Translations under genes and position numbers: made by a program
Assembly (NCBI GenBank): GCA_050250435.1
Contig: JBFWOR010000005.1
Coordinates: forward strand, 170,300-234,299
Direction of reading: 5' to 3'
Length of the DNA: 64,000 nucleotides
Source: Pirellulales bacterium
GTDB lineage: Bacteria; Planctomycetota; Planctomycetia; Pirellulales; PALSA-1355
Notes under the pieces: generated by a model
Seen by the model: the letters and a program-made list of their open reading frames with translations, nothing else
Database searches by the model: none
Told to the model about the DNA's origin: nothing
Part shown: positions 1 through 64,000 of the stretch, one piece after another
How the letters are laid out: the number at the start of each line of letters is the position of its first letter
How positions within the stretch are numbered: the stretch's first letter is position 1

Positions 1-986
1 TTCCAATTGCTGAACGAGAGCAGCGGGTTGGTCGCGTCGATCACGTTGGCCCGCTGCAGCATGCCGTCGAGCACCGGCGCGACCACGTTGTCGAAGCCCA
101 CCAGCAGCAACACGCCCAGCAGCGTGCCGCGGATGCTCCCCAGGCCGCCCAGGATGACGCAGCAGAGCATGATCATCGAGCGGTTGAAGTCGAACGCGTC
201 GGGCCCGGCGGTGCTGGTGAGCGTGGTGGCATACAGGCAGCCGGCCAAGCCGGCCAGGCCGCAACCAATCGCGAACGCCGAGAGCTTCACGCGGGCCGCA
301 TTGATGCCCATGCAGGTGGCGGCCAGTTCGTCTTCGCGGATGGCGACCCAGGCCCGGCCCAGCCGCGAGCGCTCCAGATTCACCAGCAGCCAGATGACGG
401 CCATGAGAATGCCCAGCGTCAGGTAGTAGAACAACCGATAGTCGAGGCTCCAGTCGGGCTCGATGCCCAGCGCGCGCAACGGACCGTCGAAGAACGCCGG
501 TAGTTGCGGTGGCGGAACCGGGTTGAGCCCGCGCGTGCCGGCGGTGATTTCCTCGAGGTTGCGCAGCGTAAAGCGGGTCACCTCGCCAAAGCCGAGCGTG
601 ACGATGGCCACGTAGTCGCCGCGCAGCCGGAGCGTGGGCGCGCCCAGCAGCATGCCCAACACCGCGGCGCCGAAGGTCGACGCCACCAGGGCCACGAGGA
701 ATCCGGTTTGAAACGGATACGCGCTGACCGTGAGGATGCCGGTGATGTAAGCGCCGATGCCAAAAAACGCCGCGATGCCCAGGTGCAACTGGCCGGTGTA
801 ACCGACGACGACGTTCAGCCCCAGCGCCAATATCGCGTAGATGAAAATGTAGGTGAGCTGCATGCCGATCGAGACGTCGGTCAGCCGAAACAGCGCCTGT
901 TCCGGATAGACCAACAGCGGATACAGCACCAGCACGCCGAGGTAGATTGGCCAGACGACGGGGCGTGGCGAGGTGGACGCGCTCAT
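1..986 (-). CDS. livM: Branched-chain amino acid ABC transporter permease, LivM-type (C-terminus lies beyond window start)
   Basis: Not in the ORF track because there is no stop inside the window. My own reverse-complement reading from ATG at 986 gives MSASTSPRPVVWPIYLGVLVLYPLL...GLNVVVGYTGQLHLGIAAFFGIGAYITG..., a LivM-like polytopic permease. There is an ATGA start/stop overlap with livH at 983-986. Confidence 0.85.
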   Translation of the reverse strand, partial: MSASTSPRPVVWPIYLGVLVLYPLLVYPEQALFRLTDVSIGMQLTYIFIYAILALGLNVVVGYTGQLHLGIAAFFGIGAYITGILTVSAYPFQTGFLVALVASTFGAAVLGMLLGAPTLRLRGDYVAIVTLGFGEVTRFTLRNLEEITAGTRGLNPVPPPQLPAFFDGPLRALGIEPDWSLDYRLFYYLTLGILMAVIWLLVNLERSRLGRAWVAIREDELAATCMGINAARVKLSAFAIGCGLAGLAGCLYATTLTSTAGPDAFDFNRSMIMLCCVILGGLGSIRGTLLGVLLLVGFDNVVAPVLDGMLQRANVIDATNPLLSFSNW

Positions 987-1945
987 ACCTTGTCCCTCGT
1001 GCGCGCGCCCAGCAATCCGGCCGGGCGAAACACCAGAATGGCAATCAGAATCACAAACACCAGCGCGCTCGTCCAGCGCTCGCCGACATAGCCCGAGCCG
1101 AACGACCGAGCCAGCCCGATGACGAGTCCGCCGAGCACGGCGCCGGGAATATTGCCGATGCCGCCCAGCACGGCGGCGGTGAAAGCGTACAGCCCGTTTT
1201 GAAACCCCATCTGGTAGCTGACGGTGTTGATGTACAGCCCATAGATGACGCTGGCCGCGCCGGCCAGGGCGCCGCCAAGTGCGAACGTGGCGGCGATCAC
1301 GCGGTCGACGTTGATGCCCATGAGCTGCGCCGCGACGGGATCTTGAGCGGTGGCGCGCATCGCCTTGCCCAGGCGCGTCGTTTTAACGAACACGGTCAGC
1401 GCGATCATGATCGGCACGGTAACGGCCACCACCAGCAGATCCTTATAAGTGATGCCCAAGCGGCTCTCTTCGCCCAGCGGACTCGCGTTCGAGACCAGGT
1501 TCGGAAAATCGCGGTCGGCGGCGCCGCCCCACAAGAGGCCCACGTTCATCAGCACAAAAGACACGCCGATGGCCGACACCAACGGCGCCAATTTGGGCGC
1601 GCGACGCAACGGCTTGTAGACCAGCCGATCGATCGACACGTTGACCGCTGCGCAAAACAGCGGCACTACGAGCATCATGCAAGCAATTCCCAGCCAGACG
1701 GCCGTAGGCGCGGCATCGGCGAGCCCGAACCACTCGGCCATGGCCAGCGCCAGAAAGGCGCCCAGCATGAACACGTCGCCGTGAGCGAAGTTAATCAGCT
1801 CGATGATCCCGTAGACCATCGTGTAGCCCAGCGCGATCAAGGCGAACAGGGCGCCGTTGGTCAGGCCGATCAGCGCATATTGCAGGAACGCTTGCCACAA
1901 ATCCGGCGACTCGGCCTGGGCCACGAGCAAGGGCATCGTCGTCAA
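983..1945 (-). CDS. livH: Branched-chain amino acid ABC transporter permease, LivH-type
   Basis: The 320-aa ORF contains LQYALIGLTNGALFALIALGYTMVYGIIELINFAHGDVFMLGAF, typical of the LivH family. It is translationally coupled to livM. Confidence 0.9.
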   Translation of the reverse strand: MTTMPLLVAQAESPDLWQAFLQYALIGLTNGALFALIALGYTMVYGIIELINFAHGDVFMLGAFLALAMAEWFGLADAAPTAVWLGIACMMLVVPLFCAAVNVSIDRLVYKPLRRAPKLAPLVSAIGVSFVLMNVGLLWGGAADRDFPNLVSNASPLGEESRLGITYKDLLVVAVTVPIMIALTVFVKTTRLGKAMRATAQDPVAAQLMGINVDRVIAATFALGGALAGAASVIYGLYINTVSYQMGFQNGLYAFTAAVLGGIGNIPGAVLGGLVIGLARSFGSGYVGERWTSALVFVILIAILVFRPAGLLGARTRDKV

Positions 1946-2005
1946 CGGCGGTCTCCCTGTCGCGTCGGCCGCGCGCGCAGCCGGACGCCAGGCCCGGCCG
2001 TGGCA

Positions 2006-3220
2006 CTACTGCCCCAGGATTTTGACAAATTCGAAATGGCCATTGTGCACGGTACTGCCGGTGACGGTGGACAATGTGCTGTCGCCGTTTTTGTCGAACG
2101 ACCAGGTGCCGAGCGCGCCCTGATCGAAGTCCTTGATCTCCTGGCACGCCTTGAGAATCGCCGCGCGATCCTTGACGCCGGCGCGGCGAATGGCCTCGAT
2201 GGCTGCCTTGGCCGCCTCGTAGCCGTAGATGGCGTAGCCTTCCGGCAGCCCGCCGAATTGCTGCTGATACTTGTCGACGAACTTCTTGCCGGGTCCGGTC
2301 AGCTTATCGGGCGGCATACCGCCGAACGTGATGAAGCAGCGGTCGTTGAGGTTCTCCGCACCGGCAGATTTGATGAACGCCTCTTCATAGCACGCGTCGG
2401 GCACCATGAGCTTGCTATCCAAGCCGGCGGCCACCAGGTCTTTGGCGATCTGCCCGCCCTTGGATTGTGTGGTGCCGCCGAAGTAGACCAGATCCGGCTT
2501 GAGGCCTTTGATCGTAGCCATCAGCGGCTTGAATTCCTGGGCCTTCACGTCGATGCTCTCGTGCCCGACCACCTCGATGCCCAAATCCTGGCAGGCCTCG
2601 ATGAACAGCGTGGCGATGCCTTTGCCGTAGACTTCGTTGTCGTCCAGCACGTACACGCGCTGCACGCCCATTTCCTTGGCCCACAGCGCGCCCAGCGGCG
2701 CCTGCTGATCATCGGTCGGCACGATGCGCAAATAATTGATATGGCCCGTGGGGCGATAGATGTCGGGCTCACCGGGATCGCCTTTGCCGGGCTTGGTCAG
2801 GCCGGGCCAGGTGTTGGCGGGGCTGATCATCAGCAACCCGGCCTTGTTCAAGATGGGCATCGAGATCTTGGCGGCACCCGAGTTGTAGGTGCCCAGGTAC
2901 ACCATCACGTCCGGATCGTGTACGGCCCGGTTGGCATTAGCCGTTTCGGCCTCGGCCGTCCACTGACCGGCACCCGCCGTGGCGTCGTCCCAGTCGGCGT
3001 ACTCGATCTCGAATGGCCCGGCTTTGTAGCCGGCTTCTTCCAGGGCGATCTTGATGCCGTTGACGATCGTGTCGGTCTGGGCCTTGGCGCTACCCGTGCG
3101 CGGGAGACTGGAAACGACTTTGACCCGATTCGGATCGCCGCCCGACGGAATTCCCCAGCCGACCACCGTCAGCACTGCCAGCATGGCAATCAGTAGCAAA
3201 GGGGCGACGTAACGTGCCAT
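2006..3220 (-). CDS. ABC transporter substrate-binding protein, Leu/Ile/Val-binding (type I periplasmic binding protein) family
   Basis: 404-aa ORF with an N-terminal hydrophobic anchor/signal. It has LivK/LivJ-like motifs (GTYNSGAAKISMPILNKAGLLMISPANTWPGLT) and sits directly upstream of livH on the same strand. Confidence 0.85.
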   Translation of the reverse strand: MARYVAPLLLIAMLAVLTVVGWGIPSGGDPNRVKVVSSLPRTGSAKAQTDTIVNGIKIALEEAGYKAGPFEIEYADWDDATAGAGQWTAEAETANANRAVHDPDVMVYLGTYNSGAAKISMPILNKAGLLMISPANTWPGLTKPGKGDPGEPDIYRPTGHINYLRIVPTDDQQAPLGALWAKEMGVQRVYVLDDNEVYGKGIATLFIEACQDLGIEVVGHESIDVKAQEFKPLMATIKGLKPDLVYFGGTTQSKGGQIAKDLVAAGLDSKLMVPDACYEEAFIKSAGAENLNDRCFITFGGMPPDKLTGPGKKFVDKYQQQFGGLPEGYAIYGYEAAKAAIEAIRRAGVKDRAAILKACQEIKDFDQGALGTWSFDKNGDSTLSTVTGSTVHNGHFEFVKILGQ

Positions 3221-3488
3221 GCGCGTTCACAGGGGCAATTCGGGGAACCTTGGGTACGAGCCGTGCGAATTGTAGCGCAAGCAAAAATGCACGTCAATTC
3301 GGCGCCACTGCCGCACAGCAAACCCGCTGCAACGCCGCAAACAGCGCGGACGCGTTCATCCGCGGCCGCGATCTTGACGCGCCGGCGGACCTTCGAGTAC
3401 CGTTCGCCGCCTCGCGCCCAAGGCCGGCGGATCGTCGGCCGTGCGCGATCGACCAAACACTTCATTACCAGCCGCCCCCAGGTGGATT

Positions 3489-4694
3489 ATGAGCGTTGCA
3501 CCCCTCGAACATCGTTGGGCCACTCCGCCGGTGCCGCCGGCCTTTGTCTCCACACAGCCGACGCCCGTTCCGTTGCTCGACGTGTCGCGTCAGTATCACG
3601 CGATTCGCGATGACGTGGCCAAGGCGTTGGCGCGGGTGTGCGACTCCGGCCGTTTTATCCTCGGGCCGGATTGTGAGGAGCTCGAACGCCGACTGGCCGA
3701 ATACTGCCAGGTGTCCCACGCCGTGGGATGCGCCTCGGGCAGTGACGCGCTGGTGTTGGCGCTCATGGCGCTTGGCGTCGGACCGGGCGACGAAGTGCTC
3801 ATGCCCAGCTACACGTTTTTCGCCACCGCCAGTGCGGCCTGGCGGTTGGGCGCCAAGCCGGTGTTCGTTGACATCGACCCGGTGACGTACAACATCGATC
3901 CCAACAAGGTCGAAGTGCTAATCTCGCCGGCCACCAAGGCGATCCTGCCGGTGCACTTGTACGGCCAGTGTGCCGACATGCGGGCGCTGGAAACGATTGC
4001 TCGCACGCACAAGGTGCCGCTGGTGGAAGATGCCTGCCAGGCCATAGGCGCGGAATTCGCCGGCCGTCGGGCGGGCAGCTGCAGCGCGATCGGCTGTTTC
4101 AGCTTCTATCCCACGAAGAATCTGGGCGGCTACGGCGACGGCGGATTGTTGACCACGCACGACGCCGCCCTGGCAGAGCAGCTGCGCCTGTTGCGTGGCC
4201 ACGGCATGCAGCCGCGTTACTATCACCAGGTGGTGGGCGTGAACAGCCGGCTCGATTCGCTGCAGGCGGCCGTGCTCAACGTCAAGCTTCCTCACCTCGA
4301 TCGTTGGACCACCGACCGGCAGACGAATGCTCAGCGCTACCACGAGCTATTTGCCGCGAACCGGCTGGAGCACTTGCTGGGCCTGCCGCACACGGCCCCG
4401 GGCCGCCGCCACGTGTGGAATCAATACATCATCCGCGTGCCGGACGGACGGCGCGACGCGTTGCGCGCGTATCTGGCGGAACGCAAAATCGGCACCGAGA
4501 TTTACTATCCCGTGCCGCTGCACTTGCAGGCCTGTTTTGCCGCGCTGGGCTACGAGCAGGGCAGCCTGCCGGAATCGGAGCGGGCGGCGCACGAAACGCT
4601 GGCGCTGCCAATCTTCCCCGAGCTGACCGCGGCCGAACAGCAAGTGGTGGTGCGCGAGATTGCCGCCTATTGGCACGGCCCACGTCTGGCCTAA
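3489..4694 (+). CDS. DegT/DnrJ/EryC1/StrS family PLP-dependent sugar aminotransferase
   Basis: The ORF 3441..4694 contains GPDCEELERRLAEYCQVSHAVGCASGSDALVLALMALGVGPGDEVLMPSYTFFATASA and FYPTKNLGGYGDGG (PLP-Lys region). The ATG at 3489 (MSVAPLEH) is preferred over the alternative start at 3441, but the start is uncertain. Confidence 0.85.
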   Translation: MSVAPLEHRWATPPVPPAFVSTQPTPVPLLDVSRQYHAIRDDVAKALARVCDSGRFILGPDCEELERRLAEYCQVSHAVGCASGSDALVLALMALGVGPGDEVLMPSYTFFATASAAWRLGAKPVFVDIDPVTYNIDPNKVEVLISPATKAILPVHLYGQCADMRALETIARTHKVPLVEDACQAIGAEFAGRRAGSCSAIGCFSFYPTKNLGGYGDGGLLTTHDAALAEQLRLLRGHGMQPRYYHQVVGVNSRLDSLQAAVLNVKLPHLDRWTTDRQTNAQRYHELFAANRLEHLLGLPHTAPGRRHVWNQYIIRVPDGRRDALRAYLAERKIGTEIYYPVPLHLQACFAALGYEQGSLPESERAAHETLALPIFPELTAAEQQVVVREIAAYWHGPRLA

Positions 4695-4784
4695 GGTCTC
4701 GGCAACGCTACTCGAATCCAGTCGCCGCGGGGTGCCAGGTTCGCGCGTTTGAACGTGCTGGCGCACGAGCCAACATCGACCGGG

Positions 4785-5069
4785 CTACGCTTCGTCGTCG
4801 TGAATGCGCTCTTTCGGCTTGTCGGCGCGCGTTGATGGCCGCACGGCCGCCATCAACCCGAGTCCCACAACCATGATCACGATCACGTAGCTGACGACGT
4901 AGCTCTTCTTGGGCGCCGCGGCCGCTTCTTCTTTTTTCTTCTTGGCTGCCAGGGCTGGCGACACCAGCACGAGCGTCAGCACCAGCGTCCAGAGCAGCCA
5001 CCGGGTGCCGCGCCGCAATGGATCGGCCGCCGCCCGCGTCGAGCGCATCGTTTGCATCATATGCCTCAT
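4785..5069 (-). CDS. Small membrane protein, hypothetical (two hydrophobic segments separated by a KKKKEE linker)
   Basis: This is ORF 4785..5096. The internal ATG at 5069 forms an ATGA overlap (5066-5069) with the stop of the upstream HYExAFE gene. The sequence is MRHMMQTMRS...WLLWTLVLTLVLVSPALAAKKKKEEAAAAPKKSYVVSYVIVIMVVGLGLMAAV. No family was recognised. Confidence 0.45.
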   Translation of the reverse strand: MRHMMQTMRSTRAAADPLRRGTRWLLWTLVLTLVLVSPALAAKKKKEEAAAAPKKSYVVSYVIVIMVVGLGLMAAVRPSTRADKPKERIHDDEA

Positions 5070-5638
5070 AGAGGAATCTCCGCCGCCTGCCGACAATCGA
5101 ACAAAAACGCTTCCACCGGCGCTGCCAGTTCGCGAAAACGGCCCACGGGCATCGCCAACGTATCCCAGCGGGGCGAAATGGGCCGGGCGTGCCGCGCGTA
5201 TTCCGCCAGTCGAATGGCCACAAACCCGTACAGCCCGCCGCGAAACGCGAACAACCGCTCCACCGCCAGCGGCGAGCGATCGCCGACGATATTATAAGCG
5301 AACACGAACAATCCGCCAAAAGGCGCGCCAAACAGCTGCTCCCACCGCGACAGGCTGATCAGGTCGTCGCGCGTGGACCAGTTTTTCCAGTAGTGCTTTT
5401 GCTCGCCGGAGGGAAAGCGGCGGCCCTTTACGTCCACGAGCCAGGAGGAGCTGCCCGGCGGCGAGACGATGAAATCCAGGCTCTTGAGCGTCCCCTGCTC
5501 AAAGCGGCTGCGCTTGGCCTCGTCGACGGCCACGTACGGCACTGCCCGCTCACGCAGGTAGGCCTCGAACGCGGCTTCGTAGTGATTCTCGCGATTGGCC
5601 ATTTTTTGAGAGCTGTGCCCCCGCAGGATCCCCCACAT
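5066..5638 (-). CDS. HYExAFE family protein (PD-(D/E)XK nuclease-like fold suspected)
   Basis: The 190-aa ORF contains the name-giving motif NHYEAAFEAYL, followed by LDFIVSPPGSSSWLVDVKGRRF (a D...D-x-K pattern). The start could be ATG 5638 or ATG 5602. Confidence 0.7.
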   Translation of the reverse strand: MWGILRGHSSQKMANRENHYEAAFEAYLRERAVPYVAVDEAKRSRFEQGTLKSLDFIVSPPGSSSWLVDVKGRRFPSGEQKHYWKNWSTRDDLISLSRWEQLFGAPFGGLFVFAYNIVGDRSPLAVERLFAFRGGLYGFVAIRLAEYARHARPISPRWDTLAMPVGRFRELAAPVEAFLFDCRQAAEIPL

Positions 5639-5749
5639 ACGTGGACAAGTTTACCGCTCAGAGGTACCGGGCGCCAATCGCTCGTGCAGCATGAGAACTG
5701 TGGGGAAAGGGACCATCGAGGCCCGACTGTGAGGCACCGACCGCTGGAA

Positions 5750-7087
5750 TTACGATTTGCCCCGCAGACGCTCGGCCAGCGTTGCCGGCACCGCCGCCAA
5801 CGCGACTTGCGTGCTTTCGCCCGTGGCCAGGTCCTTGATCTGGCAAGTGCCCGCCTGCCATTCGTCCGGGCCGATGATGACGGCCAGCGCAAAGCCGCGA
5901 CGGTCGGCGTATTTGAGCTGCTGGCCGATTTTCTTGGCCTCGGGATACAGCTCCACGCCGATCCTTGCGCGGCGAATCTCCGCCGCCAATCGCAAGTAGT
6001 CGTGCAGTCGCTCCGCGTCAAACAGCGGCATGAACACCGGCGCCGGCGTACTCACCTTTTGCACGAGGCCCAGCTCTTCGAGCGCCGCCAGCAACCGATC
6101 GAGTCCCAGCGACGCGCCGATGCCCGGCAACTCTTCCTTGGTGTACAGCCCGGCCAGATTGTCGTAGCGGCCGCCGGAGCACACGCTGCCAATGCCGGGC
6201 AGGCGATCCAGAAACGTTTCGAACACCGTGCCCGTGTAGTAGTCGAGCCCGCGGGCAATCGAAGGGGCGATGCGGATGCGCGCCGGTTCCACACCGGCGG
6301 CGGTCACCGCCGAGAGCAGATCCGTCAGTTTGCCCACTCCTTCTTCACCCTTCGCCGTGCCGCCCACGAGCTTCGCCAATTCGGCGAGCACATGCCGGTT
6401 GTCGCCGTCGATGTCGGCCAACGCCAACAGACCGTCGACTTGTTCGCGAGTGGCGCCGGCGACGGCGGTCATCTCGTCGGCCACTTTGTCGCGGCCCGCC
6501 TTGGCCAGCTTGTCGAGCGCCCGCAACACGAGCGCCGTCTGGTCAGACAACTCGTAGCGCTCCAGCAACCCGGCCAGCACCAACCGATTGTTGACATTGA
6601 TGGTGAAATCGCGAATGCCCAGCGCCTGGAACAAATCGTGAATCACGAGCGCCGACTCAATGTCGGCGGTCAGGGCCTTGGTGCCGATGGTGTCGAAATC
6701 GCACTGCATGAACTCGCGATAGCGGCCGCGCTGCGTGTTCTCGCCGCGCCACACCGTGGCAATGTGATAGCGCTTGAACGGCGTTCCCAGCTGGCCCACG
6801 TGCTCGGCCACAAACCGTGCCAAGGGCACCGTGAGGTCGAACCGCATGCCCACCCAGCGCCCGCCATGGTCCTGGAACTTGTAGAGCTGCTTGTCGGTCT
6901 CTTCGCTCCCCTTGCCGGTGAGGATTTCGAGGTACTCGAGTGCCGGCGTGTCGATGGGGCTGAAACCGTACGAGCGATAGACCCGCCGGGCCGTGTCGAT
7001 CAGCCACTCGCGCGGAATCATCGTCTCGGGAAGGTAGTCGCGAAAGCCCTTCAGCGTGCGGGGCTCGATACGTTTGACGTCGTTCAC
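5750..7087 (-). CDS. hisS: Histidine--tRNA ligase
   Basis: 445-aa ORF with PRTLKGFRDYLPETM, YKFQDHGGRWVGMRFDLTVPLARF and GGRYDNL class II motifs. It uses a GTG start. Confidence 0.95.
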   Translation of the reverse strand: MNDVKRIEPRTLKGFRDYLPETMIPREWLIDTARRVYRSYGFSPIDTPALEYLEILTGKGSEETDKQLYKFQDHGGRWVGMRFDLTVPLARFVAEHVGQLGTPFKRYHIATVWRGENTQRGRYREFMQCDFDTIGTKALTADIESALVIHDLFQALGIRDFTINVNNRLVLAGLLERYELSDQTALVLRALDKLAKAGRDKVADEMTAVAGATREQVDGLLALADIDGDNRHVLAELAKLVGGTAKGEEGVGKLTDLLSAVTAAGVEPARIRIAPSIARGLDYYTGTVFETFLDRLPGIGSVCSGGRYDNLAGLYTKEELPGIGASLGLDRLLAALEELGLVQKVSTPAPVFMPLFDAERLHDYLRLAAEIRRARIGVELYPEAKKIGQQLKYADRRGFALAVIIGPDEWQAGTCQIKDLATGESTQVALAAVPATLAERLRGKS

Positions 7088-7099
7088 GGTCGATCCATC

Positions 7100-7639
7100 T
7101 TAGGCGGTCAAAACCGGCAACAACGGGGGTTTGGCGCTGCGGATGCTCTGGCCCCGTTTTTTGGGCAACACAGCCTCTGCGTACTCGACCACTTGTTCCG
7201 ACGTTTCCAAATACTGCTCGTACAGCCACTCGTCCTCGTACTCGCAGTCCTTGGTGGAATACTCGCGGCAAATCATCGGCCGGGTGTGGTACACGCCGCA
7301 GCGATTGTCGCTCAGCAGGTGCTTGCAAGTCGTGTGCACCAGCAGATACCAGGTGTCGTCTTCCTTGAACAGGCTGGACGCGTCGTGCATGAGATACCAG
7401 CGCACGAATTCCCAATCGCGGGCGTCGGTCGGGGTTTCGACCGCCAGCGCAAAGTATTTGCAGCACTTGGCCGAGCAGTGATTGCACAACACGTCGCCCG
7501 GCAACAATTGTTCCCGGCGCAGCTTGGGCACGAGGGGAGGGCTGATCACGCGTGAGATTCCTGGCGTGGCAATAGGTTCGCGCGGTTCCCGCGACAGCGG
7601 CACCGCTCGCTGCCAGATTAACAAACACCCGCCCGGCAC
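7100..7639 (-). CDS. YkgJ-family cysteine-cluster protein (CxxCxxCC, UPF0153-like)
   Basis: The ORF contains CNHCSAKCCKYF ... CKHLLSDNRCGVYHTRPMICREY. The start is uncertain: GTG 7639 or GTG 7549. Confidence 0.7.
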   Translation of the reverse strand: MPGGCLLIWQRAVPLSREPREPIATPGISRVISPPLVPKLRREQLLPGDVLCNHCSAKCCKYFALAVETPTDARDWEFVRWYLMHDASSLFKEDDTWYLLVHTTCKHLLSDNRCGVYHTRPMICREYSTKDCEYEDEWLYEQYLETSEQVVEYAEAVLPKKRGQSIRSAKPPLLPVLTA

Positions 7640-7681
7640 GCCAGCGCACTCACGCGGCGCTATTGCCGCTGCGGCGCCAAC

Positions 7682-8281
7682 TTAGCGCGAGAAGACATAG
7701 CTCCAGCAAATGGTGCGCACCGCGACCGACTGCGCCGGCAGCTCCGGCACAATGGCGATCTCGCCGTCCGCAACCGTCAGTCGCGCCTCAGGCTCCGCAG
7801 TCGGCACTGAGAGGCACGGGCCGGCGCGGTTCGGCTCAGTCGGTGCTCGTGGGGCGGCGAACTGCACATTCGTGGACGTGGCGCGTTCGACCGGCGTTGC
7901 CAATTGATAGCGACTTCCCAAGGGCCCGCGCGGTTCGGCCGCGCGGCAGGCGATTTCAAAACGCACCTGGGCCACGCGCGGATCGAGCTCGATACCGGCC
8001 GACCAGTGGCTCTTGCCCGCCATGCCCACCAGCAGCGCCACCTGGCTACCCCCGGCGCGCGGCTCAACGTGCAGCGATTGCCAGGGGGGGCTGGCCGGCC
8101 ACGGCTCGCTGGGGTCACCTTCGACGGACTCCAGCAGACGCGTCCACTCGCCCCCGCGGTCGGCCCATAGTGCGTGGGTATAGCGATCGTCGCGCCAGGT
8201 GAAGCACACCCGCAGCCCGGCGACTTCCAGAGTCACATCGTCAATTGCCATAACGGGAGGACGGCGTCGCGGGCGCGGCAT
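7682..8281 (-). CDS. Hypothetical protein
   Basis: 199-aa ORF in the coding-dense minus-strand block, with no recognisable motif. The internal ATG at 8251 (MAIDDVTLEV) is an alternative start. Confidence 0.45.
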   Translation of the reverse strand: MPRPRRRPPVMAIDDVTLEVAGLRVCFTWRDDRYTHALWADRGGEWTRLLESVEGDPSEPWPASPPWQSLHVEPRAGGSQVALLVGMAGKSHWSAGIELDPRVAQVRFEIACRAAEPRGPLGSRYQLATPVERATSTNVQFAAPRAPTEPNRAGPCLSVPTAEPEARLTVADGEIAIVPELPAQSVAVRTICWSYVFSR

Positions 8282-8307
8282 CGCCCGGCACCGCGGGACT
8301 CAAGGAA

Positions 8308-9400
8308 CTAGCTCGCGCGCCACTGCAGATAGGCGTCCAGAAACCCCTGCAGATTACCGTCGAGCACCGTTTGAAAATTGCTCATCTGGTGGCCGGTGCG
8401 AGTGTCCTTGACGCGCTGGTCGGGATGCAAAAAATAACTGCGAATCTGCGAGCCGAACCCGGTCTTGGCCTTCTCCTGATATTTGGCGGCCTGCTCGGCC
8501 TCGCGCTTCTCTTCTTCCATGCGCGCCAGGCGGGCCCGCAGCATCTTGAGCGCGGTGGCGCGATTCTTGTGCTGCGAGCGCTCGTTCTGGCATTGCACGA
8601 CGATGCCGGACGGCAGATGCGTCAACCGAATGGCACTGGACGTCTTATTGACGTGCTGCCCCCCTGCTCCGCTGGCACGAAACACATCTTCGCGAATATC
8701 GTCATCCTTGAGCTCGATCTCTACCGAGTCGCTAATTTCCGGCGAAACGTCGACGGCGGCGAAACTCGTCTGCCGTTTGCCTTCGGCGTTGTACGGGCTG
8801 ATGCGCACCAGGCGGTGCATGCCCGTCTCGCCTTTGAGATAGCCATAGGCCATAGGGCCGCGAATCGCCAGCGCCGCGCTTTGTATCCCGGCCACGATGT
8901 CGTCCTGGCGATCGAGAATCTCCACGTCGTAGTCGTTCTTTTGCGCCCAGTGAATGTACATGCGCAACAGCATCTCGGCCCAGTCGTTGGCGTCGGTGCC
9001 GCCGTCGCGCGCGTTGATCGTCATGATCGCGCCTTTGGAATCGTAGGGGCCGTTGAGCAGGCCCTTGAGCTCCAACTGGCGGACCAGCGCGTCGAGCCGC
9101 GCCACCTCGCCGGCCAGTTCGCCAGCCAGCGACTCGTCTTCCTGGGCCATTTCCACCAGCGCCGCCAGATCCCCCGCGCCCGTCACCGCCTCATCCAGCG
9201 GCTTTACGAGGGTGCCCAGAGACTTGAGTTCGGCGATGGTGGCCTGAGCGCGGTCCTGATTGTCCCAAAAGCCCGGGGCGGCCATCCGCGCTTCGATGTC
9301 GGCGGTTTGCGCCTTCTTGGCAGCGTAGTCAAAGAGAGTCTCGAAGTTGGACGATGCGCTGCTGAATGGCCTCGGCCCGATCAATCAATTCTCTATCCAT
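8308..9400 (-). CDS. prfB: Peptide chain release factor 2, expressed through a programmed +1 frameshift
   Basis: The ORF-track frame 8308..9384 carries the GGQ motif (SGAGGQHVNKTSSAIRLTHLPSGIVVQCQNERSQHKN). My own reading finds ATG at 9400 followed by 23 codons (MDRELIDRAEAIQQRIVQLRDSL), then an in-frame TGA within CTT TGA C (9334-9328). Shifting +1 joins DYAAKKAQTADIEARMAAPGFWDNQDRAQ... of the main frame. Confidence 0.92.
9328..9334 (-). promoter_or_regulatory. prfB autoregulatory +1 frameshift site CTT TGA C
   Basis: This heptanucleotide was read directly on the minus strand (CTT 9334-9332, TGA 9331-9329, C 9328). It is identical to the canonical RF2 recoding site. Confidence 0.85.
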
Positions 9401-9615
9401 GACGGCTCTCAGAAGTGGATGGGCAGACGCACGCCAGGCGCGAGTCACTCCCCAAGGAATGCAGGCCCGCCGCGCTCGATGGGCAATTATACCCCTGGCG
9501 ACGGTTTGTAGAAGAGGATCGGCCGCAAGGACTGCCTTCCCGTTGGCACCGCAACGCCCCGCGCGACAATTCCATCGCTGCCACGACGGGCTCGATCGCG
9601 ATCAACCGCACGCGA

Positions 9616-9924
9616 TCAATAGAACTTGTCGCGCTGGTCGACCAACACCGAGTCAACGTAGGCGGCCACCGGATAGCTGCCGAATTGCTTTTTGTGCACG
9701 TACTCGAAAATGGCGTCGGCCACCTCGTGATGTGCCAACACTTCGATACGGATGCGCGAACGGCCGGTATAGGGATCTTCCAGGGTTTCGTGGCGCCCCT
9801 TGCCCGCGCAGTAGTTGCAGGTGTATCCCTTGGCCCCCAGGGACAGAACGTGCTCGAGCAGCGTCTTTTCCAGGACGGTGTCGGCAATGATGACGAGGCG
9901 ACTGATTTCCACGAGCTCTGGCAT
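9616..9924 (-). CDS. sbtB: PII-like signalling protein, SbtB-type
   Basis: The 102-aa ORF lies immediately downstream of sbtA. RLVIIADTVLEKTLLEHVLSLGAKGYTCNYCAGKGRHE aligns by eye with cyanobacterial SbtB ([38 protein letters not shown], recalled from memory). Confidence 0.85.
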   Translation of the reverse strand: MPELVEISRLVIIADTVLEKTLLEHVLSLGAKGYTCNYCAGKGRHETLEDPYTGRSRIRIEVLAHHEVADAIFEYVHKKQFGSYPVAAYVDSVLVDQRDKFY

Positions 9925-9988
9925 GCAACGCCCTTTTCGATCGATTGAACTTAGCCGGCAGCGCGGCGCCGCGTTTCGGTCGGCAGCG

Positions 9989-11176
9989 CTAACCCGTGAC
10001 GGGGAAGTTCCGCATCACGGCCTTGGCGATTTCGAGATATATCGGGATGCCGATGGTAACGTTGTACGAGAACGTCAAACCGAGTGAAGCCGCCAGGGGC
10101 AACGTGGGACTGGCCTCGGGAATGGCCAGGCGCTGCACCGCGGGAACGGCAATGTACGATGCCGCGGCACACAGCACCGAGAACAAGGCATACGTGCCCA
10201 GGCTGAACGGCGTGCCCAAAGCCATGCTGTAAGCATGCGCCACCACGATGCCCACCGTGGCAAACACGTTGGGCGCGATCAGCGCAAAGGCGATGAACAT
10301 CCAGCCGGCGGTCTTCAAATCGCGCAAACGGCGACAGGCCGTCATGCCCATTTCCAATAGAAACAGGCACAGCACGCCTTGAAACAAATCGACAAACAAA
10401 ATGTCGTCCACCGCGCTGACCTTCTCGCCCTGCAACCGGCTGATGTAGCCAATGGCAATGCCGCCGAATAACAGGTACAGGCCGGGATTCAGAAACACTT
10501 CGTGCAGCAGCTCGGGACTGAAGATGCCCTTGCGCCCGCCGTTGCCGTTGACCCGTTTAACGACCGCATGGCCGTTGTGCGGCCGATCGCCATCGTCGCC
10601 GTGGTTGCCGTTCCCGTTGCCGTCCCCATTTCCGTTCGGCTCATAGCCTGCTTCGTCCGGCATATTGCCCAGCGGATCCATGCCGTTTTCGCGCAAGCGC
10701 GAAACCAGAAACAGCGCCACCAGGCAGCCGGGGATTTCCATTACCGCCAGCATGACGGGCATGTAGGCGGCGTACGCGATGGCCGGCTTGGCGGCGGTGA
10801 GCACGCCCAGGCAGGTGACGAACGTGCCGGCAGAATCCGAACCGTAATAGCCGGCCACCGTGGCAGCGTCAATGCGCCGCAGTTTCGTCGCCCTACGCAG
10901 CACCTGGTAGGCGACGACGCCGATCAGAAAATTGGTGATGAATCCAATCATCATGAAGCCCACGGCCTGTTGGGCCCCGGCCGCATCGAGCGAGGCCAGC
11001 TCTTCGCCGCCGTGCCAGCCGATGGCAATCAGCAGATACATGGTCAGCCCTTGGTACAGCACGTGCGGAAACTCGAACGGCACGCCCAGGATCGGGATGC
11101 TGAAGCCCATGTAGAAGAACAACAGCAGCGGCTTGAACAGGTTGTGCTTGAAGTTATCCAGAAATTCGTACAGCAT
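9989..11176 (-). CDS. sbtA: Sodium-dependent bicarbonate transport family permease, SbtA-type
   Basis: The 395-aa polytopic ORF has two membrane halves separated by a hydrophilic loop. The C-terminal half (ASYIAVPAVQRLAIPEASPTLPLAASLGLTFSYNVTIGIPIYLEIA) resembles SbtA, and the gene is paired with sbtB. Confidence 0.85.
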   Translation of the reverse strand: MLYEFLDNFKHNLFKPLLLFFYMGFSIPILGVPFEFPHVLYQGLTMYLLIAIGWHGGEELASLDAAGAQQAVGFMMIGFITNFLIGVVAYQVLRRATKLRRIDAATVAGYYGSDSAGTFVTCLGVLTAAKPAIAYAAYMPVMLAVMEIPGCLVALFLVSRLRENGMDPLGNMPDEAGYEPNGNGDGNGNGNHGDDGDRPHNGHAVVKRVNGNGGRKGIFSPELLHEVFLNPGLYLLFGGIAIGYISRLQGEKVSAVDDILFVDLFQGVLCLFLLEMGMTACRRLRDLKTAGWMFIAFALIAPNVFATVGIVVAHAYSMALGTPFSLGTYALFSVLCAAASYIAVPAVQRLAIPEASPTLPLAASLGLTFSYNVTIGIPIYLEIAKAVMRNFPVTG

Positions 11177-11379
11177 CGTCGGCCTCTAGTGACCCCTTCG
11201 TTCAAAAGGCTACGCGCGCACCGCGAGCGCAATGAATTGTTCCGCCTGGATTAATCCCACCTCGAACTGCGGGCCGTCAGAGTTTTCCGCTGGCAGCAGC
11301 GGCGCCCCGTTCGCGTCCACCGGCCAGAAACCGCGTCTTGGTCGGCGCAGCCGGTGAACGTTTATGCCTGTTGAGCGCA

Positions 11380-11408
11380 AGTATACGTGGCGTGGCAAAA
11401 GTTGACTA
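11380..11408 (-). promoter_or_regulatory. Candidate sigma-70-type promoter for sbtA-sbtB (-35 TAGTCA, 17-nt spacer, -10 TATACT)
   Basis: Read on the minus strand: TAGTCA (11408-11403), a 17-nt spacer, then TATACT (11385-11380). It lies 11 nt downstream of a TTAC-N6-GTAA palindrome. Planctomycete promoter rules are poorly known. Confidence 0.25.
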
Positions 11409-11419
11409 CCGTCGTTCGA

Positions 11420-11433
11420 TTACAAGTCTGTAA
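11420..11433. promoter_or_regulatory. Palindromic operator candidate TTACAAGTCTGTAA (TTAC-N6-GTAA)
   Basis: This is a perfect inverted repeat about 245 nt upstream of the sbtA start. It has the same half-sites and spacing as the four sites at 13467-13563. Confidence 0.4.
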
Positions 11434-11605
11434 CCGCTTGTAGCAGCTCGCAACGGCGCCGCGCAACGGGCTTGATATTCGGCGCCGGCTGCCGCGCGCT
11501 AAAGCAACTTTGGACGAGCACGCTGCTGCGATGGAGAGCATCCGTCAAGCGTGCGCGATGCGGACGGACGGCACAGCCGTGCCGTCCGATCTCCGCAGTC
11601 AGCCA

Positions 11606-13330
11606 CTACACGTCCGTTGTCACCGGCATTCTCGTGCGCCCATTGGCGACACGCACGGCGGTGCTGTCGGACGACTTGGGCTGCATGCGCTCGAGACCGT
11701 TGATTTGTAGCTGCGGCTTGCCTGGCTGCGAGGAATTGAATTCGTCGAGAAAGTGCAGCAAGTTCTCGCACGTGGTGTGGTCGACGATCGTCACGTTCGG
11801 CGAAATCTGCAAGCTGACGCTCTTGGCGTCGGGGGGGACTCTGTCCATCTCGCGAATCAGGTGAAACAAGTTGAAGCACACGAGCGGCCGTTCGACGTAC
11901 AAATCGTATACGCCTTCCGCGTAGTCGCGACGGCCGATCGGATTGCGCACCAGATCGGCCAGGCGGACCAGCAAGCCCGGTTTCGGTCGCGTCGTGCCGC
12001 TGCCGACCGGCAGGTTGTACCACAGGCACAGCGCGAGCTTGATGCCCACGCCCACGGCGATCCCCAGCAACAAGTCGGTGGAGACCGTGACGAACACGGT
12101 GGAGGCAAAAATGAGCAGTTGCTCCTTGCCGATCTTGGCCATGTGCAGCCAGACCTTGGGGCGACACAGCTTGTAGCCCACGTATACCAGGATCGAGGCC
12201 AGCACGGCCTTGGGCACCATGTTCATCACGTTGCGCCCGGCGAACAGGAAGGTCAACAAGAAGCAGGCGTTATAGAAGTTCGCCCATTGCGTGCGACCGC
12301 CGCCGAGAATATTGGCGGTGCTTTTGACGATGCCGGGAATGATCGTCAGGCCACCCAGCAAGCTCGAGGCCACGTTCGAGGCGCCCATTGCGGTCAGCGT
12401 GCGGTCGGGATCGCTCTTGCGGCGGAACGGGTCGATCTTGTCCACGGCCGCGATCGTCGCCAGCGATTCCGTGCCGTCAATCAACACCAACGTGACGACG
12501 ACGACGGTCAACGGCAACCACAGACTGTGGTCGCTCAAGACGCCGCTAAAATCCGGCAGCACGATGCCGTTGGCCAAGGGCGATTCAGGAACGTGAATTA
12601 GGTTCGCCGGCGAGATCGTCAGCAGCAGTTGCGCAACGGCCGTGCCGATCATGAAAGCCCACACCGGCGGCGGCATGAGCTTGAACATCCGCCCCGGCAC
12701 GGCAGACAGCGCGAAAATGAACGCCGTTGCGCCGATGCCCAACCAGAATGTGTTCGGATCGAGGGCGCTCAGTTTGGACGGCACTTCACCCAGGATTTCC
12801 CAAAACTCGTGCCCTTCAAACGGCACGCCGAAGAACAGCGGAATCTGCTTGACGATGATCAATAGTCCGATCGCGGCCAGCATGCCTTCAATCGCTGCTG
12901 CCGGAAAGATGGCACTCAAACGGGCCACCTTGAATCGCGCGAGAATAAGTTGCAACACGCCGGCGATGCAAATCGCCACGAGCACGCGCGGATAGCCGCG
13001 GGCCATGTCGCCAGCGCCCAGCGCCACGATGCCGGCATACAAGGCCGGCGCCAGTCCGGCCGCGGGGCCGCTGATGGTCACATAGGAGCCGCCCAAAAAA
13101 GGCAGCAAAAAGCCGGCGATGATCGCCGACATGATGCCGCACACCGGCGGCGCGCCGGAGGTGATGGCAATCCCCATCGAGAAGGGCAGCGAAATCATGG
13201 CCACCATGAATCCGCTGCGCAAATCGTGCCGCCAGTGCTTCAGGCCGGCCAGCCCGTTCTGGGGCTTTGCTTTTTGGCCGCTGCTCGTCGCCGAGTGTGC
13301 GCTGCTGATCATGGTCGGACTATCCCTCAT
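11606..13330 (-). CDS. SulP family inorganic anion transporter with C-terminal STAS domain
   Basis: 574-aa ORF with LRSGFMVAMISLPFSMGIAITSGAPPVCGIMSAIIAGFLLPFLGGSYVTISGPAAG and a C-terminal soluble STAS-like region. Confidence 0.9.
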   Translation of the reverse strand: MRDSPTMISSAHSATSSGQKAKPQNGLAGLKHWRHDLRSGFMVAMISLPFSMGIAITSGAPPVCGIMSAIIAGFLLPFLGGSYVTISGPAAGLAPALYAGIVALGAGDMARGYPRVLVAICIAGVLQLILARFKVARLSAIFPAAAIEGMLAAIGLLIIVKQIPLFFGVPFEGHEFWEILGEVPSKLSALDPNTFWLGIGATAFIFALSAVPGRMFKLMPPPVWAFMIGTAVAQLLLTISPANLIHVPESPLANGIVLPDFSGVLSDHSLWLPLTVVVVTLVLIDGTESLATIAAVDKIDPFRRKSDPDRTLTAMGASNVASSLLGGLTIIPGIVKSTANILGGGRTQWANFYNACFLLTFLFAGRNVMNMVPKAVLASILVYVGYKLCRPKVWLHMAKIGKEQLLIFASTVFVTVSTDLLLGIAVGVGIKLALCLWYNLPVGSGTTRPKPGLLVRLADLVRNPIGRRDYAEGVYDLYVERPLVCFNLFHLIREMDRVPPDAKSVSLQISPNVTIVDHTTCENLLHFLDEFNSSQPGKPQLQINGLERMQPKSSDSTAVRVANGRTRMPVTTDV

Positions 13331-13466
13331 CCGCCCTTAGACTCCGGAACGACGAAACTGTCCGGCGGGCGCCGTCGCGCCTTGCCGAGCGCGCGATGCC
13401 TTCGCACCGCACGCAGTCCCTAGCGCGAATATAGAAGCGGATCGACGCTTCGGCGACGATCAATTC

Positions 13467-13563
13467 GTTACAAATCATTAAGGCCGTCGACAGCTTACAA
13501 ACCCGTAAGGAGCCTTGCTTACGAAGCCGTAAGGTTGACGCAGCAGCCTTACAAATCCGTTTG
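13467..13563. promoter_or_regulatory. Array of four TTAC-N6-GTAA-type palindromes (operator candidates) in the divergent sulP / response-regulator intergenic region
   Basis: The copies are GTTACAAATCATTAAG (13467-13482), CTTACAAACCCGTAAG (13494-13509), CTTACGAAGCCGTAAG (13518-13533) and CTTACAAATCCGTTTG (13548-13563). The two central copies are perfect palindromes and the outer two are degenerate. Confidence 0.5.
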
Positions 13564-13610
13564 AATGCGCAGCGGGCACGGTGCGCGACATTCGTCCGCC
13601 TGACATTCAC

Positions 13611-13619
13611 TGATATAAT
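13611..13619 (+). promoter_or_regulatory. Candidate extended -10 promoter element TGaTATAAT for the two-component operon
   Basis: TGATATAAT was read at 13611-13619, about 85 nt upstream of ATG 13705. The -35 is only weak (TTCGTC at 13591-13596). Confidence 0.35.
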
Positions 13620-13704
13620 TCAGAAACGACCTGCCCTGCTCCGGCGGGGCCGTGGCACTTGTCGGTGCGAGCAGCGTCTGAGACGCACAAACCGGGAGTC
13701 CATC

Positions 13705-14394
13705 ATGCAGGCTTCGGCGACTATGGATCTATTGGTCATTGAAGACGATCAGGTAATCGGCAAATCGTTACGCAAGGGACTGCAAGAAGCCGGTCACGGA
13801 TGCGTGTGGGCCAAGGATGGCGAGCGCGGATTGGAGCTGGCCGAAGGTCAGCAGTTCGACGCCATCATTCTCGACCTGATGCTCCCCGGGCGCGCGGGAT
13901 TGGACGTGCTGCGCGAGCTGCGCACCAACGGCATTCATACGCCGGTGATTGCCCTGACGGCGCTGGGCTCAGTGGACGATCGTGTGTCCGGGCTGCAGGC
14001 CGGCGCCGACGACTACGTGGTCAAGCCTTTTGCGCTGGTGGAACTGATGGCCCGCGTCGAAGCCGTTTGCCGGCGCACGGCCAGCCGGCCTCCGGCCGTG
14101 GTGAAAGCCGGGCCGTTAACGCTCGATTTAGCGACGCGTCGCGTTACGCGGGACGACAAAGAGATCGATTTGACGCCCACGGAATTCAGCCTGCTGGAGC
14201 TCCTGATGCGCTATGCCGGCCAGGTCGTCACGCGCCGGATGCTCTGCGAGCACCTTTGGGAGACCGACTGGGAAGGCGCCACCAACGTGATTGAAGTTCA
14301 CATCAACCGGCTGCGCGGTAAACTGGATAAAGGGTACGATGAATCCGTGATCCAGACCGTGCGGGGCCGGGGCTATGCGCTTCGAGCAACTTAA
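13705..14394 (+). CDS. OmpR-family response regulator, heavy-metal (CusR/CopR)-like
   Basis: The ORF is 13561..14394, with the real start likely ATG 13705 (MQASATMDLLVIEDD). Receiver motifs are DAIILDLMLPG and GADDYVVKPF, followed by a winged-helix C-terminus (IQTVRGRGYALR). Confidence 0.9.
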   Translation: MQASATMDLLVIEDDQVIGKSLRKGLQEAGHGCVWAKDGERGLELAEGQQFDAIILDLMLPGRAGLDVLRELRTNGIHTPVIALTALGSVDDRVSGLQAGADDYVVKPFALVELMARVEAVCRRTASRPPAVVKAGPLTLDLATRRVTRDDKEIDLTPTEFSLLELLMRYAGQVVTRRMLCEHLWETDWEGATNVIEVHINRLRGKLDKGYDESVIQTVRGRGYALRAT

Positions 14395-15826
14395 GTCGCT
14401 ATTTCGCTCGCTGAGGTTTCGACTCAGCGCGTGGAACACGGCCGCAGTGTTGCTGATCGTCATCGTCACGCTGGTTGGGCTGCGCCAGTCGCTCCTATAT
14501 ATCTTGCTGGCCGAGAGCGATCAGTTGCTCAAGGACGACGCGTTCGAGGTCGTGCTGGCGGCCGAGCGCTTCTATCCGGATCAGGACGAGATCATCAATG
14601 AGATGGATCTCAAGGCCCGCGGACACGTCGATCGCGGGCTGTTCGTACAGTTGTTCGACGCCAACGGCCGGTTGCTCGCGACCAAAGGCGTGGCGCCCGA
14701 TCTAAGTGGCCTGTCGCTGCCCATGTCACCCGCGCCGGAAATGTTCACCGTGGGGCGCTATCGGCTGGTGCAGCGCGTGACCGATAAGCCGGACATGCCG
14801 CCCTACCGCGTGCGCGTCGGGGCCAGCCTGACCACGGTCGAAAGCGAGGTGGCCACCTTGACCCGGCTGATGGTGGCCGCCGGCGTGGTGATTTTGTTCG
14901 TGGCGCCGTTGAGCGGCTATTGGCTGGCGGGCCGGGCCACGAGCCCCTTGGCGCGCATTATCACTACGGCCGCGCGCTTGCGGCCCAGTCATCTTGAAGA
15001 GCGGTTGCCGATTCGCGGCACGCAAGACGAGCTCGATCAGCTGTCGCTGACGATCAATCACTTTTTGGACCTGCTGCGTGACTATCTGCAGCGCAACCGC
15101 GAGTTCGTCGCCAACGCGGCACACGAGCTGCGCTCGCCGTTGGCCGCCCTGCAAAGCTCCGTGGAAGTGGCGCTCAATTCCGAGCGCTCCGTCGAGGAGT
15201 ATCAGGACATGCTCGGCGAAATCGCCGACGAGTGCGGTCAATTGCGCGTGCTGGTCAACCAACTGCTGCTCTTGGCCGAAAGCGACTCCGGCGGCTTACC
15301 GATCGAGAAGCGCGCCGTCTATTTCGATCGTCTGGTGGAAAAGGCGGTCGACATGTTTCGCGGCGCGGCGGAGGAGCACGGCATTCGACTGGCCGCCGAG
15401 GTGGTCAATGACGTGGCGGTGATGGGCAACGGCGAGCGCTTGCGCCAGGTCGTCAATAACCTCATCGACAACAGCCTGAAGTTCACGCCCCGTGGCGGCC
15501 AGGTATTGGTCGGCATGCGCGTCGATCCGGAATATCGCGAAGTAACGCTGACCGTGACCGACAACGGCATGGGGATCAATGCCGACGACCTGCCGCACGT
15601 GTTCGATCGTTTTTTTCGCGGCGACAAATCGCGGCGACGCGAAGATTTGAGCCACGGCAACGGGCTGGGGCTCAGCATTTGCCATTCGATCGTCGTCGCC
15701 CACGGCGGGACGATCCACGTCGACAGCGAGCCTGGTCGGGGGGCGGTGTTCGTCGTCACCCTGCCCATCTGGCACGGCGAAGTGCCGGCTGCGGCCAGCT
15801 CGCCGCGGGCCAGTTTCTCGCGCTAG
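14375..15826 (+). CDS. Sensor histidine kinase (two TM segments, HAMP, HisKA, HATPase_c), CusS-like
   Basis: 483-aa ORF with H-box FVANAAHELRSPLAAL, N-box NLIDNSLKFTP and G-boxes DNGMGI / GNGLGLSI. It overlaps the regulator gene by 20 nt. Confidence 0.9.
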   Translation: MRFEQLKSLFRSLRFRLSAWNTAAVLLIVIVTLVGLRQSLLYILLAESDQLLKDDAFEVVLAAERFYPDQDEIINEMDLKARGHVDRGLFVQLFDANGRLLATKGVAPDLSGLSLPMSPAPEMFTVGRYRLVQRVTDKPDMPPYRVRVGASLTTVESEVATLTRLMVAAGVVILFVAPLSGYWLAGRATSPLARIITTAARLRPSHLEERLPIRGTQDELDQLSLTINHFLDLLRDYLQRNREFVANAAHELRSPLAALQSSVEVALNSERSVEEYQDMLGEIADECGQLRVLVNQLLLLAESDSGGLPIEKRAVYFDRLVEKAVDMFRGAAEEHGIRLAAEVVNDVAVMGNGERLRQVVNNLIDNSLKFTPRGGQVLVGMRVDPEYREVTLTVTDNGMGINADDLPHVFDRFFRGDKSRRREDLSHGNGLGLSICHSIVVAHGGTIHVDSEPGRGAVFVVTLPIWHGEVPAAASSPRASFSR

Positions 15827-15889
15827 CGGGCGCGTCGCGCGGCCGCTGGCGCTAGCGGGCGCGTCGCGCGGCCGCTGGCGCTAGCGGGC
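15822..15889. repeat. 29-bp tandem direct repeat, 2.3 copies (GCTAGCGGGCGCGTCGCGCGGCCGCTGGC)
   Basis: Copies at 15822-15850 and 15851-15879 are identical, and a partial third copy spans 15880-15889. The palindromic GCTAGC supplies the TAG stop of the kinase (15824-15826) and the stop of the convergent HAD gene (15881-15883). Confidence 0.9.
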
Positions 15890-16939
15890 CGGCGGCGCCG
15901 CTGGGTTTGGAAAAATGGTCTTCCAGTCCTTTTTCATGTCCACGACCACCCAACCGTGCTCAGCCGCCTGGCTCAGGGCCTTGTCCAGTCGGCCCACCAG
16001 GGAATCGCGGTCGTAGGCATACTCTCGCTCGGCGTCCGTGTGGTGTACGATCAGGCCGAAGCGGAGCCCCGCTCCGGCGGATGTCCACTGGAGCATCTGC
16101 AAGTCGCCATCCGAGTTGCCGAAGGCGGCGATCGGGCGGCGGCCGATGAAGCGCTGAATGCCCACCGGCTTTCCCGGTCCGTCGTCGATAAAGTCGACCT
16201 GCGGCAATCGCATGATCTGCGGAATCCCGTCGCGCAGCTCGAATCGGGTTTTGACGCTGCTGCCCACAATTTGCTCCGGCGGAATACCATAGACGCTCTC
16301 GGTCCACGGCCGCAGGAAATCGATACCGCCGCCGGAAACGATGTACGTTTTGAAACCCTGCGCCCGCAGATAGGCGAGCAGCTCCAGCATCGGCTGATAC
16401 ACGCACTGGGTGAACGGCCGCTTGAATCGCGGGTGTCGCGCGGAGATCAGCCACTGGGCGACCATCTTCTCGAACTCATCGGTGGTCATGCCAGAGTGCG
16501 TCGCCAACACCATTTCGGCGATGCCCCGTTCTCCACCGGCAAGCGCCGCCTTCATGTCGCCTTTGAGGAGCGCGGCAAACGGCTCCTTGGTTTTCCATTC
16601 CGGGTGCTGTTCGGCAAGGACTCGCGCGCGATCGACGAGAAAGAATCCTTGCACGTAGCAGGGCTGCTCGCACCACAGCGTGCCGTCGTTGTCAAAGGTG
16701 GCGATCCGCTCGGGCGGCTGGACAAAGTCTTTCCCGCCTGCGGTCGTCACCGTCGCGACAAAATCGATGATCGCCGTCTTGGTGGGGCCATCGTTCCAGG
16801 AAGGAAGCGGATCGGGAGACGCCGCCCCAGCGGTCGGCGCGCACCACGCGCCCCACAGCAATAGCAGGGCCAGACGCGGGCGCCATCGCGCTCGCCGGCT
16901 GCCATCTGCGGGGCCGATACCGCGCCACTCGGTTCTCAT
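15881..16939 (-). CDS. Exported HAD-superfamily hydrolase (phosphatase-like)
   Basis: 352-aa ORF with an N-terminal signal-like segment. It carries the DxDxT motif (FDNDGTLW), a later IVSGGG, and GNSDGDLQML (HAD motif IV-like). Confidence 0.75.
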   Translation of the reverse strand: MRTEWRGIGPADGSRRARWRPRLALLLLWGAWCAPTAGAASPDPLPSWNDGPTKTAIIDFVATVTTAGGKDFVQPPERIATFDNDGTLWCEQPCYVQGFFLVDRARVLAEQHPEWKTKEPFAALLKGDMKAALAGGERGIAEMVLATHSGMTTDEFEKMVAQWLISARHPRFKRPFTQCVYQPMLELLAYLRAQGFKTYIVSGGGIDFLRPWTESVYGIPPEQIVGSSVKTRFELRDGIPQIMRLPQVDFIDDGPGKPVGIQRFIGRRPIAAFGNSDGDLQMLQWTSAGAGLRFGLIVHHTDAEREYAYDRDSLVGRLDKALSQAAEHGWVVVDMKKDWKTIFPNPAAPPAR

Positions 16940-17043
16940 GTATGCGACCGTCCAAAATACGAGGAGCGTCTCCGCTCCATGTTGCCGCCCACCACCACGG
17001 GCCAGTATTGCGAATCAATATACCCGCGTCACGCATCGACGTC

Positions 17044-17063
17044 GGATCAACTGGCGTTGATCC
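17044..17063. repeat. 20-bp perfect palindrome GGATCAAC-TGGC-GTTGATCC
   Basis: Read directly in the sequence. It lies about 140 nt upstream of the outer-membrane-protein gene start, in an otherwise non-coding stretch. Confidence 0.3.
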
Positions 17064-17202
17064 ATGCATCGCTAAGCCGTGGTCAGCGGGTGCCGCGGCA
17101 AGTGTCGATGCGATTGGGCGGGGCCGCCCGCATAACCATCAGAATCGTTAAAGTCGAGTGCGGCCGGAACTCGATAGGAATGTGACCAAGGGCGGAGATT
17201 CT

Positions 17203-18603
17203 ATGCGCGCTCGCGTACTTTCCTGTGCGATTCTGGTGGCGCTGTTAGCCACCGCGGGCTTCGCAGACGACCTGCCCGGCAGTGTGCCGAGCTTGCGACG
17301 ACTGCCCCCGGTTGACAGCACTCAGCGGGTGATAGCTTCCGGTGTCGTGCCGGCCGCGTTCAATCAGGACCCAGGGCCAGCGGTGGGCGCGGGGCCCGTT
17401 GCGGTGCCGCAAACGTGTGTTTGCCCCTCACAGCCCTGCCCCCAATGTTGCTGCGCGCCCTGCAAATGCCCCGAGCAGCCGGCGCCCTGCCTACCCTGCC
17501 CGCGCATCAACCTGCTTAATCCGAGCTGGCGACTCATGCTCGGCGGCTGGCTGGAATTTGACATGTTGTTCAACAGTGCCCGACCGGTAGCGCCTGGCGT
17601 GCCGTTCTTTCTGGCTCCCGACTCGCCCGTTGGAAACAGCCAGGCGACATTCGACGCGCACGCCCGGCAGACGACGTTGATTGCAGCCTTCGTCGGTCCT
17701 CAAATCGGCAACTTTCAGGCCGGCGGCCTGGTGGTGGCGAACCTGTTCAACGACGCCGTCATCCTCGATCGCTACGGCTTTCTGCCCTATCAGGCCTACG
17801 GTGACTTGCGGAATGAAGATTGGCGATTCGCCGCCGGCCTGCAACAAGATATCTTCGCCCCGCTGCTACCCACGGTATTGCCCTTCAGTTACTTGATTGC
17901 GTCGGGAAATGTCGGCGCGTTTCGCGGGCAGCTGCGCGCGGAGCGGTTCCTCCATCCCAGCGACGACAGCCAGATCACCCTCACCGCCGGAATCAGCGAT
18001 CCTCGCTCGACGACGTTTACCAACCAGATTCTGAGCGAAGACGCAGGCTGGCCCAATGTCGAGTTGCGCACCGCCTGGGCCGTCGGACCCGAAGAGCAGG
18101 TCGGCGCACTCCCGAAAAGACCGTTCGAGGTTGGCTTGTCCGCTGTCGTGGGTCAACTCAGAACGGTGTTCGGTTTGAATCCAGTCATTGCCAACGTGTG
18201 GGGGCTGGCCGGCGACATTCGCTTCCAGATCAATGATCAACTGGGTGTTGCCGGTGAAGTATTCACGGGGCAAGGTCTGGGCACGTATGGCGCGGCAGTG
18301 TTCCAGCCGGTCAATTCGACCACCGGTCAAGCCATCCACGCTACTGGCGGCTGGCTGGAGATCTACTACTACCTGACCGAGTGTCTCCACTCGCACACAG
18401 GGTTCGCAATCGACGATCCCGTCGACAGCGAGCTGGCCCCGACGCAAATCGCCTTCAACCGCACGATCTTCACGAACCTCATTTGGGACGTGACGCGGTC
18501 GTTCCGACTGGCCGGCGAATTGACCTTCCGCAAGACGAACTACGTCACGTTCACCGACAACGACGGCGTCGGCTTCCAGGGCCAGGCCCAGTGGAAGTTC
18601 TAG
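17203..18603 (+). CDS. Putative outer-membrane beta-barrel protein with N-terminal Cys/Pro-rich segment
   Basis: ATG 17203 is preceded by GGAG, and the signal peptide is MRARVLSCAILVALLATAGFA. A Cys/Pro-rich block follows (PQTCVCPSQPCPQCCCAPCKCPEQPAPCLPCP). The remainder has an alternating pattern, and the C-terminus is ...GFQGQAQWKF with a terminal Phe, as in many OMPs. Confidence 0.6.
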   Translation: MRARVLSCAILVALLATAGFADDLPGSVPSLRRLPPVDSTQRVIASGVVPAAFNQDPGPAVGAGPVAVPQTCVCPSQPCPQCCCAPCKCPEQPAPCLPCPRINLLNPSWRLMLGGWLEFDMLFNSARPVAPGVPFFLAPDSPVGNSQATFDAHARQTTLIAAFVGPQIGNFQAGGLVVANLFNDAVILDRYGFLPYQAYGDLRNEDWRFAAGLQQDIFAPLLPTVLPFSYLIASGNVGAFRGQLRAERFLHPSDDSQITLTAGISDPRSTTFTNQILSEDAGWPNVELRTAWAVGPEEQVGALPKRPFEVGLSAVVGQLRTVFGLNPVIANVWGLAGDIRFQINDQLGVAGEVFTGQGLGTYGAAVFQPVNSTTGQAIHATGGWLEIYYYLTECLHSHTGFAIDDPVDSELAPTQIAFNRTIFTNLIWDVTRSFRLAGELTFRKTNYVTFTDNDGVGFQGQAQWKF

Positions 18604-18655
18604 CGGCTGCGGACGAGGCCGTGCGGAGTGCGACGCTGTGCTTCGTTCGATGGGC

Positions 18656-21600
18656 TTAGCGGCGCTTGGTGTCTGAGGGGCGCCGCGTGATGTCTTGTGC
18701 CGGCGGCGCACAAAGGTAGGCGAACAGGTCGGCAATCTCTTCCAGCGTCAGCGTGTTCACCAGTCCCTCGGGCATGGCCGAGATCTTGGTCCGCGCCGAC
18801 TCTTCGATGTCGTCTTGCTTCAGCACGACTTTCTCGCCGCTGGCCTGCAGCACGGTCAGGGAGCCATCGGCGCCGGGCGCCACCATGCCGCTGTAGGTCT
18901 TGCCGTCCTTGGTCACGATGGTTTGCGTGGCGAACTGATCGGGAATAACCTGCGACGGAAACAAGATCGATTCCAGGATTTCTTTTTTCTGGAAACGCTT
19001 ACTGACGTTCGTCAAATCGGGACCAACCGTATCGCCGCGCTCGCCGTAGCGATGACACTTGATGCACTGGGCCTTCTCAAACAGTGCGGCGCCCCGCGCG
19101 GCGACTCCGCCCGTGGCCTGCGGCCCGGTAAGAAAGCTCAGCAGCTCGGAATAAGTCCAGTGATTCTGTTCGCTCTCGGCGGGCAACTTGGGCTCCGGCA
19201 AGTCGGGATACTTGGCCACAAACCACTGTTGCCAGGCGGCGATCGATTGTTGCCAGGGCAGATCGTCGCCACCCTGCTTTTCGCCGGTCCATTTTTCCAA
19301 TAACGCGACGGCGCGGCGGCTGCCGTTTTCGCGCAGCATCAAGCCCCGCAGGATGGTCTGGCGATACGCCTCGGCGTCGTCGGGCACGCGGTCCACTTGC
19401 GCCAACTTGCCCAACACTTCCTGCGCGGCGGCCCCTTCCACGATCGACAGTGACCGCACCAGGTAAGGCCAATTCTCGCCGTCGGGCGTTTGCGCGAGCC
19501 CCATGGCAATGGCCACGCGGCGATCGGGCTCTTCGTCGTAGAGTTCGCGCAAATAGGCCATGGCACCGGCATCTCCGCTGGCGCCCAGCACGGCGCAAAT
19601 GCCCACGCGCAGCTTCTTGGCCGCGTCGGTGTCGAGCTTCTTCACTTGCCGATCGAGCGCTTGAATCTGTTCCAAAGTTTCGGGCGACGGATGCTGCGGC
19701 AGCTTGGCCAACACACTCAACGCGGAGCTCGGCCATTTGACGCCGTCGGCCAGCACGACCTGGCATTCCTGTTCGTTGAACGTGGCAAAGAATTCGCGCG
19801 CCGCGTTTTCCACGTAGCCGGCAAAGCTATGGCCGCCTTCGACCGCTCGGGCCTCTTCATAGGCCTGTAACACCTGCAATTTGAGCGGCAAGGTCCAGCC
19901 GGCTTGTAGAAAGCGAGCATGCATCACCAGGTGCATTTTCTCGACGCTCGGCATTTCGCCGCGCAGCTGTTCCACCAGCCGTTCGGCGAACGTCGGATCT
20001 TGCAGGAAGACGAGCAATCGCACCAATTCGCGGTTCAATTGATGATCGCGCGAAGGGTACTCGCCGGCCAGCTGCTCGCGCAATTGCGGCACGTCGTCGC
20101 CCGTCAGCTTGCCTTGAATCAACGCCAACTGCATCACGCGCAAGAGCTGGATGAATTCGTCGTCCGTCAAATAGCCGCTCATCAGCGTGCGGCTGCGCTC
20201 CAGCACGTTCGTGGCCATTTTGCGATCGACGGGCGCGCTCAACAGCGCCGTTGCGCCGTTGACGAACGCTCTGGCCCGCTGCTCTTTCAGCACGGCATCG
20301 GCCCATTGCTCGCGGGGCAGTTGTTGCAGCGTGCGGCCGGCGGCCCAGGAAACATAGCGGTCGGGCGAGAACAACAAGGGCAACAATCGATCGGCATCGA
20401 CCGGCACCGCGCCCCGTACGATCGATTCGCACGCTGCGCGTTCCACCGCCAGGTCGGGATCAATTAACAAATCCGCCAGCCTGGCCTTCGTCGCGTCGTC
20501 GATGTGCAGACCCATCAGCCGCGCCGCCTTGGTGCGCAACAACGGCGATTTGTCGCGCGACATTTCGACCAGGAGTTCCGCGGAGGGGCTGGGCCCGTAG
20601 AGCTGCAGCAGCTCTAGAGCGCGCACGCGAACATGAGCAGGTGCCTTGGTATCCTTGGCCACCACAATGAGTTGCGGCCCCCACTTGTCGCCCAGCTGTT
20701 GTTTGACCAGCGCCACTTGCTGCCGTCCCCAGGCACTTTGGAGCTGCGGCTGGTTGAGGGCGGCATTGAGCCCTTGCCCGCGGTTCTTCATTTCTGGGGG
20801 GACTTTGCCATCCCACACGACGCGGTAGATGCCGCCTTCGGTATCGCGGCCGCCGGTGCAGAAATACAGCCAGCCGTCCGGGCCAACGGCGATGTCCGTC
20901 ACGTTCAGCGGCTGGCCTTCGACGAATACTTCGGCCGTGGCCCGGTACGTAGCGCCATGTTGCTTCGGGCGGACGCACAAAATGCGGCCGCGCGACCAGT
21001 CGCACACAAACAGCGTGTTGTGAAAACGGCGCGGATACATGAAGTGGTCGTACGACTCGATGCCGGCGGGCGAGCCGCGGCCCAGCTCCAACGTCGGCGG
21101 CAGGCTGTCGACGAAATATTTCGGCCATTTGGCCCAGCCGCTGCGCCAGCCGAACTCGGAGCCGGCGCTCACGTGTACCAGCCGCGTGGGCCGGTACCAC
21201 GACATGCCCATGTCCCACTCCATGTCGGAGTCGCAGGTGAACAGGTCGCCGGCCGCATTGAAGGCCAGGTCATACGGGTTCTGCAATCCGCCGGCAAACA
21301 GCTCCACGGCCGTGCCCGAGGTGTCCGTGCGGATGACCGTGCCGCCGGGCGCTTTGATGCCCACGGCATGGCCGCTGGCGTCTTCATAGCGCGGCGTGAT
21401 CAAATCGCCTTCGTAATAATCGTGGTACGGGCTGGCCTCGGCAAAGCTGTCGGCCACGTGCGAAAAGTTGCCAGCGATCATGTACAGCAGTCCGTCCGGC
21501 CCCAGGGCCAGTGCGTGCGGCCCGTGCTCGCGCATTTCGCCGGTGAACTTGAGCACCGTTTCGGTTTTATCGATGCGCCCGTCGTGATCTTCGTCGGCCA

Positions 21601-22477
21601 GGCGATACATGCCGGCCCCTTCGGGCCCTTCGCCAATCACGTACACCTTGCCGCTGATGGGCAGCAGGCCCTGACAGTTCTTCACCGTATCGCAATACGT
21701 CGATACGTTGTCGACCAGCCCGTCCTTGTCGTCATCTCGAATCACGACCAGCGGGCCGTTCTCGCGCGCCGCGATGATCTGGCCGAACTCGTCGAACGCC
21801 ATGCAAATCAGCGAGCCGGTATCCTTGGGATCGATGACCCACTCCACGTGGAACTCGGGAGTCACGCGAAAGCGGCCTTCGGCGCCGGCCACGGAAACTT
21901 CGTTGCCCCAGGGCAGCGTCGCGCCGAGCGCGCCAAAGCTGCGGGCCGACAGCCACTGGGTGTCGGCAAAGCGCGGCTTCTGCCACTGCGGAAAGTCTTT
22001 GAGCGCCGTCTTCCAACTCGCGTCGGTCGAGTGCTCGACGTGCGTATTGCCTTGCTCTTTGACCGCCACTCGGGCCACCAGTGCCGCGCTGCCGGTTGTG
22101 GAGTTCACCGCCTTGACGGCGATCGTGTTCTGGCCGACGACCAGCTGCTTGGTGATGTCGTAGACGTCGAGCGCTTTCCAATTCTTGCCGCTGCCGACGT
22201 GGTGGCCGTTCACATACAACTCATAGCTGTCGTCGCAGGCAATCTGAATGACGCCGTGTTCCGGCGCGCCCAGTGGAAACGACTTGCGAAAATAGCAAGT
22301 GCCTTCCGGCGCCAGCTCTTTTTCGTACGCGGGCGACCAGATCCATTCCGCTTCGCGTCCTAGCGCGCGCTTGGAAGTCAGCGCGGCGCAGGCGGCGATG
22401 CTCGCCGTCAACGCGATCGCACGCGCGCCGCGCCACCACCACGCTGTTGAACGGCACGCTGTCGGAAGGTTTCGCAT
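18656..22477 (-). CDS. PVC-type heme-binding CxxCH protein with 'membrane-bound dehydrogenase' domain and HEAT-like repeats
   Basis: The ORF is 18656..22612, with the start likely ATG 22477 (MRNLPTACRSTAWWWRGARAIALTASIAACAALTS). It has a C-terminal cytochrome-c motif CIKCHRYGERGDTVGPDL and ends ...LTLEEIADLFAYL. The architecture is typical of Pirellula/Verrucomicrobium giant proteins. Confidence 0.8.
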   Translation of the reverse strand: MRNLPTACRSTAWWWRGARAIALTASIAACAALTSKRALGREAEWIWSPAYEKELAPEGTCYFRKSFPLGAPEHGVIQIACDDSYELYVNGHHVGSGKNWKALDVYDITKQLVVGQNTIAVKAVNSTTGSAALVARVAVKEQGNTHVEHSTDASWKTALKDFPQWQKPRFADTQWLSARSFGALGATLPWGNEVSVAGAEGRFRVTPEFHVEWVIDPKDTGSLICMAFDEFGQIIAARENGPLVVIRDDDKDGLVDNVSTYCDTVKNCQGLLPISGKVYVIGEGPEGAGMYRLADEDHDGRIDKTETVLKFTGEMREHGPHALALGPDGLLYMIAGNFSHVADSFAEASPYHDYYEGDLITPRYEDASGHAVGIKAPGGTVIRTDTSGTAVELFAGGLQNPYDLAFNAAGDLFTCDSDMEWDMGMSWYRPTRLVHVSAGSEFGWRSGWAKWPKYFVDSLPPTLELGRGSPAGIESYDHFMYPRRFHNTLFVCDWSRGRILCVRPKQHGATYRATAEVFVEGQPLNVTDIAVGPDGWLYFCTGGRDTEGGIYRVVWDGKVPPEMKNRGQGLNAALNQPQLQSAWGRQQVALVKQQLGDKWGPQLIVVAKDTKAPAHVRVRALELLQLYGPSPSAELLVEMSRDKSPLLRTKAARLMGLHIDDATKARLADLLIDPDLAVERAACESIVRGAVPVDADRLLPLLFSPDRYVSWAAGRTLQQLPREQWADAVLKEQRARAFVNGATALLSAPVDRKMATNVLERSRTLMSGYLTDDEFIQLLRVMQLALIQGKLTGDDVPQLREQLAGEYPSRDHQLNRELVRLLVFLQDPTFAERLVEQLRGEMPSVEKMHLVMHARFLQAGWTLPLKLQVLQAYEEARAVEGGHSFAGYVENAAREFFATFNEQECQVVLADGVKWPSSALSVLAKLPQHPSPETLEQIQALDRQVKKLDTDAAKKLRVGICAVLGASGDAGAMAYLRELYDEEPDRRVAIAMGLAQTPDGENWPYLVRSLSIVEGAAAQEVLGKLAQVDRVPDDAEAYRQTILRGLMLRENGSRRAVALLEKWTGEKQGGDDLPWQQSIAAWQQWFVAKYPDLPEPKLPAESEQNHWTYSELLSFLTGPQATGGVAARGAALFEKAQCIKCHRYGERGDTVGPDLTNVSKRFQKKEILESILFPSQVIPDQFATQTIVTKDGKTYSGMVAPGADGSLTVLQASGEKVVLKQDDIEESARTKISAMPEGLVNTLTLEEIADLFAYLCAPPAQDITRRPSDTKRR

Positions 22478-22714
22478 AACCTCGCCTCGCAGGGAACGAA
22501 GTGGACGGACAAATGCGGCCACAAAAACGGGCCCGCAGCGCCGCCGGAACGTCAAATCAGGGGCCATAGAGTAGCGAGACCCCACAAAGGGCTCAACAGA
22601 GCTTCGGGGCATTTACGAAGCTCGTGCGCGACAGCACACGGCTGCTGGCATGCGACAACTGGCCCGGCAAGAACGCCGCAGGAAAGCCCGGGGGCGCGGA
22701 CGCGGCCGTGCCGA

Positions 22715-23569
22715 CTACCGCAACCGGCGGCCCGGTGGCAGCGAGCGTCGCAGCGAAGGCGCCGGCACGCCGGGCTCGAGCAGCTCGCCAATCATGCCCT
22801 GGGCGTCGCTGGCATTGGCCGCCAGCCGCACCATCCACAGCGAGCGAAAGACCCCGGTCGAATCGAACAACTCGCCCGGAAAACAGCCCAGGATGCTGGC
22901 GGTAATGCGGGCGTTGGCGTCGGGATTGGCGGCCACCACGGACATGCCGCTGTGGAAGGCATTGCGCATCGAGACCAGCGCCAGGCGCCACGCCTGATCG
23001 ACCGCGGGCCCGCCACGGCGCCGGGCGAGGTCGGAGGCAAAGTCTTCGGCCCGCTCCGGCTCGACAGCAAACTCGCGCACGTCGTGCAGGTGCAACAGCC
23101 CGCCGATCAGCATGTCGGTCCAACGTTCCGCACGGCGTCGCAGGCGATTGACGCTGGCAGCCTGTTTGACTCCCAATCCGTCGCCGTACACCAAGAGCGC
23201 CATGGCGCGATGCCGGGCCTCGTAGTGCGAGCTGAGCACGCTACGGGCAATCGGTTCCGCCAGGTTGGAATCGGCATTTCGGTCGCAGGCCACGAGCACC
23301 GCGGACCAAACGCGGGTCAGAATCTCACTGGCAAAGATTTCGTCGAGCGCGGCCCGGACGTCGATCCAGCGATCAAAGTTTTCTTGCGGCGGCGACTCGG
23401 CCAGTGCGGCGTAGGTTTTGAGGGCCCGCATCCAGCTCTCGAAGCGAAACTTCGAGGTTGACCAGTACTGTTCGAGTTGCCCGGCGGCCGGCTGATGCAC
23501 GCCGCCGATCAACAGCGACCCGTTGTGCGCAACTAGACCGGCGACGTCGACTAACTCGCGGGCGTGCAT
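22715..23569 (-). CDS. Hypothetical protein (possibly last gene of the ECF sigma/anti-sigma operon)
   Basis: The ORF is 22715..23758. ATG 23569 (MHARELVDVAGLV) was chosen as the start, but it is uncertain. No motif was recognised. Confidence 0.5.
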   Translation of the reverse strand: MHARELVDVAGLVAHNGSLLIGGVHQPAAGQLEQYWSTSKFRFESWMRALKTYAALAESPPQENFDRWIDVRAALDEIFASEILTRVWSAVLVACDRNADSNLAEPIARSVLSSHYEARHRAMALLVYGDGLGVKQAASVNRLRRRAERWTDMLIGGLLHLHDVREFAVEPERAEDFASDLARRRGGPAVDQAWRLALVSMRNAFHSGMSVVAANPDANARITASILGCFPGELFDSTGVFRSLWMVRLAANASDAQGMIGELLEPGVPAPSLRRSLPPGRRLR

Positions 23570-23992
23570 GAAGGAAGGCCGGGCGGCGAATAAAGGCCGC
23601 AGGAAGGGACGGGAGACACCACACACGCGAAAACGCGCCGCAGGTGGGAGCCGACGGCCAGGGCCCGAGGGGACGGGGGCCCTGGCCGCGGCAAACTGAG
23701 GTGGGCGTCGCGTGAACCATTGCATTGGCAAACCGGGTGCCAACCAAGTCCGGCGCATCGCCTGGCGGGTCGTAAGCGCCTTGGGCGCCGACCATTGCGT
23801 GCTGAATTCACGGTCCCACCGTCACCGGTCGGCCGAGGCCCGTGGTGACTTTCGGCATCATCGCCGCGCAAAAGTCATCATCACCAGAGGCCGCGCAAGA
23901 ATTTGACCGGCGCGCGAGCGGAAGGACACAGCAGGCCGCGAGAAGGGCAACCACCGGAAGGCCAGCACCACCAGCTACGGTGTTTCGACCAG

Positions 23993-24979
23993 CTACGGCG
24001 TTTCGACCGCGCGGACTTCGAGCAGCTGCTTGCCGCTAGGACGCGGGCTGGCATGGCTGGGGGCGATTACGGCGTCGTGCAGGTGCAAGCCGGGACCCAC
24101 AACACCCTCGTCGTTGGTGTAGATGTGGTCGCGGCAGCCGCGCGCACGGCAAGTGGTGAGATACTCGACGTGCTGATCTTCGAAGAGCACGTTCTGGCCA
24201 CAGCCGCCGTGGTTCTGCGAGTGATACGGGGCCTCAGCGCTGGGCTGGTCGGCGGCCACCGCGTAGCGCACGCGGTGCAGGTTGCGCGGCGAATAGTACT
24301 TGCCGTTCGAGTAGAAGCCGAGGTTAAAACCCAGGCTGCCGCCCATCCGCTTGCGGACTTCTGCCAGTTGGGCGCCGCGCACCGCGTAGATTTCTTGTTC
24401 CGTGGGAATGCGGAACGCCTCGGGATTATCGGCCAGGTCCGACGCCGGGCAGATCAGCAGGTCCGAGCTGTCGAGCAGCCCCATGTCGCGAAGTTTCACC
24501 GCCACGATCCCCGCGGCCGCGCAGGGCCCCTCGGCCGGAACGTTCGGGTAGAAACCGCCATGGGCTTCGCTGTAAGTGTTCAGAGCCATGCCGAAGCGCC
24601 GCAGGTTGTCCTGGCATTGGGTCACCCGGGCGGCGAAGCGGCTTTGGCTCACGGCCGGAAAAAAAAGCAAGGCCGCCGCGACGAAGATTCCCGCCGCGAC
24701 CACCATATCGGCCATCGACCATTGCCGCTGCGGCGCCGCGTAAGGCGTCGCCGGCGCCGCCAGCACGCGCGTCCGCTCGAATACGATCTGACAGGTGCGA
24801 TCGGCGAGCCCCAGCGGAGGCTCGTAGTGATTCCGATCCGCCGCCAGGGGCAGCAAACTATAGGACAATAAATCGAGCTCGCGTTGCAGTTGCGGATCGC
24901 GCTCGAGGTGGGCTTGCACTTGCTCGCGTTCGCCGGGCTCCAGCGCGTCAAGCAGGTATCCGATCAGTTGATCTCTCAT
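23993..24979 (-). CDS. Putative anti-sigma factor fused to a DUF1559 (H-X9-DG, pseudopilin-like) domain
   Basis: The start lies 9 nt after the ECF sigma stop. The N-terminus MRDQLIGYLLDALEPGEREQVQAHLERDPQLQRELDLL is anti-sigma-like but lacks Cys. The TM segment and following sequence (VVAAGIFVAAALLFFPAVSQSRFAARVTQCQDNLRRFGMALNTYSEAHGGFYP) and the C-terminal HSQNHGGCGQNVLFEDQHVEYL match the DUF1559 pattern. Confidence 0.7.
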   Translation of the reverse strand: MRDQLIGYLLDALEPGEREQVQAHLERDPQLQRELDLLSYSLLPLAADRNHYEPPLGLADRTCQIVFERTRVLAAPATPYAAPQRQWSMADMVVAAGIFVAAALLFFPAVSQSRFAARVTQCQDNLRRFGMALNTYSEAHGGFYPNVPAEGPCAAAGIVAVKLRDMGLLDSSDLLICPASDLADNPEAFRIPTEQEIYAVRGAQLAEVRKRMGGSLGFNLGFYSNGKYYSPRNLHRVRYAVAADQPSAEAPYHSQNHGGCGQNVLFEDQHVEYLTTCRARGCRDHIYTNDEGVVGPGLHLHDAVIAPSHASPRPSGKQLLEVRAVETP

Positions 24980-24988
24980 GGCGGGCGA

Positions 24989-25639
24989 TTACGGTTGGGA
25001 GGTTTCTTCGTTCTGCATCCAGGCCTCGTTCAGTTTCAAGATCGCCGAGTGGAGCCGGCTTTTCACCGTACCCACCGGGATGCTCAAAACGTCTGCCGCC
25101 TCTCTGTACTTCAGGCCTTGGTAATACACCAGATGGACCGCCTCGCGCAGCGAATCGGGCAATTGCTCAACCGCCTCGCGAATCCACTCGGTTTGTTGGC
25201 TGGCTTGGGCGCGATCCTCGGGACTTGGCTCCTTGCTTTCCAGCAGGCTCATCAACGAGCCCAACTCATCTTGTTCGTGATGCCGGGTATTTCGATCCAG
25301 GCTGACGCTGCGGTGCCGCTTGTTGCGGCGTTGCGCGTCGATCGCCTGGTTCGTCGCAATGGTGTATAGCCACGGCCGGAATTTCCGGCCCTCGTCAAAC
25401 TGGTCGCACTTCAGATGCACCTGCAGAAAGGTCGCCTGAAACGTATCTTCCGCCAGACTGGCGTCTCCCAGGTAGCGTCGCAAATAGCTGAACAACTCCC
25501 GCTCGTAGCGGTTGACCAACTCGGCAAACGCCAGCCGATCAGCGTGATCGCGGTAGGCCGACAGCAACGCTTCGTCGGACATTCCTGCCCGATCGGACGC
25601 TGCGGCCGTGGCCGGCGAGTGTCTGGTGGCCTTGTTCAT
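24989..25639 (-). CDS. ECF-type RNA polymerase sigma-70 factor
   Basis: 216-aa ORF with region 2 (FQATFLQVHLKCDQFDEGRKFRPWLYTIATNQAIDAQRR) and region 4 (LREAVHLVYYQGLKYREAADVLSIPVGTVKSRLHSAILKL). Confidence 0.92.
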   Translation of the reverse strand: MNKATRHSPATAAASDRAGMSDEALLSAYRDHADRLAFAELVNRYERELFSYLRRYLGDASLAEDTFQATFLQVHLKCDQFDEGRKFRPWLYTIATNQAIDAQRRNKRHRSVSLDRNTRHHEQDELGSLMSLLESKEPSPEDRAQASQQTEWIREAVEQLPDSLREAVHLVYYQGLKYREAADVLSIPVGTVKSRLHSAILKLNEAWMQNEETSQP

Positions 25640-26084
25640 TTCTCAATACGGGCTGGTCGGCACCGGAGTTCGCCATCCGGGAGCCGAAAAAGCCGGCAAT
25701 TTTTCACCGCGGCCGGCCGCGCGCGGTTCTGACGCATTGTATCAGACCGTGCCGCGCCGCACGCCGTCACCCGGCGGGAGCCGGCCGGCTGTCACCGGCC
25801 GCCTCAACCTACTCTACACTAGGACCTTAAGTCCACTCTGCACAGATCCGGGGAATTCGCTATAATCGCGCCGCCTATGACCATCGGGAGGAGGTCGCAG
25901 GCCGGTTGAAGCTCGCGGGCGCGGCGGCCACGCCGTCGCCGCTGCGGCCTCAACCCCTTCTCTCCCGCGGGACGCGTGAGGAGGCACCCATGCATAACCG
26001 CAAGCAAGATCGAACCATGCGCGCCCGGAAGCACGATGCCGCCCGCGGCCGCGCTGGTCACAGCGTCACAGGAGGGAGAGACGT

Positions 26085-27362
26085 ATGCACATCCACAGCA
26101 GGGCCGCCCGGATCGTAATGCTGGCCGTTGGGCTCGCTGGCCTGGCGGCAAATGGCCCCAACGCACAGCCCGCTTCGGCGCTCGACTTCACCAGCTACGG
26201 ACAGGCGCGCGATTTTCTGGCCGCGCACACCGAAGTCGTGGAAATGACCGGCGAAGACGGCGAGCGCGTCGCCATCTGCCCCGAGCTGCAAGGCCGGGTC
26301 ATGACTTCGACCACCGGCGACCTCAAAGGTCGCAGTCTGGGGTGGATTAACAAATCTTTTCTCCAGCGCGGCACGCTCGACAAGCAATTCAACAACTACG
26401 GCGGTGAAGACCGGCTCTGGCTCGGGCCCGAGGGCGGACCCTATAGCCTGTGGTTCGCGCCGGGCGCAGAGCAAAAGCTGACCCATTGGATCACCCCCGC
26501 GGCGCTCAACGACGGCGCTTTCAAAATCGTCTCCCGCAAGGAGGACCCGTTTTACAAGTTCTCGCGGCAGATGCGCCTGACGAACACGGCCCGCACGCAA
26601 TTCGACCTGGAAGTGACGCGCGAGATCCGTCTGCAAAAGGCGCATCACTTTGGCCAGTTGTTCGGCGCGGAAGCCCAAAGCGCGTTGGAAGGCGGCGGGC
26701 TCAAGGTCGTCGGTTTTCAGACCATCAACACGATCGTCAATCGCGGTCAGCCCATGACCCGCGAAAAAGGCCTGGTCTCCATCTGGAGCCTGGGCCAGTT
26801 TCCGGCCGGTGAGCGCACCTTCGTGATCGTGCCCTATCGTGCCGGCGACGAAGCCGATCTGGGGCCGATCGTCAATTCCGAGTACTTCGGTTCGGTGCCG
26901 GCCGACCGTTTGCGGGTCACCCCGCAAGCCATCTGGTTTCTGGCGGACGGCAAGTACCGCTCGAAAATCGGCGTGTCGCAGCGGCGCGTGAAGCCAATCG
27001 TCGGCTCGCTCGACATGACGGCCGGGGTGCTGACACTCGTACACTTCACGATGCCGGCGGAACCCGCGGAGTTTTCCTACGTCAACAACGAGTGGGGCCG
27101 CCAGGCCGAGCCCTATCGGGGCGACGTGGCCAATAGCTACAACGACGGGCCGCCGGAACCCGGCCGGCCGGCGATGGGCGGCTTTTACGAGATCGAGTCG
27201 CTTTCGCCCGCGGCGCAACTGCCCACCGGCAAATCCCTTTCGCACACGCAGACCACGTTTCACATCGAGGGCGACGCCAGCCGCCTGGCACGCGTGGCCA
27301 AAGCGGCCCTGGGCGTGGACGTGAAAGTAAACGAAGTGGCCAGCGACCCCAAGAATCGATGA
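26085..27362 (+). CDS. Exported hypothetical protein
   Basis: 425-aa ORF with a signal-like N-terminus (MHIHSRAARIVMLAVGLAGLAANGPNAQP) and the conserved-looking block NNYGGEDRLWLGPEGGPYSLWF. I could not name the family with confidence. Confidence 0.6.
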   Translation: MHIHSRAARIVMLAVGLAGLAANGPNAQPASALDFTSYGQARDFLAAHTEVVEMTGEDGERVAICPELQGRVMTSTTGDLKGRSLGWINKSFLQRGTLDKQFNNYGGEDRLWLGPEGGPYSLWFAPGAEQKLTHWITPAALNDGAFKIVSRKEDPFYKFSRQMRLTNTARTQFDLEVTREIRLQKAHHFGQLFGAEAQSALEGGGLKVVGFQTINTIVNRGQPMTREKGLVSIWSLGQFPAGERTFVIVPYRAGDEADLGPIVNSEYFGSVPADRLRVTPQAIWFLADGKYRSKIGVSQRRVKPIVGSLDMTAGVLTLVHFTMPAEPAEFSYVNNEWGRQAEPYRGDVANSYNDGPPEPGRPAMGGFYEIESLSPAAQLPTGKSLSHTQTTFHIEGDASRLARVAKAALGVDVKVNEVASDPKNR

Positions 27363-28057
27363 GCGCTGCGCCGTGGCGATCGCAGTTGGAGCGCGTGCTC
27401 GAGCCGGAAGTGATGGATTCGGCCGAGGACGCGCACGACTACGACGCCATGGACCATGCGGAGGTGAATCGCCGGTTCGTCGGTGATTTTCTCGCCGCGC
27501 GCCAACGCGTCGCCCTGCCGGCCGACGCCCCGGTGCTGGACATCGGCACCGGCACCGCGCAGATCCCTATCGAGCTTTGTACGCGCGAGCCACGAGCACG
27601 TGTGGTCGCAGTCGACCTGGCAGCGCACATGCTCCGCGTGGCGGCGGAGAATGTCGCGCGGGCCCGGCTGGCCGACCGTATTACACTTGAGCACATTGAT
27701 GCCAAGGGTTTGCCCTACGTTGACGGGCACTTTGCCGCCGTAATGTCCAACAGCATCGTGCACCACGTGCCCGAGCCAAAACGCGTGCTGGCCGAAATGC
27801 TGCGCGTCACGCGATCGGGCGGGCTGGTGTTCGTGCGCGACTTGGCGCGGCCGCTGGACGAGAATCAGGTGCGGCACCTGGTGGATTCCTACGCCGCTGG
27901 GTGCAACGCTCATCAGCGGCAGCTGTTTGACGACTCGCTGCGCGCAGCCCTCTCGGTCGAGGAAATTCAGGCGCTCGTGGTCGAGTTGGGCTACGCGGCC
28001 GAGACCGTCGCCGCCACCAGCGACCGGCACTGGACGTGGAGCGCGGTGCAGGCCTAA
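27359..28057 (+). CDS. Class I SAM-dependent methyltransferase
   Basis: 232-aa ORF with an ATGA overlap with the preceding gene and SAM motif I VLDIGTGTAQIPIEL, followed by acidic post-I/II motifs. Confidence 0.85.
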   Translation: MSAAPWRSQLERVLEPEVMDSAEDAHDYDAMDHAEVNRRFVGDFLAARQRVALPADAPVLDIGTGTAQIPIELCTREPRARVVAVDLAAHMLRVAAENVARARLADRITLEHIDAKGLPYVDGHFAAVMSNSIVHHVPEPKRVLAEMLRVTRSGGLVFVRDLARPLDENQVRHLVDSYAAGCNAHQRQLFDDSLRAALSVEEIQALVVELGYAAETVAATSDRHWTWSAVQA

Positions 28058-28128
28058 CGGAAGCGGTGGCGCGTCACCGCAGCGCGTCACTGCGGCGCGT
28101 CCCGACGGCTTGACTAGCGGTCGCGAGC

Positions 28129-28338
28129 TTAGCGCTTGCGGACCTTGGCCATGGCCGTGCGGCTGAACGTGTTCCAGGCCGCGAAGAGAAAGATGGCGCC
28201 GGCAATGCCAATCAAGGCCAGTGTCACACTTTGAGCGCCCCAGGCCGGACCGTCGGCGGCCCCCTGGCCAAAGCCGGCAGATCCCGCGGTCGAAGTCAGG
28301 TTGCTCGTATCCGTCATCGAGTCGCTGGCAAAACGCAT
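28129..28338 (-). CDS. Small single-pass membrane protein, hypothetical
   Basis: This is an internal ATG 28338 of ORF 28129..28599, preceded by a strong SD GGAGGAGAGG (28353-28344) with a 5-nt spacer. The product is 69 aa: MRFASDSMTDTSNLTSTAGSAGFGQG...VTLALIGIAGAIFLFAAWNTF...KVRKR. Confidence 0.45.
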   Translation of the reverse strand: MRFASDSMTDTSNLTSTAGSAGFGQGAADGPAWGAQSVTLALIGIAGAIFLFAAWNTFSRTAMAKVRKR

Positions 28339-28616
28339 GAATCCTCTCCTCCGACGAAGGGCGCTGCGGACACACGAACCATCAGTATCGTTGAACCACC
28401 GGGGGCGTGCAAGCGCCCGGCAACCGCCACAGGCGCGCTGCGCCCGACGAACGACACTCCTGGAGGCTCCACAAAACACACGCTGGCGGGGGCGCGCCAG
28501 CGGCCGGCAGCCCGAAACAAGCCCGGCCCTTGCGCCCCTTGGCACGCGCGCGACCGCCGACCATGATTGATCGCTGACAGCTGCCATTGCGCAGTGCATC
28601 GCTTGCGGAGTGCTCG

Positions 28617-29510
28617 GTGGAAATCGACGGCACGCACATTGAAGACACGTTTGCCGAGGCCTTCCGCATGCGCTACGTGCGGCTGGTCGTCACCGCGGCC
28701 GACGAACACTGGCTGGACGCCGGATTGCGCGAATTCACGGGCTATAGCTCGTCGATCATCTCCTGCGACAGCGAGACAGGCCTCGAGCGCCTGCTCGCCC
28801 GTGACGAAACGCCCGATGGCCGGCCCGGCGCCGCAACGCTGGTGTTCGGCTTTTCAGCTGAGTCGCTGGCTAAAGTCGTGCCCAATCGCGTCGGGCAATG
28901 CCTGATGACTTGTCCCACCACCGCCGTGTTCGACGGGCTGACGGATGGAGAAGCGCGGATCGCGCTGGGCAAGACGATTCGCTATTTCGGCGACGGCTAC
29001 CAGAAGAGCAAGCTTATCGGCGGCCGGCGCTATTGGCGCATTCCGGTCATGGACGGCGAATTTCTGATCGAGAGCATGGTACACGTCGACAAAGGCGTCG
29101 GCGGCGGCAACTTGATCGTCCAGGCAGCCACCCAAGCGGCGGCGCTGGCCGCGGCGCGGCGCGCGATCGCGGCGATCGAACCCTTGCCGGGCGTCATCAC
29201 GCCGTTTCCCGGCGGCGTGGCGCGCAGCGGCAGCAAAGTCGGCTCGCGTTACAAAGCGCTCAAGGCTTCAACGGCCGAGTCGTACTGTCCCAGCCTGCGG
29301 GGCCGGCCGGAGGTGCAGACGCGATTGGCCGACGGCGCGAACGTGGCCTATGAAATCGTGATTGACGGCGTGAGCGAGTCGGCTGTGGCCGCGGCCATGG
29401 CGGCGGGCGTGCGTGCCGCCGCAGGACCCAACGTGGTCGCCATCAGCGCCGGCAACTACGGCGGCAAGCTCGGCAAGTTTCATTTCCACTTGCGCGAGCT
29501 CGTGGGCTAG
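28617..29510 (+). CDS. ftr: Formylmethanofuran--tetrahydromethanopterin N-formyltransferase
   Basis: The ORF is 28587..29510. GTG 28617 gives a 297-aa product starting (M)EIDGTHIEDTFAEAFRMRYVRLVVTA, matching the Ftr/FhcD N-terminus as I recall it. The length is typical for Ftr. Confidence 0.88.
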   Translation: MEIDGTHIEDTFAEAFRMRYVRLVVTAADEHWLDAGLREFTGYSSSIISCDSETGLERLLARDETPDGRPGAATLVFGFSAESLAKVVPNRVGQCLMTCPTTAVFDGLTDGEARIALGKTIRYFGDGYQKSKLIGGRRYWRIPVMDGEFLIESMVHVDKGVGGGNLIVQAATQAAALAAARRAIAAIEPLPGVITPFPGGVARSGSKVGSRYKALKASTAESYCPSLRGRPEVQTRLADGANVAYEIVIDGVSESAVAAAMAAGVRAAAGPNVVAISAGNYGGKLGKFHFHLRELVG

Positions 29511-29536
29511 AGCGCCGAGCACTGCTCGGGCTGCGC

Positions 29537-30883
29537 TTAAACCAGCAACTCGGCAATCGGCTGCCCCTCGGCCAGCTTTAGCGGCCGCCCGGCGGGCGAG
29601 AGCAGCTCTTTCGCCGGGTCGATTCCCAGCGCCGCCAGCAGCGTGGCGTGAATGTCGGCCACTTGCTTGGGATTCTCCACCGTGCGGCCGCCCTCGGGAT
29701 CAGTCGCGCCGATCACGGTTCCGCCGCGGATGCGTCCGCCGGCCAACGCCATGCTGAAACCTTGCGTCCAGTGATCGCGTCCGCCCAACCGGTTGATGCG
29801 CGGAGTGCGGCCGAACTCGCCCGCCACGAGCACCAGGGTGCGGTCCCACAGCTCGTGCGTCTTGAGATCCGTCAGGAGCGCCGCCAGCGCCGGATCGAGC
29901 GTGCCTTTCCGATCGGTGTGGATCTGATGGTTGTCGACGTGACTGTCCCAGCCGTCGAGCGTCACTTCCACGCAGCGCACGCCCACGCCCACCAGCCGCC
30001 GCGCCGCCAAACAGCCGCGACCAAACGGCGTATCGCCATATGCCGCCCGCTCCCCGGCCGACGCCTGCGAAACGTCGAAGGCCGCCAACTGCTCGGAGGT
30101 CATCATTTTGCGGGCCTCGCGCACCGTCGCGCGATGCAGCGTGGCGTCCACGGCGCCGCGCCGCCCGCGGGCGAACCGCTCGTCCAGCAAGTCCAGATCG
30201 GCGAGTCGCTGTCGATAGCGCGGTTCGTCGATGCGCGAGGTCACGTCGGAAACCTTGCTGGCCGGATCGTTGGCCTGAAAGGCGTCGTACGCATCGCCCA
30301 GATAGCCGCCGCGGGCCGGCCACTGTCCAGGCAGAATGGCAATGTGCCGCGGGATTTCGGTGCCTGCCCCCGGCAGCTCGTGGCAGCAAATCGCGCCGAT
30401 CGAAGGATGCACGGCCGTCGCATCGGGCCGATAGCCGTTTTTTACCAGGTAAGTGCCACGCTCGTGGTCGCCCTCTTTGCTCACCAGCGAACGGACCAGT
30501 GCGATCGATTCCATCTGTTCGGCCACGCGCTCCAACCCGGTCGCGAAGCGCACGCCTTTGACGGCCGTCTCGATGGCCCGCGTATCGCCGGCGATTTTCT
30601 TGCCGGGGTGCGGGTCGAAGGTTTCCAGCTGGCTGGGTCCGCCGGCCAGCCACAGCACGATCAACGACTGCGCCATCGGGCGATCCGTCTGCGATGGCGC
30701 AGGCGCCCGTGCCGTCTCGTCGAGCGCCAACAACTGCGCAACGTTGGTCAGCCAGGCAGCGCCGCCCAGCGCCCCCAACTGCAGCAGCGCACGGCGATGT
30801 AGCGCGGCATGGCCTGGGAACTGGCCCGATTTTTCAGAGTCCGCGACTGAAAAATGAGGCTGCGGCCTGCGTGAATGTGTCAT
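29537..30883 (-). CDS. DUF1501 domain protein (sulfatase/phosphatase-like, Tat-type signal)
   Basis: The ORF is 29537..30928, with ATG 30883 lying 2 nt after the stop of the upstream gene. It has a twin-arginine-like HRRALLQLGALGGAAWL and the characteristic GGRDHW near the C-terminus. Confidence 0.88.
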   Translation of the reverse strand: MTHSRRPQPHFSVADSEKSGQFPGHAALHRRALLQLGALGGAAWLTNVAQLLALDETARAPAPSQTDRPMAQSLIVLWLAGGPSQLETFDPHPGKKIAGDTRAIETAVKGVRFATGLERVAEQMESIALVRSLVSKEGDHERGTYLVKNGYRPDATAVHPSIGAICCHELPGAGTEIPRHIAILPGQWPARGGYLGDAYDAFQANDPASKVSDVTSRIDEPRYRQRLADLDLLDERFARGRRGAVDATLHRATVREARKMMTSEQLAAFDVSQASAGERAAYGDTPFGRGCLAARRLVGVGVRCVEVTLDGWDSHVDNHQIHTDRKGTLDPALAALLTDLKTHELWDRTLVLVAGEFGRTPRINRLGGRDHWTQGFSMALAGGRIRGGTVIGATDPEGGRTVENPKQVADIHATLLAALGIDPAKELLSPAGRPLKLAEGQPIAELLV

Positions 30884-30885
30884 GG

Positions 30886-32571
<1,686 letters not shown>

Positions 32572-32741
32572 CGTCTGCGGTCTCCCGCTACGTTGCGCTG
32601 CCCCTGGGTTGTGCGGTCCCGCCAGACTGCACGCAAAACCCGACCATACGGCCCGCCACTTATTGTATTCGCTACCGTAGGCTCATGCTTGGTCGGTCGC
32701 CGGAAAACGGCCCGCGACTCCGCTTGCGAAGCGGCCGGCAC

Positions 32742-33620
32742 TCATTCTGCGCCGTGCCGATACTCGTCCACCTGGCCAGGATCAAGCGGGGGCGTGCTCT
32801 CAGGCCCCGGCAGAATCCACAACTCGCCAAACAACACGTTCTGCTCGGCCCGGGCCTGCCGGTGCCGCATCAGCTCCAGAATCGCCAGGAAGATGCCGAT
32901 CAGCGACGATTTGTGCATTCCCGGCTGAAACAGCTCGCGAAACGTGAGTCGCCCCCGCTGCCCAACCAGTGCCTGAATCCGGGTCATCTGGACGTGAATG
33001 GGCGTGTCGTCGTAGACGATGCTCGACGGCCGAGTGGCCGCGCTATCGCGCATGATACGGCCGAACGCGCTCACCAGATCCCACAGCTCGACTTCCTGGA
33101 TCTCTTCGTCACCCAGGTTGCGCTCGCGGGGCGGCAGATCGCTGGCCAGCCGCGGGAACCGCTCCTGCCAATTGCGGCCGCGCTCGTCGAGCATGCTGGC
33201 CGCGTCCTTGAACTTCTTGTATTCCAGCAGTCGGGCCACGAGCTGCTGCCGCGGGTCTTCCAGCTCATCATCCACTTCCCCGCCCCGGGGCAGCACCATC
33301 CGCGACTTGATCTCCACCAAGGTGCTGGCCAGCTCCAGAAAATCGCCCACGGCGTTGACGTCCAGTTGCTGCAGGATCTCCAGGTGCTCCAAATACTGCT
33401 CGGTGATCGGCGCAATGGGGATCTCCGTTACCTCCACCTCGTGCTTGCGCACCAGGTAGAGCAGCAAATCGAGCGGGCCCCGAAAGATTTCCAGGTCGAC
33501 GCGAAATTGACCGGCACTGCTCACGGGGGCTCCTGGAAAGGAACTTGGCTGGCGGCGGTAAGCGGCAACGAGGGCCAGCCCTACGGCCAAATGTATGTCC
33601 CGCGCTGCCGCCGCGTCCAT
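32742..33620 (-). CDS. scpA: Segregation and condensation protein A
   Basis: The ORF is 32742..33845. The ScpA core begins FRVDLEIFRGPLDLLLYLVRKHEVEVTEIPIAPITEQYLEHLE. ATG 33620 was chosen, and the 75 codons upstream look non-conserved, so the start is uncertain. Confidence 0.8.
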   Translation of the reverse strand: MDAAAARDIHLAVGLALVAAYRRQPSSFPGAPVSSAGQFRVDLEIFRGPLDLLLYLVRKHEVEVTEIPIAPITEQYLEHLEILQQLDVNAVGDFLELASTLVEIKSRMVLPRGGEVDDELEDPRQQLVARLLEYKKFKDAASMLDERGRNWQERFPRLASDLPPRERNLGDEEIQEVELWDLVSAFGRIMRDSAATRPSSIVYDDTPIHVQMTRIQALVGQRGRLTFRELFQPGMHKSSLIGIFLAILELMRHRQARAEQNVLFGELWILPGPESTPPLDPGQVDEYRHGAE

Positions 33621-34107
33621 GCCGTCTGTCGGCGGCAGGATGCCAGCGCCTACCGACCGCGGCGAGCACTCCTGGTCGGCTACACCGGGCTGTGGTTTCG
33701 CAAGTGCCAGGCCGAGTTCTCGGGGGTACGACAACTCTATGGAGGGGTCCGGTGCCAGAGCGAACAGGCCAGGCAGGCCCCTGCTAGTGGCACCTTGCAG
33801 AATTGTTAGTATAATGCTGGCTGACACTTCTCGCGTGCGTTCCACCGCCCGCGATCCCCTCGGGGCTCGTGTGCGACTTCTCGATACGTGGCGGCAATCC
33901 TCCGGCTTTCGGCCGGTTTGAGCTTGTCGGACAGAGCGGGGCTGAAGGCAGCCGCAAGCCGCGGCTGACCTTCGTGAAGAGCGTTGTTGCCCTGATGCGT
34001 TACGCGTTGCCCGGCTGCCACTGCCGCGCGCCTTCCGCCGCCGCTACTGGTCTGCCGTCGACACGCGCCGCGTCCGTCAATTCACGCCGAGCTGACGAGG
34101 TGGAAGC

Positions 34108-34755
34108 GTGCTCGAAATCAAGCATAAGAAAACGCGCGCCGTGCTGCAGGCGATCGACGCAGAATCCTTCGAAGGCCGCAAAATGTCGGGCGCGCAACTG
34201 CGCGGTGCCGACCTGGCCGGAGCCAATCTGGCCGGGGCGGACCTGGTCTGCTGCGATCTGCGCGACGCCGACCTGCAAGACGCCAACCTGGCCAACGCGC
34301 TGCTCAACGGCGCCTATCTGAACGGTGCCAACCTGGCCCGGGCCAATCTCAGCGGCGCCAACCTGACCGACGCGCAGCTGCATCATGCCGAGCTGCAGGA
34401 AGCCACGATGGTCAAGTGCAACCTGCGCTACGCCCAACTGCACGACGCCATGTTGTGCAAAGCCAATCTGGCCAACTCCGACTTGAGCATGGCCGACTTG
34501 CGCGCCGACTTTCACGAGGCCAAGCTGTCCCGGGCGGACCTGCGCGCCTCGGACTTGTCGGGTGCGAATTTGCGCGGAGCTGATTTGCAGGAAGCCAATC
34601 TCACCGGGGCCAAGTTGCACGCCACGCAAATGGCCGGCGCCAAGACCTACGGCATGGTCGACGTGGCCGGCAACCGCGTGTTCTACGGCATCACGCGCGG
34701 CAAGAACGACAAGCGGCCCCTGCGCCCCTGGTGGAAATTCTGGGCCCAGGCGTAG
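34108..34755 (+). CDS. Pentapeptide-repeat protein
   Basis: 215-aa ORF with GTG start 34108 preceded by GAGGTGGA. It has more than 25 consecutive A(D/N)LxX pentads (GADLAGANLAGADLVCCDLRDADLQDANLANALLNGAYLNGANL...). Confidence 0.85.
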   Translation: MLEIKHKKTRAVLQAIDAESFEGRKMSGAQLRGADLAGANLAGADLVCCDLRDADLQDANLANALLNGAYLNGANLARANLSGANLTDAQLHHAELQEATMVKCNLRYAQLHDAMLCKANLANSDLSMADLRADFHEAKLSRADLRASDLSGANLRGADLQEANLTGAKLHATQMAGAKTYGMVDVAGNRVFYGITRGKNDKRPLRPWWKFWAQA

Positions 34756-34863
34756 CGGAAATTCTCGGGCGCGGCATTCGCCAGAATTCCGTAGTTGGAT
34801 TTCCGAGCGTGCTCCGCGCCGTTGGATTGAACGTTCTCGTGTCCGCCGATGGCGGAACCTATC

Positions 34864-34973
34864 CTAGCCCGCATTTCTCACCAGCCTCCTGCTCTGCGGA
34901 GCCCAAGTCCTTGGCTGTCGTCGTCGAGGACTTAGCTCCGCTCGCTACGAAGTTGGTGAGAAATGCGGGCTAG
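34864..34973. repeat. 110-nt extended imperfect hairpin (20-bp perfect outer stem) in intergenic DNA
   Basis: CTAGCCCGCATTTCTCACCA (34864-34883) is the exact reverse complement of TGGTGAGAAATGCGGGCTAG (34954-34973). Inner stems are CGGAGC/GCTCCG (34897-34902 / 34935-34940) and AAGTCC/GGACTT (34905-34910 / 34928-34933). Confidence 0.85.
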
Positions 34974-35204
34974 CCTGGGGCAACGCGCCAGGCATCGGCA
35001 GCATAGTCGTTCGTGTGGGAACTGGCAGTGCGACGCTTCGTTGCACGACTACGCGCTGCCAAATACAAAAGCTGACCGGTGGAGCCACAGCGACTGCCGT
35101 AGCCAGCGCTGCACCTGCCGCCTATAATCCGCGCTCGCCATTTTTCACCGCTCTACGGCCAGCACTGCGGCCCGCCGGCCCGTGCCTTTCCCCCCTGACC
35201 GCGT

Positions 35205-35918
35205 ATGACCACGCTGATCGACTGGCTCAAATATCTGATTGGGCTGGCCGACCCGGAAAACTTGCGCACCCTGGTCAACCTGGCGGGGCCTCCCTGGGTC
35301 GGTTACCTCGTTCTCTCGGCCATCATCTTCAGCGAGACCGGCCTGCTCGTGGGCTTCTTCCTGCCTGGCGACTCGCTGTTGTTCGCCGCCGGCCTGTTGG
35401 CCAGTCAGGATGTGTTCAACGTTGGGATATTGATCGGCGTGCTGTCGGTGGCCGGAATTGCCGGCGACGCCGTGAATTACTTTCTCGGCCGGCAAACGGG
35501 CGAACACGTGTTCGAGCGCGGCCGGCTGCGGTTCGTCAAGCACAGCCACCTGATGGCGGCCAAGATGTTCTACGAACGTCACGGCGGCAAAGCGATCATT
35601 CTCGCACGGTTCGTGCCGTTGGTGCGCACGTTTACGCCCTTCGTGGCCGGCGTGGCGCGCATGGGCTATCGCCGCTTCGTCATCTACAACATTGTCGGCG
35701 GTATCGGCTGGATCACGTCGATGACCCTCTGTGGCTACTTCCTGGGCCGGATTCCCTGGATTCGCGACCATTTTGAGATGGTCGTGATTGCGATCGTGCT
35801 AGTGAGCTTGCTGCCGATTGCCGCCAGCTTCGCGCGGCACTGGCTCGCCACCCGCCGATTGCGGCGCGCGGCGGTCCGCATGGGGGTACGGCCCGCCAAC
35901 GACGCGCACGAGTCCTGA
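35205..35918 (+). CDS. DedA family (VTT domain) membrane protein
   Basis: 237-aa ORF with SAIIFSETGLLVGFFLPGDSLLFAAGLLA and ...GKAIILARFVPLVRTFTPFVAGVARM, which are DedA signatures. Confidence 0.85.
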   Translation: MTTLIDWLKYLIGLADPENLRTLVNLAGPPWVGYLVLSAIIFSETGLLVGFFLPGDSLLFAAGLLASQDVFNVGILIGVLSVAGIAGDAVNYFLGRQTGEHVFERGRLRFVKHSHLMAAKMFYERHGGKAIILARFVPLVRTFTPFVAGVARMGYRRFVIYNIVGGIGWITSMTLCGYFLGRIPWIRDHFEMVVIAIVLVSLLPIAASFARHWLATRRLRRAAVRMGVRPANDAHES

Positions 35919-36114
35919 CACAGCACAACATCGACGCAGCGACGTAGCCATCTGGTGGCACTGGCGTCTCGCCAGTGCTTTGCCGCACGGGCAGGATGCC
36001 CGTGCCACCCGGCGATGTGCCGTTGCCAATGTACCGCGCAGAGCGGCAGTGGCACGCCGTCCGCGATTGCAGTATCCTCTGGCTGTCGCCCGATCCTGCC
36101 CTGGAATCCCGCCT

Positions 36115-36435
36115 GTGCCTCATCCCGCCGAAGACGCTGTCGTGCGAGCCGCGCGCCGCGAGGCGGCGTTGGCGCTTGTCATGTGGGTCGTGGCCATGAC
36201 CTATAGCGTGTGGTACTGCTACACGCGCGGCTACGGACGCTCGCCCGAGAGCCTTACGTTTGTGCTCTGGTTTCCGGATTGGGTTTTTTGGGGCATCGTG
36301 GTGCCTTGGCTGACCAGTGCGGCGGTGTCGGTGGTGTTCGCCTTCGGCTTCATGGGCACCGAATCGTTGGGCGAGGCCATCGATTCCGACCTGCCCCCGG
36401 CGGCCGACGTGCCGGCGGAGGTGCCCGATGCCTGA
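36115..36435 (+). CDS. Small membrane protein upstream of the SSS transporter (YhdT/DUF997-like by position and topology)
   Basis: This is the in-frame GTG 36115 of ORF 35818..36435. It has two hydrophobic segments (ALALVMWVVAMTYSVWYCY; FWGIVVPWLTSAAVSVVFAFGF). Its stop overlaps the transporter ATG by 8 nt (ATGCCTGA). The start is uncertain. Confidence 0.55.
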   Translation: MPHPAEDAVVRAARREAALALVMWVVAMTYSVWYCYTRGYGRSPESLTFVLWFPDWVFWGIVVPWLTSAAVSVVFAFGFMGTESLGEAIDSDLPPAADVPAEVPDA

Positions 36436-38044
36436 TGCCGGCGTCGCAATGGGATATGGCACTTTGGCCATGCTGGTGGTGGTGATGGCCGTCTCGGTCT
36501 GGCTGGGTACGCAGGCCCAGAAGGCCGTCGAGCGCGGCGGCTTCGTGAAGGGCTACTTCCTGGGCAATCGTGGTCTGGGCGCCTGGGCCTTGGCGCTCAC
36601 GGCCACGGTGCAAAGCGGCGGCACGTTCATGGGCTTTCCCTCGCTCGTGTACACCTACGGCTGGATCGTGGCGCTGTGGATTGCCAGCTACATGGTGGTG
36701 CCGATCACCGGCTTTGCCGTGCTGGGCAAGCGCTTTGCGCAGCTCTCGCGCCGCACGGGCGCCATCACCATTCCCGATCTGTTCGACGCGCGCTATGGCA
36801 ATCAGCGCGTCGGCCTGCTGGCGTCGATCCTCATCATGACGTTCATGACCTTCCTGATGATCGCCCAGTTCAAAGCGGGCGCGCTGGTGATGAAGCTGGC
36901 CTGGCCGGGCAACGGCGCGCTCACCTTGTCCGAAGATGCGCCGCTGGGCGGTATCGACCGGGCCTATTTCGTCGGCCTGGCGGTGTTTTCCATCACGGTC
37001 GTGGGCTACACGCTCATCGGCGGATTCCTGGCGTCGGTGTGGACTGATTTGTTTCAAAGCGTGCTCATGCTGTTCGGCGTGGTGATCTTGTTCCTGGCGA
37101 TCGTCCCCGCGGCCAGCCAATTGGGCATGGATCGTCCCACGCTCGACGCGGTGGCCGCCACCGGACCCGGCTATGCCTTCGGCCCGGGACAACCACAACC
37201 GGACAAGCCGCCGTTTCTGCTCTTGGGCACGGCCATTTCGTTTTTCTTCGTGTGGCCCATCGGCGGCATCGGCTCGCCGGCCAGCATGGTGCGCGTGATG
37301 GCTTGTAAAGATAACGACACGATGCGCCGCTCGATCGTGCTCTTGAGCTTCTATAACTTGTTGATTTATCTGCCGCTGATTTTGATTTGCATTTGCGGCC
37401 GGGCGCTGCTGCCGAATGTGGCCCACGCCGACGAAATCATTCCACGGCTGGCCATCTGGTCGACGCGCGACTGGACGGGCGGGTCGCTGGTGGCGGGACT
37501 GATTTTGGCCGCGCCGTTTGGCGCCGTGATGGCCACGGTGAGCACGTACCTGGTGGTGATCGCCTCGGGCGTGGTGCGCGACATTTACCAGCGATTTCTG
37601 CGCCCTCGCGCCGGCGACACCGAAATTCGGCATGTCTCCTACGTGGTCATGATTCTGTTCGGTCTGATCGGTGTGCTGTCGAATATTCAGCCGGTCAACT
37701 TCCTGCAAACGCTGATCGTCTTCAGCACCACCGCCACGGCTTCGAGCTTTGTCACCCCGGCGCTGATGATGGCATTCTGGCGCAGGGCGACGGCGGCCGG
37801 AACGAGCGCCGCGATGCTGGCCGGCGCCGGTGCCATCTTGACGCTGTTCATCGTCGGCACAATTCAAGGGGGTGCCGCGTTTCAGCCGTATCAGCTCCTG
37901 GGCCTGGAGCCGATCGTGTGGGGCCTGGCCGTATCGGCCGTAGCCGGCGTGGCAGTGAGTCTGGTCACATCGCCGCCGCCGGAGGAGCTGGTGTCGCGAT
38001 TGTTCGATGCGCCGGCCGTGCCGGCCCCTGTCAACCACGGGTAG
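36428..38044 (+). CDS. Sodium:solute symporter (SSS) family transporter, PanF/PutP-like
   Basis: The ORF is 36317..38044, with the real start ATG 36428 (MPDAGVAMGYGTLAMLVVVMAVSVWLG). It contains GYFLGNRGLGAWALALTATVQSGGTFMGFPSLVY, typical of the SSS family. Confidence 0.9.
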   Translation: MPDAGVAMGYGTLAMLVVVMAVSVWLGTQAQKAVERGGFVKGYFLGNRGLGAWALALTATVQSGGTFMGFPSLVYTYGWIVALWIASYMVVPITGFAVLGKRFAQLSRRTGAITIPDLFDARYGNQRVGLLASILIMTFMTFLMIAQFKAGALVMKLAWPGNGALTLSEDAPLGGIDRAYFVGLAVFSITVVGYTLIGGFLASVWTDLFQSVLMLFGVVILFLAIVPAASQLGMDRPTLDAVAATGPGYAFGPGQPQPDKPPFLLLGTAISFFFVWPIGGIGSPASMVRVMACKDNDTMRRSIVLLSFYNLLIYLPLILICICGRALLPNVAHADEIIPRLAIWSTRDWTGGSLVAGLILAAPFGAVMATVSTYLVVIASGVVRDIYQRFLRPRAGDTEIRHVSYVVMILFGLIGVLSNIQPVNFLQTLIVFSTTATASSFVTPALMMAFWRRATAAGTSAAMLAGAGAILTLFIVGTIQGGAAFQPYQLLGLEPIVWGLAVSAVAGVAVSLVTSPPPEELVSRLFDAPAVPAPVNHG

Positions 38045-38106
38045 GGCGTTCGAGAAGCAGCGATGAATTGTCAACCAAGCGCACTCTAGCGCGGAACGAA
38101 TTGCCG

Positions 38107-39459
38107 ATGCAAGCTTCGAGAGCCTCAGGCTTCGACGGTCCCGCGGCACCCGTTGCCAGTCGCGGCGGTCAATATATGGCGCTGGCCGCGGCCTTTCTCG
38201 GCTGGATGTTCGACGGGCTGGAAATGGGCCTGTTTCCCCTGGTGGCGCGGCCGGCCCTGCGCGAATTGATGGGGCCGGAGGCCGAGTTGAACATCGGCAC
38301 CTGGATGGCCTGGATCACCGCCGGTTTTCTGGTGGGCGCTGCGGCCGGGGGATTACTGTTCGGCTGGCTGGGCGATCGGGTGGGGCGCGTGCGCGCGATG
38401 GTCTGGAGCGTGCTCACGTACGCTGTGTTTTCCGGCCTGTGCGGCTTTGCCACGTCGCCCGCGCAAGTGGCCGGGCTGCGATTCATCGCGGCCTTGGGCA
38501 TGGGCGGTGAATGGTCGCTGGGCGTGGCGCTGGTAATGGAAATCTGGCCCAGCCGCTCGCGTCCGATGTTGGCCGGATTGATCGGCGCGGCGGCGAACGT
38601 GGGCTTTCTCGCGATAGCGCTCGTGGGGCTGGTGCTGGCGCGGTTCATCGGCGCCACGGCCGACGGCTTGCACGGCCTGGGCCTTTCGGAGGAAACCGTC
38701 ACCTGGTTGCTTGGTAGCGACGGCTCCGGCTGGCGGCTGTTGATGTTCGTGGGTGCGCTGCCGGCGCTCTTGACGTTCTTCGTGCGCATTTTCGTGCCTG
38801 AGAGCGAGCGCTGGCTGCATGCGTCGGCGGTCACGCCGCCGGCGCGCGTGGCCGATATTTTCGAGTCGGGCGTGCGGCACAAGACGATTCTCGGCACGTG
38901 CCTGGCGGGCATCGCGCTGGTTGGCACCTGGGGCTCGATTCAATGGATGCAGCCCTGGGCCCACCAGATGGCCACGGGCACCGACGCCGAAAAAACGGCC
39001 GCGGCATACACGCAGATCTGCGCCGGCACGGGCGCCATCTTCGGCACGCTGCTCGCCGCCTTCTGCGCCGAATGGTTCAGTCGGCGTTGGAGCTATTTCC
39101 TGTTGAGCGTTATCTCGCTGGCGGTCTGCCAGTATTTGTTTCGCGCCGACATGGAGTTCGGCAGTTGGTTTCTCATATGGGCCTGCATTGCCGGCGGCGT
39201 GACGGCCAGCTTCTATGGCTGGTTGCCGCTGTACCTGCCCGAGCTGTTTCCCACGCGCATCCGCGCCACGGGCCAGGGATTCGCCTTCAACTTCGGGCGC
39301 GTGCTGGCAGCCTTCGGCGCGCTGCAAAGCGGGCAGCTGCTCAACTTCTTTCACGAAGACTACGCCCGCATGTGCTCGATCATCAGCCTGGTATACCTCG
39401 TGGGCATGGCGCTGATCTGGTTCTGCCCGGAGACCAAGGGGCAGCCGCTGCCGGATTGA
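38107..39459 (+). CDS. MFS transporter
   Basis: The long ORF 37387..39459 was trimmed to ATG 38107. It contains GWLGDRVGRVRAM (MFS motif A-like), about 12 hydrophobic segments, and RIRATGQGFAFNFGRV in the second half. Confidence 0.85.
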   Translation: MQASRASGFDGPAAPVASRGGQYMALAAAFLGWMFDGLEMGLFPLVARPALRELMGPEAELNIGTWMAWITAGFLVGAAAGGLLFGWLGDRVGRVRAMVWSVLTYAVFSGLCGFATSPAQVAGLRFIAALGMGGEWSLGVALVMEIWPSRSRPMLAGLIGAAANVGFLAIALVGLVLARFIGATADGLHGLGLSEETVTWLLGSDGSGWRLLMFVGALPALLTFFVRIFVPESERWLHASAVTPPARVADIFESGVRHKTILGTCLAGIALVGTWGSIQWMQPWAHQMATGTDAEKTAAAYTQICAGTGAIFGTLLAAFCAEWFSRRWSYFLLSVISLAVCQYLFRADMEFGSWFLIWACIAGGVTASFYGWLPLYLPELFPTRIRATGQGFAFNFGRVLAAFGALQSGQLLNFFHEDYARMCSIISLVYLVGMALIWFCPETKGQPLPD

Positions 39460-39684
39460 GCGCCCCGGCCGATGGGCCGTTGTCTCCTGTTGCGGCGACA
39501 AATTTGCGCATCGCCGCGTGTCGCAAACCGCGTGCGGCTCTATTCTTGCGATTCATTTTTGGCACCGCGATTCGTCTTGCTGCGCGCGGCCGATCCCCCT
39601 AGAATGCCGCCCCCTTGGACGCCCAGGCAGGCGTCCATTCCTGCGCCTGCTGTCGCATGACAGCAGGTGTGCACGAGACTATCC

Positions 39685-42435
39685 ATGGACGGATCACGCT
39701 CGCCAGACCAGCTATTCCTTGCGCGCCCATTTGTTTGGGGCACGCGCCTGATCCTGGCGTTTCCTGTCGCAACCATCGCCCTGTCGCTGATTCTGGCGGT
39801 GGGCGCCTGCTATCTGACGGCCACTCGGCTGGGCTACCAAACCAGCCGCATGGACCTGCTGAATCCCAACAGCAGCTACAACCGGCTGTGGACCCAGTAC
39901 ATCGAAGAATTTGGCGACGAAGACGATGCCGTGGTGGTGGTCGAAGGACCGTCGCGCGATCAGGTAGTGCCGGTGCTCGAAGAGCTTTCCGCCGCGCTGG
40001 CGCGCGAGCAGCACCTGTTCCACGCCGTGCTGCACGAAGTGGACCTGGCCAAAATTCGTTCCAAGGGGCTGCACTACTTGTCGCCCGAGGAACTGGCCGG
40101 GATCGAACAGTTCTTAAGCGACGTGGGCCCAATTCTCGATGGTAACTGGACGCCCCTGAATGTCAGCGCCATGGCCAGCGGGCTGTCGGCACAGCTTGAA
40201 GCCGGCGGCGCCCAGGACCCGGCCCTGGCTGCCGGCGCGCGCGACAAGCTGGCACGGCTGGCGGGCAGTTTGAACACCTCGCTTTTGGGAGGCGGTCGCT
40301 ATCAGTCTCCCTGGCCGGAAATGCCGGCCTCGTTCTCCACGCTCAGCGAGTTGAACTCCGACTACTTGCTTACCAAGCAAGGGCAACTTGGCTTCGTGCT
40401 GTTGCGTTTGGCACGGAGCAACGACGATTTCAATCGCTGCAGCGAAGCGACCGACGCGTTGCGCGATTTGATCGCCCAGGTGCAGGCCCGCCATCCCGAA
40501 ACCAAGATCGGCCTCACCGGCTTGCCGATCATGGAAAACGACGAGATGCGCTCCAGTCAGAGCTCGATGCTCTGGGCCAGCCTGCTCTCGATGGGCGGCG
40601 TGGCATTGCTGTTCGTGGCCGGGTTCGGCGGCATCCGCCACGCCTTGCTGGCGAACCTGGCGCTGCTGGTGGGCATGGCCTGGTCGTTTGGCTATGTCAC
40701 GCTCACGGTCGGCCATTTGAACATCCTGAGCGTGTCGTTTACGGTGACGCTGATCGGCATCGGCATCGACTTTGGCGTGTACTACGTGGCCCGCTATCTG
40801 CAGTTGCGTGGCGAGCAAATGGATTGCCACGCGGCCCTGCTGGAGACGGCCCGCGGCGCGGGCCCCGCAATTGCCGCGGGAGCGATTACCACGTCGATTG
40901 CGTTCTTCGCCGCCGGCCTGACGAGCTTCAAGGGTGTGTCCGAGCTGGGCATCATCGCCGGCGGTGGCATCCTGCTCTGCGCCGTGGCCGAGCTGGTGCT
41001 ATTGCCCGCCAGCCTGATCCTCATCGATCGCAGCGGTTGGGGCCGCACGCTGCCGCGCCCGTTGCCCGTGCACCGCTTCATTGGGCCGCTGTTGAGAGTG
41101 CCGCGGTTCACCGTTGGCGTGACGCTGTTGTTGACCGCCGCCGCCGCGCTAGGGTTGGGGCAACTGTGGTACGACAACAACCTGCTCAACATGCAAGCCA
41201 AGGGATTGGAAAGCGTCGCCTTGGAGAAAAAACTGCTCACCGAGTGCAACCAGAGCGTGTGGTACGCGCTGTCCATTGCCGACAGCCGCGAAGAGTTGCT
41301 CGCGCGGAAAGCCAAGTTTCTCAAGCTGCCCAGCGTGGAACGCACGGAAGAGATCGTTTCGCTTTTGCCCGTCGACGATGAGCTCAAGCAACCGGTCATT
41401 CTGCGGATTCGCGAGCGTCTTAAAGACTTGCCCGAGCGGCCGCAGTTGATCACGGTGGAGCGCCCCGAAAGGCTGGGCCAGGTGCTGGGCCACGTGCAGA
41501 CGTTGTTGGCCAGCAACCGCGCGGACGAAAAATCGAAGCGCAATCTGGAGGTCGTCCGCGATCATTTGCGCCGCATGCCGTTGGCCGATTGTTATGCCCA
41601 GATTTCGCGCTTCCAGCAGGAAATGGCCGGCGATCTCTTGAGTCGGCTGCACATTCTCGAAGGCATTGCCAATCCCGAGCCGCCCAAGCTGTCCGACTTA
41701 CCGGCCAGCCTGGTCGACCGCTTTGTCGGTCAGCACGGACGCCACTTGCTGAAAATCTACGGCCGCGGCGACATCTGGGACTCGGCCGCTTTGGGCCGGT
41801 TCGTCAGCGACGTGCGCACGGTCGATCAGCACGTCACCGGCAACCCGCTGCAAGCGCACGAAGCATCGTTGGAAATGAAGGGCAGCTTTCAGGAAGCGGC
41901 ACTGTACTCGCTCTTGGCAATCGTGGGCGTGCTGGTGTTGGACTTCAAGAGCATGAAATTTGCACTCTTGGCCATTCTGCCGCTGAGCGTGAGCGTGCTG
42001 CAGATGTTCGGCCTGCTGGGCCTGCTCGACATCCCGCTCAATCCGGCGAACCTGATCGCACTGCCGTTGATTCTGGGCATCGGCGTGGATTATGGCGTGC
42101 ACATCGTGCACGAGTACCGCGAACAGCCCGGGCCGTATCGATTGTCGTCGGGGACTGCCGTGGCGGTGCTGGTCGACGCGCTGACGACCCTCGTCGGCTT
42201 CGGTTCGTTGATGATCGCCTCGCACCAGGGATTGCAGAGCCTGGGCCGCGTGTTGACGCTGGGCGTCACGTGCTGCCTGTTTACGTCGCTGGTGCTGCTG
42301 CCGGCGATGCTCTCGTGGATTTCGCGGCGGCGCGTCGTTCTCAAGGCGCCGCCCGCGGCGACTCCGGAAGAAGCACCGGTGCGAACGCTGCCCGTGGCGG
42401 CGCCCGCGGCGGAATCGATCCGGCGCGCGGCATAG
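39685..42435 (+). CDS. MMPL/RND-superfamily transporter (HpnN-like architecture)
   Basis: The ORF is 39667..42435, starting at GTG 39667 or ATG 39685. It has two 6-TM bundles, each preceded by a large periplasmic loop, and contains GLPIMENDEMRSSQSSMLWASLLSMGGVALLFVAGFGGIRH and GVDYGVHIVHEY. Confidence 0.85.
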   Translation: MDGSRSPDQLFLARPFVWGTRLILAFPVATIALSLILAVGACYLTATRLGYQTSRMDLLNPNSSYNRLWTQYIEEFGDEDDAVVVVEGPSRDQVVPVLEELSAALAREQHLFHAVLHEVDLAKIRSKGLHYLSPEELAGIEQFLSDVGPILDGNWTPLNVSAMASGLSAQLEAGGAQDPALAAGARDKLARLAGSLNTSLLGGGRYQSPWPEMPASFSTLSELNSDYLLTKQGQLGFVLLRLARSNDDFNRCSEATDALRDLIAQVQARHPETKIGLTGLPIMENDEMRSSQSSMLWASLLSMGGVALLFVAGFGGIRHALLANLALLVGMAWSFGYVTLTVGHLNILSVSFTVTLIGIGIDFGVYYVARYLQLRGEQMDCHAALLETARGAGPAIAAGAITTSIAFFAAGLTSFKGVSELGIIAGGGILLCAVAELVLLPASLILIDRSGWGRTLPRPLPVHRFIGPLLRVPRFTVGVTLLLTAAAALGLGQLWYDNNLLNMQAKGLESVALEKKLLTECNQSVWYALSIADSREELLARKAKFLKLPSVERTEEIVSLLPVDDELKQPVILRIRERLKDLPERPQLITVERPERLGQVLGHVQTLLASNRADEKSKRNLEVVRDHLRRMPLADCYAQISRFQQEMAGDLLSRLHILEGIANPEPPKLSDLPASLVDRFVGQHGRHLLKIYGRGDIWDSAALGRFVSDVRTVDQHVTGNPLQAHEASLEMKGSFQEAALYSLLAIVGVLVLDFKSMKFALLAILPLSVSVLQMFGLLGLLDIPLNPANLIALPLILGIGVDYGVHIVHEYREQPGPYRLSSGTAVAVLVDALTTLVGFGSLMIASHQGLQSLGRVLTLGVTCCLFTSLVLLPAMLSWISRRRVVLKAPPAATPEEAPVRTLPVAAPAAESIRRAA

Positions 42436-42461
42436 CCGGGGATTGCCCCCCCCGCGCATTC

Positions 42462-43247
42462 CTACTGCTCCGCTTGCCGAGCCTTTTCGGCCTTCTCTGC
42501 CGCTTTGCGTTGGCGATAGTCTGCGAGCACACCGGCCGGATCGTCGTTGAACAGATCGCGACAGCCGGTGCAGCAGACGAAGTACTTCTTGCCCTGGTAC
42601 TCCACGGCAATCGTACCCAGGCCGCCGGTCACCACGCACTCCGGCCCGCTCGCGGCCGCGGTGGCGAATGAGCTGCCTTTGCGCGTCGAGCCGACTTCGC
42701 CCAAGCGTGCGTAGAGGTCGGCGCCCAGACGCTTTTCGTAGAGGACGACCATCCGGTCGCCGCCGGCCACCAGCCGAATGGACACGCGCGCCGGCCGATC
42801 GGTCGCGGCATTCTCGGCAACCATCACCAAGGCGCCGTCCTTGAGGGTCCCTGCAAATTGCACTTCGCCGGCTTCCGCGGATTTCGCGCCCGCGGCAACA
42901 GCCGGTTTGGCAAAGAGTGTGAATTGCCCCGCCTCGTCGGCCGCTGCCAGCCGCAACTGCGAGAAATACTGTGCATCGTGCAGCTCGGCAATCAGCTCTG
43001 CCCTGCCCTTTGCGAAGTGCCAGGCCCACTCGGACGTTTCCGTCCAGGCGCCGCGGCTGGACCCGCGTCGCACCTGGCCCACACCGCGCCAAGAGCCAAC
43101 ATAGGCCTGCAGCGCGGCCAGCGCGCGCTTGTCGGCGGCCACGCGGTCTTGCGTGGCATCGACTGGCGCATCGGCGGCGCGAGCGACTGCCGCGCTCCAA
43201 GGTAGCAACTGCGCCGCCAGCGCAATGGCGGCGAGAAATCGGTTCAT
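42462..43247 (-). CDS. Exported protein with C-terminal YHS/TRASH-like metal-binding domain
   Basis: 261-aa ORF with signal peptide MNRFLAAIALAAQLLPWSAAVARA. The C-terminus PECVVTGGLGTIAVEYQGKKYFVCCTGCRDLFNDDPAGVLADY fits the YHS pattern (xYYFCsxxCxxxFxxxP). Confidence 0.6.
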   Translation of the reverse strand: MNRFLAAIALAAQLLPWSAAVARAADAPVDATQDRVAADKRALAALQAYVGSWRGVGQVRRGSSRGAWTETSEWAWHFAKGRAELIAELHDAQYFSQLRLAAADEAGQFTLFAKPAVAAGAKSAEAGEVQFAGTLKDGALVMVAENAATDRPARVSIRLVAGGDRMVVLYEKRLGADLYARLGEVGSTRKGSSFATAAASGPECVVTGGLGTIAVEYQGKKYFVCCTGCRDLFNDDPAGVLADYRQRKAAEKAEKARQAEQ

Positions 43248-43453
43248 ACCCGGGCTCCCTCGAGGACAAGGTGTCTGTCGATACTATAACCCCGCAGCTG
43301 CAATTGCGTCTCGCCGAGTTGTGCGGAATTTGCGGCGTTGGCGCGCGGGGGCCATCTGTCGCCTGCGACGCCAGCCCCTTTCGCCCGGCACACCCCCGCG
43401 CTACACTGACAAGTTCCCCGTGCGCCAACGACGCGCCGCCGGAAAGTGCGCCC

Positions 43454-44293
43454 ATGATCCAGAACCTGCCCGTCAAAACGCTGGTCCACAACGATCTGAC
43501 GATCGAGGGCTACTCGCGCGCGGCGGTGCAAACCTATTGGCGCTTGCCCGAGCTGAAGATTGGCTTCGACTTGGGCGGTCAACCGTGGGCCTTCATGGGC
43601 ACCGGCACGTGGTTCGTCTCGCACGGCCACCTGGACCATCTGGCCGCCCTGCCCGTCTACGTGGCCCGGCGGCGGATGATGAAAATGGAGCCGCCGGTGA
43701 TCTACATGCCCACCGTGGCCGTCGAGCCGATGCAAAAAATCCTGCGGCTGTTCACGCGGCTCGATCGGGGCCGCATGCCCTGCGAGCTGCGCGGCGTGGA
43801 GCCCGGCGCAGAAATCGAGCTCTCGCGCGAGCACGTGGTCACCGTGTCGCAAACCGTGCACACCGTCCCGTCGCTGGGCTTTGTGGTTTGGGAGCGGCGG
43901 CGAAAGCTCAAGGCCGAGTACCAGGGGCTAACCGGGCCGCAAATTCGCGATCTTCGCCTGGGCGGCAGCGACGTAACCGAGGAGCGCCGCACGCCGCGCT
44001 TTGCCTACCTGGGCGACAGCGCACCTGCCGGGCTCGACCGCTGTCCTGCCATGTTCGAGGCCCAGGTGCTGGTGCTGGAAATGACGTTTGTCGCCCCCTC
44101 GCATCGCAAGGAGCGCATACACAAGTTCGGCCACGTGCATCTCGACGATATCCTCGAGCGCCGCGAACGCTTCAAAAACGAGATCATCATCGCCTCCCAC
44201 TTCAGCACGCGCTATAGCGGCAAGCGCATCAAGCAATTGGTCGAGCGCGCGATGCCCGACATGCTGGGCGGCCGCCTGCACTTGTGGCTCTGA
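43454..44293 (+). CDS. MBL-fold metallo-hydrolase (RNase Z-like)
   Basis: ORF 42971..44293 was trimmed to ATG 43454 (MIQNLPVKTLVHND). It carries the HxHxDH motif SHGHLDHL and a C-terminal ...IIASHFSTRY. Confidence 0.8.
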   Translation: MIQNLPVKTLVHNDLTIEGYSRAAVQTYWRLPELKIGFDLGGQPWAFMGTGTWFVSHGHLDHLAALPVYVARRRMMKMEPPVIYMPTVAVEPMQKILRLFTRLDRGRMPCELRGVEPGAEIELSREHVVTVSQTVHTVPSLGFVVWERRRKLKAEYQGLTGPQIRDLRLGGSDVTEERRTPRFAYLGDSAPAGLDRCPAMFEAQVLVLEMTFVAPSHRKERIHKFGHVHLDDILERRERFKNEIIIASHFSTRYSGKRIKQLVERAMPDMLGGRLHLWL

Positions 44294-44295
44294 TA

Positions 44296-45453
44296 ATGGC
44301 TCCGCACGCGCCAGTGGTCCACGAAGCGACTCAGCCCCGGGCCGCATACGTCCACGTGCCGTTCTGTCGGCACCGATGCGGCTATTGCAATTTCACACTC
44401 GTGGCCGGACGCGATGACCTGATTGGCGACTACTTGCGCGCCATCGAACTGGAACTGGCCACGCTCGGCCAGCCGCGCGAAGTGGACACGCTGTTCTTCG
44501 GCGGCGGCACGCCCACGCACCTGTCGCCCGACCAGTGGCGCCAGTTGGCCGCGACCGCACGGCGCTGGTTTCCGCTGGCGCCGGGCTATGAGTTCAGCGT
44601 CGAAGCGAACCCTGCCGACCTGAACGACGAAATGCTGTCGGCCCTGGCCGAAAGCGGCGTCAATCGCGTCAGCATCGGCGGCCAGTCGTTCGATGCGGTC
44701 AAGCTGAAGTTACTCGAGCGCGATCACACGGCCGAGCAATTGCGCGCGGCAATCACGACAGCGCAACCGCGCTTTCCGTCGGTGTCGCTCGATCTGATCT
44801 TCGGCGTGCCCAGCGAAACGACGGCCATCTGGTCGAACGATTTGCAGCACGGGCTGGCGCTGAGGCCGGCGCACGTCTCGACCTACGGTCTCACCTTCGA
44901 GCGCGGCACGGCTTTCTGGAAGCGCTTGCTCGAAGGCGAGCTCGGCCGCCTGGACGAAGAACTGGAGCGCTCGCTGTACGGCACGGCCATCGATACGCTC
45001 ACGGCCGCCGGCTACGAGCACTACGAGGTCTCCAACTTCGCCCTGCCCGGTTACCGCTGCCGGCACAACGAGACGTATTGGTCGGGCGACGCGTATTTTG
45101 CCGCCGGTCCGGGCGCGGCGCGGTATATCGCCGGCCGCCGCGAAATGAACCATCGCAGCACGACCACCTGGCTGAAACGCGTGCTGGCCGGCCAGTCGCC
45201 GGTGGCGGAGAGCGAATCGCTTGATTCCGAGGCGCGGGCCAGGGAGCTCTTGGTGTTCGCACTGCGCCGGCTGGAGGGCGTCGACCGCCGCGCGTTCGCC
45301 GCGCGCAGCGGCTTCGAAGTCGATCAGCTGGTCGCGGAGCCCCTGCGGCGATTCGTTGAGCTGGGGCTGCTGGAGGACGACGGGCAACGCGTGCGCTTGT
45401 CGCGCGAAGGGCTCTTCGTCAGCGACGCCATTTGGCCGCACTTCTTGCGCTAA
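44296..45453 (+). CDS. hemW: Radical SAM heme chaperone HemW (HemN-like, oxygen-independent coproporphyrinogen oxidase family)
   Basis: It has the CxxxCxxC motif in YVHVPFCRHRCGYCNF and GGGTP, with a HemN_C-like C-terminus. ATG 44296 lies just after the upstream stop. Confidence 0.88.
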   Translation: MAPHAPVVHEATQPRAAYVHVPFCRHRCGYCNFTLVAGRDDLIGDYLRAIELELATLGQPREVDTLFFGGGTPTHLSPDQWRQLAATARRWFPLAPGYEFSVEANPADLNDEMLSALAESGVNRVSIGGQSFDAVKLKLLERDHTAEQLRAAITTAQPRFPSVSLDLIFGVPSETTAIWSNDLQHGLALRPAHVSTYGLTFERGTAFWKRLLEGELGRLDEELERSLYGTAIDTLTAAGYEHYEVSNFALPGYRCRHNETYWSGDAYFAAGPGAARYIAGRREMNHRSTTTWLKRVLAGQSPVAESESLDSEARARELLVFALRRLEGVDRRAFAARSGFEVDQLVAEPLRRFVELGLLEDDGQRVRLSREGLFVSDAIWPHFLR

Positions 45454-45469
45454 CGGGCACGAGGATGTG

Positions 45470-47158
45470 CTACGACGATTCCGCCCCTGCCGCCAAATTC
45501 TTCAAATCGCCGATCCGCGCTTGCAGGATCTCGGTCTGCCGTTCGAGGGAGTTGCGCGTTTTGCGCACGCGCTCCAGCACCTTTTCCGCGCCGTTCTTGA
45601 TCGTTTCGGCCGAGGTACTCACTTCGCCCAGCAGCTGCGATTGCTTTTCGATTTCCAGCACGGCCTTGGTGATGGCCTCGAAATCGGCGTCTTGCGACTG
45701 GCTGAGCTGCTCCACGCGGATGCACAGCGCCCGGGCCAGCGTGAGCCCGATCTTCAAGTGCAAACTGGTGGCCGGATCTTCCGCATCCCAAATGACGAAC
45801 ACGTCGTTGCCCAGGCGAAACACGTCGTCGATGCCCGCCGGCGCCGTGCGCCGCGAGAACACGAAGAGCCCCGTCTGCGCCCCGCGATTCTCCCGGGCCG
45901 ATTCGATTTCAGCGCGTGCTTCGGCCAGCGAAAAGCCGGCGCTTTCCTTGGCTTCCACCACCACTTTTGCTCCGGCTGCCGCGCAATCGGGCCCCAGCTC
46001 GACCACGCAGTCTCCCTTCTTGCAGTTCTTGATCAGGCCCGTGGTCTGGCCCGTGCGCGTGGCCAGATCGCCCGTTTGCTGCGCATGAAACTCCAGATAC
46101 GCGCACACGGCGTCTTCGAACGTCAGGCCGTGCCGCGTCGAGCGCTCCGCCTCTTCGCGCCGCGCGATCATGCTGCCCAGCGCCACCTTCACTTCTTCCT
46201 GGAACGACTTGTTCGATTCGCCATGGGCCTCGAGAATGGTAAACAATTCGCGACGCAGCCGCGCCAGTGACGACGTCTCGTTGTCCAACGTCAGGTTGCC
46301 GTCGATCGCCGCTCGCGTGTCGCGCAGCATCACGCTCATGCGCGAGAGGGCCGATGCTTCGTCGTCGAGCGAGAACTCGCGGGTAATCGTTTTCTGCGCC
46401 CGATCCACGTTGCGCACCAGCCGCGAGAGCGCCGAGTCTTCCTTATCCAGCGAGAACTCGACCACCACGGTGTCGATTTTCTTTTCCAACGCCTCCGTCA
46501 ATTGGCCGTGACTGCTGGTCAACTCGCCGATCATGCGCGCCAGCGCGCCTTCCTTGTTGTCGAGCGAAAACTCGCGCAGCACGTGCGCCCGCTGGGCCTC
46601 GAGCTGCGTATCGAGCGTGTTGGCCAGGGCCTTGAGCAAGCCCTGCGATTCGTCGGGGCTCAAGAGCTTCATCAGCGGGCTGGCCTGGCCGAAATGCGCA
46701 ACCAGCGTCTTGGCCAATTCAGAGTCGTCGCAGCCGATCTGCCGCCGCAGCAGCTGCTCGAGCTCGCCGTCGGGCCGCACGAGCTGTTGCACGCGCTCGT
46801 GAAACCGGCCGCTTTCGGGATCGAAGTATTCCTTCAGCGCGCCGGCCAGCCGTTCCTGCATTTGCGAGGCGTGGGCCGTTAACTGGCCTTCCAGGCCCGA
46901 GAGCATCCGCGAGGTTTCGCGCTGAATCAGGTCGGCGTCGATCCGACCGCGCGCCTGCCGCAGCGCCAACACGCCAATCCGCAGGGCACAGAGCGCAAAT
47001 GCCTCGCGATCCGCGCCGGGCGAAAACGTGGTCAGCTCGTCGATCGTCTCCCGATCGACGACTGTCAACTGCAGCGGCAGCGAATCGGTGGATTCCGGCT
47101 CGTCCGGCGAGAAGAGCGTGGGCGTCCTCGACGCATTGCGATCCGCGGCTGGGGCCAT
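45470..47158 (-). CDS. Hypothetical coiled-coil protein with four FSLD-type repeats and a PD-(D/E)XK-like core
   Basis: 562-aa ORF whose ATG 47158 is preceded by AAGGAG. Repeats are REFSLDNKEGALARM / VEFSLDKEDSALSRL / REFSLDDEASALSRM / GNLTLDNETSSLARL. They are followed by FEDAVCAYL...KKGDCVVELG...AKVVVEAKESAGFS...GLFVFS. Confidence 0.65.
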   Translation of the reverse strand: MAPAADRNASRTPTLFSPDEPESTDSLPLQLTVVDRETIDELTTFSPGADREAFALCALRIGVLALRQARGRIDADLIQRETSRMLSGLEGQLTAHASQMQERLAGALKEYFDPESGRFHERVQQLVRPDGELEQLLRRQIGCDDSELAKTLVAHFGQASPLMKLLSPDESQGLLKALANTLDTQLEAQRAHVLREFSLDNKEGALARMIGELTSSHGQLTEALEKKIDTVVVEFSLDKEDSALSRLVRNVDRAQKTITREFSLDDEASALSRMSVMLRDTRAAIDGNLTLDNETSSLARLRRELFTILEAHGESNKSFQEEVKVALGSMIARREEAERSTRHGLTFEDAVCAYLEFHAQQTGDLATRTGQTTGLIKNCKKGDCVVELGPDCAAAGAKVVVEAKESAGFSLAEARAEIESARENRGAQTGLFVFSRRTAPAGIDDVFRLGNDVFVIWDAEDPATSLHLKIGLTLARALCIRVEQLSQSQDADFEAITKAVLEIEKQSQLLGEVSTSAETIKNGAEKVLERVRKTRNSLERQTEILQARIGDLKNLAAGAESS

Positions 47159-47357
47159 GTGCGAACTCCTTTGTAGCGGCGACAGCGCTGGTTCGGCGAC
47201 CGTACCTGGTTGCGTCTCGCAAGCGGCCCGGCACGCGGGCCCGCCCGTGGGGCACTACCTAGATGAATGTACAGTCAATATGCCAATCCCCGCCGTGCTC
47301 ATCAAGGGAGCGACGACATTGGCTCGACGTGTTCGGCCTGGATTCTTCGAGAGCGGC

Positions 47358-49400
47358 CTACCACGGACGAATCGGATTCGCGTTGGAGGGCCGGTTAGGC
47401 TTTTTAGGCAAGGTGCGCGGGCGACGCTGCGGCTGTTGTTCGCCGGTTGGCTCGCCCGACTTGTCGAACGGATTGAGGTTCGAGGGATTCAATTGCGGCG
47501 GCCAGAACGAACGCTTGGGCGACGTGGTCGGAGGTTCGGCGCCGATCGCGTCGGCATAGGGAGCCGCGTTGCCGCCTCGTCCGGCCGGCGCGCCGCGTTC
47601 GGCCGCGGGCTCCGTCAGTTGGGCCTCCGGGAAACTCGCGTGGCCGGGATCTTCCACCGGCAGTTCCGCAGTCGCTTGCTGCACCTCGTCCAATTTGCCC
47701 TCAGCCGCGGCCTGTTTGCGACGTTCGCCGCCGGCCACCATCTCTTGCCGCGAGACTTCGCGGTAGGCCAGGTCGCGTTGATACAGGGCCATCCGCTTTT
47801 CGGCGGCCACGAGCTGGTCGCGCGGCACGGCCGCGATGGCCCGTTCCTGCGATTCTTTGGCTTCCGTGAACATGCCGGAGTTGGCTTGCGCCGCGGCCAG
47901 CGTTTCCAGCGTGCGGTGATTATCGCCATCCAGCTCGACCGCCTTGTTGGCCGCTTCTAACGCCAGCTCGTTGTTGCGGTAGTGTTCGTCGGGACAGGTA
48001 GCCATCAGCCACGCCGCGGCTTGATAAGCGCGGCCCAGGTTCGGGTCCGCGTCGATGGCGGCGCGGTAGTCGGCGGCCGCGTCGGCATATCGGCCCACGT
48101 CCAGATACGCATCGCCGCGATTTACGAGCGCCGGAGCATGCTGTGGATCGATTTGCAAAGCGCGGCTGTATTCGCGCAGCGCGTCGCCGAACCGTCGCAG
48201 CCGATAGAACGCGTGACCGCGACTGCTGAACATGGCGGCGTCCGGCGGACCGAGATCGATGGCCGCGGTGTAATGTCCAATGGCCTCCTCGAACTTGCCC
48301 TGCTGGTAGCGCAGCTCACCCAGGTTGAAATGGGCGTTGGCATATTTGGGGTTCAAGGCAATGGTCCGCTCGAAGTCGGCAATCGCCTCGTCCACGCGGT
48401 TCATGCTGGCGTAGCTCACACCCCGGTTGTGAACCGCCCGCCACGATTGCGGGTTCAACTCTGCCGACGCTTCGAAATCGGCCAGGGCTTCTTGCTCGCG
48501 CGCTTCGCCGACGCGCGCCTCGCCGCGGCGGTTGTACGCCCAGCTCATCAATTGCCGCGCGTACTGCGCGTGATTGGTTTTCAGGCCTTCGTCGTTGGCG
48601 CGGCGGCAGAGATCGATAATCGTCGAGTAGTCAGAGTCCGTCGCGGCCGTCTTGCTCTTGGCATACGCCGCTTCGAGCAACGCCTTGCCCGGCGCCGCCG
48701 TCGATGCGGCTGTCGATGCGGTCGCCGGGGCAGTGGTTGCCCCAGCAGCAGCCGCTGCCGCAGCAGCCGGGTCCGGGTCTTGCGCAGCACTTGGGTCGTC
48801 TGCGGCAGTCTCGGTTGCCTGATTTTCATTCACCGCGCCGACCGCCTCTGTGGCCGGTTCGAGATGCTGCGCATGCCGCACGCCGGGCGTGCGGAATCGC
48901 GGCTGAAAATTCGCCTTGGGTTCGAGCGTTGTGGCCGGCAAGCGCTGCACGGCTTGCGGGGGCCGCGTGCGGCGCGGCGGCTGGATCACAATGTCAGAAT
49001 CGCTCTCGGCGCCCGCCACGGGCTCGACGCCGTCGGCCTGCACTGCGCCGCCTTCGGCCTCGGCATTGTCCGCGGGTAAATCCTGGCCACCGGTGTCGAT
49101 CGCCGGATGAGCGACCGGGCGACGCGCCGGGGCAGCGTTTGCCGCCGCGCTTCCACCGCGTTTGGCCGGAAGCGCTGCCGCGGGTTCCTCGTCCTCTTGG
49201 AACGGCACGACTTTCAGCGTGTTGCCGCGCCCAGGGCCGACTTCCAGCCGCACGCGGTTATCGTCGCTGATGTGCTTGGTTTCCAAGCGGATGGGATTCT
49301 GTGGCGCTTCGTCGGCGGCCAACCGCGGCGCGGCGCGGCCGGCGACGGTGATCGCAATCACGAGCGCGGCCAGCAAAAGGCCCGAGCGAATATCTTTCAT
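47358..49400 (-). CDS. Exported tetratricopeptide-repeat (TPR) protein
   Basis: The ORF is 47358..49478. ATG 49400 is preceded by GGAGG, and the signal peptide is MKDIRSGLLLAALVIAITVAGRAA. There are at least 7 TPR units (e.g. AHFNLGELRYQQGKFEEAIGHYTAAIDLGP) and an Ala/Thr/Pro-rich linker. Confidence 0.8.
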   Translation of the reverse strand: MKDIRSGLLLAALVIAITVAGRAAPRLAADEAPQNPIRLETKHISDDNRVRLEVGPGRGNTLKVVPFQEDEEPAAALPAKRGGSAAANAAPARRPVAHPAIDTGGQDLPADNAEAEGGAVQADGVEPVAGAESDSDIVIQPPRRTRPPQAVQRLPATTLEPKANFQPRFRTPGVRHAQHLEPATEAVGAVNENQATETAADDPSAAQDPDPAAAAAAAAGATTAPATASTAASTAAPGKALLEAAYAKSKTAATDSDYSTIIDLCRRANDEGLKTNHAQYARQLMSWAYNRRGEARVGEAREQEALADFEASAELNPQSWRAVHNRGVSYASMNRVDEAIADFERTIALNPKYANAHFNLGELRYQQGKFEEAIGHYTAAIDLGPPDAAMFSSRGHAFYRLRRFGDALREYSRALQIDPQHAPALVNRGDAYLDVGRYADAAADYRAAIDADPNLGRAYQAAAWLMATCPDEHYRNNELALEAANKAVELDGDNHRTLETLAAAQANSGMFTEAKESQERAIAAVPRDQLVAAEKRMALYQRDLAYREVSRQEMVAGGERRKQAAAEGKLDEVQQATAELPVEDPGHASFPEAQLTEPAAERGAPAGRGGNAAPYADAIGAEPPTTSPKRSFWPPQLNPSNLNPFDKSGEPTGEQQPQRRPRTLPKKPNRPSNANPIRPW

Positions 49401-49474
49401 CGTGAACCTCCTTGTTCGCGAGAATCGACGTCGTTGTTTCGAGTGTGGCGGCGGTGCCGCGCACTTGGCAGCCG

Positions 49475-50896
49475 TCAATGCGGCTCGGTCATGCTCCGCG
49501 GGTCGAGTGCTTCGTCGAGCACTTTGTCGGGCAGAATCTTTTGTTCACGCACCAGCTCGCGGATCGTCTTGCCTGACTTGAAGGCCTCTTTGGCCAGAGC
49601 AGCGGCCCGCTCGTACCCAAGGTGCGGATTCAGGCTCGTCACCATGGCCAGGCTGCCCTCGACCGACGCTGCGCAGGCCTCGGCATTCGCTTCCATCTCC
49701 AGGGCGCAAAAATCGACAAACGCACGGGCCGAGCTGGCCAACAACCGGCAGCTTTCCAACGCCGCCAGCCCCATCACCGGCATCATGATGTTGAGCTCGA
49801 AATTTCCGCCGGTGGCGCCGGAGAACGCGATCGTCTGGTCGTTGCCCATCACGTACGCGCACACTTGCATCATGCTTTCGCACATCACCGGGTTGACCTT
49901 GCCCGGCATGATCGACGAGCCCGGTTGGCGATCCGGCAATTTGACTTCATAGAACCCGCAGCGTGGGCCGCTGCCCAGCCAGCGAATATTGTTGGCCAGC
50001 GAAAACAGCGACACGGCAATGGCCCGCAAGTCGCCGCTGCACTCGACCAGACCATCGCGATTGGCGTTGGCTTCGAAATGGTTGACCGCTTCGACAAACG
50101 GCACGCCGGTTTCGCGAGCCAGCGCCTCTGCCACCAGGGCCCCGAAACGCGGATGCGTGTTAATTCCCGTGCCGACCGCGGTGCCGCCGGCCGGCAGCTC
50201 GCACACGGCGTTCAGCGCCCGCTGCGCGCGCTCGACCGAGAGCGCTAGCTGCCGTGCGTAGCCGCTGAATTCCTGCCCCAGGCGGATGGGAGTCGCGTCT
50301 GCCAGGTGCGTGCGGCCGATCTTGATGATTTCGTCCCACTGGCGCGCCTTGTCGGCGAGCACATCGCTCAGCCGCGCCAGCGCGGGGATCAGTTCCTTCT
50401 GAATCGACACGGCCACGGCTACGTGAATGGCCGTGGGGAACATATCGTTGGTGCTCTGACCCATGTTGACGTGATCGTTCGGATGGATCGGTTTATCGGG
50501 ACGAAACCGATCTCCTCCCGTCAGCTCGATAGCCCGATTGGCAATCACCTCGTTCGCGTTCATGTTGCTGGAGGTGCCGGAACCGGTTTGAAACACGTCG
50601 ATGGGAAACTGATCGTCGAACTTGCCGGCCGCCACTTCGCGGCTGGCCGTCAGCAGCGCCTGCACTTGCTCGGCTGAAAGCGGGTTCTTGCCGCTGCCGG
50701 TGAGCTTGCCCAACTCGTGATTGGCGGTGGCAGCCGCCAGCTTGACCAGACCCAGGGCATGGATCAGCGCTGCCGGCAAAGGCCAGCCGGAAATTGGAAA
50801 GTTCTCACGCGCGCGCTCAGTCTGCGCGCCGTAATATGCCTGGGCGGGCACGCGCACCTCGCCCATGGAATCTCGCTCGATGCGAAACTCGCTCAT
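49475..50896 (-). CDS. fumC: Class II fumarate hydratase (fumarase/aspartase superfamily)
   Basis: ORF 49475..51136 was trimmed to ATG 50896 (MSEFRIERDSMGEVRVPAQAYYGAQT). It has FQTGSGTSSNMNANEVIANRA and the signature GSSIMPGKVNPV. TGSGT favours fumarase, but ENFPISG is aspartase-like, so the subfamily is uncertain. Confidence 0.8.
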   Translation of the reverse strand: MSEFRIERDSMGEVRVPAQAYYGAQTERARENFPISGWPLPAALIHALGLVKLAAATANHELGKLTGSGKNPLSAEQVQALLTASREVAAGKFDDQFPIDVFQTGSGTSSNMNANEVIANRAIELTGGDRFRPDKPIHPNDHVNMGQSTNDMFPTAIHVAVAVSIQKELIPALARLSDVLADKARQWDEIIKIGRTHLADATPIRLGQEFSGYARQLALSVERAQRALNAVCELPAGGTAVGTGINTHPRFGALVAEALARETGVPFVEAVNHFEANANRDGLVECSGDLRAIAVSLFSLANNIRWLGSGPRCGFYEVKLPDRQPGSSIMPGKVNPVMCESMMQVCAYVMGNDQTIAFSGATGGNFELNIMMPVMGLAALESCRLLASSARAFVDFCALEMEANAEACAASVEGSLAMVTSLNPHLGYERAAALAKEAFKSGKTIRELVREQKILPDKVLDEALDPRSMTEPH

Positions 50897-51342
50897 CGGT
50901 GTCTCGCGACGGATCGTAAGCTGTCGGCGTGGCTGCTGGCATCCTGCCGCTGCCCAACCAACTCTGCGTCCGTAGGAAAGGTCATTTCGTTCGGTCCGGG
51001 ACCGGGTAATCATACCGGCTGGCCCTGGTTTCACAAAGGCCGGAGGAGCACTGGAAAACCCGTGTTTTGCCGACAAAATGCCGTCTGCCGCGGGGCTTAG
51101 CGACGGCTGCGGCACGCGCGCCGCGCAGCTGAGCACGGCGCGACATTTCTCGATTGTCGCGGGCAGTCAGCGCCCCTAAACTTACACGCGGCGGACAGAT
51201 CCTGCCTCCAATCGCGCGCACGGCGTCCGACAACGCGGCATCGCGCGATTCCCACGGGCGTCGCGTCCGCCACTGCGTGTGCCCCGTCCACCCCCGTGTC
51301 GGCGCCCGCCGCACGCCGCCGCAGAACGTCAACCGCGCTCTC

Positions 51343-52179
51343 ATGCCTCCATCCGCGGGCCATCACGAGTTCGACAAGCTCATCGCCGGGCAAACCGAGA
51401 TCGATCTCGTGCACTTGATGCTCGAGTTCGCCGCTGACGCCTATCCCAAGCTGGACCGCGTGGGCTGTCTGTTGGAAATCGACCATTTAGGGGTGGCTTG
51501 CGCGAACCAGCGCGCCGCCGACTGCCGGCTGCGAACCCCAGACCGGCTGTCGACCATCAGCCGCGTGCTATACGAGACCGAAGGTTTCCACGGTAATCGC
51601 GACGACTATTACGACCCGCGGAACAGCTATTTGAATGAGGTGTTGGCGCGCCGCTGCGGCATTCCCATCTCGCTGGGGCTGCTTTATATGGCCGTAGCCG
51701 CCCGCGCGGGCGTGCGGATGTTCGGCGTGAACACGCCGGCCCATTTTGTGATTGGCTGTTGCGATGCCGGACAAGCCTGGTATGTGGACCCGTTTTCCGG
51801 CGGCGAGATCATGGACCGCGACACTTGCCGCGCGCGTGTGGAACAGATGGCCGGCAAGGCAGGCGTGGTGTGCGAAAGTCATTTTCGCCCGGCGACTCCG
51901 CTGGAAATCGCGGCCCGCGTGTTGCGAAACCTCAAGGCGGCTTACGCCATGCAGGATTGCTGGCCGTCTGTGCTGACGGTGCAGCACCGCCTGACCAGGC
52001 TGTTGCCGCAATCGTGCGACGAATTGCGCGATCTCGGTCTGGTTTACTTGCGCGTGGGCGATGCCGGCCGGGCACTGTCGCTCTTGGAACCTTACGCGGC
52101 CCATTGCCCGCCTGAGCAGGCCGAGGCACTCAAACCCTCTTTGCAGGCCGCGCGGCGCATGCTCGCCGAGCGCAACTGA
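51343..52179 (+). CDS. SirB1/YchA-like protein (transglutaminase-like N-domain + TPR-like C-domain)
   Basis: ORF 51154..52179 was trimmed to ATG 51343. It contains YYDPRNSYLNEVLARRCGIPISLGLLYMAVAARAGVRMFGVNTPAHFVI, the hallmark block of this family as I recall it. Confidence 0.65.
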   Translation: MPPSAGHHEFDKLIAGQTEIDLVHLMLEFAADAYPKLDRVGCLLEIDHLGVACANQRAADCRLRTPDRLSTISRVLYETEGFHGNRDDYYDPRNSYLNEVLARRCGIPISLGLLYMAVAARAGVRMFGVNTPAHFVIGCCDAGQAWYVDPFSGGEIMDRDTCRARVEQMAGKAGVVCESHFRPATPLEIAARVLRNLKAAYAMQDCWPSVLTVQHRLTRLLPQSCDELRDLGLVYLRVGDAGRALSLLEPYAAHCPPEQAEALKPSLQAARRMLAERN

Positions 52180-52214
52180 CGCCCCACGCAAGCCTGGCGG
52201 CAAGGAAGCCGACA

Positions 52215-53606
52215 ATGTCTCGTTCAGCAATGCGTGAGGTGCCCATCGCGCAGGCTGTCGCGCTCGCACCCTGCACGCCGCAGATTTCCCTGGCACGATG
52301 GGATTGGCGCGGCCGGACCGTGACGATCATGGGCCTCGGCCGCCACGGCGGCGGAGCGGCGGCGGCCAGATTTCTGGCCCAGCGCGGCGCACGCGTCACG
52401 ATCAGCGACGTGGCGGATGCGGATGCTCTTGCCGGATCGCTCGCCGAAGTCGGCGACGTGCCGCTGGCGGCCCTGCACTTGGGCGGACATCAGCCAGCGG
52501 ATTTCCAATGCGATGCGCTCGTGGTTAACCCGGCCGTGCGGCCCGATCATCCGGGCCTGCAGATCGCACGATCTGCCGGGGCACGGCTCGTCTCCGAGAC
52601 TGAGCTGTTCCTGGCGCACTGCCCGGCGCAAGTGGTTGGCGTGAGCGGCAGCAACGGCAAATCGACGACGTGCGGCATGCTGCAGGCGATTCTCCAGGCC
52701 GGCGGCCGGCGAACCTGGCTTGGCGGCAACATTGGCAACAGCCTGCTAGGCGATCTGGAACGCATGCGGCAGGACGATCTGGTGGTGCTGGAAATGAGCA
52801 GCTTTCAACTGGCTCACCTAAGTGTCGACGCCGCCTGGCCGCGCTGGTCGATCATTACCAATTGCACGCCGAATCATCTCGATTGGCACGGCTCGTTTCC
52901 CGCCTACGCCCAGGCCAAATGCCGCTTGCTCGACGATTCTCGCAGCACGGCGGGCATCGTGCTGGGCGGGAACGACGGGACAACCACTGCCTGGCGAGCC
53001 CTGGCTGGTCGGCGGGCCGTCGATCCCTGGCCGCTGAATCGCGTGCCGCAGCTGGTTGTGCCCGGCGAGCACAACCGGCGCAATGCGGCCAGTGCCGCGG
53101 CGATGGCGGAATGTCACGGCGTTGACGCGACTGCCATTTGCCAGACCTTGGCCTCCTTCGCCGGTTTGCCACATCGCCTGCAATATGTCGGTCAAGTTGC
53201 CGGCCGGTCGTTCTATAACGATTCGAAGTCGACGACGCCCCAAGCCGCCATCGCGGCGTTGGCCGCACTTGAGCAACCCTGCTGGCTCCTGGCCGGCGGA
53301 GTTTCCAAAGGCGCCGACTTTGCAGACCTGGCTTGCACGATCGCCGCACGCGCACGCGGCGTCGCGCTGTTCGGCGCGGCGCGGCCGGAGCTGGCCGCAG
53401 CGATCCGCGCGCAATCGTCATCACTTCCGATGATCGTCCAGGAACACCTGGCCGATGCGCTCGACGCGTGCTGGGCAGAGTCGCACCCACGCGAGGCAAT
53501 CCTGCTTTCGCCGGCTTGCGCGAGTCACGATCAGTTCGCCGACTATCGAGCGCGCGGCGCCGCTTTCTGCGCGCTGGCCGCGCAGCGGGGCGCGCGTTTG
53601 GGGTGA
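52215..53606 (+). CDS. murD: UDP-N-acetylmuramoylalanine--D-glutamate ligase
   Basis: 463-aa ORF with SD AAGGAAG upstream. It has a Rossmann N-terminus (VTIMGLGRHGGGAAAARFLAQRGARVTISD), P-loop GVSGSNGKSTT, and C-terminal NDSKSTTP. Confidence 0.9.
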   Translation: MSRSAMREVPIAQAVALAPCTPQISLARWDWRGRTVTIMGLGRHGGGAAAARFLAQRGARVTISDVADADALAGSLAEVGDVPLAALHLGGHQPADFQCDALVVNPAVRPDHPGLQIARSAGARLVSETELFLAHCPAQVVGVSGSNGKSTTCGMLQAILQAGGRRTWLGGNIGNSLLGDLERMRQDDLVVLEMSSFQLAHLSVDAAWPRWSIITNCTPNHLDWHGSFPAYAQAKCRLLDDSRSTAGIVLGGNDGTTTAWRALAGRRAVDPWPLNRVPQLVVPGEHNRRNAASAAAMAECHGVDATAICQTLASFAGLPHRLQYVGQVAGRSFYNDSKSTTPQAAIAALAALEQPCWLLAGGVSKGADFADLACTIAARARGVALFGAARPELAAAIRAQSSSLPMIVQEHLADALDACWAESHPREAILLSPACASHDQFADYRARGAAFCALAAQRGARLG

Positions 53607-53864
53607 AGGTTCTCCGCGCGGGTGCACCACAGCTGTCCGCCGCCTTGCCAGCCTGCTAGGGCCGCGTTAGATTGATGCCGTTGCAACTGACCAGGCGGGT
53701 CAGAGTCAACAAACCTCGAGGTCGACGGCTGTGAGGTTTCCTTGGCGGAGGCCATAGCGGCGCTGGGAGTCGTCCCTCGGGGTCTTTTTATCGCGCCGCG
53801 TGGGGGTGCGCCGCCGCTCGCCGCCCAGCTCCGGCCTCGTGCCGCGTCGCACACAGCGAGTTCC

Positions 53865-54191
53865 ATGGCAAAGACGCGCGAGCCCGTTAATCCGTTCTAC
53901 GTGGTGCTGGTGATCATCGGCGTCGTGTTCCTGGTCACCGCCTGCGCGTACGGCGTGATGGCTTATCGGGCCATTTCGCCGCTGGCTGCACGGGACGTGG
54001 AACGGCATCCCCTGACCTCCCTGCTCGATACCCACGGGGTCAAAATCCTCAGCGGCGAACTGGCACTGCTCGCGGTGGCCAGTTTTGCCGCCATGGGGCT
54101 CGACCGCCTGCGCGACAGTCGCCGCGTTGCCGATCCCGCGCCGTCGAAAGTGGCCGAAAATGGCCATGGGCCGCCGCCGCGCATCGAGTAG
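53865..54191 (+). CDS. Small membrane protein, hypothetical
   Basis: This is ATG 53865 within ORF 53742..54191. The sequence is MAKTREPVNPFYVVLVIIGVVFLVTACAYGVMAY...ELALLAVASFAAMGL, with two hydrophobic segments. Confidence 0.45.
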   Translation: MAKTREPVNPFYVVLVIIGVVFLVTACAYGVMAYRAISPLAARDVERHPLTSLLDTHGVKILSGELALLAVASFAAMGLDRLRDSRRVADPAPSKVAENGHGPPPRIE

Positions 54192-54299
54192 GATTCTGTT
54201 GCCGCACAGGTAGAATTGTCGTAACGGGCGGCAGCGGGCCGGCTCGTTTGTTGTCCGAAAAGTGGCCTGGCGGCGGTTCGTTTCCTGGGAGAGCTGAGA

Positions 54300-56707
<2,408 letters not shown>

Positions 56708-56890
56708 GATTGGAACGACTGCGATGCGGCCCCCTCCGGAGAGTTATCGGGATACAAGCGGGATTTCCCCAGGGAATGACCGCCCCAAAGCCGGCTTGTG
56801 GCGGCTCGGACCGGTCGCTACCCTATCGCCCCGCTCGTAGCCGCTGGCCCAGCGCTTTGAACCGTCGCCAGCCGAAATGCGTATAATGCA

Positions 56891-57328
56891 ATGATGAACA
56901 TTGCGGCAACTTTAGCGACCTGGCTCTGTATGGCACTGGTGGCCATGCCGATGACTCCTTGCGCGCTGTTGCCGCGCGTCTGCGTGCTGGCGTTTCCCGC
57001 AACAACGTCAGACGCCAACGCTGAGACCTCGGGTGATCAGACCCCCGTGGCTCATTCCTGTTGCCGCGAAGCGGCGCCGCGCTGTGATCTGGCCGAAGGC
57101 GATGCCCAAACGCATCCTCAGCCGGACAAACCCTGCCCGCGCGGCTGCTGCCGGCTGGTGCCCATTGCACCAACGGTGGACAAGGTGGTCGTGGCGCATT
57201 CGCCCCTGGTGACGGACTATGTGCCGTGCCTGGCGGATGCCGTCGGCGAATGGAATCTCGCACCGGCGCAGGAGCCGCAGCTAGCGGCCGAGACGTTGCA
57301 CGCTCTCTCCTGCCTGTGGCGTTGCTGA
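56891..57328 (+). CDS. Small exported/anchored Cys-containing protein, hypothetical
   Basis: 145-aa ORF with a hydrophobic N-terminus MMNIAATLATWLCMALVAMPM. It has 12 Cys including HSCC and PRGCC, and the C-terminus is LHALSCLWRC. It lies directly upstream of the CC-doublet protein on the same strand. Confidence 0.45.
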   Translation: MMNIAATLATWLCMALVAMPMTPCALLPRVCVLAFPATTSDANAETSGDQTPVAHSCCREAAPRCDLAEGDAQTHPQPDKPCPRGCCRLVPIAPTVDKVVVAHSPLVTDYVPCLADAVGEWNLAPAQEPQLAAETLHALSCLWRC

Positions 57329-57436
57329 TCGCTACGCGCTCTTGATCTGTGCCATGCTGCGCGCAGATTTCCGGGCGCCGAGCAGACGAACGTCGTGATT
57401 CAAAGTTTTGAGTTTCATCAGGCAAGGAGACTGTAC

Positions 57437-58147
57437 ATGTATTCCATGTTTTTCAAGTCGGCCGCCGCGCTCATGCTGGGCGTGGGGGCGTTGGTCGCTG
57501 CCAGCGGCGCTGCCGCCGACAATGCGACCAAGGACGATGCGACCAAGGACACCGCCACCAAGGCCAAGAGCTGTTGTGAGGCCAAACTCGCCTGCTGCGA
57601 CGCCAAGCGCGCCTGCTGCACCGACGAGACCAAGGCGGCCTGCTGCGCCCAGGGCATGACCTGTTGCAAGAACAACCAGGCATGCTGCGACAAGGCGTCG
57701 CAATGCTGCATCGACGGCAAGGATTGCTGCCAGGAAGGCAAAGATTGCTGCGGCAAGAAGGGCGAAGTGAAGACGGCCGCCTTGAGCGACAAGCCGGCTT
57801 GCTGCAAAGCGGCGGCTGCAGTGCTCAACGTAACGACCGCCGACACGGGCGCAGCGGCAGCCAAAAGCTGCTGTGAAGCCAAGCTCGCTTGCTGCGACGC
57901 GAAGCGCGCCTGTTGCACGGACGAGCCCAAGGCGGCCTGCTGCGCCCAGGGCATGACCTGTTGCAAGAACAATCAGGCATGCTGCGACAAGGCGCCGCAA
58001 TGCTGCATCGACGGCAAGGATTGCTGCCAGGAAGGCAAAGCCTGCTGCGACAAGAAAGGGGAAACCAAGACGGCCGAGGCCGCCAAGAACCCCTGCTGTG
58101 CCAAAGGCGCAGTCCGCGTAGCAGCTGAGCCGAAGGTCGTGCGCTAA
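57437..58147 (+). CDS. Secreted cysteine-doublet (CC) repeat protein, function unknown
   Basis: ATG 57437 lies 6 nt after AAGGAGA (57424-57430), and the signal peptide is MYSMFFKSAAALMLGVGALVAASGAAA. The mature part has 20 CC doublets and no single Cys, mostly with CC-x5-CC spacing. A strong terminator follows the gene. Confidence 0.7.
   Translation: MYSMFFKSAAALMLGVGALVAASGAAADNATKDDATKDTATKAKSCCEAKLACCDAKRACCTDETKAACCAQGMTCCKNNQACCDKASQCCIDGKDCCQEGKDCCGKKGEVKTAALSDKPACCKAAAAVLNVTTADTGAAAAKSCCEAKLACCDAKRACCTDEPKAACCAQGMTCCKNNQACCDKAPQCCIDGKDCCQEGKACCDKKGETKTAEAAKNPCCAKGAVRVAAEPKVVR
57566..58076 (+). repeat. In-frame tandem duplication inside the CC-repeat gene (offset 297 bp = 99 codons)
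   Basis: Copy 1 (57566-57779) and copy 2 (57863-58076) align without gaps. By eye there are roughly 20 mismatches in about 214 nt, including two identical stretches of more than 40 nt. Confidence 0.85.
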
Positions 58148-58176
58148 CGCGCGGCGATTGACTCGGTAGATTTTCA

Positions 58177-58220
58177 AGGCACGCGGTGGCTCACTGGGGC
58201 CGCCGCGTGCCTGTTTTGTT
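58177..58220 (+). terminator. Rho-independent terminator after the CC-repeat gene
   Basis: The stem is AGGCACGCGGTGGC (58177-58190) / GCCGCCGCGTGCCT (58199-58212), with 13 Watson-Crick pairs plus one G-U. The loop is TCACTGG, followed by GTTTTGTT. Confidence 0.7.
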
Positions 58221-58222
58221 GA

Positions 58223-58268
58223 GCGCCGGGTGTCACTGCTAACATCGCGCCGGGTGTCAACTGCTAAC
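58223..58268. repeat. Two adjacent ~21-bp direct repeats GCGCCGGGTGTCA(A)CTGCTAAC
   Basis: Copies at 58223-58243 and 58247-58268 differ by one inserted A. The second copy also forms TGTCAAC-N9-GTTGACA with 58271-58277. The repeats lie between convergent genes. Confidence 0.7.
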
Positions 58269-58322
58269 TTGTTGACAGTGCCGCTCGCAGAATCAGCCCT
58301 GCCGGGCAAGCCAGCCGATAAC

Positions 58323-59087
58323 TCACGACGCCGTCGCGCCGCCGTCGATCACGATCACCTGGCCGGTGACGTACGACGCCTCGTCTGACGCCAAATACAG
58401 CGCCGCAAAGCCGATCTCGTCCGGCTGGCCCAGGTGCTTAATCGGCTGCGTGGCTTCCAGCCGCGCCATGTGCTTCTCGTTCTTCCAGAAGAACTCGCTG
58501 AAGTCCGTCTGGATCAGCCCCGGTGCGATGGCGTTGACGCGCACGTTCTTGGGACCGAATTCCACGGCCCAGGTGCGCGTCATCATGATCAAGCCGGCCT
58601 TGGTAAAGCTGTAGAGCAAACCGCCTGGTTGCGGACGCAGGCCGGCAATCGAAGCGATGTTGATCACCGAGCCGCCGCCGCGCTCAATCATTTTAGGCAC
58701 GGTCAGCCGCACCAGCCGCATGGCCGCCTTGATATTGACGTCAACCATCTTGTCGACCATCTCGTCGCTCACTTCGAGCGACGGACCCTGGCCGATGTTC
58801 GTGGCGCTATTGTTGACCAGAATATCGATCGGTCCGAGTTCTTTCTCGATTGTTGCGACGACGCTTTGCAATTGATCGGCCCGGCCGACGTGGCACTCCA
58901 TGGGCACGACCTTGCCTGGCAGCGCGGCGAACTCATCGGCCGTGGCTTTGAGGTTCTCCATCTTGCGGCTGGCGATGACGACGTTCGCGCCGGCCTCTGC
59001 GAGTTTCTTGGTGATGGCCTTGCCGATGCCGCGCCCGCCGCCGGTCACCAGGGCCGTTTTGCCTTTCAAACTGATCGCTGCGCTCAT
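58323..59087 (-). CDS. SDR family oxidoreductase (FabG-like)
   Basis: 254-aa ORF with the TGGGRGIG cofactor motif, NNSA, and a Y-x3-K region (YSFTKAGL). Confidence 0.9.
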
Positions 59088-59215
59088 GGTTGGATTCCCT
59101 TTATTGACTGTGCCATTAATTCAGATGGAACCGCGGAGTACTCAGAGGACTCGGAGGATATGATCGTCGCCACCCAGGGACCACGACGGCACGACGCACG
59201 AACTCGAAAGTCTTA

Positions 59216-59231
59216 CTCTCTCTCTCTCTCT
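59216..59231. repeat. (CT)8 dinucleotide microsatellite
   Basis: Read directly in the sequence. It is intergenic, between the thioesterase stop and the SDR start. Confidence 0.95.
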
Positions 59232-59298
59232 GCGCCCTCGGTGAACTCTGTGGTTCAATCGGTTCTTCGGCCTTCGTGCTCTTTGTGGCTGAGTGGTA

Positions 59299-59772
59299 TT
59301 ACGTTCCTGATCGTGGCGCCGTGGCCTCGATCTCGGCAATCCGCTGGCGCACGTGGTCTGGCAGCTTCGCCTTCACGTGATTTACGTAGTCGTAAATCAC
59401 CAGTTTCTGCTGGCCTTCGGCCGCGATGGCCTTGAGCTTGTGACTCACGATCACGGTGTTCATCAGGAACCGATCCTCCTCGATCTCACTGATCCGCGTG
59501 CCGATCGTCACGTCGTCGGGATACTCGAGCGGCTTGCGAAAGCGGCAGTCGGTCCACGACAGGATGGGCCCGATGCCGGTGGACCGCTGCTCCTTGCTGA
59601 AACCCATCTCGCGAAAGTATTTCAGCCGCGCGTGCTCCATGTAGCGAAAGTACACGACGTTGTTCACGTGGTGATTAGCGTCCATCTCGCCCCAGGCCAC
59701 GAGCGTCGTGACGATGACCGGATAGGGCGCCAACAACTGGGCGACCGCTGGATCTAGCGCAGCACGGTCCAC
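59299..59772 (-). CDS. Acyl-CoA thioesterase, hotdog fold (4HBT/YbgC-like)
   Basis: The ORF is 59299..59880 (TTG start), with GTG 59772 more plausible. It contains VAWGEMDANHHVNNVVYFRYMEHARLKYFREMG, which is typical of 4HBT. Confidence 0.75.
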   Translation of the reverse strand: MDRAALDPAVAQLLAPYPVIVTTLVAWGEMDANHHVNNVVYFRYMEHARLKYFREMGFSKEQRSTGIGPILSWTDCRFRKPLEYPDDVTIGTRISEIEEDRFLMNTVIVSHKLKAIAAEGQQKLVIYDYVNHVKAKLPDHVRQRIAEIEATAPRSGT

Positions 59773-59941
59773 GGAATTGCCACCCTCAGAGAGTCCGGAA
59801 GAAAATCGGATCGCGCGGGCCGCGGGACCGCAAAACTGCGCCGCGCCGCCGCACCTACCGTCCGTTCGGTAAGTTAACAAGATCTACGCTGGTTGCAAGA
59901 GGCGGTCGCGCGTGGCATTCGCTGAGAACGAACCGCGGCCC

Positions 59942-61009
59942 TCAATATGTCCCTTCCTCAATCGCACGCTGCGCTTCGTCGGCCAGGGCCTGCACGTTGC
60001 GATTGAACGTCGCAAAACGCTCGTCCTTCGTGTGCCCCTGCACGTAGCGGTAATAAATCTGTTGCACAATCACCGCCGTTTTGAACAGGCCGAACGTGTA
60101 GTAGAAAATGATGTTCGATGTGTCGAAGCCCGACTTTTCGCCGTAGTAGGCCGTCAGCTCTCGGCGCGTCATGCTGCCCGGCCACTGCGTCGGCCCGAAG
60201 GCGTGCACTTGCAGCGGCGGCGGGTCGCCCGCCTCCACCCAGTACGACAGCACCGTGCCAAAATCCATCAGCGGATCGCCCAACGTGCACATCTCCCAAT
60301 CCAGCACGGCGACAATCTTCGTCAGGTCGTGCGGGTCGAGCATGATGTTGTCGAACTTATAGTCGTTGTGCACCAGCGACGCGGCCACCTCTGGCGGCAT
60401 GTGCGCGGGAAAGTATCCCATCAACCATTCCATGGCGGGCACGTCGTCGGTGCGGCAAGCGTGATAGCGCTTGTTCCAACCTTCGACCTGGCGACCGACA
60501 TAGCCGGCCGGCCGGCCCAAGTCGCCCAGGCCCGCCGCTTCGTAGTCGATCTTGTGAAACGCCACCAGGTTGTCCAGAAACGCGCGGTTCAGCCGGTTCA
60601 TCGCCGTTGCGTCGAGATTGAAGCCCTCGGGCAGCTTGCGCCGCAGCACTACGCCCCGGCGGCGTTCCATGCAATAGAACGGCGCGCCCAGCACCGACTC
60701 GTCCTCGCAATACAAATACGGCTTGGGGGCCGGTCCGTACACCGCGTGCAGCTTGGAGAGCACGCGAAACTCGCGCCCCATGTCGTGCGCGCTCTTCACG
60801 CGATTGCCGAACGGCGGCCGCCGCAGCACCATCTCCAAATCGCCCAGCCGCACCAGGTACGTCAAGTTCGACGCCCCGCCCGGAAACTGTTCGATCTCCA
60901 GCGGCCCGCGCGAGCCTGGCAGATGGGCTAGCAAATACGGTTCCAGCTTGGCCGCGTCGAGCTCCTCGCCCGGGCGAATTTGTTTGTTGGTATCGGAGGA
61001 AGTACTCAT
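59942..61009 (-). CDS. Phosphotransferase-family (APH-like) kinase, ACAD10/11-associated type
   Basis: ORF 59942..61054 was trimmed to ATG 61009. It has FPGGASNLTYLV, LRRPP, a Brenner-type VHNDYKFDNIML and DWEMCTLGDPLMDFG. Confidence 0.85.
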   Translation of the reverse strand: MSTSSDTNKQIRPGEELDAAKLEPYLLAHLPGSRGPLEIEQFPGGASNLTYLVRLGDLEMVLRRPPFGNRVKSAHDMGREFRVLSKLHAVYGPAPKPYLYCEDESVLGAPFYCMERRRGVVLRRKLPEGFNLDATAMNRLNRAFLDNLVAFHKIDYEAAGLGDLGRPAGYVGRQVEGWNKRYHACRTDDVPAMEWLMGYFPAHMPPEVAASLVHNDYKFDNIMLDPHDLTKIVAVLDWEMCTLGDPLMDFGTVLSYWVEAGDPPPLQVHAFGPTQWPGSMTRRELTAYYGEKSGFDTSNIIFYYTFGLFKTAVIVQQIYYRYVQGHTKDERFATFNRNVQALADEAQRAIEEGTY

Positions 61010-61109
61010 CGCGTGCCGCCTGCAAAAAGCCGCCGATTTGCCGACCCTCGCCACCCGAACGTTTTACCACAACGACGCCGCAGGCACGACGAAGTGCGCC
61101 CCGCCGTGC

Positions 61110-61829
61110 TCAGCGAAACGTCCACAACTCCGGATTCTCCAGGTGCGCCAGCGCGTTGAAGCTGTCCATCGTCAACCGCTCGCCGCTGAAAACGAAGTCG
61201 GTCACCGAAGCGTTCTTCACGCGCCAGCCCAGGTCGAACGCGGCCCGGTCGCCGCAGCCGAGCGACGTTTGCAGGCACACGGTAACCGCCCCCACAGACG
61301 TGAACGCCGCCACGTTTCGCCCGCGGCCGTTGGCGGCCGTGATCTTCCGCAGCCCAGCCTGCACGCGCTCGCGGAACGCAGCCCACGGCTCCACGCCCTC
61401 GTGGCCGACCGAGCCCTCAACCCACAGCATCACCACTTGCTCGAACAGCAGCTGAAACGTGCGATGGCGGTCGCGCGGGGATTCGGCCTGGCGATACGCC
61501 TCGTGCAAAGGGCCGATGCGCGGGTAGCGCTCGGCAATGTTCTCGATGCCCAACTTGATCAGCCGGTCCGCCTGGTGCTCGTCGAGCTCGGGCAAAAACT
61601 GCGGTTCCGGCCAGGGCAGGCCTGCGCGGGCGAACGCTTCGCCGGCCAGGGCCGCCGTTTCAATCTGTCGCACGCGCGGCCCGGTGTAAACCACGTCGAA
61701 CCGCATGCCGCGCTTGACCCAAAAATCGCCCAGCAGCCGGGCCTGCTGTTCGCCCAGCGGCGAAAGCTGATCGTAGTTTTCGGCAAAGAACGACGCCTGT
61801 CCGTGGCGAACTAACGACAACGTGCTCAT
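61110..61829 (-). CDS. Histidine phosphatase (phosphoglycerate-mutase) family protein
   Basis: ORF 61110..61916 was trimmed to ATG 61829. It starts MSTLSLVRHGQASF, which contains the RHG catalytic motif. Confidence 0.8.
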   Translation of the reverse strand: MSTLSLVRHGQASFFAENYDQLSPLGEQQARLLGDFWVKRGMRFDVVYTGPRVRQIETAALAGEAFARAGLPWPEPQFLPELDEHQADRLIKLGIENIAERYPRIGPLHEAYRQAESPRDRHRTFQLLFEQVVMLWVEGSVGHEGVEPWAAFRERVQAGLRKITAANGRGRNVAAFTSVGAVTVCLQTSLGCGDRAAFDLGWRVKNASVTDFVFSGERLTMDSFNALAHLENPELWTFR

Positions 61830-61922
61830 GAATTGGCAATCGGGAGTCAGGGGTTGGTCGATTGTCGGGAGGGCGAGGCCTGCCGAGCCGGAGCGTCGCG
61901 CACTCGCGGAGTGCACCGCGCC

Positions 61923-62714
61923 TCACAGGCTCGTGGTGCCGGCGGCCTGTTCGATCTGCGCTTGCAGCCGCCGCATGCCCGCGATCCAGCGATCGTAGTC
62001 CGTGGCCTTGTTGGTCATGTATTTGGCAACGACCTCGTGCGGCAGGATGAGAAACTTCTCGGCGGCCAGTCCGGCAATCACGCAATCGGCGACGTGCTCG
62101 ACCGTCACCGCCTCGGCGCGCAGAAACTCTGTGGAAGGTCCCGCGTCCGGCCGCATCAGCATGTTGGTCACCACGCCCTGCGGGCACAGACACGACACCT
62201 TGATCGTGGGACCATAGGTGATCGACAGCCATTCGGCCAGTGCCACAGCGGCATGTTTGGTCACCGCATACAAGGCCGAGCCAATAGAAGTGAGCAGTCC
62301 TGCTGCCGAAGCCGTCTGCAGCAGGTATCCCTCGCCGCGTTCGAGCATGCCCGGCAACACGGCCCGGGCCGCGTACACGTGGGCCATCAGGTTCACTTCC
62401 CAAATGCGTTGCCAGTCGGCATCGGGCGCATCGACGCTGCCGCCCAGCGCGATGCCGGCGTTCGAACAGAACAGGTCGATTGGCCCGAATCGCTTTTCAC
62501 TTTCGCTGACGAGGCGGCGGATGTCGTCTTGGCTGCTGACATCGACGGGCACGGCCAGTCCGCCAATCTGCGCGGCCACGGCCTTGGCAGCGGCGCCGTC
62601 GAGATCAGCCACGACCACGCCGCGCGCCCCCTCCGCGGCAAATCGCTCGCACAGCGCGCGGCCGATGCCGTTACCTCCGCCGGTCACCACTGCGACTTTG
62701 TCTTTGAGTTGCAT
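61923..62714 (-). CDS. SDR family oxidoreductase
   Basis: 263-aa ORF with the TGGGNGIG motif, NAG, and YAVTKHAAV (Y-x3-K). Confidence 0.9.
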
Positions 62715-62810
62715 GCGAATCCTTAACCCCGTGCCGTGTGCCGTTCTGGTTGTGTTTGCCTTAGTGGATCTTTGCGTTCCGGGTGTCTTGGGGGTGAACG
62801 CGGTCGTCGT

Positions 62811-64000
62811 CTATTCGTGCCGTTTGAGCTCATGCTTGGCGATGGATTCGCGATGGACCTCGTCCGGCCCGTCGGCCAGGCGCAGCGTGCGGGCATTCGC
62901 CCATGCCGCAGCCAGCGGAAAATCTTGGCTCACGCCGCCGCCGCCGTGCGCCTGAATGGCCCGATCGATCACCCGCAGCGCCATGCTGGGCGCCACCACT
63001 TTGATCATGGCAATCTCGGCGCGTGCGGCTTTGTTCCCCACGGTGTCCATCATCCAGGCGGCCTTCAGCGTCAGCAGCCGGGCCTGTTCGATTTCCATGC
63101 GCGAATCCGCGATGTCGGCGCGAATCGATCCCTGATCGGCGATCGGTCGGCCAAAAGCAACGCGTCGCTTTACGCGACGGCACATCAGCTCCAGCGCCCG
63201 CTCCGCCAGGCCGATCAACCGCATGCAGTGATGAATGCGTCCGGGCCCGAGCCGGCCCTGCGCGATCTCGAACCCGCGCCCCTCGCCCAAGAGCAAGTTC
63301 GTGGCCGGCACGCGCACATTCTGGTACGTGACCTCGGCGTGGCCGTGGGGCGCATGGTCGTAGCCGAACACGCTCAGCATCCGCTCCACCTTGACGCCCG
63401 GCGTCTCGAACGGCACCAGGATCATCGACTGCTGCCGGTGCGTCTCCGCTTTGGGATCCGTCTTGCCCATGAAGATGGCAATCTTGCAGCGCGGGTCGCC
63501 GGCGCCGGAGCTCCACCACTTGCGGCCGTTGATCACATAGTGATCGCCGTCGCGCGCGATGCTCGACTGAATGTTCGTGGCATCGGACGAAGCCACTTCC
63601 GGCTCCGTCATGGCGAAGCACGAACGAATCTCGCCGGCCAACAGCGGCTTGAGCCACTTGTCTTGTTGCGCGGGCGTGCCGTATTGCGCCAGCACTTCCA
63701 TGTTGCCCGTGTCGGGCGCGGAGCAATTGAACACCTCGGGCGCCATGGGCGAACGGCCCATGATTTCGCACAACGGCGCGTACTCCAGGTTGGTCAGGCC
63801 GGCGCCATGTTCGCGGTCGGGCAGAAACAGATTCCAGAGCTTCGCAGCGCGCGCCCTGGGCTTCAGATCTTCGACAATCTGTGCGGGCTGCCAGCGATCC
63901 TTGGAAATCTGCTCGTGCCACAACTTTTCGTTGGGGTAGACGTGCTCTTCCATGAAGGCCGACACGCGGGCCTGCAATTCCTTGACCTTGGCGGAATGCT
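62811..64000 (-). CDS. Acyl-CoA dehydrogenase, ACAD10/11-type (N-terminus beyond window end)
   Basis: The reading frame stays open to the window edge (...[27 protein letters not shown]...). It has the AKLWNLFLP block characteristic of the ACAD10/11/FadE-type N-domain and a C-terminal ...[16 protein letters not shown]. Confidence 0.9.

Follow-up and report, generated by a model that had tools for sequence, protein, structure and literature searches.

Conserved palindromes beside a CusR-like two-component operon in Pirellulales match CopR/CusR/AgrR operators and mark predicted promoters of SulP and SbtA-type transporter genes

Which protein binds the palindromes that separate a transporter gene from a two-component operon in a Pirellulales genome, and what might it control there? 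At positions 13467-13563 of the window (the whole 64-kb stretch of DNA that was analyzed), four copies of CTTACAAAnCCGTAAG share one orientation and occur far above chance expectation. A first-pass annotation had read them as an operator array for the adjacent OmpR-family regulator. To our knowledge, little has been established about the regulation of SbtA- and SulP-type bicarbonate or anion uptake in nonphotosynthetic bacteria; cyanobacteria use LysR regulators and P-II proteins to control these carriers. The genes concerned are the following.

9616..9924, minus strand: sbtB-like P-II gene, downstream of sbtA (Pfam P-II, 39.3 bits, cut-off 25)
9989..11176, minus strand: sbtA-like gene, Sbt_1 family (Pfam PF05982, 326 bits)
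11606..13330, minus strand: sulP, SulP-family anion transporter (Pfam Sulfate_transp, 163 bits)
13705..14394, plus strand: response regulator of the OmpR family, CusR/CopR-like clade, start probably at 13723
14375..15826, plus strand: sensor histidine kinase with two transmembrane segments, a periplasmic domain of ~115 amino acids (residues ~46-160), and HAMP, HisKA, and HATPase domains

The closest solved relative of the sulP product is the BicA membrane domain (PDB 6ki1, E=6e-23). The protein scored below the cut-offs of both the NCBIfam sulP and BicA models (NF050096 BicA, 135 bits versus a cut-off of 880), and its similarity to BicA is therefore short of equivalog level. The Sbt_1 protein has a sole relative in the PDB, Synechocystis SbtA, which it matches over its full length (E=2.7e-26). 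Homology to SbtA is combined here with an adjoining P-II-like partner, the product of which matches PDB SbtB chains (E about 8e-7); a 102-amino-acid P-II gene is likewise found in three orthologous loci (L081, L164, and L167). The SulP permease and the SbtA/SbtB pair are thus putative bicarbonate or anion importers. A protein from a Pirellulales MAG is 100% identical to the regulator. The probable start of the regulator at 13723 is based on the protein P0001, which begins at MDLL.

The four copies occupy a 374-bp gap (13331-13704) between minus-strand sulP and the plus-strand regulator-kinase pair, and the GC content of this gap reaches its minimum of 0.45 to 0.48 at 13430-13519. Direct reading bore out the first-pass annotation on each of these points: the divergent gap and its length, the placement of the array in the lowest-GC part, and the coordinates and sequences of the four 16-mers. 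A fifth box, absent from that annotation, lies in the sulP-sbtA intergenic region, with its core at 11420-11433. The boxes, listed without strand, are as follows.

11419..11434: fifth box, ATTACAAGTCTGTAAC, upstream of sbtA, in the orientation of the array, exact core (matrix 17.2 bits)
13467..13482: box 1, GTTACAAATCATTAAG, core TTAC-N6-TTAA, proximal to the sulP promoter (matrix 18.4 bits)
13494..13509: box 2, CTTACAAACCCGTAAG, exact core, best match of the window (matrix 24.4 bits)
13518..13533: box 3, CTTACGAAGCCGTAAG, exact core, followed by TTGACG (matrix 18.0 bits)
13548..13563: box 4, CTTACAAATCCGTTTG, right half degenerate (matrix 14.7 bits)

The centers of the four array boxes are spaced by 27, 24, and 30 bp, as had been described, and these distances are not whole helical turns. 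All four had been given as TTAC-N6-GTAA; this holds exactly for boxes 2 and 3 only, since the core of box 1 carries one mismatch (TTAA) and that of box 4 carries two (GTTT). The exact motif was found four times in the 64-kb window versus 0.05 times expected, and the 16-mer consensus CTTACAAANCCGTAAG with up to three mismatches was found four times versus 0.32 expected, every time inside the 97-bp array. The boxes were also scored with a weight matrix trained on 27 sites, all from loci other than the window. Across 30 simulated windows, the matrix maximum averaged 11.2 bits and reached 18.0 bits at most; box 4, at 14.7 bits, falls within these simulated maxima and so by itself is not above chance. 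Beyond boxes 2 and 3, the window holds two exact matches to the motif, of which one is the fifth box. The other, at 59382, is within a coding region and is probably a chance match, as we also judged a matrix match at 33792-33811 that has two core mismatches and falls in the 5'-terminal part of the scpA reading frame.

The first-pass annotation had proposed footprinting of orthologous intergenic regions as a check, and the motif proved to be conserved there and tied to the regulator locus. A protein search returned about 120 regulator orthologues at 75 to 90% identity, from which seven long contigs were fetched, and a metagenome scan with the C-terminal half of the regulator gave 80 further loci; about 90 related loci were compared. 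Exact TTAC-N6-GTAA occurs 26 times in the 42.6 kb upstream of regulator orthologues versus twice in the other 348 kb (binomial p=3e-23, counting related loci as independent). Both of the latter sites are at transporter promoters: one is the sbtA site of the window (11420), and the other (L132:4911) precedes a SulP gene that follows the kinase gene, with box and SulP gene inverted together. When all 4-N(0-12)-4 dyads were counted without bias in 58 upstream regions, TTAC-6-GTAA ranked first (20 of 58), above GC-rich background dyads. The 27 sites outside the window have the consensus GATTACAATTCCGTAAGG, whose inner part shows a conserved asymmetry, ACAAWTCY. Such asymmetry is unexpected for a symmetric dimer and counts against symmetric-dimer binding.

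To relate the box to gene content, we used 40 nonredundant loci in which the regulator is at least 61% identical and the sequence reaches far enough upstream. A transporter gene adjoins the pair in 15 of the 40, and in each of these 15, as in the window, a box lies beside the regulator-kinase operon in the divergent gap shared with the target. The box is exact in 13 of the 15 and has one mismatch in the remaining two, whereas only 5 of the 25 transporter-less loci have an exact box upstream (Fisher p=5.5e-5). The absence of an exact box from 20 of 25 transporter-less loci implies that the box is tied more closely to the transporter promoter than to the regulator gene and that autoregulation is not general. 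Five transporter-less loci still have a box within 650 bp of the regulator gene on its upstream side, and the neighboring genes there are unrelated. In one of these loci, L100, a Proton_antipo_M match raised the possibility of DabAB as a third carbon-uptake system; this was rejected, since the next gene is NuoH-like and the cluster is therefore of the Hyf/complex-I type.

The partners of the divergent pair vary among loci. It is found opposite SbtA plus P-II (L081, L082, L087, L109, L164, and L165), opposite SulP, sometimes as a SulP-STAS-P-II fusion (L083 and L166), or opposite both (the window and L084/L167). One box per locus is seen in L081, L082, L083, L165, and L166. Two are seen in L084/L167 (50 bp apart), in L164 (242 bp apart), and in L104 (one per promoter); in L084/L167, the loci closest to the window, the second box, CTTACAAACGCGTAAG, is nearly identical to box 2. 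The motif is kept at orthologous promoters over 61 to 100% regulator identity, with its spacing to the -10 element fixed. In the clade at 58 to 60% identity, where synteny and the recognition helix are kept, only degenerate look-alike sites were detected in dyad counts and by eye. The recognition helix TNVIEVHINRLR is invariant in all loci whether or not the motif is present, and covariation of helix and motif was accordingly discarded as a test of the binder. A more distant set from a contig scan with the full regulator (at most 47% identity, among the matches listed) was used only as negative background and not for footprinting; it contained two exact motifs in 852 kb, at one verrucomicrobial locus.

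What the boxes might do depends on where they lie relative to promoters. Three -10 elements were predicted around them, and start sites throughout are predictions from the -10 hexamers only.

11380..11385, minus strand: predicted sbtA-sbtB -10, TATACT on the minus strand (AGTATA as read forward), from the promoter scan and the sequence
13428..13433, minus strand: predicted sulP -10, TATATT on the minus strand (AATATA as read forward), without a -35 match in the promoter scan
13611..13619, plus strand: extended -10 of the regulator-kinase operon, TGATATAAT; orthologous loci have a -10 of the TAnAAT type in the corresponding place

The distance from box to -10 is exactly 34 nt at both sulP (box 1) and sbtA (fifth box). 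Each of these predicted promoters combines a good -10 with a weak or absent -35 below the box; at sbtA, the scan gave TAGTCA-17-TATACT, with the weak -35-like TAGTCA at 11408-11403. The same geometry is seen across loci, where 13 of 32 sites, all transporter proximal, have the reverse complement of TATAYT 34 to 36 nt from the box, within a conserved block GA(A/G)TATA(G/A), and the orientation of the box relative to the transporter gene is fixed. An alignment of four loci shows the -10 and box 1 as islands of invariant columns, and L167 carries TTAA-N6-GTAA at the position equivalent to the fifth box, 35 nt from AATATA. If transcription is assumed to start ~7 nt past the -10, the 34-nt distance places the centers of the two transporter-proximal boxes near a predicted -53.5. 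On the other side of the gap, the extended -10 that had been noted at 13611-13619 is present, and boxes 3 and 4 would be centered about -100.5 and -70.5, respectively, from the predicted start of the two-component operon. Some related loci have boxes at regulator promoters: those of L100 and L163 and the second box of L104 lie 39 to 40 nt upstream of TAnAAT, and L160 and L162 also have a box on the regulator side in the absence of a transporter gene.

Taking motif, conservation, and placement together, the palindromes appear to be a real, conserved protein-binding array, and its most likely binder is the neighboring CusR-like regulator. Footprinting and DAP-seq in this clade provide a precedent of binding to inverted repeats, which is unusual among OmpR-family proteins (PMC7380067, PMC11195947). 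The core and spacing of the window boxes match the published class consensus for AgrR, CusR, and CopR, ATKACA-N4-TGTMAT (PMC7380067, PMC11195947), and boxes 2 and 3 and the fifth box have TKAC/GTMA cores 6 bp apart (6-4-6). Because its clade binds inverted repeats of this geometry, and because of its linkage to the boxes, the adjacent regulator is by far the best candidate. The operator-array proposal thus gains support from the comparative data and from the published geometry of the clade, with the regulator as the predicted binder. The first-pass annotation had also pointed to palindromic "copper boxes" recognized by heavy-metal OmpR regulators, in agreement with the published sites of AgrR and of CusR/CopR/CzcR.

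The explanation that we favor, with a probability of roughly 0.7 as a whole, is as follows. The partner kinase would phosphorylate the regulator, a dimer of which would bind boxes of the CopR/CusR/AgrR type. On box 1, the regulator would recruit RNA polymerase and switch on sulP, and on the fifth box it would switch on sbtA-sbtB likewise. Recruitment of RNA polymerase is the probable mode of action because both promoters have little or no -35 element; box 1 and the sbtA box are hence best read, from sequence, as sites of activation rather than repression. Boxes 2 to 4 extend the array toward the extended -10 promoter of the regulator itself; in this lineage, cooperative occupancy and positive autoregulation are their probable contribution. 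Our confidence in this role is lower, given that 20 of 25 transporter-less loci are without an exact box and that the spacings are out of helical phase. Since relatives have only one or two boxes, the four-box array is a lineage-specific elaboration of a plan with one box per promoter, and it may be partly redundant.

Acceptance of the adjacent regulator as binder leaves the question of what the pair senses. The pair might be a genuine sensor of Cu, Ag, or Zn, as CusRS and CzcRS are, in which case SulP and SbtA would follow metal status; we consider this reading unlikely. One conceivable setting is the import of bicarbonate when a zinc-dependent carbonic anhydrase is limited. The best family models of both proteins are indeed the heavy-metal subfamilies, but each protein scores below the curated cut-off. 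TIGR01387 is the best of 98 models for the regulator, ahead of PhoB (202.7 bits), at 229.9 bits versus a cut-off of 279.2, which leaves the protein outside the CzcR/SilR/CopR/CusR subfamily by that measure; the kinase scores 245.5 bits against TIGR01386 (CusS/CzcS), below the cut-off of 292.55, and is likewise outside by that measure. The CusR/CopR-like character that had been assigned to the regulator is nonetheless consistent with its best model and with its 44% identity to Escherichia coli CusR.

The sensor domain of the kinase bears on the same point. By BLASTP, the similarity of the kinase to CusS begins only at the second transmembrane segment (34% identity from there on), and the periplasmic domain of the kinase has no sequence similarity to the CusS/CzcS sensors, even with a profile, and no relative in the PDB by sequence or by profile. 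The top Foldseek matches of an AlphaFold model of this domain (pLDDT 83) are the sensor domains of CzcS (5gpo) and CusS (5ku5), as a metal sensor would predict, but these matches are weak (E 3e-4 to 7e-4, TM 0.24 to 0.55, 14% identity), with generic PDC sensors close behind. The conserved periplasmic residues are mostly acidic with one histidine (E47, D49, E58, E64, and H84), which could be taken in favor of a metal ligand set, whereas conserved Met, Cys, and His residues are absent except for H84. Descent of the kinase from the heavy-metal kinase lineage is plausible.

Gene content argues further against metal. Across the window and the fetched orthologous loci, the neighbors are SbtA, P-II, SulP, a release factor, and a PVC-type heme protein; no gene for metal resistance or homeostasis (efflux, oxidase, or chaperone) is adjacent in the window or in any fetched locus, so that the linkage to metal genes that also characterizes the TIGR01387 subfamily was not observed in either. 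Since no metal genes are linked, the automatic label "copper-resistance CusR" is probably misleading for this clade.

A different binder would have to come from outside the locus. The first-pass annotation had pointed out a resemblance to LysR-type sites, and a LysR-type regulator encoded elsewhere might bind TTA-N8-TAA as CmpR, NdhR, and RbcR do at carbon-uptake genes. The published cyanobacterial sites are ATAG-N8-CTAT for NdhR/CcmR, TTA-N7/8-TAA for CmpR, and ATTA(G/A)-N5-(C/T)TAAT for RbcR (PMC13249358). The resemblance holds in form, in that the motif contains the CmpR dyad and the targets are homologous to sbtA and bicA, but synteny gives it no support: no LysR-family gene was found in the Pfam gene lists of seven orthologous loci (5 to 6 kb on each side), and the box persists beside the regulator in loci without a transporter. 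The motif itself is also more specific than a LysR site. In the 27 training sites, C at core position 4 and G at core position 11 vary no more than TTA and TAA do, and the listed one-mismatch sites mostly retain this C and G too, whereas the loose LysR consensus has no need of either base and the AgrR/CusR box requires both. We regard this alternative as improbable.

Nor do we put much weight on another unlinked dimeric factor, of the CRP/FNR type or other, with the proximity of the two-component genes due to coincidence or to coregulation. Such a factor would account for the closer association of the box with transporter promoters than with regulator genes (13 of 15 versus 5 of 25), and OmpR-family proteins usually bind direct repeats. 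Against this, the clade of the regulator departs from that habit, with documented binding to precisely this inverted repeat, and boxes occur at regulator promoters without a transporter (L100, L163, L160, and L162). No regulator gene other than that of this response regulator is consistently linked to the box, and the Pfam gene lists of the seven orthologous loci contain no other transcription factor gene. That the four copies are a nonregulatory repeat (a tandem duplication, hairpin repeat, or mobile-element remnant), as four similar units within 97 bp and relatives with fewer copies might suggest, can be dismissed: for the array region, Tandem Repeats Finder returned no tandem repeat, the RNA fold was not unusual (z=-1.5), and Rfam gave no significant match (one chance-level match, E 0.31, inside sulP), while the motif is conserved at orthologous promoters with a fixed -10 spacing and is essentially absent elsewhere in 348 kb.

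We therefore return to the adjacent CusR-like regulator as the probable activator of the transporter genes. Its cis element is an ordinary member of the well-described CopR/CusR/AgrR operator class. What is new here, and apparently undescribed, is the wiring of such boxes to genes for SbtA/SbtB and a BicA-like SulP together with a divergent sensor, unlike every characterized member of the class. In a limited literature search, we found no paper in which SbtA or SulP of planctomycetes or other heterotrophs is connected with a two-component system. We think that the signal may concern inorganic carbon, pH, or a cation. More speculatively, a pair of the CusRS/CzcRS lineage may in Pirellulales have turned to sensing the supply of inorganic carbon (bicarbonate, CO2, pH, or the coupling cation) at the envelope, directly activating the SbtA/SbtB and SulP importers through operators of the cop-box type; we offer this as a tentative proposal. 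If it is true, inorganic carbon uptake in a nonphotosynthetic bacterium would be under two-component control, distinct from the cyanobacterial LysR/P-II logic, and the boxes would define a small regulon. For experimental work, the locus has the advantage of a well-defined operator sequence, a kinase that is a candidate sensor, and two promoters predicted to depend on an activator, in an arrangement that is found again in many metagenome contigs from planctomycetes.

Of the known systems, the cyanobacterial LysR regulators resemble the window in their targets, homologues of sbtA/sbtB and bicA, and in the use of AT-rich dyads upstream of the first gene. They differ in being cytoplasmic, metabolite-sensing LysR tetramers, whereas the window has a membrane kinase with an OmpR-type regulator and no linked LysR gene; the term "two-component" is absent from a 2026 review of cyanobacterial carbon-concentrating mechanisms (PMC13249358).

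The operators of the heavy-metal clade are closer. Pseudomonas CusR, CopR, and CzcR share one palindrome, printed as ATTCATnnATGTAAT with the mutant form ATTACATnnATAGCCT, and the individual sites are CTGACAn5GTAAT for CopR, GAAACn6GTAAT for CzcR, and TGACAAnnTTGTCA for E. coli CusR (PMC11195947). In E. coli itself (L168), the sequence between cusR and cusC shows the box as AAAATGACAAnnTTGTCATTTT. As in the window, a 4-6-4 repeat TKAC-N6-GTMA lies between the regulator-kinase operon and a divergent target operon. In these loci, a single perfect palindrome serves both directions, whereas the window has an array of four and a remote fifth box. The second core base is T in the window and G in E. 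coli, the sensor domain of CusS is without sequence similarity to that of the window kinase, and the targets are metal efflux and oxidase genes rather than transporters of the SulP and SbtA type.

The nearest counterpart is AgrR of Cupriavidus metallidurans. Its box, ATKACANNNNTGTMAT, is a 6-4-6 inverted repeat with flanking half-site repeats, is found where promoters combine a good -10 with a poor -35, and loses AgrR activation when the symmetric C and G are mutated (PMC7380067). AgrR boxes are centered about -43.5, and the predicted -53.5 of the window boxes is about one helical turn further upstream. AgrR targets silver and copper resistance genes, in contrast to the SulP and SbtA/SbtB transporter genes here, and its binding was established experimentally, whereas that of the window regulator is predicted. 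In core and spacing, the two are identical, ATTACA-N4-(T/C)GTAAT being TTAC-N6-GTAA. They share an OmpR-family regulator of the heavy-metal clade (in the window, the leading candidate binder), promoters in which the -10 is good and the -35 poor, extra half-sites flanking the core, a better conserved promoter-proximal half, and boxes placed both in divergent intergenic regions and at the promoter of the regulator itself.

Boxes (palindromes of the TTAC-N6-GTAA type) were also found at loci in which the regulator-kinase pair has other neighbours. At locus L100 (positions 1-3530), the gene divergent from the pair encodes a protein of the HTH_17 + PTS_EIIA_2 type; HyfB-like (Proton_antipo_M) and NuoH-like genes come next. 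An exact box lies 40 nt 5′ of the pair's TAAGAT -10 element; this locus may be another regulon member or another paralogue. The verrucomicrobial locus L021, whose regulator is 45% identical to that of the window, carries two near-identical promoter-like repeats of ~45 bp (3790-3830 and 4030-4070), each with a perfect ATTACA-N4-TGTAAT flanked by TTGCCA and TAATTA. These repeats lie 3′ of the regulator-kinase pair and 5′ of a 568-aa open reading frame (ORF) for which no Pfam match was found. In L021, the box overlaps the core promoter and so occupies a repressor-like position.

No box was detected upstream of the L086 regulator (85% identity), and in this locus a DDE_5 transposase gene (30-1424) stands in place of the transporter gene of the sister loci. 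Exact boxes were likewise absent upstream of the regulator in a lake-metagenome clade (L135-L139, L145, L149, L154, and L158; 58-60% regulator identity). The sites present there are all degenerate (TTGC-N6-GTCA or TTCC-N6-GCAA, for example); SulP/SbtA synteny is retained in this clade, and the recognition helix is identical.

Two further box-like matches were detected in the window, the first with a weight matrix trained on box sites of the other loci:

33792-33811, minus strand: TACTAACAATTCTGCAAGGT, matrix score 16.2, two core mismatches
59382-59395: TTACGTAGTCGTAA, exact TTAC-N6-GTAA, within a minus-strand coding ORF (59299-59880)

The first, probably a chance match, adjoins a TATAAT and is situated 5′ of a pentapeptide-repeat gene, within the 5′-terminal part of the scpA reading frame. 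The second showed no sign of promoter context inside its ORF and probably also arose by chance. A (CT)n microsatellite of ~8-9 units, apparently intergenic, is located at ~59216-59232.

Two minus-strand genes of the window were also noted:

9616-9924, minus strand: P-II-like gene, SbtB-type, 102 aa, immediately 3′ of the SbtA-like gene
18656-22612, minus strand: DUF7133/HEAT/cytochrome-c protein, PVC-type haem-binding, 1318 aa, after the kinase and a HAD gene

A protein of this DUF7133/HEAT/cytochrome-c family is also encoded beside the kinase in each of L083, L164, and L167; local gene order is therefore conserved over >10 kb in this lineage. Given the position of the SbtB-type gene, which the mechanical ORF list also covers with longer spurious ORFs, the window holds a complete sbtA-sbtB pair beside the BicA-like sulP.

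Directly 5′ of the extended -10 of the two-component operon lies a GACATTC direct repeat, its copies 15 bp apart (13587-13593 and 13602-13608), which is not kept in L084, the closest locus. The TGACA at this repeat is similar to a CusR-box half-site. Sister loci L083 (3433-5418) and L166 (2714-4705) encode SulP-P-II fusions of 661-663 aa, in which a weak STAS match precedes a C-terminal P-II domain; these proteins resemble an SbtB-like regulator joined to a SulP carrier.

Follow-up and report, generated by a model that had tools for sequence, protein, structure and literature searches.

The window analysed here, a stretch of 64,000 nucleotides from a Pirellulales genome, encodes an ECF sigma factor followed by a 328-aa protein in which a predicted anti-sigma domain is joined to a membrane helix and a periplasmic domain that appear to derive from the DUF1559 (H-X9-DG) family of pilin-like proteins. 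We consider it probable that the two proteins form an autoregulated ECF sigma/anti-sigma signalling pair with a pilin-derived anti-sigma factor. The literature searched yielded no paper joining DUF1559 with an anti-sigma factor, or an anti-sigma factor with a pseudopilin domain, and within that literature the fusion appears to be a previously undescribed architecture. The fusion family comprises 337 unique full-length sequences, with relatives in 446 species genomes, and all of the relatives that were fetched (80/80) belong to the Planctomycetota. Coordinates below are those of the window, and features lie on its minus strand unless stated otherwise.

The sigma factor gene and its predicted anti-sigma partner

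The sigma gene (24989..25639) encodes a 216-aa ECF (group 4) member of the sigma-70 family. Its product matches the Pfam models Sigma70_r2 (PF04542, 3.2e-19) and Sigma70_r4_2 (PF08281, 5e-14) and scores 113.7 bits against the NCBIfam ECF model TIGR02937 (cutoff 42.9), giving it the domain content of an ECF sigma factor; no match to region 3 or region 1.1 was found in the Pfam and NCBIfam profile search, and the nearest NCBIfam equivalogs (PRK12513, SigW) all score under their cutoffs. After the TAA stop come 9 nt (tcgcccgcc), and the ATG of the 328-aa open reading frame (23993..24979) stands next, at 24979. This spacing is as given in the initial annotation, whose coordinates and quoted peptides also proved exact. 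In 76/76 non-redundant loci the anti-sigma gene is directly preceded by a homologous sigma gene in the same orientation, the gap between the two being -2 to 111 nt. This arrangement and the domain assignments described below support the identification of the two products as a cognate ECF sigma/anti-sigma pair, for which binding and inhibition are predicted.

Clustering of the neighbourhoods of these loci reveals no conserved neighbours beyond the sigma gene, a divergent upstream gene and a downstream gene. In 55 loci the divergent gene encodes an uncharacterised protein of ~530 aa; in the clade that includes the window its product is a DUF6786 protein. No pilus or secretion genes are seen in the clustered neighbourhoods of the relatives, a motif search finds no canonical DUF1559 gene within the 64-kb window, and 1.2 Mb of flanking sequence from the relatives holds only three DUF1559 genes, none of them linked to the sigma/anti-sigma pair; neither canonical DUF1559 genes nor pilus-machinery genes show a consistent link with the locus.

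The 328-aa protein is identical to the NCBI entry 'hypothetical protein AB7O59_03145' from a Pirellulales MAG. Its predicted topology places a zinc-free, class-I-like anti-sigma domain in the cytoplasm (aa 1-75; 24755..24979), followed by one membrane helix and a periplasmic domain, and the AlphaFold2 (AF2) model of the whole protein has a pLDDT of 90.4. The N-terminal domain has four main helices in this model (residues 2-9, 15-27, 29-41 and 58-74). The protein matches NCBIfam NF052375 with E 1.2e-15 over aa 5-124 (58 bits, equivalog cutoff 100) and PRK13920 with 2.6e-9, and both models are matched by 25/25 relatives; scores against Pfam zf-HC2 (18.4 bits, cutoff 22.2) and RskA_N (12.6 bits, cutoff 27) are lower. 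The anti-sigma profile scores are significant yet fall under the curated cutoffs of existing anti-sigma models.

The folds in the PDB that most resemble the N-terminal domain in Foldseek searches are those of RslA (3hug), RsiW (5wuq), RskA (4nqw) and ChrR (2q1z), with target TM scores of 0.24-0.65 and all with E>1; the values for RslA are 0.61-0.65, with a probability of up to 0.85, again at E>1. RslA, RsiW and RskA are the best structural matches, and the organisation of the locus, an ECF sigma gene and then an anti-sigma gene, is that of RsiW/SigW, RseA/RpoE, RslA/SigL and RskA/SigK. Like single-pass anti-sigma factors of class I, this 328-aa protein combines a predicted N-terminal helical anti-sigma domain, one transmembrane helix and an extracytoplasmic C-terminal domain. 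RsiW and RslA, however, carry a zinc motif that is missing here: the sequence H-x3-C-x2-C is absent from the N-terminal domain, which places it outside the ZAS subfamily. Residues 1-62 contain no Cys, in keeping with the Cys-less anti-sigma N-terminus of ~60 aa originally described, and the sole Cys of the domain, C63, belongs to a conserved RTC motif. Further differences from class I anti-sigma factors are that the membrane helix and outer domain appear to come from a prepilin-type DUF1559 protein, and that proteolytic release is only proposed here.

The membrane helix and periplasmic domain

The membrane helix (aa 87-110, WSMADMVVAAGIFVAAALLFFPAV; 24650..24721) carries the landmarks of a prepilin alpha1-N segment in the form of a vestigial class III signal, with Trp87 at +1, Asp91 at +5 and Pro108 at +22, and with Gln rather than Gly at -1. 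Across the 337 sequences, position 91 is acidic in 336 and position 108 is Pro in 334, while position 87 is Trp in 283 and Phe in 21. The spacing of the aromatic +1, acidic +5, Pro +22 and first conserved Cys (4/17/14) is identical to that of canonical DUF1559 proteins (PF07963 + PF07596 + TIGR04294), in which alpha1-N and alpha1-C are likewise in register, with F/W at +1, E/D at +5, P at +22 and Cys at +36. A gapless hhalign comparison of the transmembrane helix alone with the canonical class III signal/alpha1-N (GFTLVELLVV...LLPAV) gives P 1.3e-4, and the helix that follows (alpha1-C), which is non-hydrophobic, aligns with its canonical equivalent with P 6e-15. In the AF2 models these segments form a single alpha1-type helix, residues 89-139 in the full-length protein (51 residues) and 6-56 in the fragment, a length expected of a pilin; an alpha/beta domain follows. 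These observations support the proposal, already made in the initial annotation, that the membrane anchor of the anti-sigma factor derives from a prepilin-type helix.

The preserved landmarks could also be those of a true prepilin with a very long leader, in which prepilin peptidase cuts before Trp87, frees the anti-sigma domain (with or without bound sigma) and leaves a mature DUF1559 pilin, so that processing itself is the switch. The would-be cleavage site does retain its pilin character, the aromatic +1, acidic +5 and Pro +22 being in exact register with basic residues ahead of the helix. Gly at -1 is, however, essential for prepilin peptidases, and it is present in only 51/337 sequences, Arg being the commonest residue there. 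No family member matches TIGR02532 or PF07963, the models for prepilin cleavage and methylation, whereas canonical DUF1559 proteins do. There is no N-terminal class III signal with Gly at -1, the motif being internal and starting at aa 86; canonical DUF1559 proteins have a short leader, whereas here the helix follows an 86-aa cytoplasmic domain, and we know of no precedent for a folded prepilin leader of 86 residues. Cleavage by prepilin peptidase as the switch was rejected on the ground that 85% of members lack Gly at -1, and we regard this reading as very improbable.

The periplasmic part (aa 111-310; 24050..24649) comprises alpha1-C up to aa 139, a trimmed DUF1559-like globular domain and a family-specific C-terminal segment with conserved D284, N289, G297 and D302. 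Its homology to DUF1559 is clearest at the N-terminal end. The Pfam model DUF1559/SBP_bac_10 (PF07596) is matched with 23.7 bits, marginally over the gathering score of 23.3, with aa 114-143 aligned to profile positions 4-33 of 268, whereas canonical DUF1559 proteins cover positions 1-267. The same model is matched by 24/25 relatives at E<0.01 (best 9.4e-10), and hhalign comparison of the family with 49 canonical DUF1559 proteins gives a probability of 97.8% and E 7e-13 over 76 N-terminal columns, so that homology extends through the membrane helix and ~50 residues beyond it. Since 24/25 relatives match and the profile-profile E-value is so low, the PF07596 match is not a chance resemblance. 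The profile comparisons called for at the outset, with DUF1559/SBP_bac_10 and with anti-sigma models, were significant on both counts, the anti-sigma scores lying under the curated cutoffs, and the reported match of the membrane helix and adjoining region to the conserved start of DUF1559 proteins holds.

The rest of the domain is more divergent. Taken alone, the C-terminal half does not align significantly with canonical DUF1559 (hhalign P 0.014, probability 3%), and a low-stringency alignment with three canonical proteins extends over 212 columns from the transmembrane helix to the H-X-DG motif, placing CPAS over CPSN. The CPxS cysteine and the C-terminal His...Asp-Gly occur in the same order as in the canonical proteins, and C122 (337/337), C177 of the CPAS sequence (336/337) and H257 (337/337) are essentially invariant; the globular part is nevertheless ~115 residues shorter, the Cys-to-Cys distance being 55 against 106 residues and the Cys-to-His distance 80 against 145. 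The terminal motif, HGGCGQNVLFEDQHV (24167..24211), is a degenerate form of H-X9-DG, reading H-X10-DQ in the window protein and H-X10-DG in the family consensus, with D268 present in 312/337 sequences and Gly at position 269 in 209/337. TIGR04294 does not match the 328-aa protein at E<=1 and matches only 9/25 relatives, weakly (best E 0.0024), against 34-42 bits for canonical proteins with a cutoff of 19. The 'H-X9-DG end' initially reported is thus collinear in its His...Asp order with the canonical motif but departs from it in spacing and final residue. Structural comparisons give a similar picture: Foldseek searches of the PDB with the periplasmic fragment model (pLDDT 88.9) find no match at E<1, the best pilin being FimA (3sok; target TM 0.33, helix only), the full model and the fragment find nothing below E 0.8, and a sequence search of the PDB with the family profile finds no match at E<=10.

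These last results bear on whether the DUF1559 likeness is spurious, a hydrophobic helix plus a short motif in a single-pass anti-sigma factor of the usual kind whose periplasmic domain is unrelated. Such a reading draws on the shortness of the Pfam match, ~30 of 268 positions, the hhalign probability of 3% for the C-terminal half and the want of a pilin fold match in the PDB. It is hard to reconcile with a profile-profile alignment that includes a non-hydrophobic helix, with the PF07596 matches throughout the family, with the 94,883 representatives drawn by the family profile at E<1e-3, or with the collinearity of CPxS and H-X-DG, and we consider it most unlikely. We conclude that the periplasmic domain probably descends from the DUF1559 pilin-like family with a loss of ~115 residues. 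The description of it as a complete DUF1559 module goes too far: it stands as regards the hallmark motifs and their order, but not as regards the globular half, which is shortened, lacks significant similarity when taken alone and matches no solved pilin fold.

The fusion differs from its canonical relatives, then, in mostly lacking Gly at -1, in its shorter globular domain, in its H-X10-D(G/Q) motif and in its extra C-terminal segment. It differs also in its distribution. DUF1559/H-X9-DG proteins are among the most expanded families of the Planctomycetota, with 41 or more genes per genome in one study (PMC8567305). Where canonical DUF1559 genes form a multi-copy swarm of paralogues, the fusion is sigma-linked and mostly present as one copy in the genomes that were fetched, two loci coming from a single MAG.

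Promoters, a candidate regulon member and the downstream gene

An ECF-type promoter, GAACTCCGGTGCCGACCAGCCCGTA (25647..25671), with a -35 GAAC, a 17-nt spacer and a -10 CGTA, stands immediately before the sigma gene, its CGTA only 7 nt from the ATG (5-10 nt across loci). The motif GAAC-N16-18-CGT[ACT] occurs at the same place upstream of the sigma start in 74/78 loci, with one more match far upstream, and the top dyads are found in 24 sequences, shuffling giving no more than 6. Of 121 plus-strand matches to GAAC...CGT in 1.2 Mb, 74 are at the sigma-start position; the background is ~1 per 30 kb per strand. Such a promoter resembles the autoregulatory GAAC...CGT type of the single-pass class I ECF systems, the consensus for B. 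subtilis SigW being TGAAAC-N16-CGTA. With CGTA so close to the ATG, a near-leaderless mRNA is probable, and so is autoregulation, which the conservation of GAAC-N16/17-CGTA next to the sigma start codon also suggests. A second, internal promoter in the end of the sigma gene, just ahead of the anti-sigma ATG (GAAC-N16-CGTA, 24990-25013), was considered and rejected, being found only in the window and in one other locus (L008) when chance would give 2.3 matches per window.

One further promoter-like site, GAAC-N17-CGTA at 56859-56883 on the plus strand, marks a candidate regulon member (56859..57328): 7 nt separate it from the start codon of the gene for a signal-peptide protein of 145 aa (56891-57328). 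The protein contains the motifs HSCC, PCPRGCCRL and LSCLWRC, and its gene is followed on the same strand by an open reading frame for a CC-repeat protein (57395-58147). Homologues in two other loci (L087 and L088, 44% and 48% identity) have the same motif 10 nt before the ATG, so that this operon for Cys-rich secreted proteins carries an ECF-type promoter in 3/3 homologous loci. From this promoter similarity, the operon at 56.9 kb probably belongs to the regulon of the sigma factor, although another ECF sigma factor of the same specificity could be the one that uses its promoter.

Downstream of the anti-sigma gene, after a spacer of about 420 nt, lies a gene (22715..23569) for a conserved hypothetical protein of ~285 aa. 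Its start at 23569 is fixed by a conserved MHxRELVxVA sequence, and its product is 36-66% identical to those of same-position genes in three other loci (L001, L003 and L004) and has no relative in Pfam, NCBIfam or the PDB. The spacer contains a sigma-54-type -24/-12 box, TGGCACCCGGTTTGC (23728..23742), an exact motif match; TGGCAY-N5-TTTGC, with <=1 mismatch to the GG/GC core, recurs 115-217 nt upstream of the gene start in most of the homologous spacers, 24 in all. Between this box and the gene is a 13-bp hairpin with the loop YGGTCCCCTC (23654..23689), for which RNAalifold on 15 loci gives 13 pairs, 9 with compensatory double changes; a search of Rfam with 22500-26200 finds no match. Possession of its own sigma-54-type promoter probably puts the downstream gene outside the sigma/anti-sigma operon. 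The suggestion that it shares that operon was accordingly abandoned, given the box and covarying hairpin in the spacer and the presence of the gene in only 30/72 loci.

Proposed mechanism and input signal

We propose that in the resting state the anti-sigma domain would hold the sigma factor at the inner membrane, and that a signal reaching the pilin-derived module would inactivate or remove the anti-sigma factor. The likeliest means is regulated intramembrane proteolysis, to which the Pro and Asp of the membrane helix would be suited. The freed sigma factor would then transcribe its own operon and an outside regulon, probably including the Cys-rich operon at 56.9 kb.

The nature of the signal is a matter for more tentative proposals. 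Our preferred guess, offered with reserve, is a pilin-type contact within the membrane, in which the near-invariant Asp at +5 and Pro at +22 would dock the anti-sigma factor onto mature DUF1559 subunits or the platform for their assembly, and the activity of sigma would in that case reflect the condition of the DUF1559 pilin pool or machinery. A functional analogy, and no more than that, is provided by P. aeruginosa PilS-PilA (PMC6058289) and Caulobacter PilA (PMC7196804), where regulators sense pilin subunits by touching the conserved N-terminal helix within the membrane. Those pathways work through histidine kinases and the pilin they sense is a separate protein, whereas here the predicted ECF anti-sigma factor would itself be the pilin derivative, having such a helix with its key acidic residue kept. 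The more specific version, in which the anti-sigma factor is a pilin mimic that docks on DUF1559 subunits or the platform while its 86-residue cytoplasmic extension blocks extraction into the fibre, is rather doubtful. The invariant Asp and Pro could instead serve recognition by a site-2 protease and not pilin contacts.

It is also possible, if unlikely, that the same pair responds to a periplasmic chemical or envelope cue (a metal, thiol/redox or other ligand) bound by the globular DUF1559-like domain, with the helix serving as an inherited anchor and substrate for intramembrane proteolysis. Strong purifying selection acts on the globular domain, in which H257, D268, H270, D284, N289, D302, C122 and C177 are invariant. 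The signal-peptide proteins encoded by the sole candidate regulon member found have an extreme content of Cys and CC dyads, which suggests that they handle metals or redox state; the products of ECF regulons often work against the stress being sensed. H257, D268, C122 and C177 are, however, hallmarks of hundreds of canonical DUF1559 paralogues too and are thus more likely to be structural than sensory. No metal-binding family was detected in the profile searches, the link from the sigma factor to the Cys-rich operon is one of promoter similarity in three loci, and a periplasmic cue would leave unexplained the buried acidic residue at +5, kept in all but one of the 337 sequences. Contact within the membrane is the reading that we prefer.

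The architecture suggests a simple evolutionary route to a sensor. A prepilin already has the N-in/C-out orientation, so that its short cytoplasmic leader would in effect have been swapped for an anti-sigma domain. Among the catalogued ECF anti-sigma factors the fusion would represent a new kind of sensor, and hundreds of proteins annotated as 'hypothetical' or 'DUF1559 domain-containing' could become putative anti-sigma factors. It would also link a DUF1559-derived module to transcription from a recognisable promoter, making the question of DUF1559 function testable. If the pilin-mimic reading is true, sigma activity would be a direct readout of how large the pilin pool is or how active a DUF1559 filament system of the Planctomycetota is, the pathway would be the first ECF system gated by a type-IV-filament machine, and it would offer a genetic handle on the role of the hundreds of DUF1559 paralogues.

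The sigma factor and its obligate partner

The two genes lie on the reverse strand of the window, the sigma gene (24989–25639, 216 aa) ending in a TAA stop 9 nt before the start of a 328-residue ORF (23993–24979, ATG at 24979), and the peptides quoted in the initial annotation were all found where it placed them. Judged from its matches to Sigma70_r2 (3e-19) and Sigma70_r4_2 (5e-14) in Pfam, and to TIGR02937 (113.7 bits, cutoff 42.9), the 216-residue protein is an ECF sigma factor. All 76 of the non-redundant loci with enough upstream sequence have a homologous, co-oriented sigma gene immediately before the gene for the 328-residue protein, at a distance of −2 to 111 nt; pairing of the 328-residue family with an ECF sigma factor is obligate.

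The 328-residue protein is identical to ‘hypothetical protein’ AB7O59_03145 of a Pirellulales MAG, and family proteins are publicly annotated as ‘hypothetical’ or ‘DUF1559 domain-containing’. A first search gave 283 full-length relatives of about 320–330 aa. Of 1.84 billion cluster representatives searched with a profile, 1068 matched at E<1e-30 and as many as 94,883 at E<1e-3, the weaker tail probably representing the DUF1559 superfamily; when one genome per species was scanned, 446 genomes contained relatives. The 80 loci fetched are without exception from Planctomycetota (Pirellulales, Pirellulaceae, Thermoguttaceae and Anammoximicrobium); one MAG alone gave two loci, so that the anti-sigma gene is mostly single-copy among these genomes.

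An AlphaFold2 model of the 328-residue protein (76-sequence alignment, mean pLDDT 90.4) has a helical N-terminal domain (helices 2–9, 15–27, 29–41 and 58–74), followed by a low-confidence linker, an unbroken 51-residue helix (89–139) and an α/β domain. The N-terminal domain contains no H-x3-C-x2-C zinc motif. The NCBIfam anti-sigma model NF052375 matches residues 5–124 with E 1.2e-15, under its equivalog cutoff, and Pfam zf-HC2 gives a sub-threshold 18.4 bits; two NCBIfam anti-sigma models are matched by 25/25 sampled relatives. The top PDB fold matches are the anti-sigma domains of RslA (3hug), RsiW (5wuq), RskA (4nqw) and ChrR (2q1z), with target TM-scores of 0.24–0.65 and every E-value >1. 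Together with the invariant gene adjacency, these matches make the assignment as an anti-sigma domain well supported, if not proven.

A pilin-derived helix and a trimmed head domain

In Pfam the protein scores 23.7 bits against DUF1559/SBP_bac_10 (gathering score 23.3), over residues 114–143 only, which correspond to profile positions 4–33 of 268. A canonical reference profile was assembled from 49 DUF1559 proteins, each with both PF07963 (N_methyl) and PF07596, and the family aligns with it over 76 columns (family 82–157 on canonical 15–90; Prob 97.8%, E 7e-13). Taken by segment in hhalign, the membrane helix (family 84–110, canonical 17–43) aligns without gaps at P 1.3e-4 and the following amphipathic helix (111–160, canonical 44–95) at P 6e-15; the C-terminal half by itself (158–310, canonical 91–346) has no significant similarity to canonical DUF1559 (P 0.014, Prob 3%). 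In pilin numbering from the cleavage site, Trp87 corresponds with Phe+1, Asp91 with Glu+5, Pro108 with Pro+22 and Cys122 with the conserved ‘QC’ cysteine, and the successive spacings of 4, 17 and 14 residues are the same in both groups. Of the 337 unique family sequences, 336 have an acidic residue at +5 and 334 have Pro at +22; at +1, 283 have Trp and 21 have Phe. We conclude that the 328-residue protein derives from a prepilin-type DUF1559 protein; the proposal that a pilin-type helix was recruited as the anti-sigma membrane anchor is supported by the segment-wise alignment and its exact register. Prepilins already have an N-in/C-out topology, so that exchange of their short leader for an anti-sigma domain needs no topology change.

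Prepilin peptidases require Gly at −1, a residue found in only 51/337 family sequences, and the cleavage/methylation models are matched by no family member. Because Gly−1 is usually missing, cleavage by prepilin peptidase is unlikely to be the switch. The buried acidic +5 and Pro+22 are near-invariant, suggesting that the helix is still pilin-like in action, and the input could, tentatively, be pilin-type intramembrane contacts. Known sensors of the membrane pilin pool that act through the same helix provide a precedent (PMC6058289, PMC7196804).

The initial annotation described a complete DUF1559 module. Its hallmark motifs are indeed present in order: in a low-stringency alignment with three canonical proteins, the membrane helix, CPAS/CPSN and the His...Asp-Gly motif are collinear, and in the non-significant C-terminal match NHGGCGQNVLFEDxHV lies opposite canonical SLHPGGxNVxLADGSV. 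‘Complete’ is an overstatement, however, as the globular domain falls about 115 residues short of the canonical length, with Cys-to-Cys and Cys-to-His spacings of 55 and 80 rather than 106 and 145. The family's C-terminal motif reads H-X10-DG, that of the 328-residue protein H-X10-DQ, and TIGR04294 is matched by only 9/25 members, this protein not among them. When the periplasmic fragment was modelled by itself (pLDDT 88.9), no PDB structure matched it significantly; among pilins, FimA came closest (target TM 0.33, helix only). The periplasmic part is thus a trimmed DUF1559 descendant. This head domain is strongly conserved, with Cys122 and His257 each in 337/337 sequences and Cys177 in 336/337, which would also suit a periplasmic cue (a ligand, a metal or redox state) as the input, a possibility that we hold as tentatively as the first.

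Promoters and neighbouring genes

A dyad search found GAAC[T/C]-N16/17-CGTA at a fixed position upstream of the sigma gene in 74/78 loci, with a match far upstream in one further locus; in the window it occupies 25647–25671 (−). It is similar to TGAAAC-N16-CGTA, the consensus of SigW type. CGTA lies 5–10 nt from the sigma ATG across loci (7 nt in the window), placing the transcription start probably at or next to the start codon, so that the mRNA is probably leaderless or nearly so. Of 121 same-strand matches across 1.2 Mb of loci, 74 fall at the pre-sigma site, and no second conserved promoter site occurs within 10 kb either side. On sequence grounds this pattern is typical of ECF autoregulation.

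The only other good match in the window, GAAC-N17-CGTA at 56859–56883 (+), ends 7 nt from the ATG of 56891–57328, a geometry like that of the sigma promoter. It precedes a two-gene unit (56859–58147, +) encoding a 145-aa signal-peptide protein (56891–57328) with the motifs HSCC, PCPRGCCRL and LSCLWRC, and a 250-aa signal-peptide protein consisting almost wholly of CC-dyad repeats (CCEAKLACCDAKRACC...); Pfam has no match for either. A lone match could be attributed to chance, the expectation being 2.3 per window; the background density is about one site per 30 kb per strand. In both readable homologous loci from other samples (L087 and L088; 44% and 48% identical), however, GAAC-N17-CGTA lies 10 nt before the ATG, giving 3/3 loci with the site ahead of the unit, and on this conserved arrangement the Cys-rich operon may plausibly belong to the regulon. 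Possibly it is driven instead by another ECF sigma factor of equal promoter specificity. The Cys-rich proteins may be metal- or redox-related, and such a candidate regulon would fit a periplasmic cue.

The conserved hypothetical gene downstream (22715–23569, −), 36–66% identical in three loci and with its start fixed by a conserved MHxRELV motif, had been suggested to share the operon. It follows the pair in only 30/72 loci, after a spacer that measures 423 nt in the window and, in most other loci, 370–440 nt. This spacer contains a sigma-54-type −24/−12 box, TGGCACCCGGTTTGC (23728–23742, −), and TGGCAY-N5-TTTGC, exact or nearly so, recurs in most of 24 homologous spacers. Between box and gene lies a 13-bp GC-rich hairpin with the conserved loop YGGTCCCCTC (23654–23689, −), which has compensatory changes in nine base pairs (15 loci) and no Rfam match, and which may function as a leader or attenuator element or else bind a protein. 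The long spacer with its box and hairpin argues for a separate RpoN-dependent unit as likelier than membership of the sigma operon. A T-run follows the hairpin in some loci, not in the window. In one related locus (L004, 6345–7204) the homologue is split into ORFs 6345–6731 and 6611–7204, pointing to either a frameshift or a misassembly in this MAG.

Further downstream, 18656–22612 (−) encodes a protein of 1318 aa that combines DUF7133 and HEAT domains with a cytochrome c (CxxCH) domain at its C terminus; the homologous region of L004 has two gene calls (767 and >514 aa), a discrepancy that stems from a fusion, from the gene calling or from a frameshift. In most family loci, among them L001 (2499–4112, −), L003 (2233–3807, −) and 53 others, an uncharacterised protein of ~530 aa, with no Pfam match, is encoded upstream of the sigma gene and divergent from it. 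The 17 loci of the window's clade have a DUF6786 protein in its place (26085–27362 in the window), then a methyltransferase.

A proposed signalling route

The domain composition of the 328-residue protein and the conserved promoter are established. We propose that the N-terminal domain would hold the sigma factor at the membrane until a signal on the pilin-derived module lifts sequestration, probably via regulated intramembrane proteolysis; the freed sigma factor would then switch on its own operon and outside targets. In function the pair would match a standard ECF sigma and single-pass anti-sigma module, whereas the sensor half appears to be new. ECF Hub group descriptions aside, no paper in the literature searched links DUF1559 or pseudopilins with anti-sigma factors. 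The main value of the pair is as a transcriptional read-out for the unexplained expansion of DUF1559 proteins in Planctomycetota.

Follow-up and report, generated by a model that had tools for sequence, protein, structure and literature searches.

A conserved two-gene cassette for Cys-rich proteins in Pirellulales with a candidate ECF-type promoter abutting its first start codon

Introduction

ECF sigma factors often autoregulate their own operons (PMC3616915), and promoters of the SigW type are recognized by a -10 element CGTA and a -35 element (tg)aAAC (PMC5758882). Leaderless mRNAs are common in Actinobacteria and Deinococcus, and in Sinorhizobium meliloti 171 of them have been mapped, all AUG-initiated (PMC3616915). 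In Planctomycetes, SD sequences are few, and leaderless or RPS1-type signals have been seen (PMC5397173). Our literature search returned no transcription-start mapping in this phylum.

Cys-rich exported proteins form another point of comparison. The chlamydial omcA-omcB operon encodes OmcA, a small Cys-rich lipoprotein, and OmcB, a large Cys-rich envelope protein. Metal buffering by Cys-rich proteins is represented by the bacterial metallothioneins and by the copper storage proteins Csp1 and Csp3. Finally, Planctomycetes possess Cys-rich cell-wall proteins with YTV domains (PMC8567305).

Here, we analysed a 64-kb stretch of DNA from a Pirellulales bacterium (64,000 nt; the window), in which a gene for a small Cys-containing protein, the companion, lies directly upstream of a gene for a secreted protein made of CC repeats. 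The control region of this cassette shares with Bacillus subtilis sigW (-35 tgaAAC, -10 CGTA; PMC5758882) a -35 element ending in AAC, a spacer of 16-17 nt and a CGTA core, and in both cases the promoter motif also precedes the gene of the sigma factor itself. However, the phylum is different, the window sigma factor resembles SigW only below the NCBIfam cut-off, its anti-sigma factor carries a planctomycete DUF1559, the promoter abuts the start codon, and the system described here is predicted from sequence. As in leaderless mRNAs (PMC3616915), a -10 element stands directly 5' of an AUG (not GTG or TTG, in 13/13 loci) and an SD is missing, whereas the start of the cassette transcript is deduced from promoter geometry, up to 4 nt of 5' UTR may precede the AUG (predicted range 0-4 nt), and a second, leadered transcript from a distal promoter is likely.

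The gene order recalls omcA-omcB, within the same PVC superphylum: a small, presumably anchored Cys-rich protein is encoded 5' of a larger Cys-rich exported one, probably in one transcript. However, the sequences are dissimilar (no Pfam matches), the companion has no lipobox, and its partner consists of CC heptads of low complexity and does not have an OmcB-like fold. With metallothioneins and Csp1/Csp3 the cassette has in common the very high Cys fraction of the CC partner, the vicinal or close Cys of both proteins and a predicted lack of structure without ligand; in contrast, we detected no homology, the surroundings lack metal-resistance genes, and the cassette proteins are predicted to be exported or periplasmic. 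Like the YTV proteins, they are Cys-rich, planctomycete-restricted and, by prediction, exported, but they contain no YTV motif or Pfam match, are far more narrowly distributed and include the CC-heptad repeat.

Results and discussion

A small Cys-rich gene and its family

The 145-aa ORF described in the initial annotation is present at 56891..57328 on the + strand, and we counted in its product the 12 Cys reported, including those of the HSCC, PCPRGCC and C-terminal LSCLWRC motifs. It opens with two in-frame ATGs (56891..56896, +). All homologues align from the second one, which indicates that the family-conserved start is ATG 56894 and not ATG 56891, the latter being specific to the window. 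The companion gene, as defined by 26 representative clusters, conserved alignment columns and dN/dS, therefore extends from 56894 to 57328 (+; 144 aa). Its start is fixed by upstream in-frame stops or by a lack of start codons in the window and in loci L012 and L013, while in L014 a GTG stands directly 5' of the ATG; the start codon is ATG in all 13 loci. The NCBI annotation of the source genome begins the protein at Met19 (P0001, 127 aa), with loss of the conserved N-terminus. Four motifs are conserved in the family, namely PCAL, (H)SCC (57053-57064), PCPRGCC (57131-57151) and the C-terminal LSCLWRC (57305-57325, all on the + strand).

A search among 1.84 billion proteins yielded a companion family of ~26 clusters at 50% identity. 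The homologues share 27-69% identity, with the Cys motifs kept, and the length of the ORF is maintained across loci. Codon position 3 varies most, and dN/dS, at 0.30-0.77, is below 1 in every informative pair; values up to 0.77 show that the constraint on the companion is only moderate. Profile scans gave no Pfam or NCBIfam match for the companion. When contigs of 185,579 GTDB species genomes were scanned with patterns derived from close relatives alone, no match was obtained; a second scan located the cassette in three of these genomes, all of them MAGs. As far as these sequences can tell, the cassette is a rare trait of few lineages of Pirellulales-type Planctomycetota. Taken with the linkage described below, the comparative data leave us highly confident that the companion ORF and the conserved operon are real.

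Linkage to a CC-repeat gene

The partner gene (57437..58147, +) encodes a secreted protein of 236 aa with 20 CC doublets arranged in two modules with a 7-residue period; 40 of its 209 mature residues are Cys. The interval of 108 nt between the companion and the ATG at 57437 was measured as initially given, and corresponding gaps range from 96 to 168 nt across loci. The companion was found directly 5' of a CC-repeat gene in all 13 distinct readable loci, those of the remotest CC homologues among them, and at least four different neighbourhoods are represented. The reverse search, from CC-protein homologues, recovered a companion upstream every time, often uncalled by gene finders. The flanking genes vary: ligA in the window, L002 and L020, a methyltransferase gene in L003 and a PQQ propeller gene in L018. 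This strict co-localisation lends strong comparative support to the possible functional pair that had been proposed; for the role suggested at that time, a chaperone or anchor with a storage or structural partner, structure prediction and family searches yielded no lead. The two proteins are not paralogues, since profile-profile comparison revealed no relationship between them, and the 64-kb window contains no paralogue of either.

The intergenic spacer (57329..57436, +) is without an intrinsic terminator and contains a conserved AACGTCG block. A GC-rich hairpin can be drawn at about 57331-57383 (+), for which covariation in RNAalifold was weak, and we do not claim it as an element. CC genes carry a GGAG-type SD, in the window AAGGAG at 57424-57429 (+), through which the second cistron would be translated from a canonical, strong signal. 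A strong intrinsic terminator with a 16-bp stem followed by a T-run (58177..58212, +) closes the two-gene unit; an sX6 match over it in the Rfam search of 56600-58350 was below threshold and judged to be due to chance. The locus would thus form a self-contained cassette consisting of the companion, the CC-repeat protein gene and the terminator. Two linked protein families that are absent from curated libraries and often missed or shortened by gene finders thereby gain a testable regulatory context.

A candidate ECF-type promoter next to the start codon

The window contains 7 copies of TATAAT (1.58 expected), and the perfect copy at 56882-56887, which ends 3 nt short of ATG 56891 and 6 nt short of ATG 56894 as had been noted, is the sole one within 50 nt of a start codon. 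The sequence CGTATAAT occurs once (0.14 expected), and the arrangement of TATAAT and ATG exceeds chance. We also confirmed that no SD of the GGAG, GAGG or AGGA type is present in the 20 nt upstream of the companion. At all 13 loci, the 20 nt preceding the companion ATG are devoid of GGAG and GAGG, and the only AGGA, in L008, stands 1 nt from the ATG.

Alignment of the upstream regions uncovered a two-box element, hereafter P2 (56857..56887, +), composed of (TT)GAAC at 56857-56862, a 17-nt spacer and CGTA at 56880-56883, which overlaps the TATAAT. GAAC-N17-CGTA is invariant in 10 companion loci, and an eleventh, L020, has N16. The 17-nt spacing is constant and the sequence of the spacer varies freely. 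From the end of CGTA to the conserved ATG there are 10-12 nt in the ten invariant loci and 9 nt in L020 and L021; in the window, CGTA ends 7 nt before the first ATG (56891). Loci L018 and L021, which are distant, keep a -10-like element beside the ATG, GAAC being absent at N16-18. The distance from the end of the -10-like element to the conserved ATG is 5-8 nt in all 13 lineages. Among 17 exact matches to GAAC-N17-CGTA in 140 kb of collected loci, 14 directly precede the ATG of a companion or of a sigma gene. Apart from the two distant loci without GAAC, these sites have the make-up of ECF promoters, with (G)GAAC or AAC at -35 and CGT(A/C) at -10, 16-17 nt apart.

The initial annotation had suggested a leaderless mRNA driven by TATAAT. 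What stands of this idea is the -10-like element near the conserved ATG together with the lack of a usable SD, in 13 of 13 lineages; what does not is the nature of the element, the conserved core being GAAC-N17-CGTA, and probably also the start codon served, ATG 56894 rather than 56891. Transcription from P2 would begin at, or ~0-4 nt from, the conserved AUG, which would make the first cistron leaderless or quasi-leaderless. This 5' end is predicted from promoter geometry. If the canonical ECF geometry of Escherichia coli sigma-E promoters applies, +1 would fall 1-3 nt before the companion ATG and inside the ATG of the sigma gene described below, so that under one fixed geometry the two genes could not both be exactly leaderless. 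We consider it fairly likely, given these alignments, that P2 is of the ECF type and yields a leaderless or near-leaderless mRNA, and the locus provides a comparative-genomic case for such ECF-driven expression in Planctomycetota.

Further upstream lies a sigma-70-like promoter, P1 (56796..56824, +), with TTGTGG at 56796-56801, a 17-nt spacer and TACCCT at 56819-56824. In 10 distinct aligned loci CTTG and TA...T are invariant at the 17-nt spacing, giving the pattern TTGnnn-N17-TAnnnT. The distance from P1 to the GAAC of P2 is 34 nt in the window, through an insertion of ~24 nt, compared with about 8-10 nt in relatives. The cassette would then carry its own control region of ~120 nt with two promoters, a distal sigma-70-like and a proximal ECF-type one, and P1 would likely yield a second transcript with a leader of 45-70 nt. 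Given P1, leaderless translation may not be the sole, or even the main, mode of companion expression.

The same motif at an ECF sigma operon

Two matches to GAAC-N17-CGTA occur in the 64-kb window (0.85 expected), one at the companion and the other (25647..25671, - strand) 7 nt before ATG 25639 of an ECF sigma factor gene (24989..25639, -). This gene, which matches the Pfam models Sigma70_r2, r4_2 and ECF, is the sole sigma-70-family ORF of the window. It is followed by an anti-sigma factor gene (23993..24979, -) with weak zf-HC2 and DUF1559 Pfam matches. Of the NCBIfam similarities of the sigma factor that stay below the cut-off, SigW ranks with the best, and the anti-sigma factor matches an anti-sigma model in the same library. 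GAAC-N17-CGTA-N7-ATG is conserved at the orthologous sigma loci L015, L016 and L017; the motif thus lies upstream of the ECF sigma gene in the window and at these three loci, in keeping with autoregulation. A GAAC-N16-CGTA-N10-ATG arrangement before the window anti-sigma gene was rejected as a promoter because it is not conserved in L016 or L017. We found in the literature no ECF group with a DUF1559 anti-sigma factor.

Since the same promoter type abuts the ATG of the only ECF sigma operon of the window, the most likely assignment of the cassette is to the envelope-stress regulon of that SigW-like sigma factor, as an accessory member. The sigma factor itself is very widespread (>7,500 matches at E<1e-20), in contrast to the rare cassette, and at none of the loci is there a sigma gene within 10 kb of the latter; it is therefore the identity of the motif that links the two. 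The sigma factor encoded at 24989..25639 is accordingly a candidate regulator of the cassette with about even chances, and a different ECF sigma of similar specificity could be responsible. The companion was also considered as a zinc-binding anti-sigma factor (ZAS), and this was discarded: it has no H-x3-C-x2-C and no zf-HC2 match, and, as stated, no sigma gene is near.

As a whole, the reading of the locus as an ECF-regulated bicistronic cassette with a leaderless or near-leaderless first gene appears to us somewhat better than evenly supported by the alignments. It would assign a concrete promoter motif (GAAC-N17-CGTA) to a very widely distributed ECF sigma factor of Pirellulales, and the cassette would be the first candidate regulon member beyond the operon of that sigma factor.

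Alternative readings of the control region

The comparative data also bear on other explanations. That the companion is no gene but a chance open frame of GC-rich DNA, the CC gene alone being real, might be thought from the several assemblies in which gene callers omit or shorten it and from a 200-aa antisense ORF (56823..57425) that overlaps it. However, 13 lineages agree in frame, length, start and stop of the companion even where identity falls to 25-30%, and the Cys motifs are invariant; indels in the protein alignment are multiples of three; the antisense frame is broken in L001; and the dN/dS values given above speak for coding. We regard this explanation as refuted by the conserved frame, the Cys motifs and dN/dS, and its truth as extremely improbable.

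Two further alternatives accept the gene and differ as to its promoter. TATAAT and TTGAAC could be the -10 and -35 boxes of an ordinary sigma-70-type housekeeping promoter, in which case a constitutive leaderless mRNA would be made without any ECF sigma. TATAAT is perfect in the window, L002, L003, L009 and L011, TTGAAC agrees with TTGACA at 4 of 6 positions, and the window is enriched in TATAAT. Yet at every locus these boxes would be 19 nt apart, beyond the spacing of 16-18 nt allowed in our consensus sigma-70 scan, which returned no site in the region. Moreover, the hexamer decays to TACAAA in L012, TAGAAC in L008 and TATTGC in L013, whereas CGTA is retained in all three and the CG directly 5' of the hexamer is invariant; at the sigma gene, GAAC-N17-CGTA is followed by TTGA, CTGA or GTGA, so that there is no TATAAT. 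Decay of TATAAT with retention of CGTA fits a promoter for a SigW-like ECF sigma better than a sigma-70 -10 box, and we hold the housekeeping alternative to be improbable. We give similarly little credence to the proposal that the mRNA is not leaderless at all, transcription coming from the distal promoter only, GAAC...CGTA being an operator or 5'-UTR element and translation starting without an SD in an S1-dependent manner or from an unstructured leader. The invariant key positions of P1 in 10 loci and the general scarcity of SD sequences in Planctomycetes (PMC5397173) are compatible with it. However, an identical GAAC-N17-CGTA at a similar distance from the ATG of an ECF sigma gene in four genomes is the classical signature of autoregulation, and a fixed 17-nt spacing with a variable spacer is the behaviour of a two-box promoter, unlike that of an RNA element.

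Protein features and possible function

The companion of the window has an uncharged N-terminal segment at aa 3-27 (nt 56900-56974, +). In the family this segment measures 21-31 residues, with KD19 values (mean Kyte-Doolittle score over 19 residues) of 1.5-2.3, and in the AlphaFold model its residues 3-17 are helical (pLDDT 82-89). The protein is predicted to bear an N-terminal hydrophobic signal or anchor and to be exported. A Cys at the end of the hydrophobic segment is invariant; it stands in P-[MLI]-[STA]-P-C, with Pro at -1 invariant in close relatives, and the lipobox [LVI]-[ASTVI]-[GAS]-C is absent. AlphaFold2 models of the whole companion and of the CC protein reached a mean pLDDT of only 56 and 51, too poor for a fold search. 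A PDB profile search with the companion gave no match at E<=10, and Pfam and NCBIfam scans of both proteins and their relatives brought up nothing recurrent; in the Pfam scans of 26 companions and 12 CC proteins, no family appeared repeatedly even at E<=10. The Pfam models for metallothioneins, chlamydial OMPs, YTV and DUF2946, among others, were matched by neither family.

The extracytoplasmic part of the companion would be largely unstructured and display the vicinal-Cys motifs SCC, C-x3-CC and a C-terminal C-x3-C, which resemble the CC doublets of the partner. We tentatively propose, at less than even odds, that the companion is a thiol or metal partner of the CC protein, on or with which it would act by thiol chemistry, that is, metal-thiolate hand-over, disulfide exchange or tethering. 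A broader and similarly speculative view is that both proteins constitute an undescribed ECF-controlled extracytoplasmic vicinal-cysteine system, induced by envelope stress via a leaderless transcript. A membrane-tethered companion with three CC-type motifs would then load, unload or disulfide-tether the secreted CC-heptad protein, and the pair would amount to a new kind of periplasmic buffer, for soft metals or thiols, or else to a cross-linked layer of the envelope. Alternatively, the companion might be a lipoprotein-type or membrane anchor for a disulfide-cross-linked structural protein of the envelope, as in OmcA/OmcB or the YTV proteins, and have no part in metal handling. The gene order, in which a larger exported Cys-rich protein comes after a small Cys protein with a hydrophobic N-terminus, the invariant Cys at the end of the hydrophobic segment and the existence of Cys-rich wall proteins in Planctomycetes (PMC8567305) agree with such a role, which we nevertheless judge unlikely: the companion lacks a lipobox and has the invariant Pro at -1, neither family matches a Pfam model, those of chlamydial OMPs and YTV included, and occurrence in so few lineages (3/185,579 GTDB species genomes) fits poorly with a core component of the wall. 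If the CC pair turned out to buffer metals or thiols or to cross-link the envelope, the unusual planctomycete envelope would gain a new protein chemistry.

Full-length companions also differ in the charge of their extreme N-terminus: the window protein has no K or R in its first 8 residues, whereas about half of the full-length members do.

Companion ORF and its family

The initial annotation had described a 145-aa ORF (56891..57328, forward strand), here called the companion, directly upstream of the CC-repeat gene (57437-58147, forward strand; ATG at 57437, preceded by AAGGAG), and its description proved accurate. The two genes are separated by a 108-nt gap, the ORF encodes 12 Cys (including HSCC, PCPRGCC and the C-terminal LSCLWRC), a perfect TATAAT (56882-56887) ends 3 nt before the ATG at 56891 and 6 nt before that at 56894, and no Shine-Dalgarno (SD)-like sequence lies upstream. 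The same annotation had made its case depend on conservation in relatives and on a dN/dS signal distinct from that of non-coding DNA. We found a family of homologues co-localised with CC-repeat genes, and pairwise dN/dS values of 0.30-0.77, with the third codon position the most variable, indicate a coding sequence. The constraint is moderate, as would be expected of short conserved motifs with fast-evolving linkers between them. Judged from sequence, the companion is a genuine gene, and it belongs to a small family that lacks annotation.

A word-index search recovered three relatives, one being the identical protein from a Pirellulales MAG, for which the NCBI annotation begins at Met19 (P0001), and the other two metagenomic proteins with 68% and 44% identity. 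An exhaustive profile search of 1.84 billion proteins retrieved 26 representative clusters, 11 of them at E<1e-10; no relative in Pfam, NCBIfam or PDB was found for any family member. The proteins are 120-150 aa long and share a hydrophobic N-terminus (..W....LVALP.SPCAL) followed by the motifs SCC, PC.R.CCR..P..P.VEK and, at the C-terminus, LQ.L(H/S)C(L/Q)WRC. The conserved Cys pattern consists of one or two Cys ending the hydrophobic segment, SCC, C-x3-CC (CCC in distant members) and a C-terminal C-x3-C.

The start of the homologues coincides with the second ATG (56894), and conservation also covers residues before Met19; the shorter NCBI call is therefore wrong. In the window, L012 and L013, the equivalent of ATG 56894 is the 5'-most possible start, with in-frame stops or no start codon upstream. 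A 200-aa antisense ORF over the companion is not preserved in L001. Gene finders systematically miss the companion gene, shorten it or call it on the wrong strand (L002 3333-3761; L003 1299-1697; L018 1965-2378; L020 1999-2412; L021 579-1055; P0001), probably because of the missing SD and the atypical composition.

Pairing with the CC-repeat gene

The proposed co-occurrence analysis revealed strict pairing of the companion with a CC-repeat gene in 13 distinct lineages. At every locus reached through the companion (L001, L007/L012, L008, L009/L010, L011, L013, L014), a CC-repeat gene comes next, after a 96-168-nt spacer with a GGAG-type SD; on the L001 contig, the downstream gene is represented by its signal-peptide start alone. 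The reverse search, from homologues of the CC protein (L002; L003-L006; and the most distant ones, L018, L020 and L021), found a companion upstream every time, mostly missed by gene finders: in L018 an opposite-strand gene is called in its place, and in L002 it is frameshifted in an error-prone assembly. In this last locus, a syntenic relative (1634-3761 of a 612-kb ENA/NCBI contig), ligA and the companion are both frameshifted, which looks like long-read assembly error rather than pseudogenisation. Since the flanking genes differ among the 13 lineages (ligA, methyltransferase, PQQ propeller and others), the two genes, hereafter the cassette, and about 120 nt of upstream DNA travel as one unit. 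A strong intrinsic terminator follows the CC gene (58177-58212) and none lies between the two genes. Comparison of the two proteins shows that they are not paralogues.

The intergenic spacer contains a GC-rich hairpin just past the companion stop (57331-57383), with weak covariation, and a conserved block AACGTCG(TT), an imperfect 9-bp palindrome at about 57390-57400, some 45 nt before the CC-gene ATG. These elements could act as an attenuator, a stabiliser or an operator. A sub-threshold Rfam match to the proteobacterial sRNA sX6 (58044-58228, forward strand; 28.9 bits, gathering score 40) spans the CC-gene end and the terminator and is regarded as chance.

Putative promoters upstream of the companion

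TATAAT occurs seven times in the GC-rich window against 1.58 expected, about a 4-fold enrichment. The other six copies (5291, 9486, 13614, 25861, 33810 and 35123) are found 50-110 nt ahead of candidate starts and probably represent ordinary promoters; none comes closer than 50 nt to a plausible start codon, which makes the start-abutting arrangement specific to the companion. The sequence CGTATAAT is present once, against 0.14 expected.

Alignment of the sequences that precede the companion in ten distinct loci revealed four invariant blocks in otherwise variable DNA: CTTG, TA...T 17 nt on, GAAC, and CGTA 17 nt on, with the ATG 10-12 nt after CGTA. Outside this pattern, L020 has GAAC-N16-CGTA-N9-ATG, and L018 and L021 keep GGTATAAT or CGTATAA beside the ATG without GAAC. 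The proximal element, GAAC-N17-CGTA (within 56857..56887), could be read as a sigma-70 promoter with TTGAAC as the -35 element and TATAAT as the -10. However, the spacer would then be 19 nt in every locus, and the hexamer decays to TACAAA in L012, TAGAAC in L008 and TATTGC in L013, the preceding CG being kept. The conserved core instead matches the ECF class, in which the -35 ends in AAC and is separated by 16-17 nt from a -10 of CGT(A/C). The TATAAT would accordingly be part of a putative conserved ECF-type promoter, closest to the SigW type, in which selectivity is conferred by CGTA (PMC5758882). Over the 140 kb of collected loci, 14 of 17 exact GAAC-N17-CGTA matches immediately precede the start codon of a companion or a sigma gene.

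Further upstream, a distal sigma-70-like promoter (TTGnnn-N17-TAnnnT; TTGTGG 56796-56801, TACCCT 56819-56824) is conserved in the alignment, which implies a second, leadered transcript. The gap between the two promoters is widened in the window by an insertion of about 24 nt, absent from the other nine loci.

Predicted leaderless or near-leaderless start

The interval from the -10 element to the ATG is too short for an SD at every locus, and no SD is present further upstream. Canonical ECF geometry, as in E. coli sigma-E promoters, places the final base of GTC/GTA at about -10. This would put +1 at 1-3 nt before the conserved ATG in the companions and at G56893 or A56894 in the window, so that the predicted 5'-terminal codon is ATG 56894. 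The leaderless transcript suggested initially would accordingly begin with this ATG rather than with ATG 56891. An mRNA 5' end within a few nt of the AUG, with an SD impossible, is a defensible prediction. The start codon is AUG in 13 of 13 loci; leaderless translation requires AUG (PMC3616915), and comparative work has suggested few SD sequences and leaderless/RPS1 signatures in Planctomycetes (PMC5397173).

Motif link to an ECF sigma gene

Exact GAAC-N17-CGTA has only two matches in the window (0.85 expected). The second, on the minus strand (25671-25647), ends 7 nt before the ATG (25639) of a 216-aa ORF encoding an ECF sigma factor (Pfam Sigma70_r2, Sigma70_r4_2 and Sigma70_ECF), for which SigW ranks among the best NCBIfam similarities below threshold. 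No other ORF of the sigma-70 family is present in the window. Next comes a gene for an anti-sigma factor whose C-terminal part is of the DUF1559 type, the operon covering 23993-25671 (minus strand) including the promoter. GAAC-N17-CGTA-N7-ATG recurs at three of three orthologous sigma loci from other genomes (L015, L016 and L017, the first being from the same genome as L002), and in each case a distal TACAAT lies some 90 nt upstream. With a spacing of 7 nt, canonical geometry would predict a +1 inside the sigma ATG; either transcription starts more proximally than in the canonical case, or the start sites of the two genes are offset by a few nt.

Autoregulation of the own operon is common among ECF sigma factors, and the standard way to find their regulons is through shared motifs (PMC3616915, PMC7826278). 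As the motif recurs at the only ECF sigma gene of the window, the cassette is most likely a target of this sigma factor or of one with the same specificity, linked to it by motif only. The sigma factor is very widespread (more than 7,500 matches at E<1e-20, the top 120 at ≥72% identity) and the cassette rare (3 of 185,579 GTDB species genomes); at no locus is a sigma gene found less than 10 kb from the cassette. On the regulatory side, this would be a new instance of two known phenomena, an ECF autoregulatory-type promoter and a leaderless transcript. Its unusual trait is a promoter placed right against the ATG at both the sigma gene and a putative target.

The upstream ATG of the sigma gene adds a 19-aa N-terminal extension often dropped by NCBI and other callers (197 versus 216 aa). 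A GAAC-N16-CGTA-N10-ATG in the sigma 3' end (24990-25013, minus strand), before the anti-sigma ATG (24979), is probably due to chance: it is not found in L016 and L017. L015 has a similar site, with an N18 spacer.

Possible role of the protein pair

The CC-repeat protein carries a Sec-type signal peptide and 40 Cys in 209 mature residues, including 20 CC doublets with a strict 7-residue period in two tandem modules (one or two in relatives). It is rich in Ala, Lys and Asp, lacks His and aromatic residues, matches no Pfam or PDB family and gave no confident AlphaFold structure (mean pLDDT 51). Considering the vicinal-Cys chemistry common to both proteins, the putative co-transcription and the putative ECF control, we propose that the companion may be a membrane-proximal thiol partner of the CC protein, acting in metal-thiolate hand-over, or in disulfide exchange or tethering. 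By analogy only, the pair resembles the OmcA/OmcB operon of chlamydiae, Cys-rich metal buffers of the metallothionein or Csp kind and planctomycetal YTV wall proteins (PMC8567305); it belongs to none of these systems, because all profile tests were negative. The comparative data are clean and the hypotheses lend themselves to direct tests, although the distribution is narrow.

For the companion, AlphaFold2 with the 26-sequence alignment predicted a confident helix at residues 3-17, a helix at 135-143 and nothing else (mean pLDDT 56). A lipobox reading of its N-terminus was rejected given the invariant Pro at position -1. Across the family, the N-terminal uncharged segment spans 21-31 residues (mean Kyte-Doolittle score over 19 residues, 1.5-2.3), with K or R near the start in about half of the full-length members; it may serve as a signal anchor or as a signal peptide that is cleaved. 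That this segment is unusually conserved (LVALP.SPCAL) argues for a role beyond targeting.

Follow-up and report, generated by a model that had tools for sequence, protein, structure and literature searches.

What kind of exported protein carries every one of its cysteines in an adjacent pair? The window, a stretch of 64,000 nucleotides from the genome of a Pirellulales bacterium, contains such a gene at positions 57437-58147. The original prediction, made from this DNA alone, described a secreted protein of no named family, with its thiols either storing metal or crosslinking the envelope through disulfides. The locus therefore raises the question of whether the gene is genuine, what its relatives and neighbors are, and in which state its thiols would function.

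The gene is located on the forward strand and begins with ATG at 57437. A Shine-Dalgarno sequence, AAGGAGA (57424-57430), is positioned 6 nt 5′ of this codon, as had been noted from the start, and the TAA stop codon is at 58145-58147. Translation of this frame gives a protein of 236 residues, in which a signal peptide precedes two tandem modules of 20 Cys residues each. The 40 Cys residues form 20 CC doublets, and there are no isolated Cys residues. In each half of the protein the doublets are spaced by 7, 7, 9, 7, 7, 7, 7 and 7 residues, followed by one farther doublet, and the translation thus reproduces the predicted CC-x5-CC pattern with a single x7 gap per half. Cys residues account for 19% of the mature protein (40 of 209 residues). 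The mature protein is otherwise rich in Lys, Ala, Gly, Asp and Glu and lacks a hydrophobic core; Phe, Trp, Tyr and His are entirely missing, in agreement with the first description. Among 200,000 shuffled versions of the mature sequence, every one had isolated Cys residues, at least 10 of them, which confirms that the all-CC pattern is far beyond chance.

An antisense open reading frame of 325 residues covers the same region (57332-58309). It was rejected, and is a by-product of codon composition, as the position of the Shine-Dalgarno sequence, the N-termini of the homologs, the GC content at third codon positions (0.81 in the frame of the CC gene, compared to an overall GC content of 0.64 for the window) and the conservation of the Cys residues all favor the forward frame. 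The forward frame is therefore the genuine gene, as first proposed. The same observations argue for ATG 57437 over an alternative GTG start codon at 57395. Downstream of the stop codon is the strong hairpin with a T-run that had been pointed out, an intrinsic terminator at 58177-58222 on the forward strand, with a GC-rich stem of 16 bp (58177-58212) followed by GTTTTGTT and a folding z score of -4.5. A match to the Rfam model sX6 at 58044-58228 was dismissed, since its score is below the gathering threshold and it overlaps this terminator. The gene for this protein of 236 residues is also annotated in the metagenome-assembled Pirellulales genome GCA_050175055.1 (contig JBFXJI010000004.1).

The first residues of the protein, MYSMFFKSAAALMLGVGALVAASGAAA (57437-57517, forward strand), have the n-, h- and c-region features of a Sec signal peptide. 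Lys7 provides the positive charge of the n-region, the h-region AALMLGVGALVAA has 13 residues with a Kyte-Doolittle value of 2.3, and a small-x-small motif is provided by AAA before DN; there is no twin-arginine motif. This feature is conserved in the family, with an h-region in 134 of the 148 relatives that have a complete N-terminus and an RR-like motif in only 2. Export through the Sec pathway, as originally proposed, is supported both by the N-terminus of the protein itself and by those of its relatives.

The two halves of the mature protein are closely similar. The core of module 1, with nine CC doublets, covers residues 46-105 (57572-57751, forward strand), and residues 122-123 form the tenth doublet of this module. 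The core of module 2 covers residues 145-204 (57869-58048, forward strand), with its tenth doublet at residues 220-221. The two modules share 93% identity at the DNA level, and their codons differ by 11 synonymous and 5 non-synonymous changes. The window protein is evidently the product of a recent tandem duplication of one module, and the excess of synonymous changes indicates purifying selection after this event.

The unit that was duplicated is also the unit of the family. A word-indexed protein search with the CC protein found only 11 relatives. In comparison, a profile search of 1.84 billion representative sequences found 253 cluster representatives with E values of 1e-3 or lower, 120 of them at 1e-10 or lower. 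Nearly all of these are single-module proteins of about 100-160 residues with an N-terminal signal, having mature modules of about 85-95 residues in which Cys accounts for about 21%, and His and aromatic residues together average only about 0.5 per protein. The unit consists of nine invariant CC doublets in the 7,7,9,7,7,7,7,7 spacing, then a linker and a tenth doublet, giving 20 Cys residues, and this arrangement is almost universal. Alignments of 44 and of 78 sequences, with about 30-78% identity to module 1 (30-73% for the set of 78), show no variation at any of the 18 core Cys residues, and one Ala and two Gly residues are also nearly invariant.

The spacers are conserved as well. The consensus of the module is KDCC-xxKLA-CC-xxxSA-CC-xAxxKLG-CC-xKGMK-CC-AExKA-CC-xAxQK-CC-xEGxA-CC-DEAKA-CC-G, and as particular residues are conserved in every spacer, the module is a defined structure rather than a generic repeat. 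Lys or Arg is conserved beside the doublets, one such position having either residue in 73 of 75 sequences. Where the spacing varies, it does so chiefly in the third and sixth gaps, which suggests that each module is organized as three triads of doublets. The net charge of the members ranges from -10 to +20 and is positive in 101 of 140. The number of Cys residues is odd in 39 of 140 members, and in some variants one of the two Cys residues of a doublet has been lost. The duplication in the window has counterparts elsewhere, with 23 doublets in the protein of a syntenic locus (L131) and about 1.5 modules in four other members (P0010, P0016, P0036 and P0037). The module has thus been amplified independently several times across the family.

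No relevant family was found for the window protein in searches of Pfam (with no hit at E values up to 10), NCBIfam, PADLOC and the Protein Data Bank, consistent with the earlier statement that it could not be placed in a named family. The 78 aligned members gave no match in Pfam to metallothionein, granulin, Csp, Chlam_OMP3 or Chlam_OMP6 models, and neither the protein search results nor look-ups of exact-sequence clusters attached a name to any member. A search of the literature on cysteine-rich proteins of planctomycetes, exported metallothioneins and vicinal-cysteine repeats also found nothing on this family. The family, together with the partner gene and the promoter described below, appears to be undescribed.

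The taxonomically labeled loci are all from Planctomycetota, including Pirellulales, Planctomycetaceae (with Gimesia), Fimbriiglobus and unclassified Planctomycetia; the restriction to this phylum is that of the labeled loci, in a partial taxonomic survey. A scan of genome contigs for six TGYTGY doublets gave 6 true loci of the family among the 120 matches listed, which are dominated by TGC/TGT microsatellites. Within the phylum the distribution is patchy, like that of an accessory gene, and the neighborhoods are varied.

One neighbor, however, does not vary. The gene directly upstream (56891-57328, forward strand; alignment A4) encodes a protein of 145 residues, with a shorter version of 127 residues in the NCBI annotation. 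It had been singled out for a phylogenetic profile, and the linkage has been borne out: this partner gene is found directly upstream of the CC gene and on the same strand in all 13 independent loci with readable DNA. The flanking genes of these loci differ, being ligA and an SDR gene in the Pirellulales group, YdjC, SASA and CorA genes in Gimesia, and PQQ propeller and DinB genes or a methyltransferase gene in others. Moreover, a search with a profile of the partner returned only proteins having a CC gene next downstream, and in one database entry (P0136) the two genes are joined, by either fusion or read-through.

The partner protein has an N-terminal hydrophobic segment that ends in an invariant Cys residue (alignment A4). 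This is followed by two invariant CC motifs, HSCC and PC-PRGCC, separated by variable linkers of low complexity that are rich in Pro, Ala and Ser. The last five residues are an invariant C-x-W-x-C motif (CLWRC in the window). No match to the partner protein was found in Pfam, NCBIfam, the Protein Data Bank or PADLOC. In the window there is no terminator between the two genes, and they are therefore probably in one operon. The partner gene has no Shine-Dalgarno sequence of its own, while a strong GGAG motif is found before the CC gene at an equal position in the other loci. The conservation of gene order shows the partner to be an obligate companion of the CC gene, which is, as judged from these loci, the second gene of a two-gene cassette restricted to Planctomycetota.

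The promoter region of this cassette offers a clue to its regulation. The motif GAAC-N17-CGTA is located at 56859-56883 on the forward strand, with the CGTA element ending 7 nt before the ATG of the partner gene. Promoters of ECF sigma factors have AAC at the -35 position and CGT or CGTA at the -10 position, and CGTA is typical of the autoregulatory promoter of sigW (PMC5758882). Neither an inverted-repeat operator nor a sigma-70-type promoter was found upstream of the cassette. The strict motif, GAAC and CGTA separated by 16 or 17 nt, is present in only three copies in the 64-kb window, and all three abut start codons. With a relaxed motif there are 24 matches in the window, and the strict copies are the only ones that abut a start codon.

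The other two copies belong to a pair of genes on the reverse strand, about 32 kb away from the cassette. The first gene (24989-25639) encodes an ECF sigma factor, with a TIGR02937 score of 113.7 bits (cut-off 42.9) and further matches to Sigma70_r2, Sigma70_r4_2 and Sigma70_ECF; the nearest models are of the SigW type. A copy of GAAC-N17-CGTA is located at 25647-25671 on the same strand, 7 nt before the ATG of the sigma gene, with the same geometry as in the cassette, and it is the likely autoregulatory promoter. The second gene (23993-24979, reverse strand) encodes a membrane-spanning anti-sigma factor. It matches the NF052375 'antisigma' model with an E value of 1.2e-15 and a score of 58 bits, below the cut-off of 100, and zf-HC2 weakly, and has a transmembrane segment and an external part that resembles DUF1559. 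The third copy of the motif, GAAC-N16-CGTA at 24990-25013 on the reverse strand, is 10 nt before the ATG of the anti-sigma gene.

The motif recurs outside the window. It is conserved in the syntenic loci, and it is found 7-11 nt before the start of the partner gene in five of nine independent, highly diverged loci, compared to 0.008 expected by chance; none of 20,000 shuffles reached five of nine. One locus (L122) has a TAAC variant. The AAC and CGTA elements of the cassette, 16-17 nt apart, are shared with the promoter of the sigma gene. As ECF sigma factors usually autoregulate, the shared motif suggests that the cassette belongs to the regulon of this SigW-like factor, making it the probable regulator. 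The short distance between CGTA and the ATG of the partner gene suggests a leaderless or near-leaderless transcript, and the transcripts of both the cassette and the sigma gene may be of this type.

The structure predicted for the module differs from the one first imagined. The 7-residue register had suggested that all the thiols line one face of an α-helix, as in the helical bundles of copper-storage proteins (Csp). The spacers, however, contain nearly invariant Gly residues (in CCxxGxxCC, which occurs twice, and in xxKxG-CC) and frequent Pro residues. AlphaFold2 with an alignment of 78 sequences produced a model having a core pLDDT of about 85, compared to 50 with an alignment of 13 sequences. 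The model contains seven helical turns of only 4-5 residues, each centered on a CC doublet, and no long helices. A long helix with a stripe of thiols is not supported on these grounds, and no Csp model was matched. Comparison of the predicted structure to known folds, including granulin, found no match, and a hydrophobic core is absent from the model. For a chain of this kind, of about 85 residues including 20 Cys, metals or disulfides are the only means of holding it together.

Tentatively, and with somewhat less than even confidence, we take the CC protein to be an exported, stress-induced, metallothionein-like thiolate protein. CC doublets on short turns would wrap soft metal ions, of the Cd, Zn, Cu(I) and Hg class, as metal-thiolate clusters, with the conserved Lys and Arg residues offsetting the charge of these clusters. 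The protein would be a periplasmic sponge, whose capacity scales with the copy number of the module. The partner, either tethered to the membrane or exported, may be a membrane-proximal loader, relay or tether, acting through its CC and CxWxC motifs. The autoregulated sigma/anti-sigma pair at 23993-25639 would drive the cassette upon an extracytoplasmic stress signal. What we infer here is that metal is bound and which metal this is, as well as the redox state of the thiols, what the partner does and that expression depends on the sigma factor. This reading is favored by the composition, the flanking Lys and Arg residues, the expansion of the module, the losses of single Cys residues, the patchy distribution and the precedent of the γ domain of limpet metallothionein (see below). 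It is further supported by a model without hydrophobic core or known fold and by an ECF-type promoter common to the sigma gene.

Several observations argue against bound metal, however. Sec export places the protein in a compartment that is normally oxidizing. In the 13 loci and in the 64-kb window, no gene for a metal pump, a multicopper oxidase or a metal-sensing regulator is located near the cassette, and the lack of linked genes for metal resistance or sensing counts against this reading, as does the lack of homology to any metallothionein family. In addition, the core pLDDT of about 85 in a metal-free prediction could equally reflect a fold locked by disulfides.

An exported scaffold of this kind, with the 20 Cys residues of each module oxidized into a ladder or daisy-chain, through granulin-like or vicinal CC disulfides, is the principal competitor and a serious one, which we consider somewhat less probable. 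The product would be a stable, protease-resistant mini-scaffold that the partner tethers or crosslinks in the envelope, analogous to OmcA/OmcB, for stiffening under stress. The cystine-rich envelopes of planctomycetes in classical reports are in line with it. So are the signals for export in 134 of 148 members, a partner with invariant Cys motifs of its own that is likewise exported or anchored, the invariant Cys positions and spacer lengths, a mostly even number of Cys residues and the fairly confident metal-free core; the only match in the Protein Data Bank is to granulin-5 (E = 2.3, not significant). ECF sigma factors typically respond to envelope stress (PMC5758882). The odd numbers of Cys residues in 39 of 140 members are less easily accommodated, as single Cys residues are lost without loss of a putative disulfide partner, and ten disulfides of adjacent Cys residues in about 85 residues would be a demanding oxidative fold. 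Moreover, the model has helical turns instead of a stack of β-hairpins. The sequence differs from those of known structural proteins of the envelope in being highly charged, poor in Pro and without hydrophobic or aromatic residues, and a core component of the wall would not be expected to have such a patchy, accessory-like distribution; homology in Pfam and the Protein Data Bank does not provide support either.

The doublets could instead cycle between dithiol and vicinal disulfide, as a periplasmic buffer or decoy for HOCl, peroxides, electrophiles or antibiotics, with the partner passing electrons or serving as the membrane contact. We consider this improbable. A stress-type ECF promoter, the very high density of thiols in an exported protein and the amplification of the module, as if for capacity, would all be consistent with such a sink, and periplasmic enzymes with a vicinal disulfide, such as methanol dehydrogenase, are known. 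However, the rigid spacing and the conservation of each spacer suggest a defined three-dimensional arrangement instead of independent dithiols, and a reductase, thioredoxin-fold or DsbD-like gene is not linked to the cassette in any locus examined. The fixed Cys framework is also reminiscent of toxin and defensin families, and a small, exported, mostly cationic product (net positive in 101 of 140) encoded in a two-gene cassette could be a secreted, cysteine-stabilized antimicrobial or signaling peptide, with the upstream gene as its immunity or maturation factor. The protein is not amphipathic, however, and has almost no hydrophobic residues; its net charge spans -10 to +20, no transporter or protease is linked, and the cassette of Pirellulales has been passed on vertically, always at the housekeeping position ligA-SDR. 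A bioactive peptide is therefore very improbable.

The distinction between these readings matters for what is expected of the periplasm. Most metal proteins of this compartment use Met and His rather than thiols, with MerP, Sco, CopG and Csp1 as exceptions. This reliance is held to exist because thiols oxidize there, and a metal-binding CC family would break the rule. The family has 20-47 Cys residues in CC pairs, a partner with Cys motifs of its own and an apparent stress-sigma promoter. If the metal reading is correct, dozens of thiols can be maintained in functional form in the bacterial periplasm, to buffer metals and possibly redox. If the modules are instead locked by disulfides, they would represent a new cystine-ladder fold and might make up the cystine-rich material long reported in planctomycete envelopes. 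Under either reading, the cassette is a compact, experimentally tractable two-gene system with a clear probable regulator and no annotation in the databases, and the CC module is an attractive scaffold for the capture of metals.

A comparison will be made here with the known systems that the cassette resembles. The original likeness to metallothioneins has stood in composition, as the family members are small, very rich in Cys and have few or no aromatic and His residues, which is the operational description of a metallothionein. It has not extended to homology, with no match to the curated Pfam metallothionein models for the window protein or its 78 relatives. To our knowledge, the characterized bacterial metallothioneins are few and cytosolic. 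SmtA/BmtA and MymT are also small, Cys-rich bacterial proteins that sequester metals. Unlike the CC protein, they are cytosolic, with no CC-only pattern and no partner gene. SmtA/BmtA moreover has a zinc-finger-like fold with His ligands. No match to these proteins was found in Pfam. It is possible, though we regard it with more doubt than confidence, that the cassette is the first bacterial exported system of the metallothionein type, with a CC-only sponge, a variable number of modules, a membrane-tethered partner and an ECF sigma/anti-sigma switch.

The chlamydial proteins OmcA and OmcB are encoded by adjacent genes in another member of the PVC superphylum, and form a disulfide-crosslinked envelope complex of exported cysteine-rich proteins. 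The cassette likewise pairs two neighboring genes, in a bacterium of this superphylum, whose products are cysteine-rich and predicted to be exported. OmcB is about 60 kDa, however, and OmcA is a lipoprotein, whereas neither protein of the cassette has a canonical lipobox, and neither these two proteins nor the 78 relatives match Chlam_OMP3 or Chlam_OMP6 in Pfam. Granulins (epithelins) are also secreted, with a core run of CC doublets 5-8 residues apart. In comparison, they are eukaryotic and have 12 Cys residues that include single ones, arranged in a stack of β-hairpins with six disulfides. The CC family has neither this 12-Cys motif nor this stack, and no Pfam or structural match to granulin; the profile match to granulin-5 is to entry 2jyt.

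Csp1 and Csp3 are Cys-rich metal stores of bacteria as well. Csp proteins use thiolates to bind large numbers of Cu(I) ions (PMC9484137), and some are exported to the periplasm, such as Csp1 and the gonococcal NGO1701 (PMC12510493). They differ in being four-helix bundles with Cys residues along long helices, and their exported members use the Tat pathway, while the signals of the CC family are of the Sec type. Neither the window protein nor the 78 members match Csp in Pfam, no Csp chain was found in the Protein Data Bank, and the predicted module is not a four-helix bundle.

The closest likeness in pattern is to the γ domain of limpet (Patellogastropoda) metallothionein, CCx5CCx4CCx6CCx7CC, which forms a Cd-specific M4(SCys)10 cluster (PMC7826182, PMC10235030). 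The D2a domain of chelicerate MT2, CCx5CCx4CC, is a further CC-only precedent. As in the CC module, every Cys of the γ domain is in a CC pair, with spacers of 4-7 residues, a high content of Cys and no aromatic residues. The γ domain arose de novo and is used modularly, like the module here. On the other hand, it is found in animals and in the cytosol, contains five pairs instead of ten in an irregular spacing, and has no signal peptide, no partner gene and no sequence homology to the CC module. The resemblance is therefore convergent, in pattern only. As a speculation, a module of 20 Cys residues could hold two clusters of the M4(SCys)10 type. Placed among these systems, the cassette would present a thiolate-rich metal-binding protein, or a cystine-rich one, in a new form that is exported, encoded by two genes and controlled by a sigma factor.

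The partner of the CC gene, the Cys-motif gene directly upstream of it, has an NCBI gene model (P0012) of 127 aa, with MPMTPCALL as its first residues. We favor a longer form of 145 aa, starting at the ATG at 56891 (+). The deposited model is probably truncated at the N terminus, because the upstream hydrophobic residues are conserved and the position of the cassette promoter fits this ATG.

The promoter motif, GAAC-N16/17-CGTA, has three copies in the whole window and no others. One is the cassette promoter; of the other two, one precedes the gene for an ECF sigma factor (24989-25639, −) and one that for a membrane-spanning anti-sigma factor (23993-24979, −). At these two genes (23993-25671, −) the distance from the motif to the ATG is 7-10 nt, and judged from this geometry both look leaderless. 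The strict motif is absent at the cassettes of two Gimesia-type loci (L130 and L133), and regulation of the cassette may be different in this lineage, the Planctomycetaceae. A gene for a CorA-family Mg/Co transporter is found near the cassette in both loci, and this proximity may be due to chance.

In two syntenic Pirellulales contigs (L131 and L132, ENA ERZ869940/ERZ869942), the CC gene is at the same ligA-SDR position as in the window (6529-7353 in L131). The protein has 274 aa in both, with 23 CC doublets and 47 Cys residues, and consists of one complete module together with partial, rearranged modules. This architecture shows a rapid change in module number among close relatives. A metagenomic protein of 268 aa (P0136) has a partner-like N-terminal half (LPPGWCC..., with CC motifs) joined to a CC-doublet module in one ORF; either the partner and CC genes are naturally fused here, or a frameshift has produced a read-through of both. 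On another syntenic contig, of 612 kb (L001, ENA ERZ25039463 contig_64148), numerous genes are split, including ligA, fumarase, SDR and the cassette itself, a pattern typical of uncorrected long-read frameshifts. The call P0003 is chimeric, as it leaves the CC gene and continues in sequence antisense to the SDR gene.

Two features overlap the CC gene. An antisense ORF of 325 aa (57332-58309, −) covers it entirely; this ORF has no support, and arises because the codon content of the + strand is GC-rich, with Ala and Cys. A match to the Rfam family sX6, a proteobacterial sRNA (58044-58228, +), is sub-threshold: it scores 28.9 bits, and the gathering score is 40. It shares sequence with the 3′ end of the CC gene and with the terminator hairpin, and the hairpin is probably its cause.

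Elsewhere in the window, a 179-aa protein (7100-7639, −) has a CxxCxxCC putative zinc/iron-chelating domain (PF03692), and is a Cys-motif protein unrelated to the cassette. The segment 28587-32571 contains formylmethanofuran-H4MPT formyltransferase (FTR) and a DUF1501 gene adjoining a PSCyt2/PSD1 (DUF1549/DUF1553) gene. This gene content is typical of planctomycetes and supports the taxonomic assignment.
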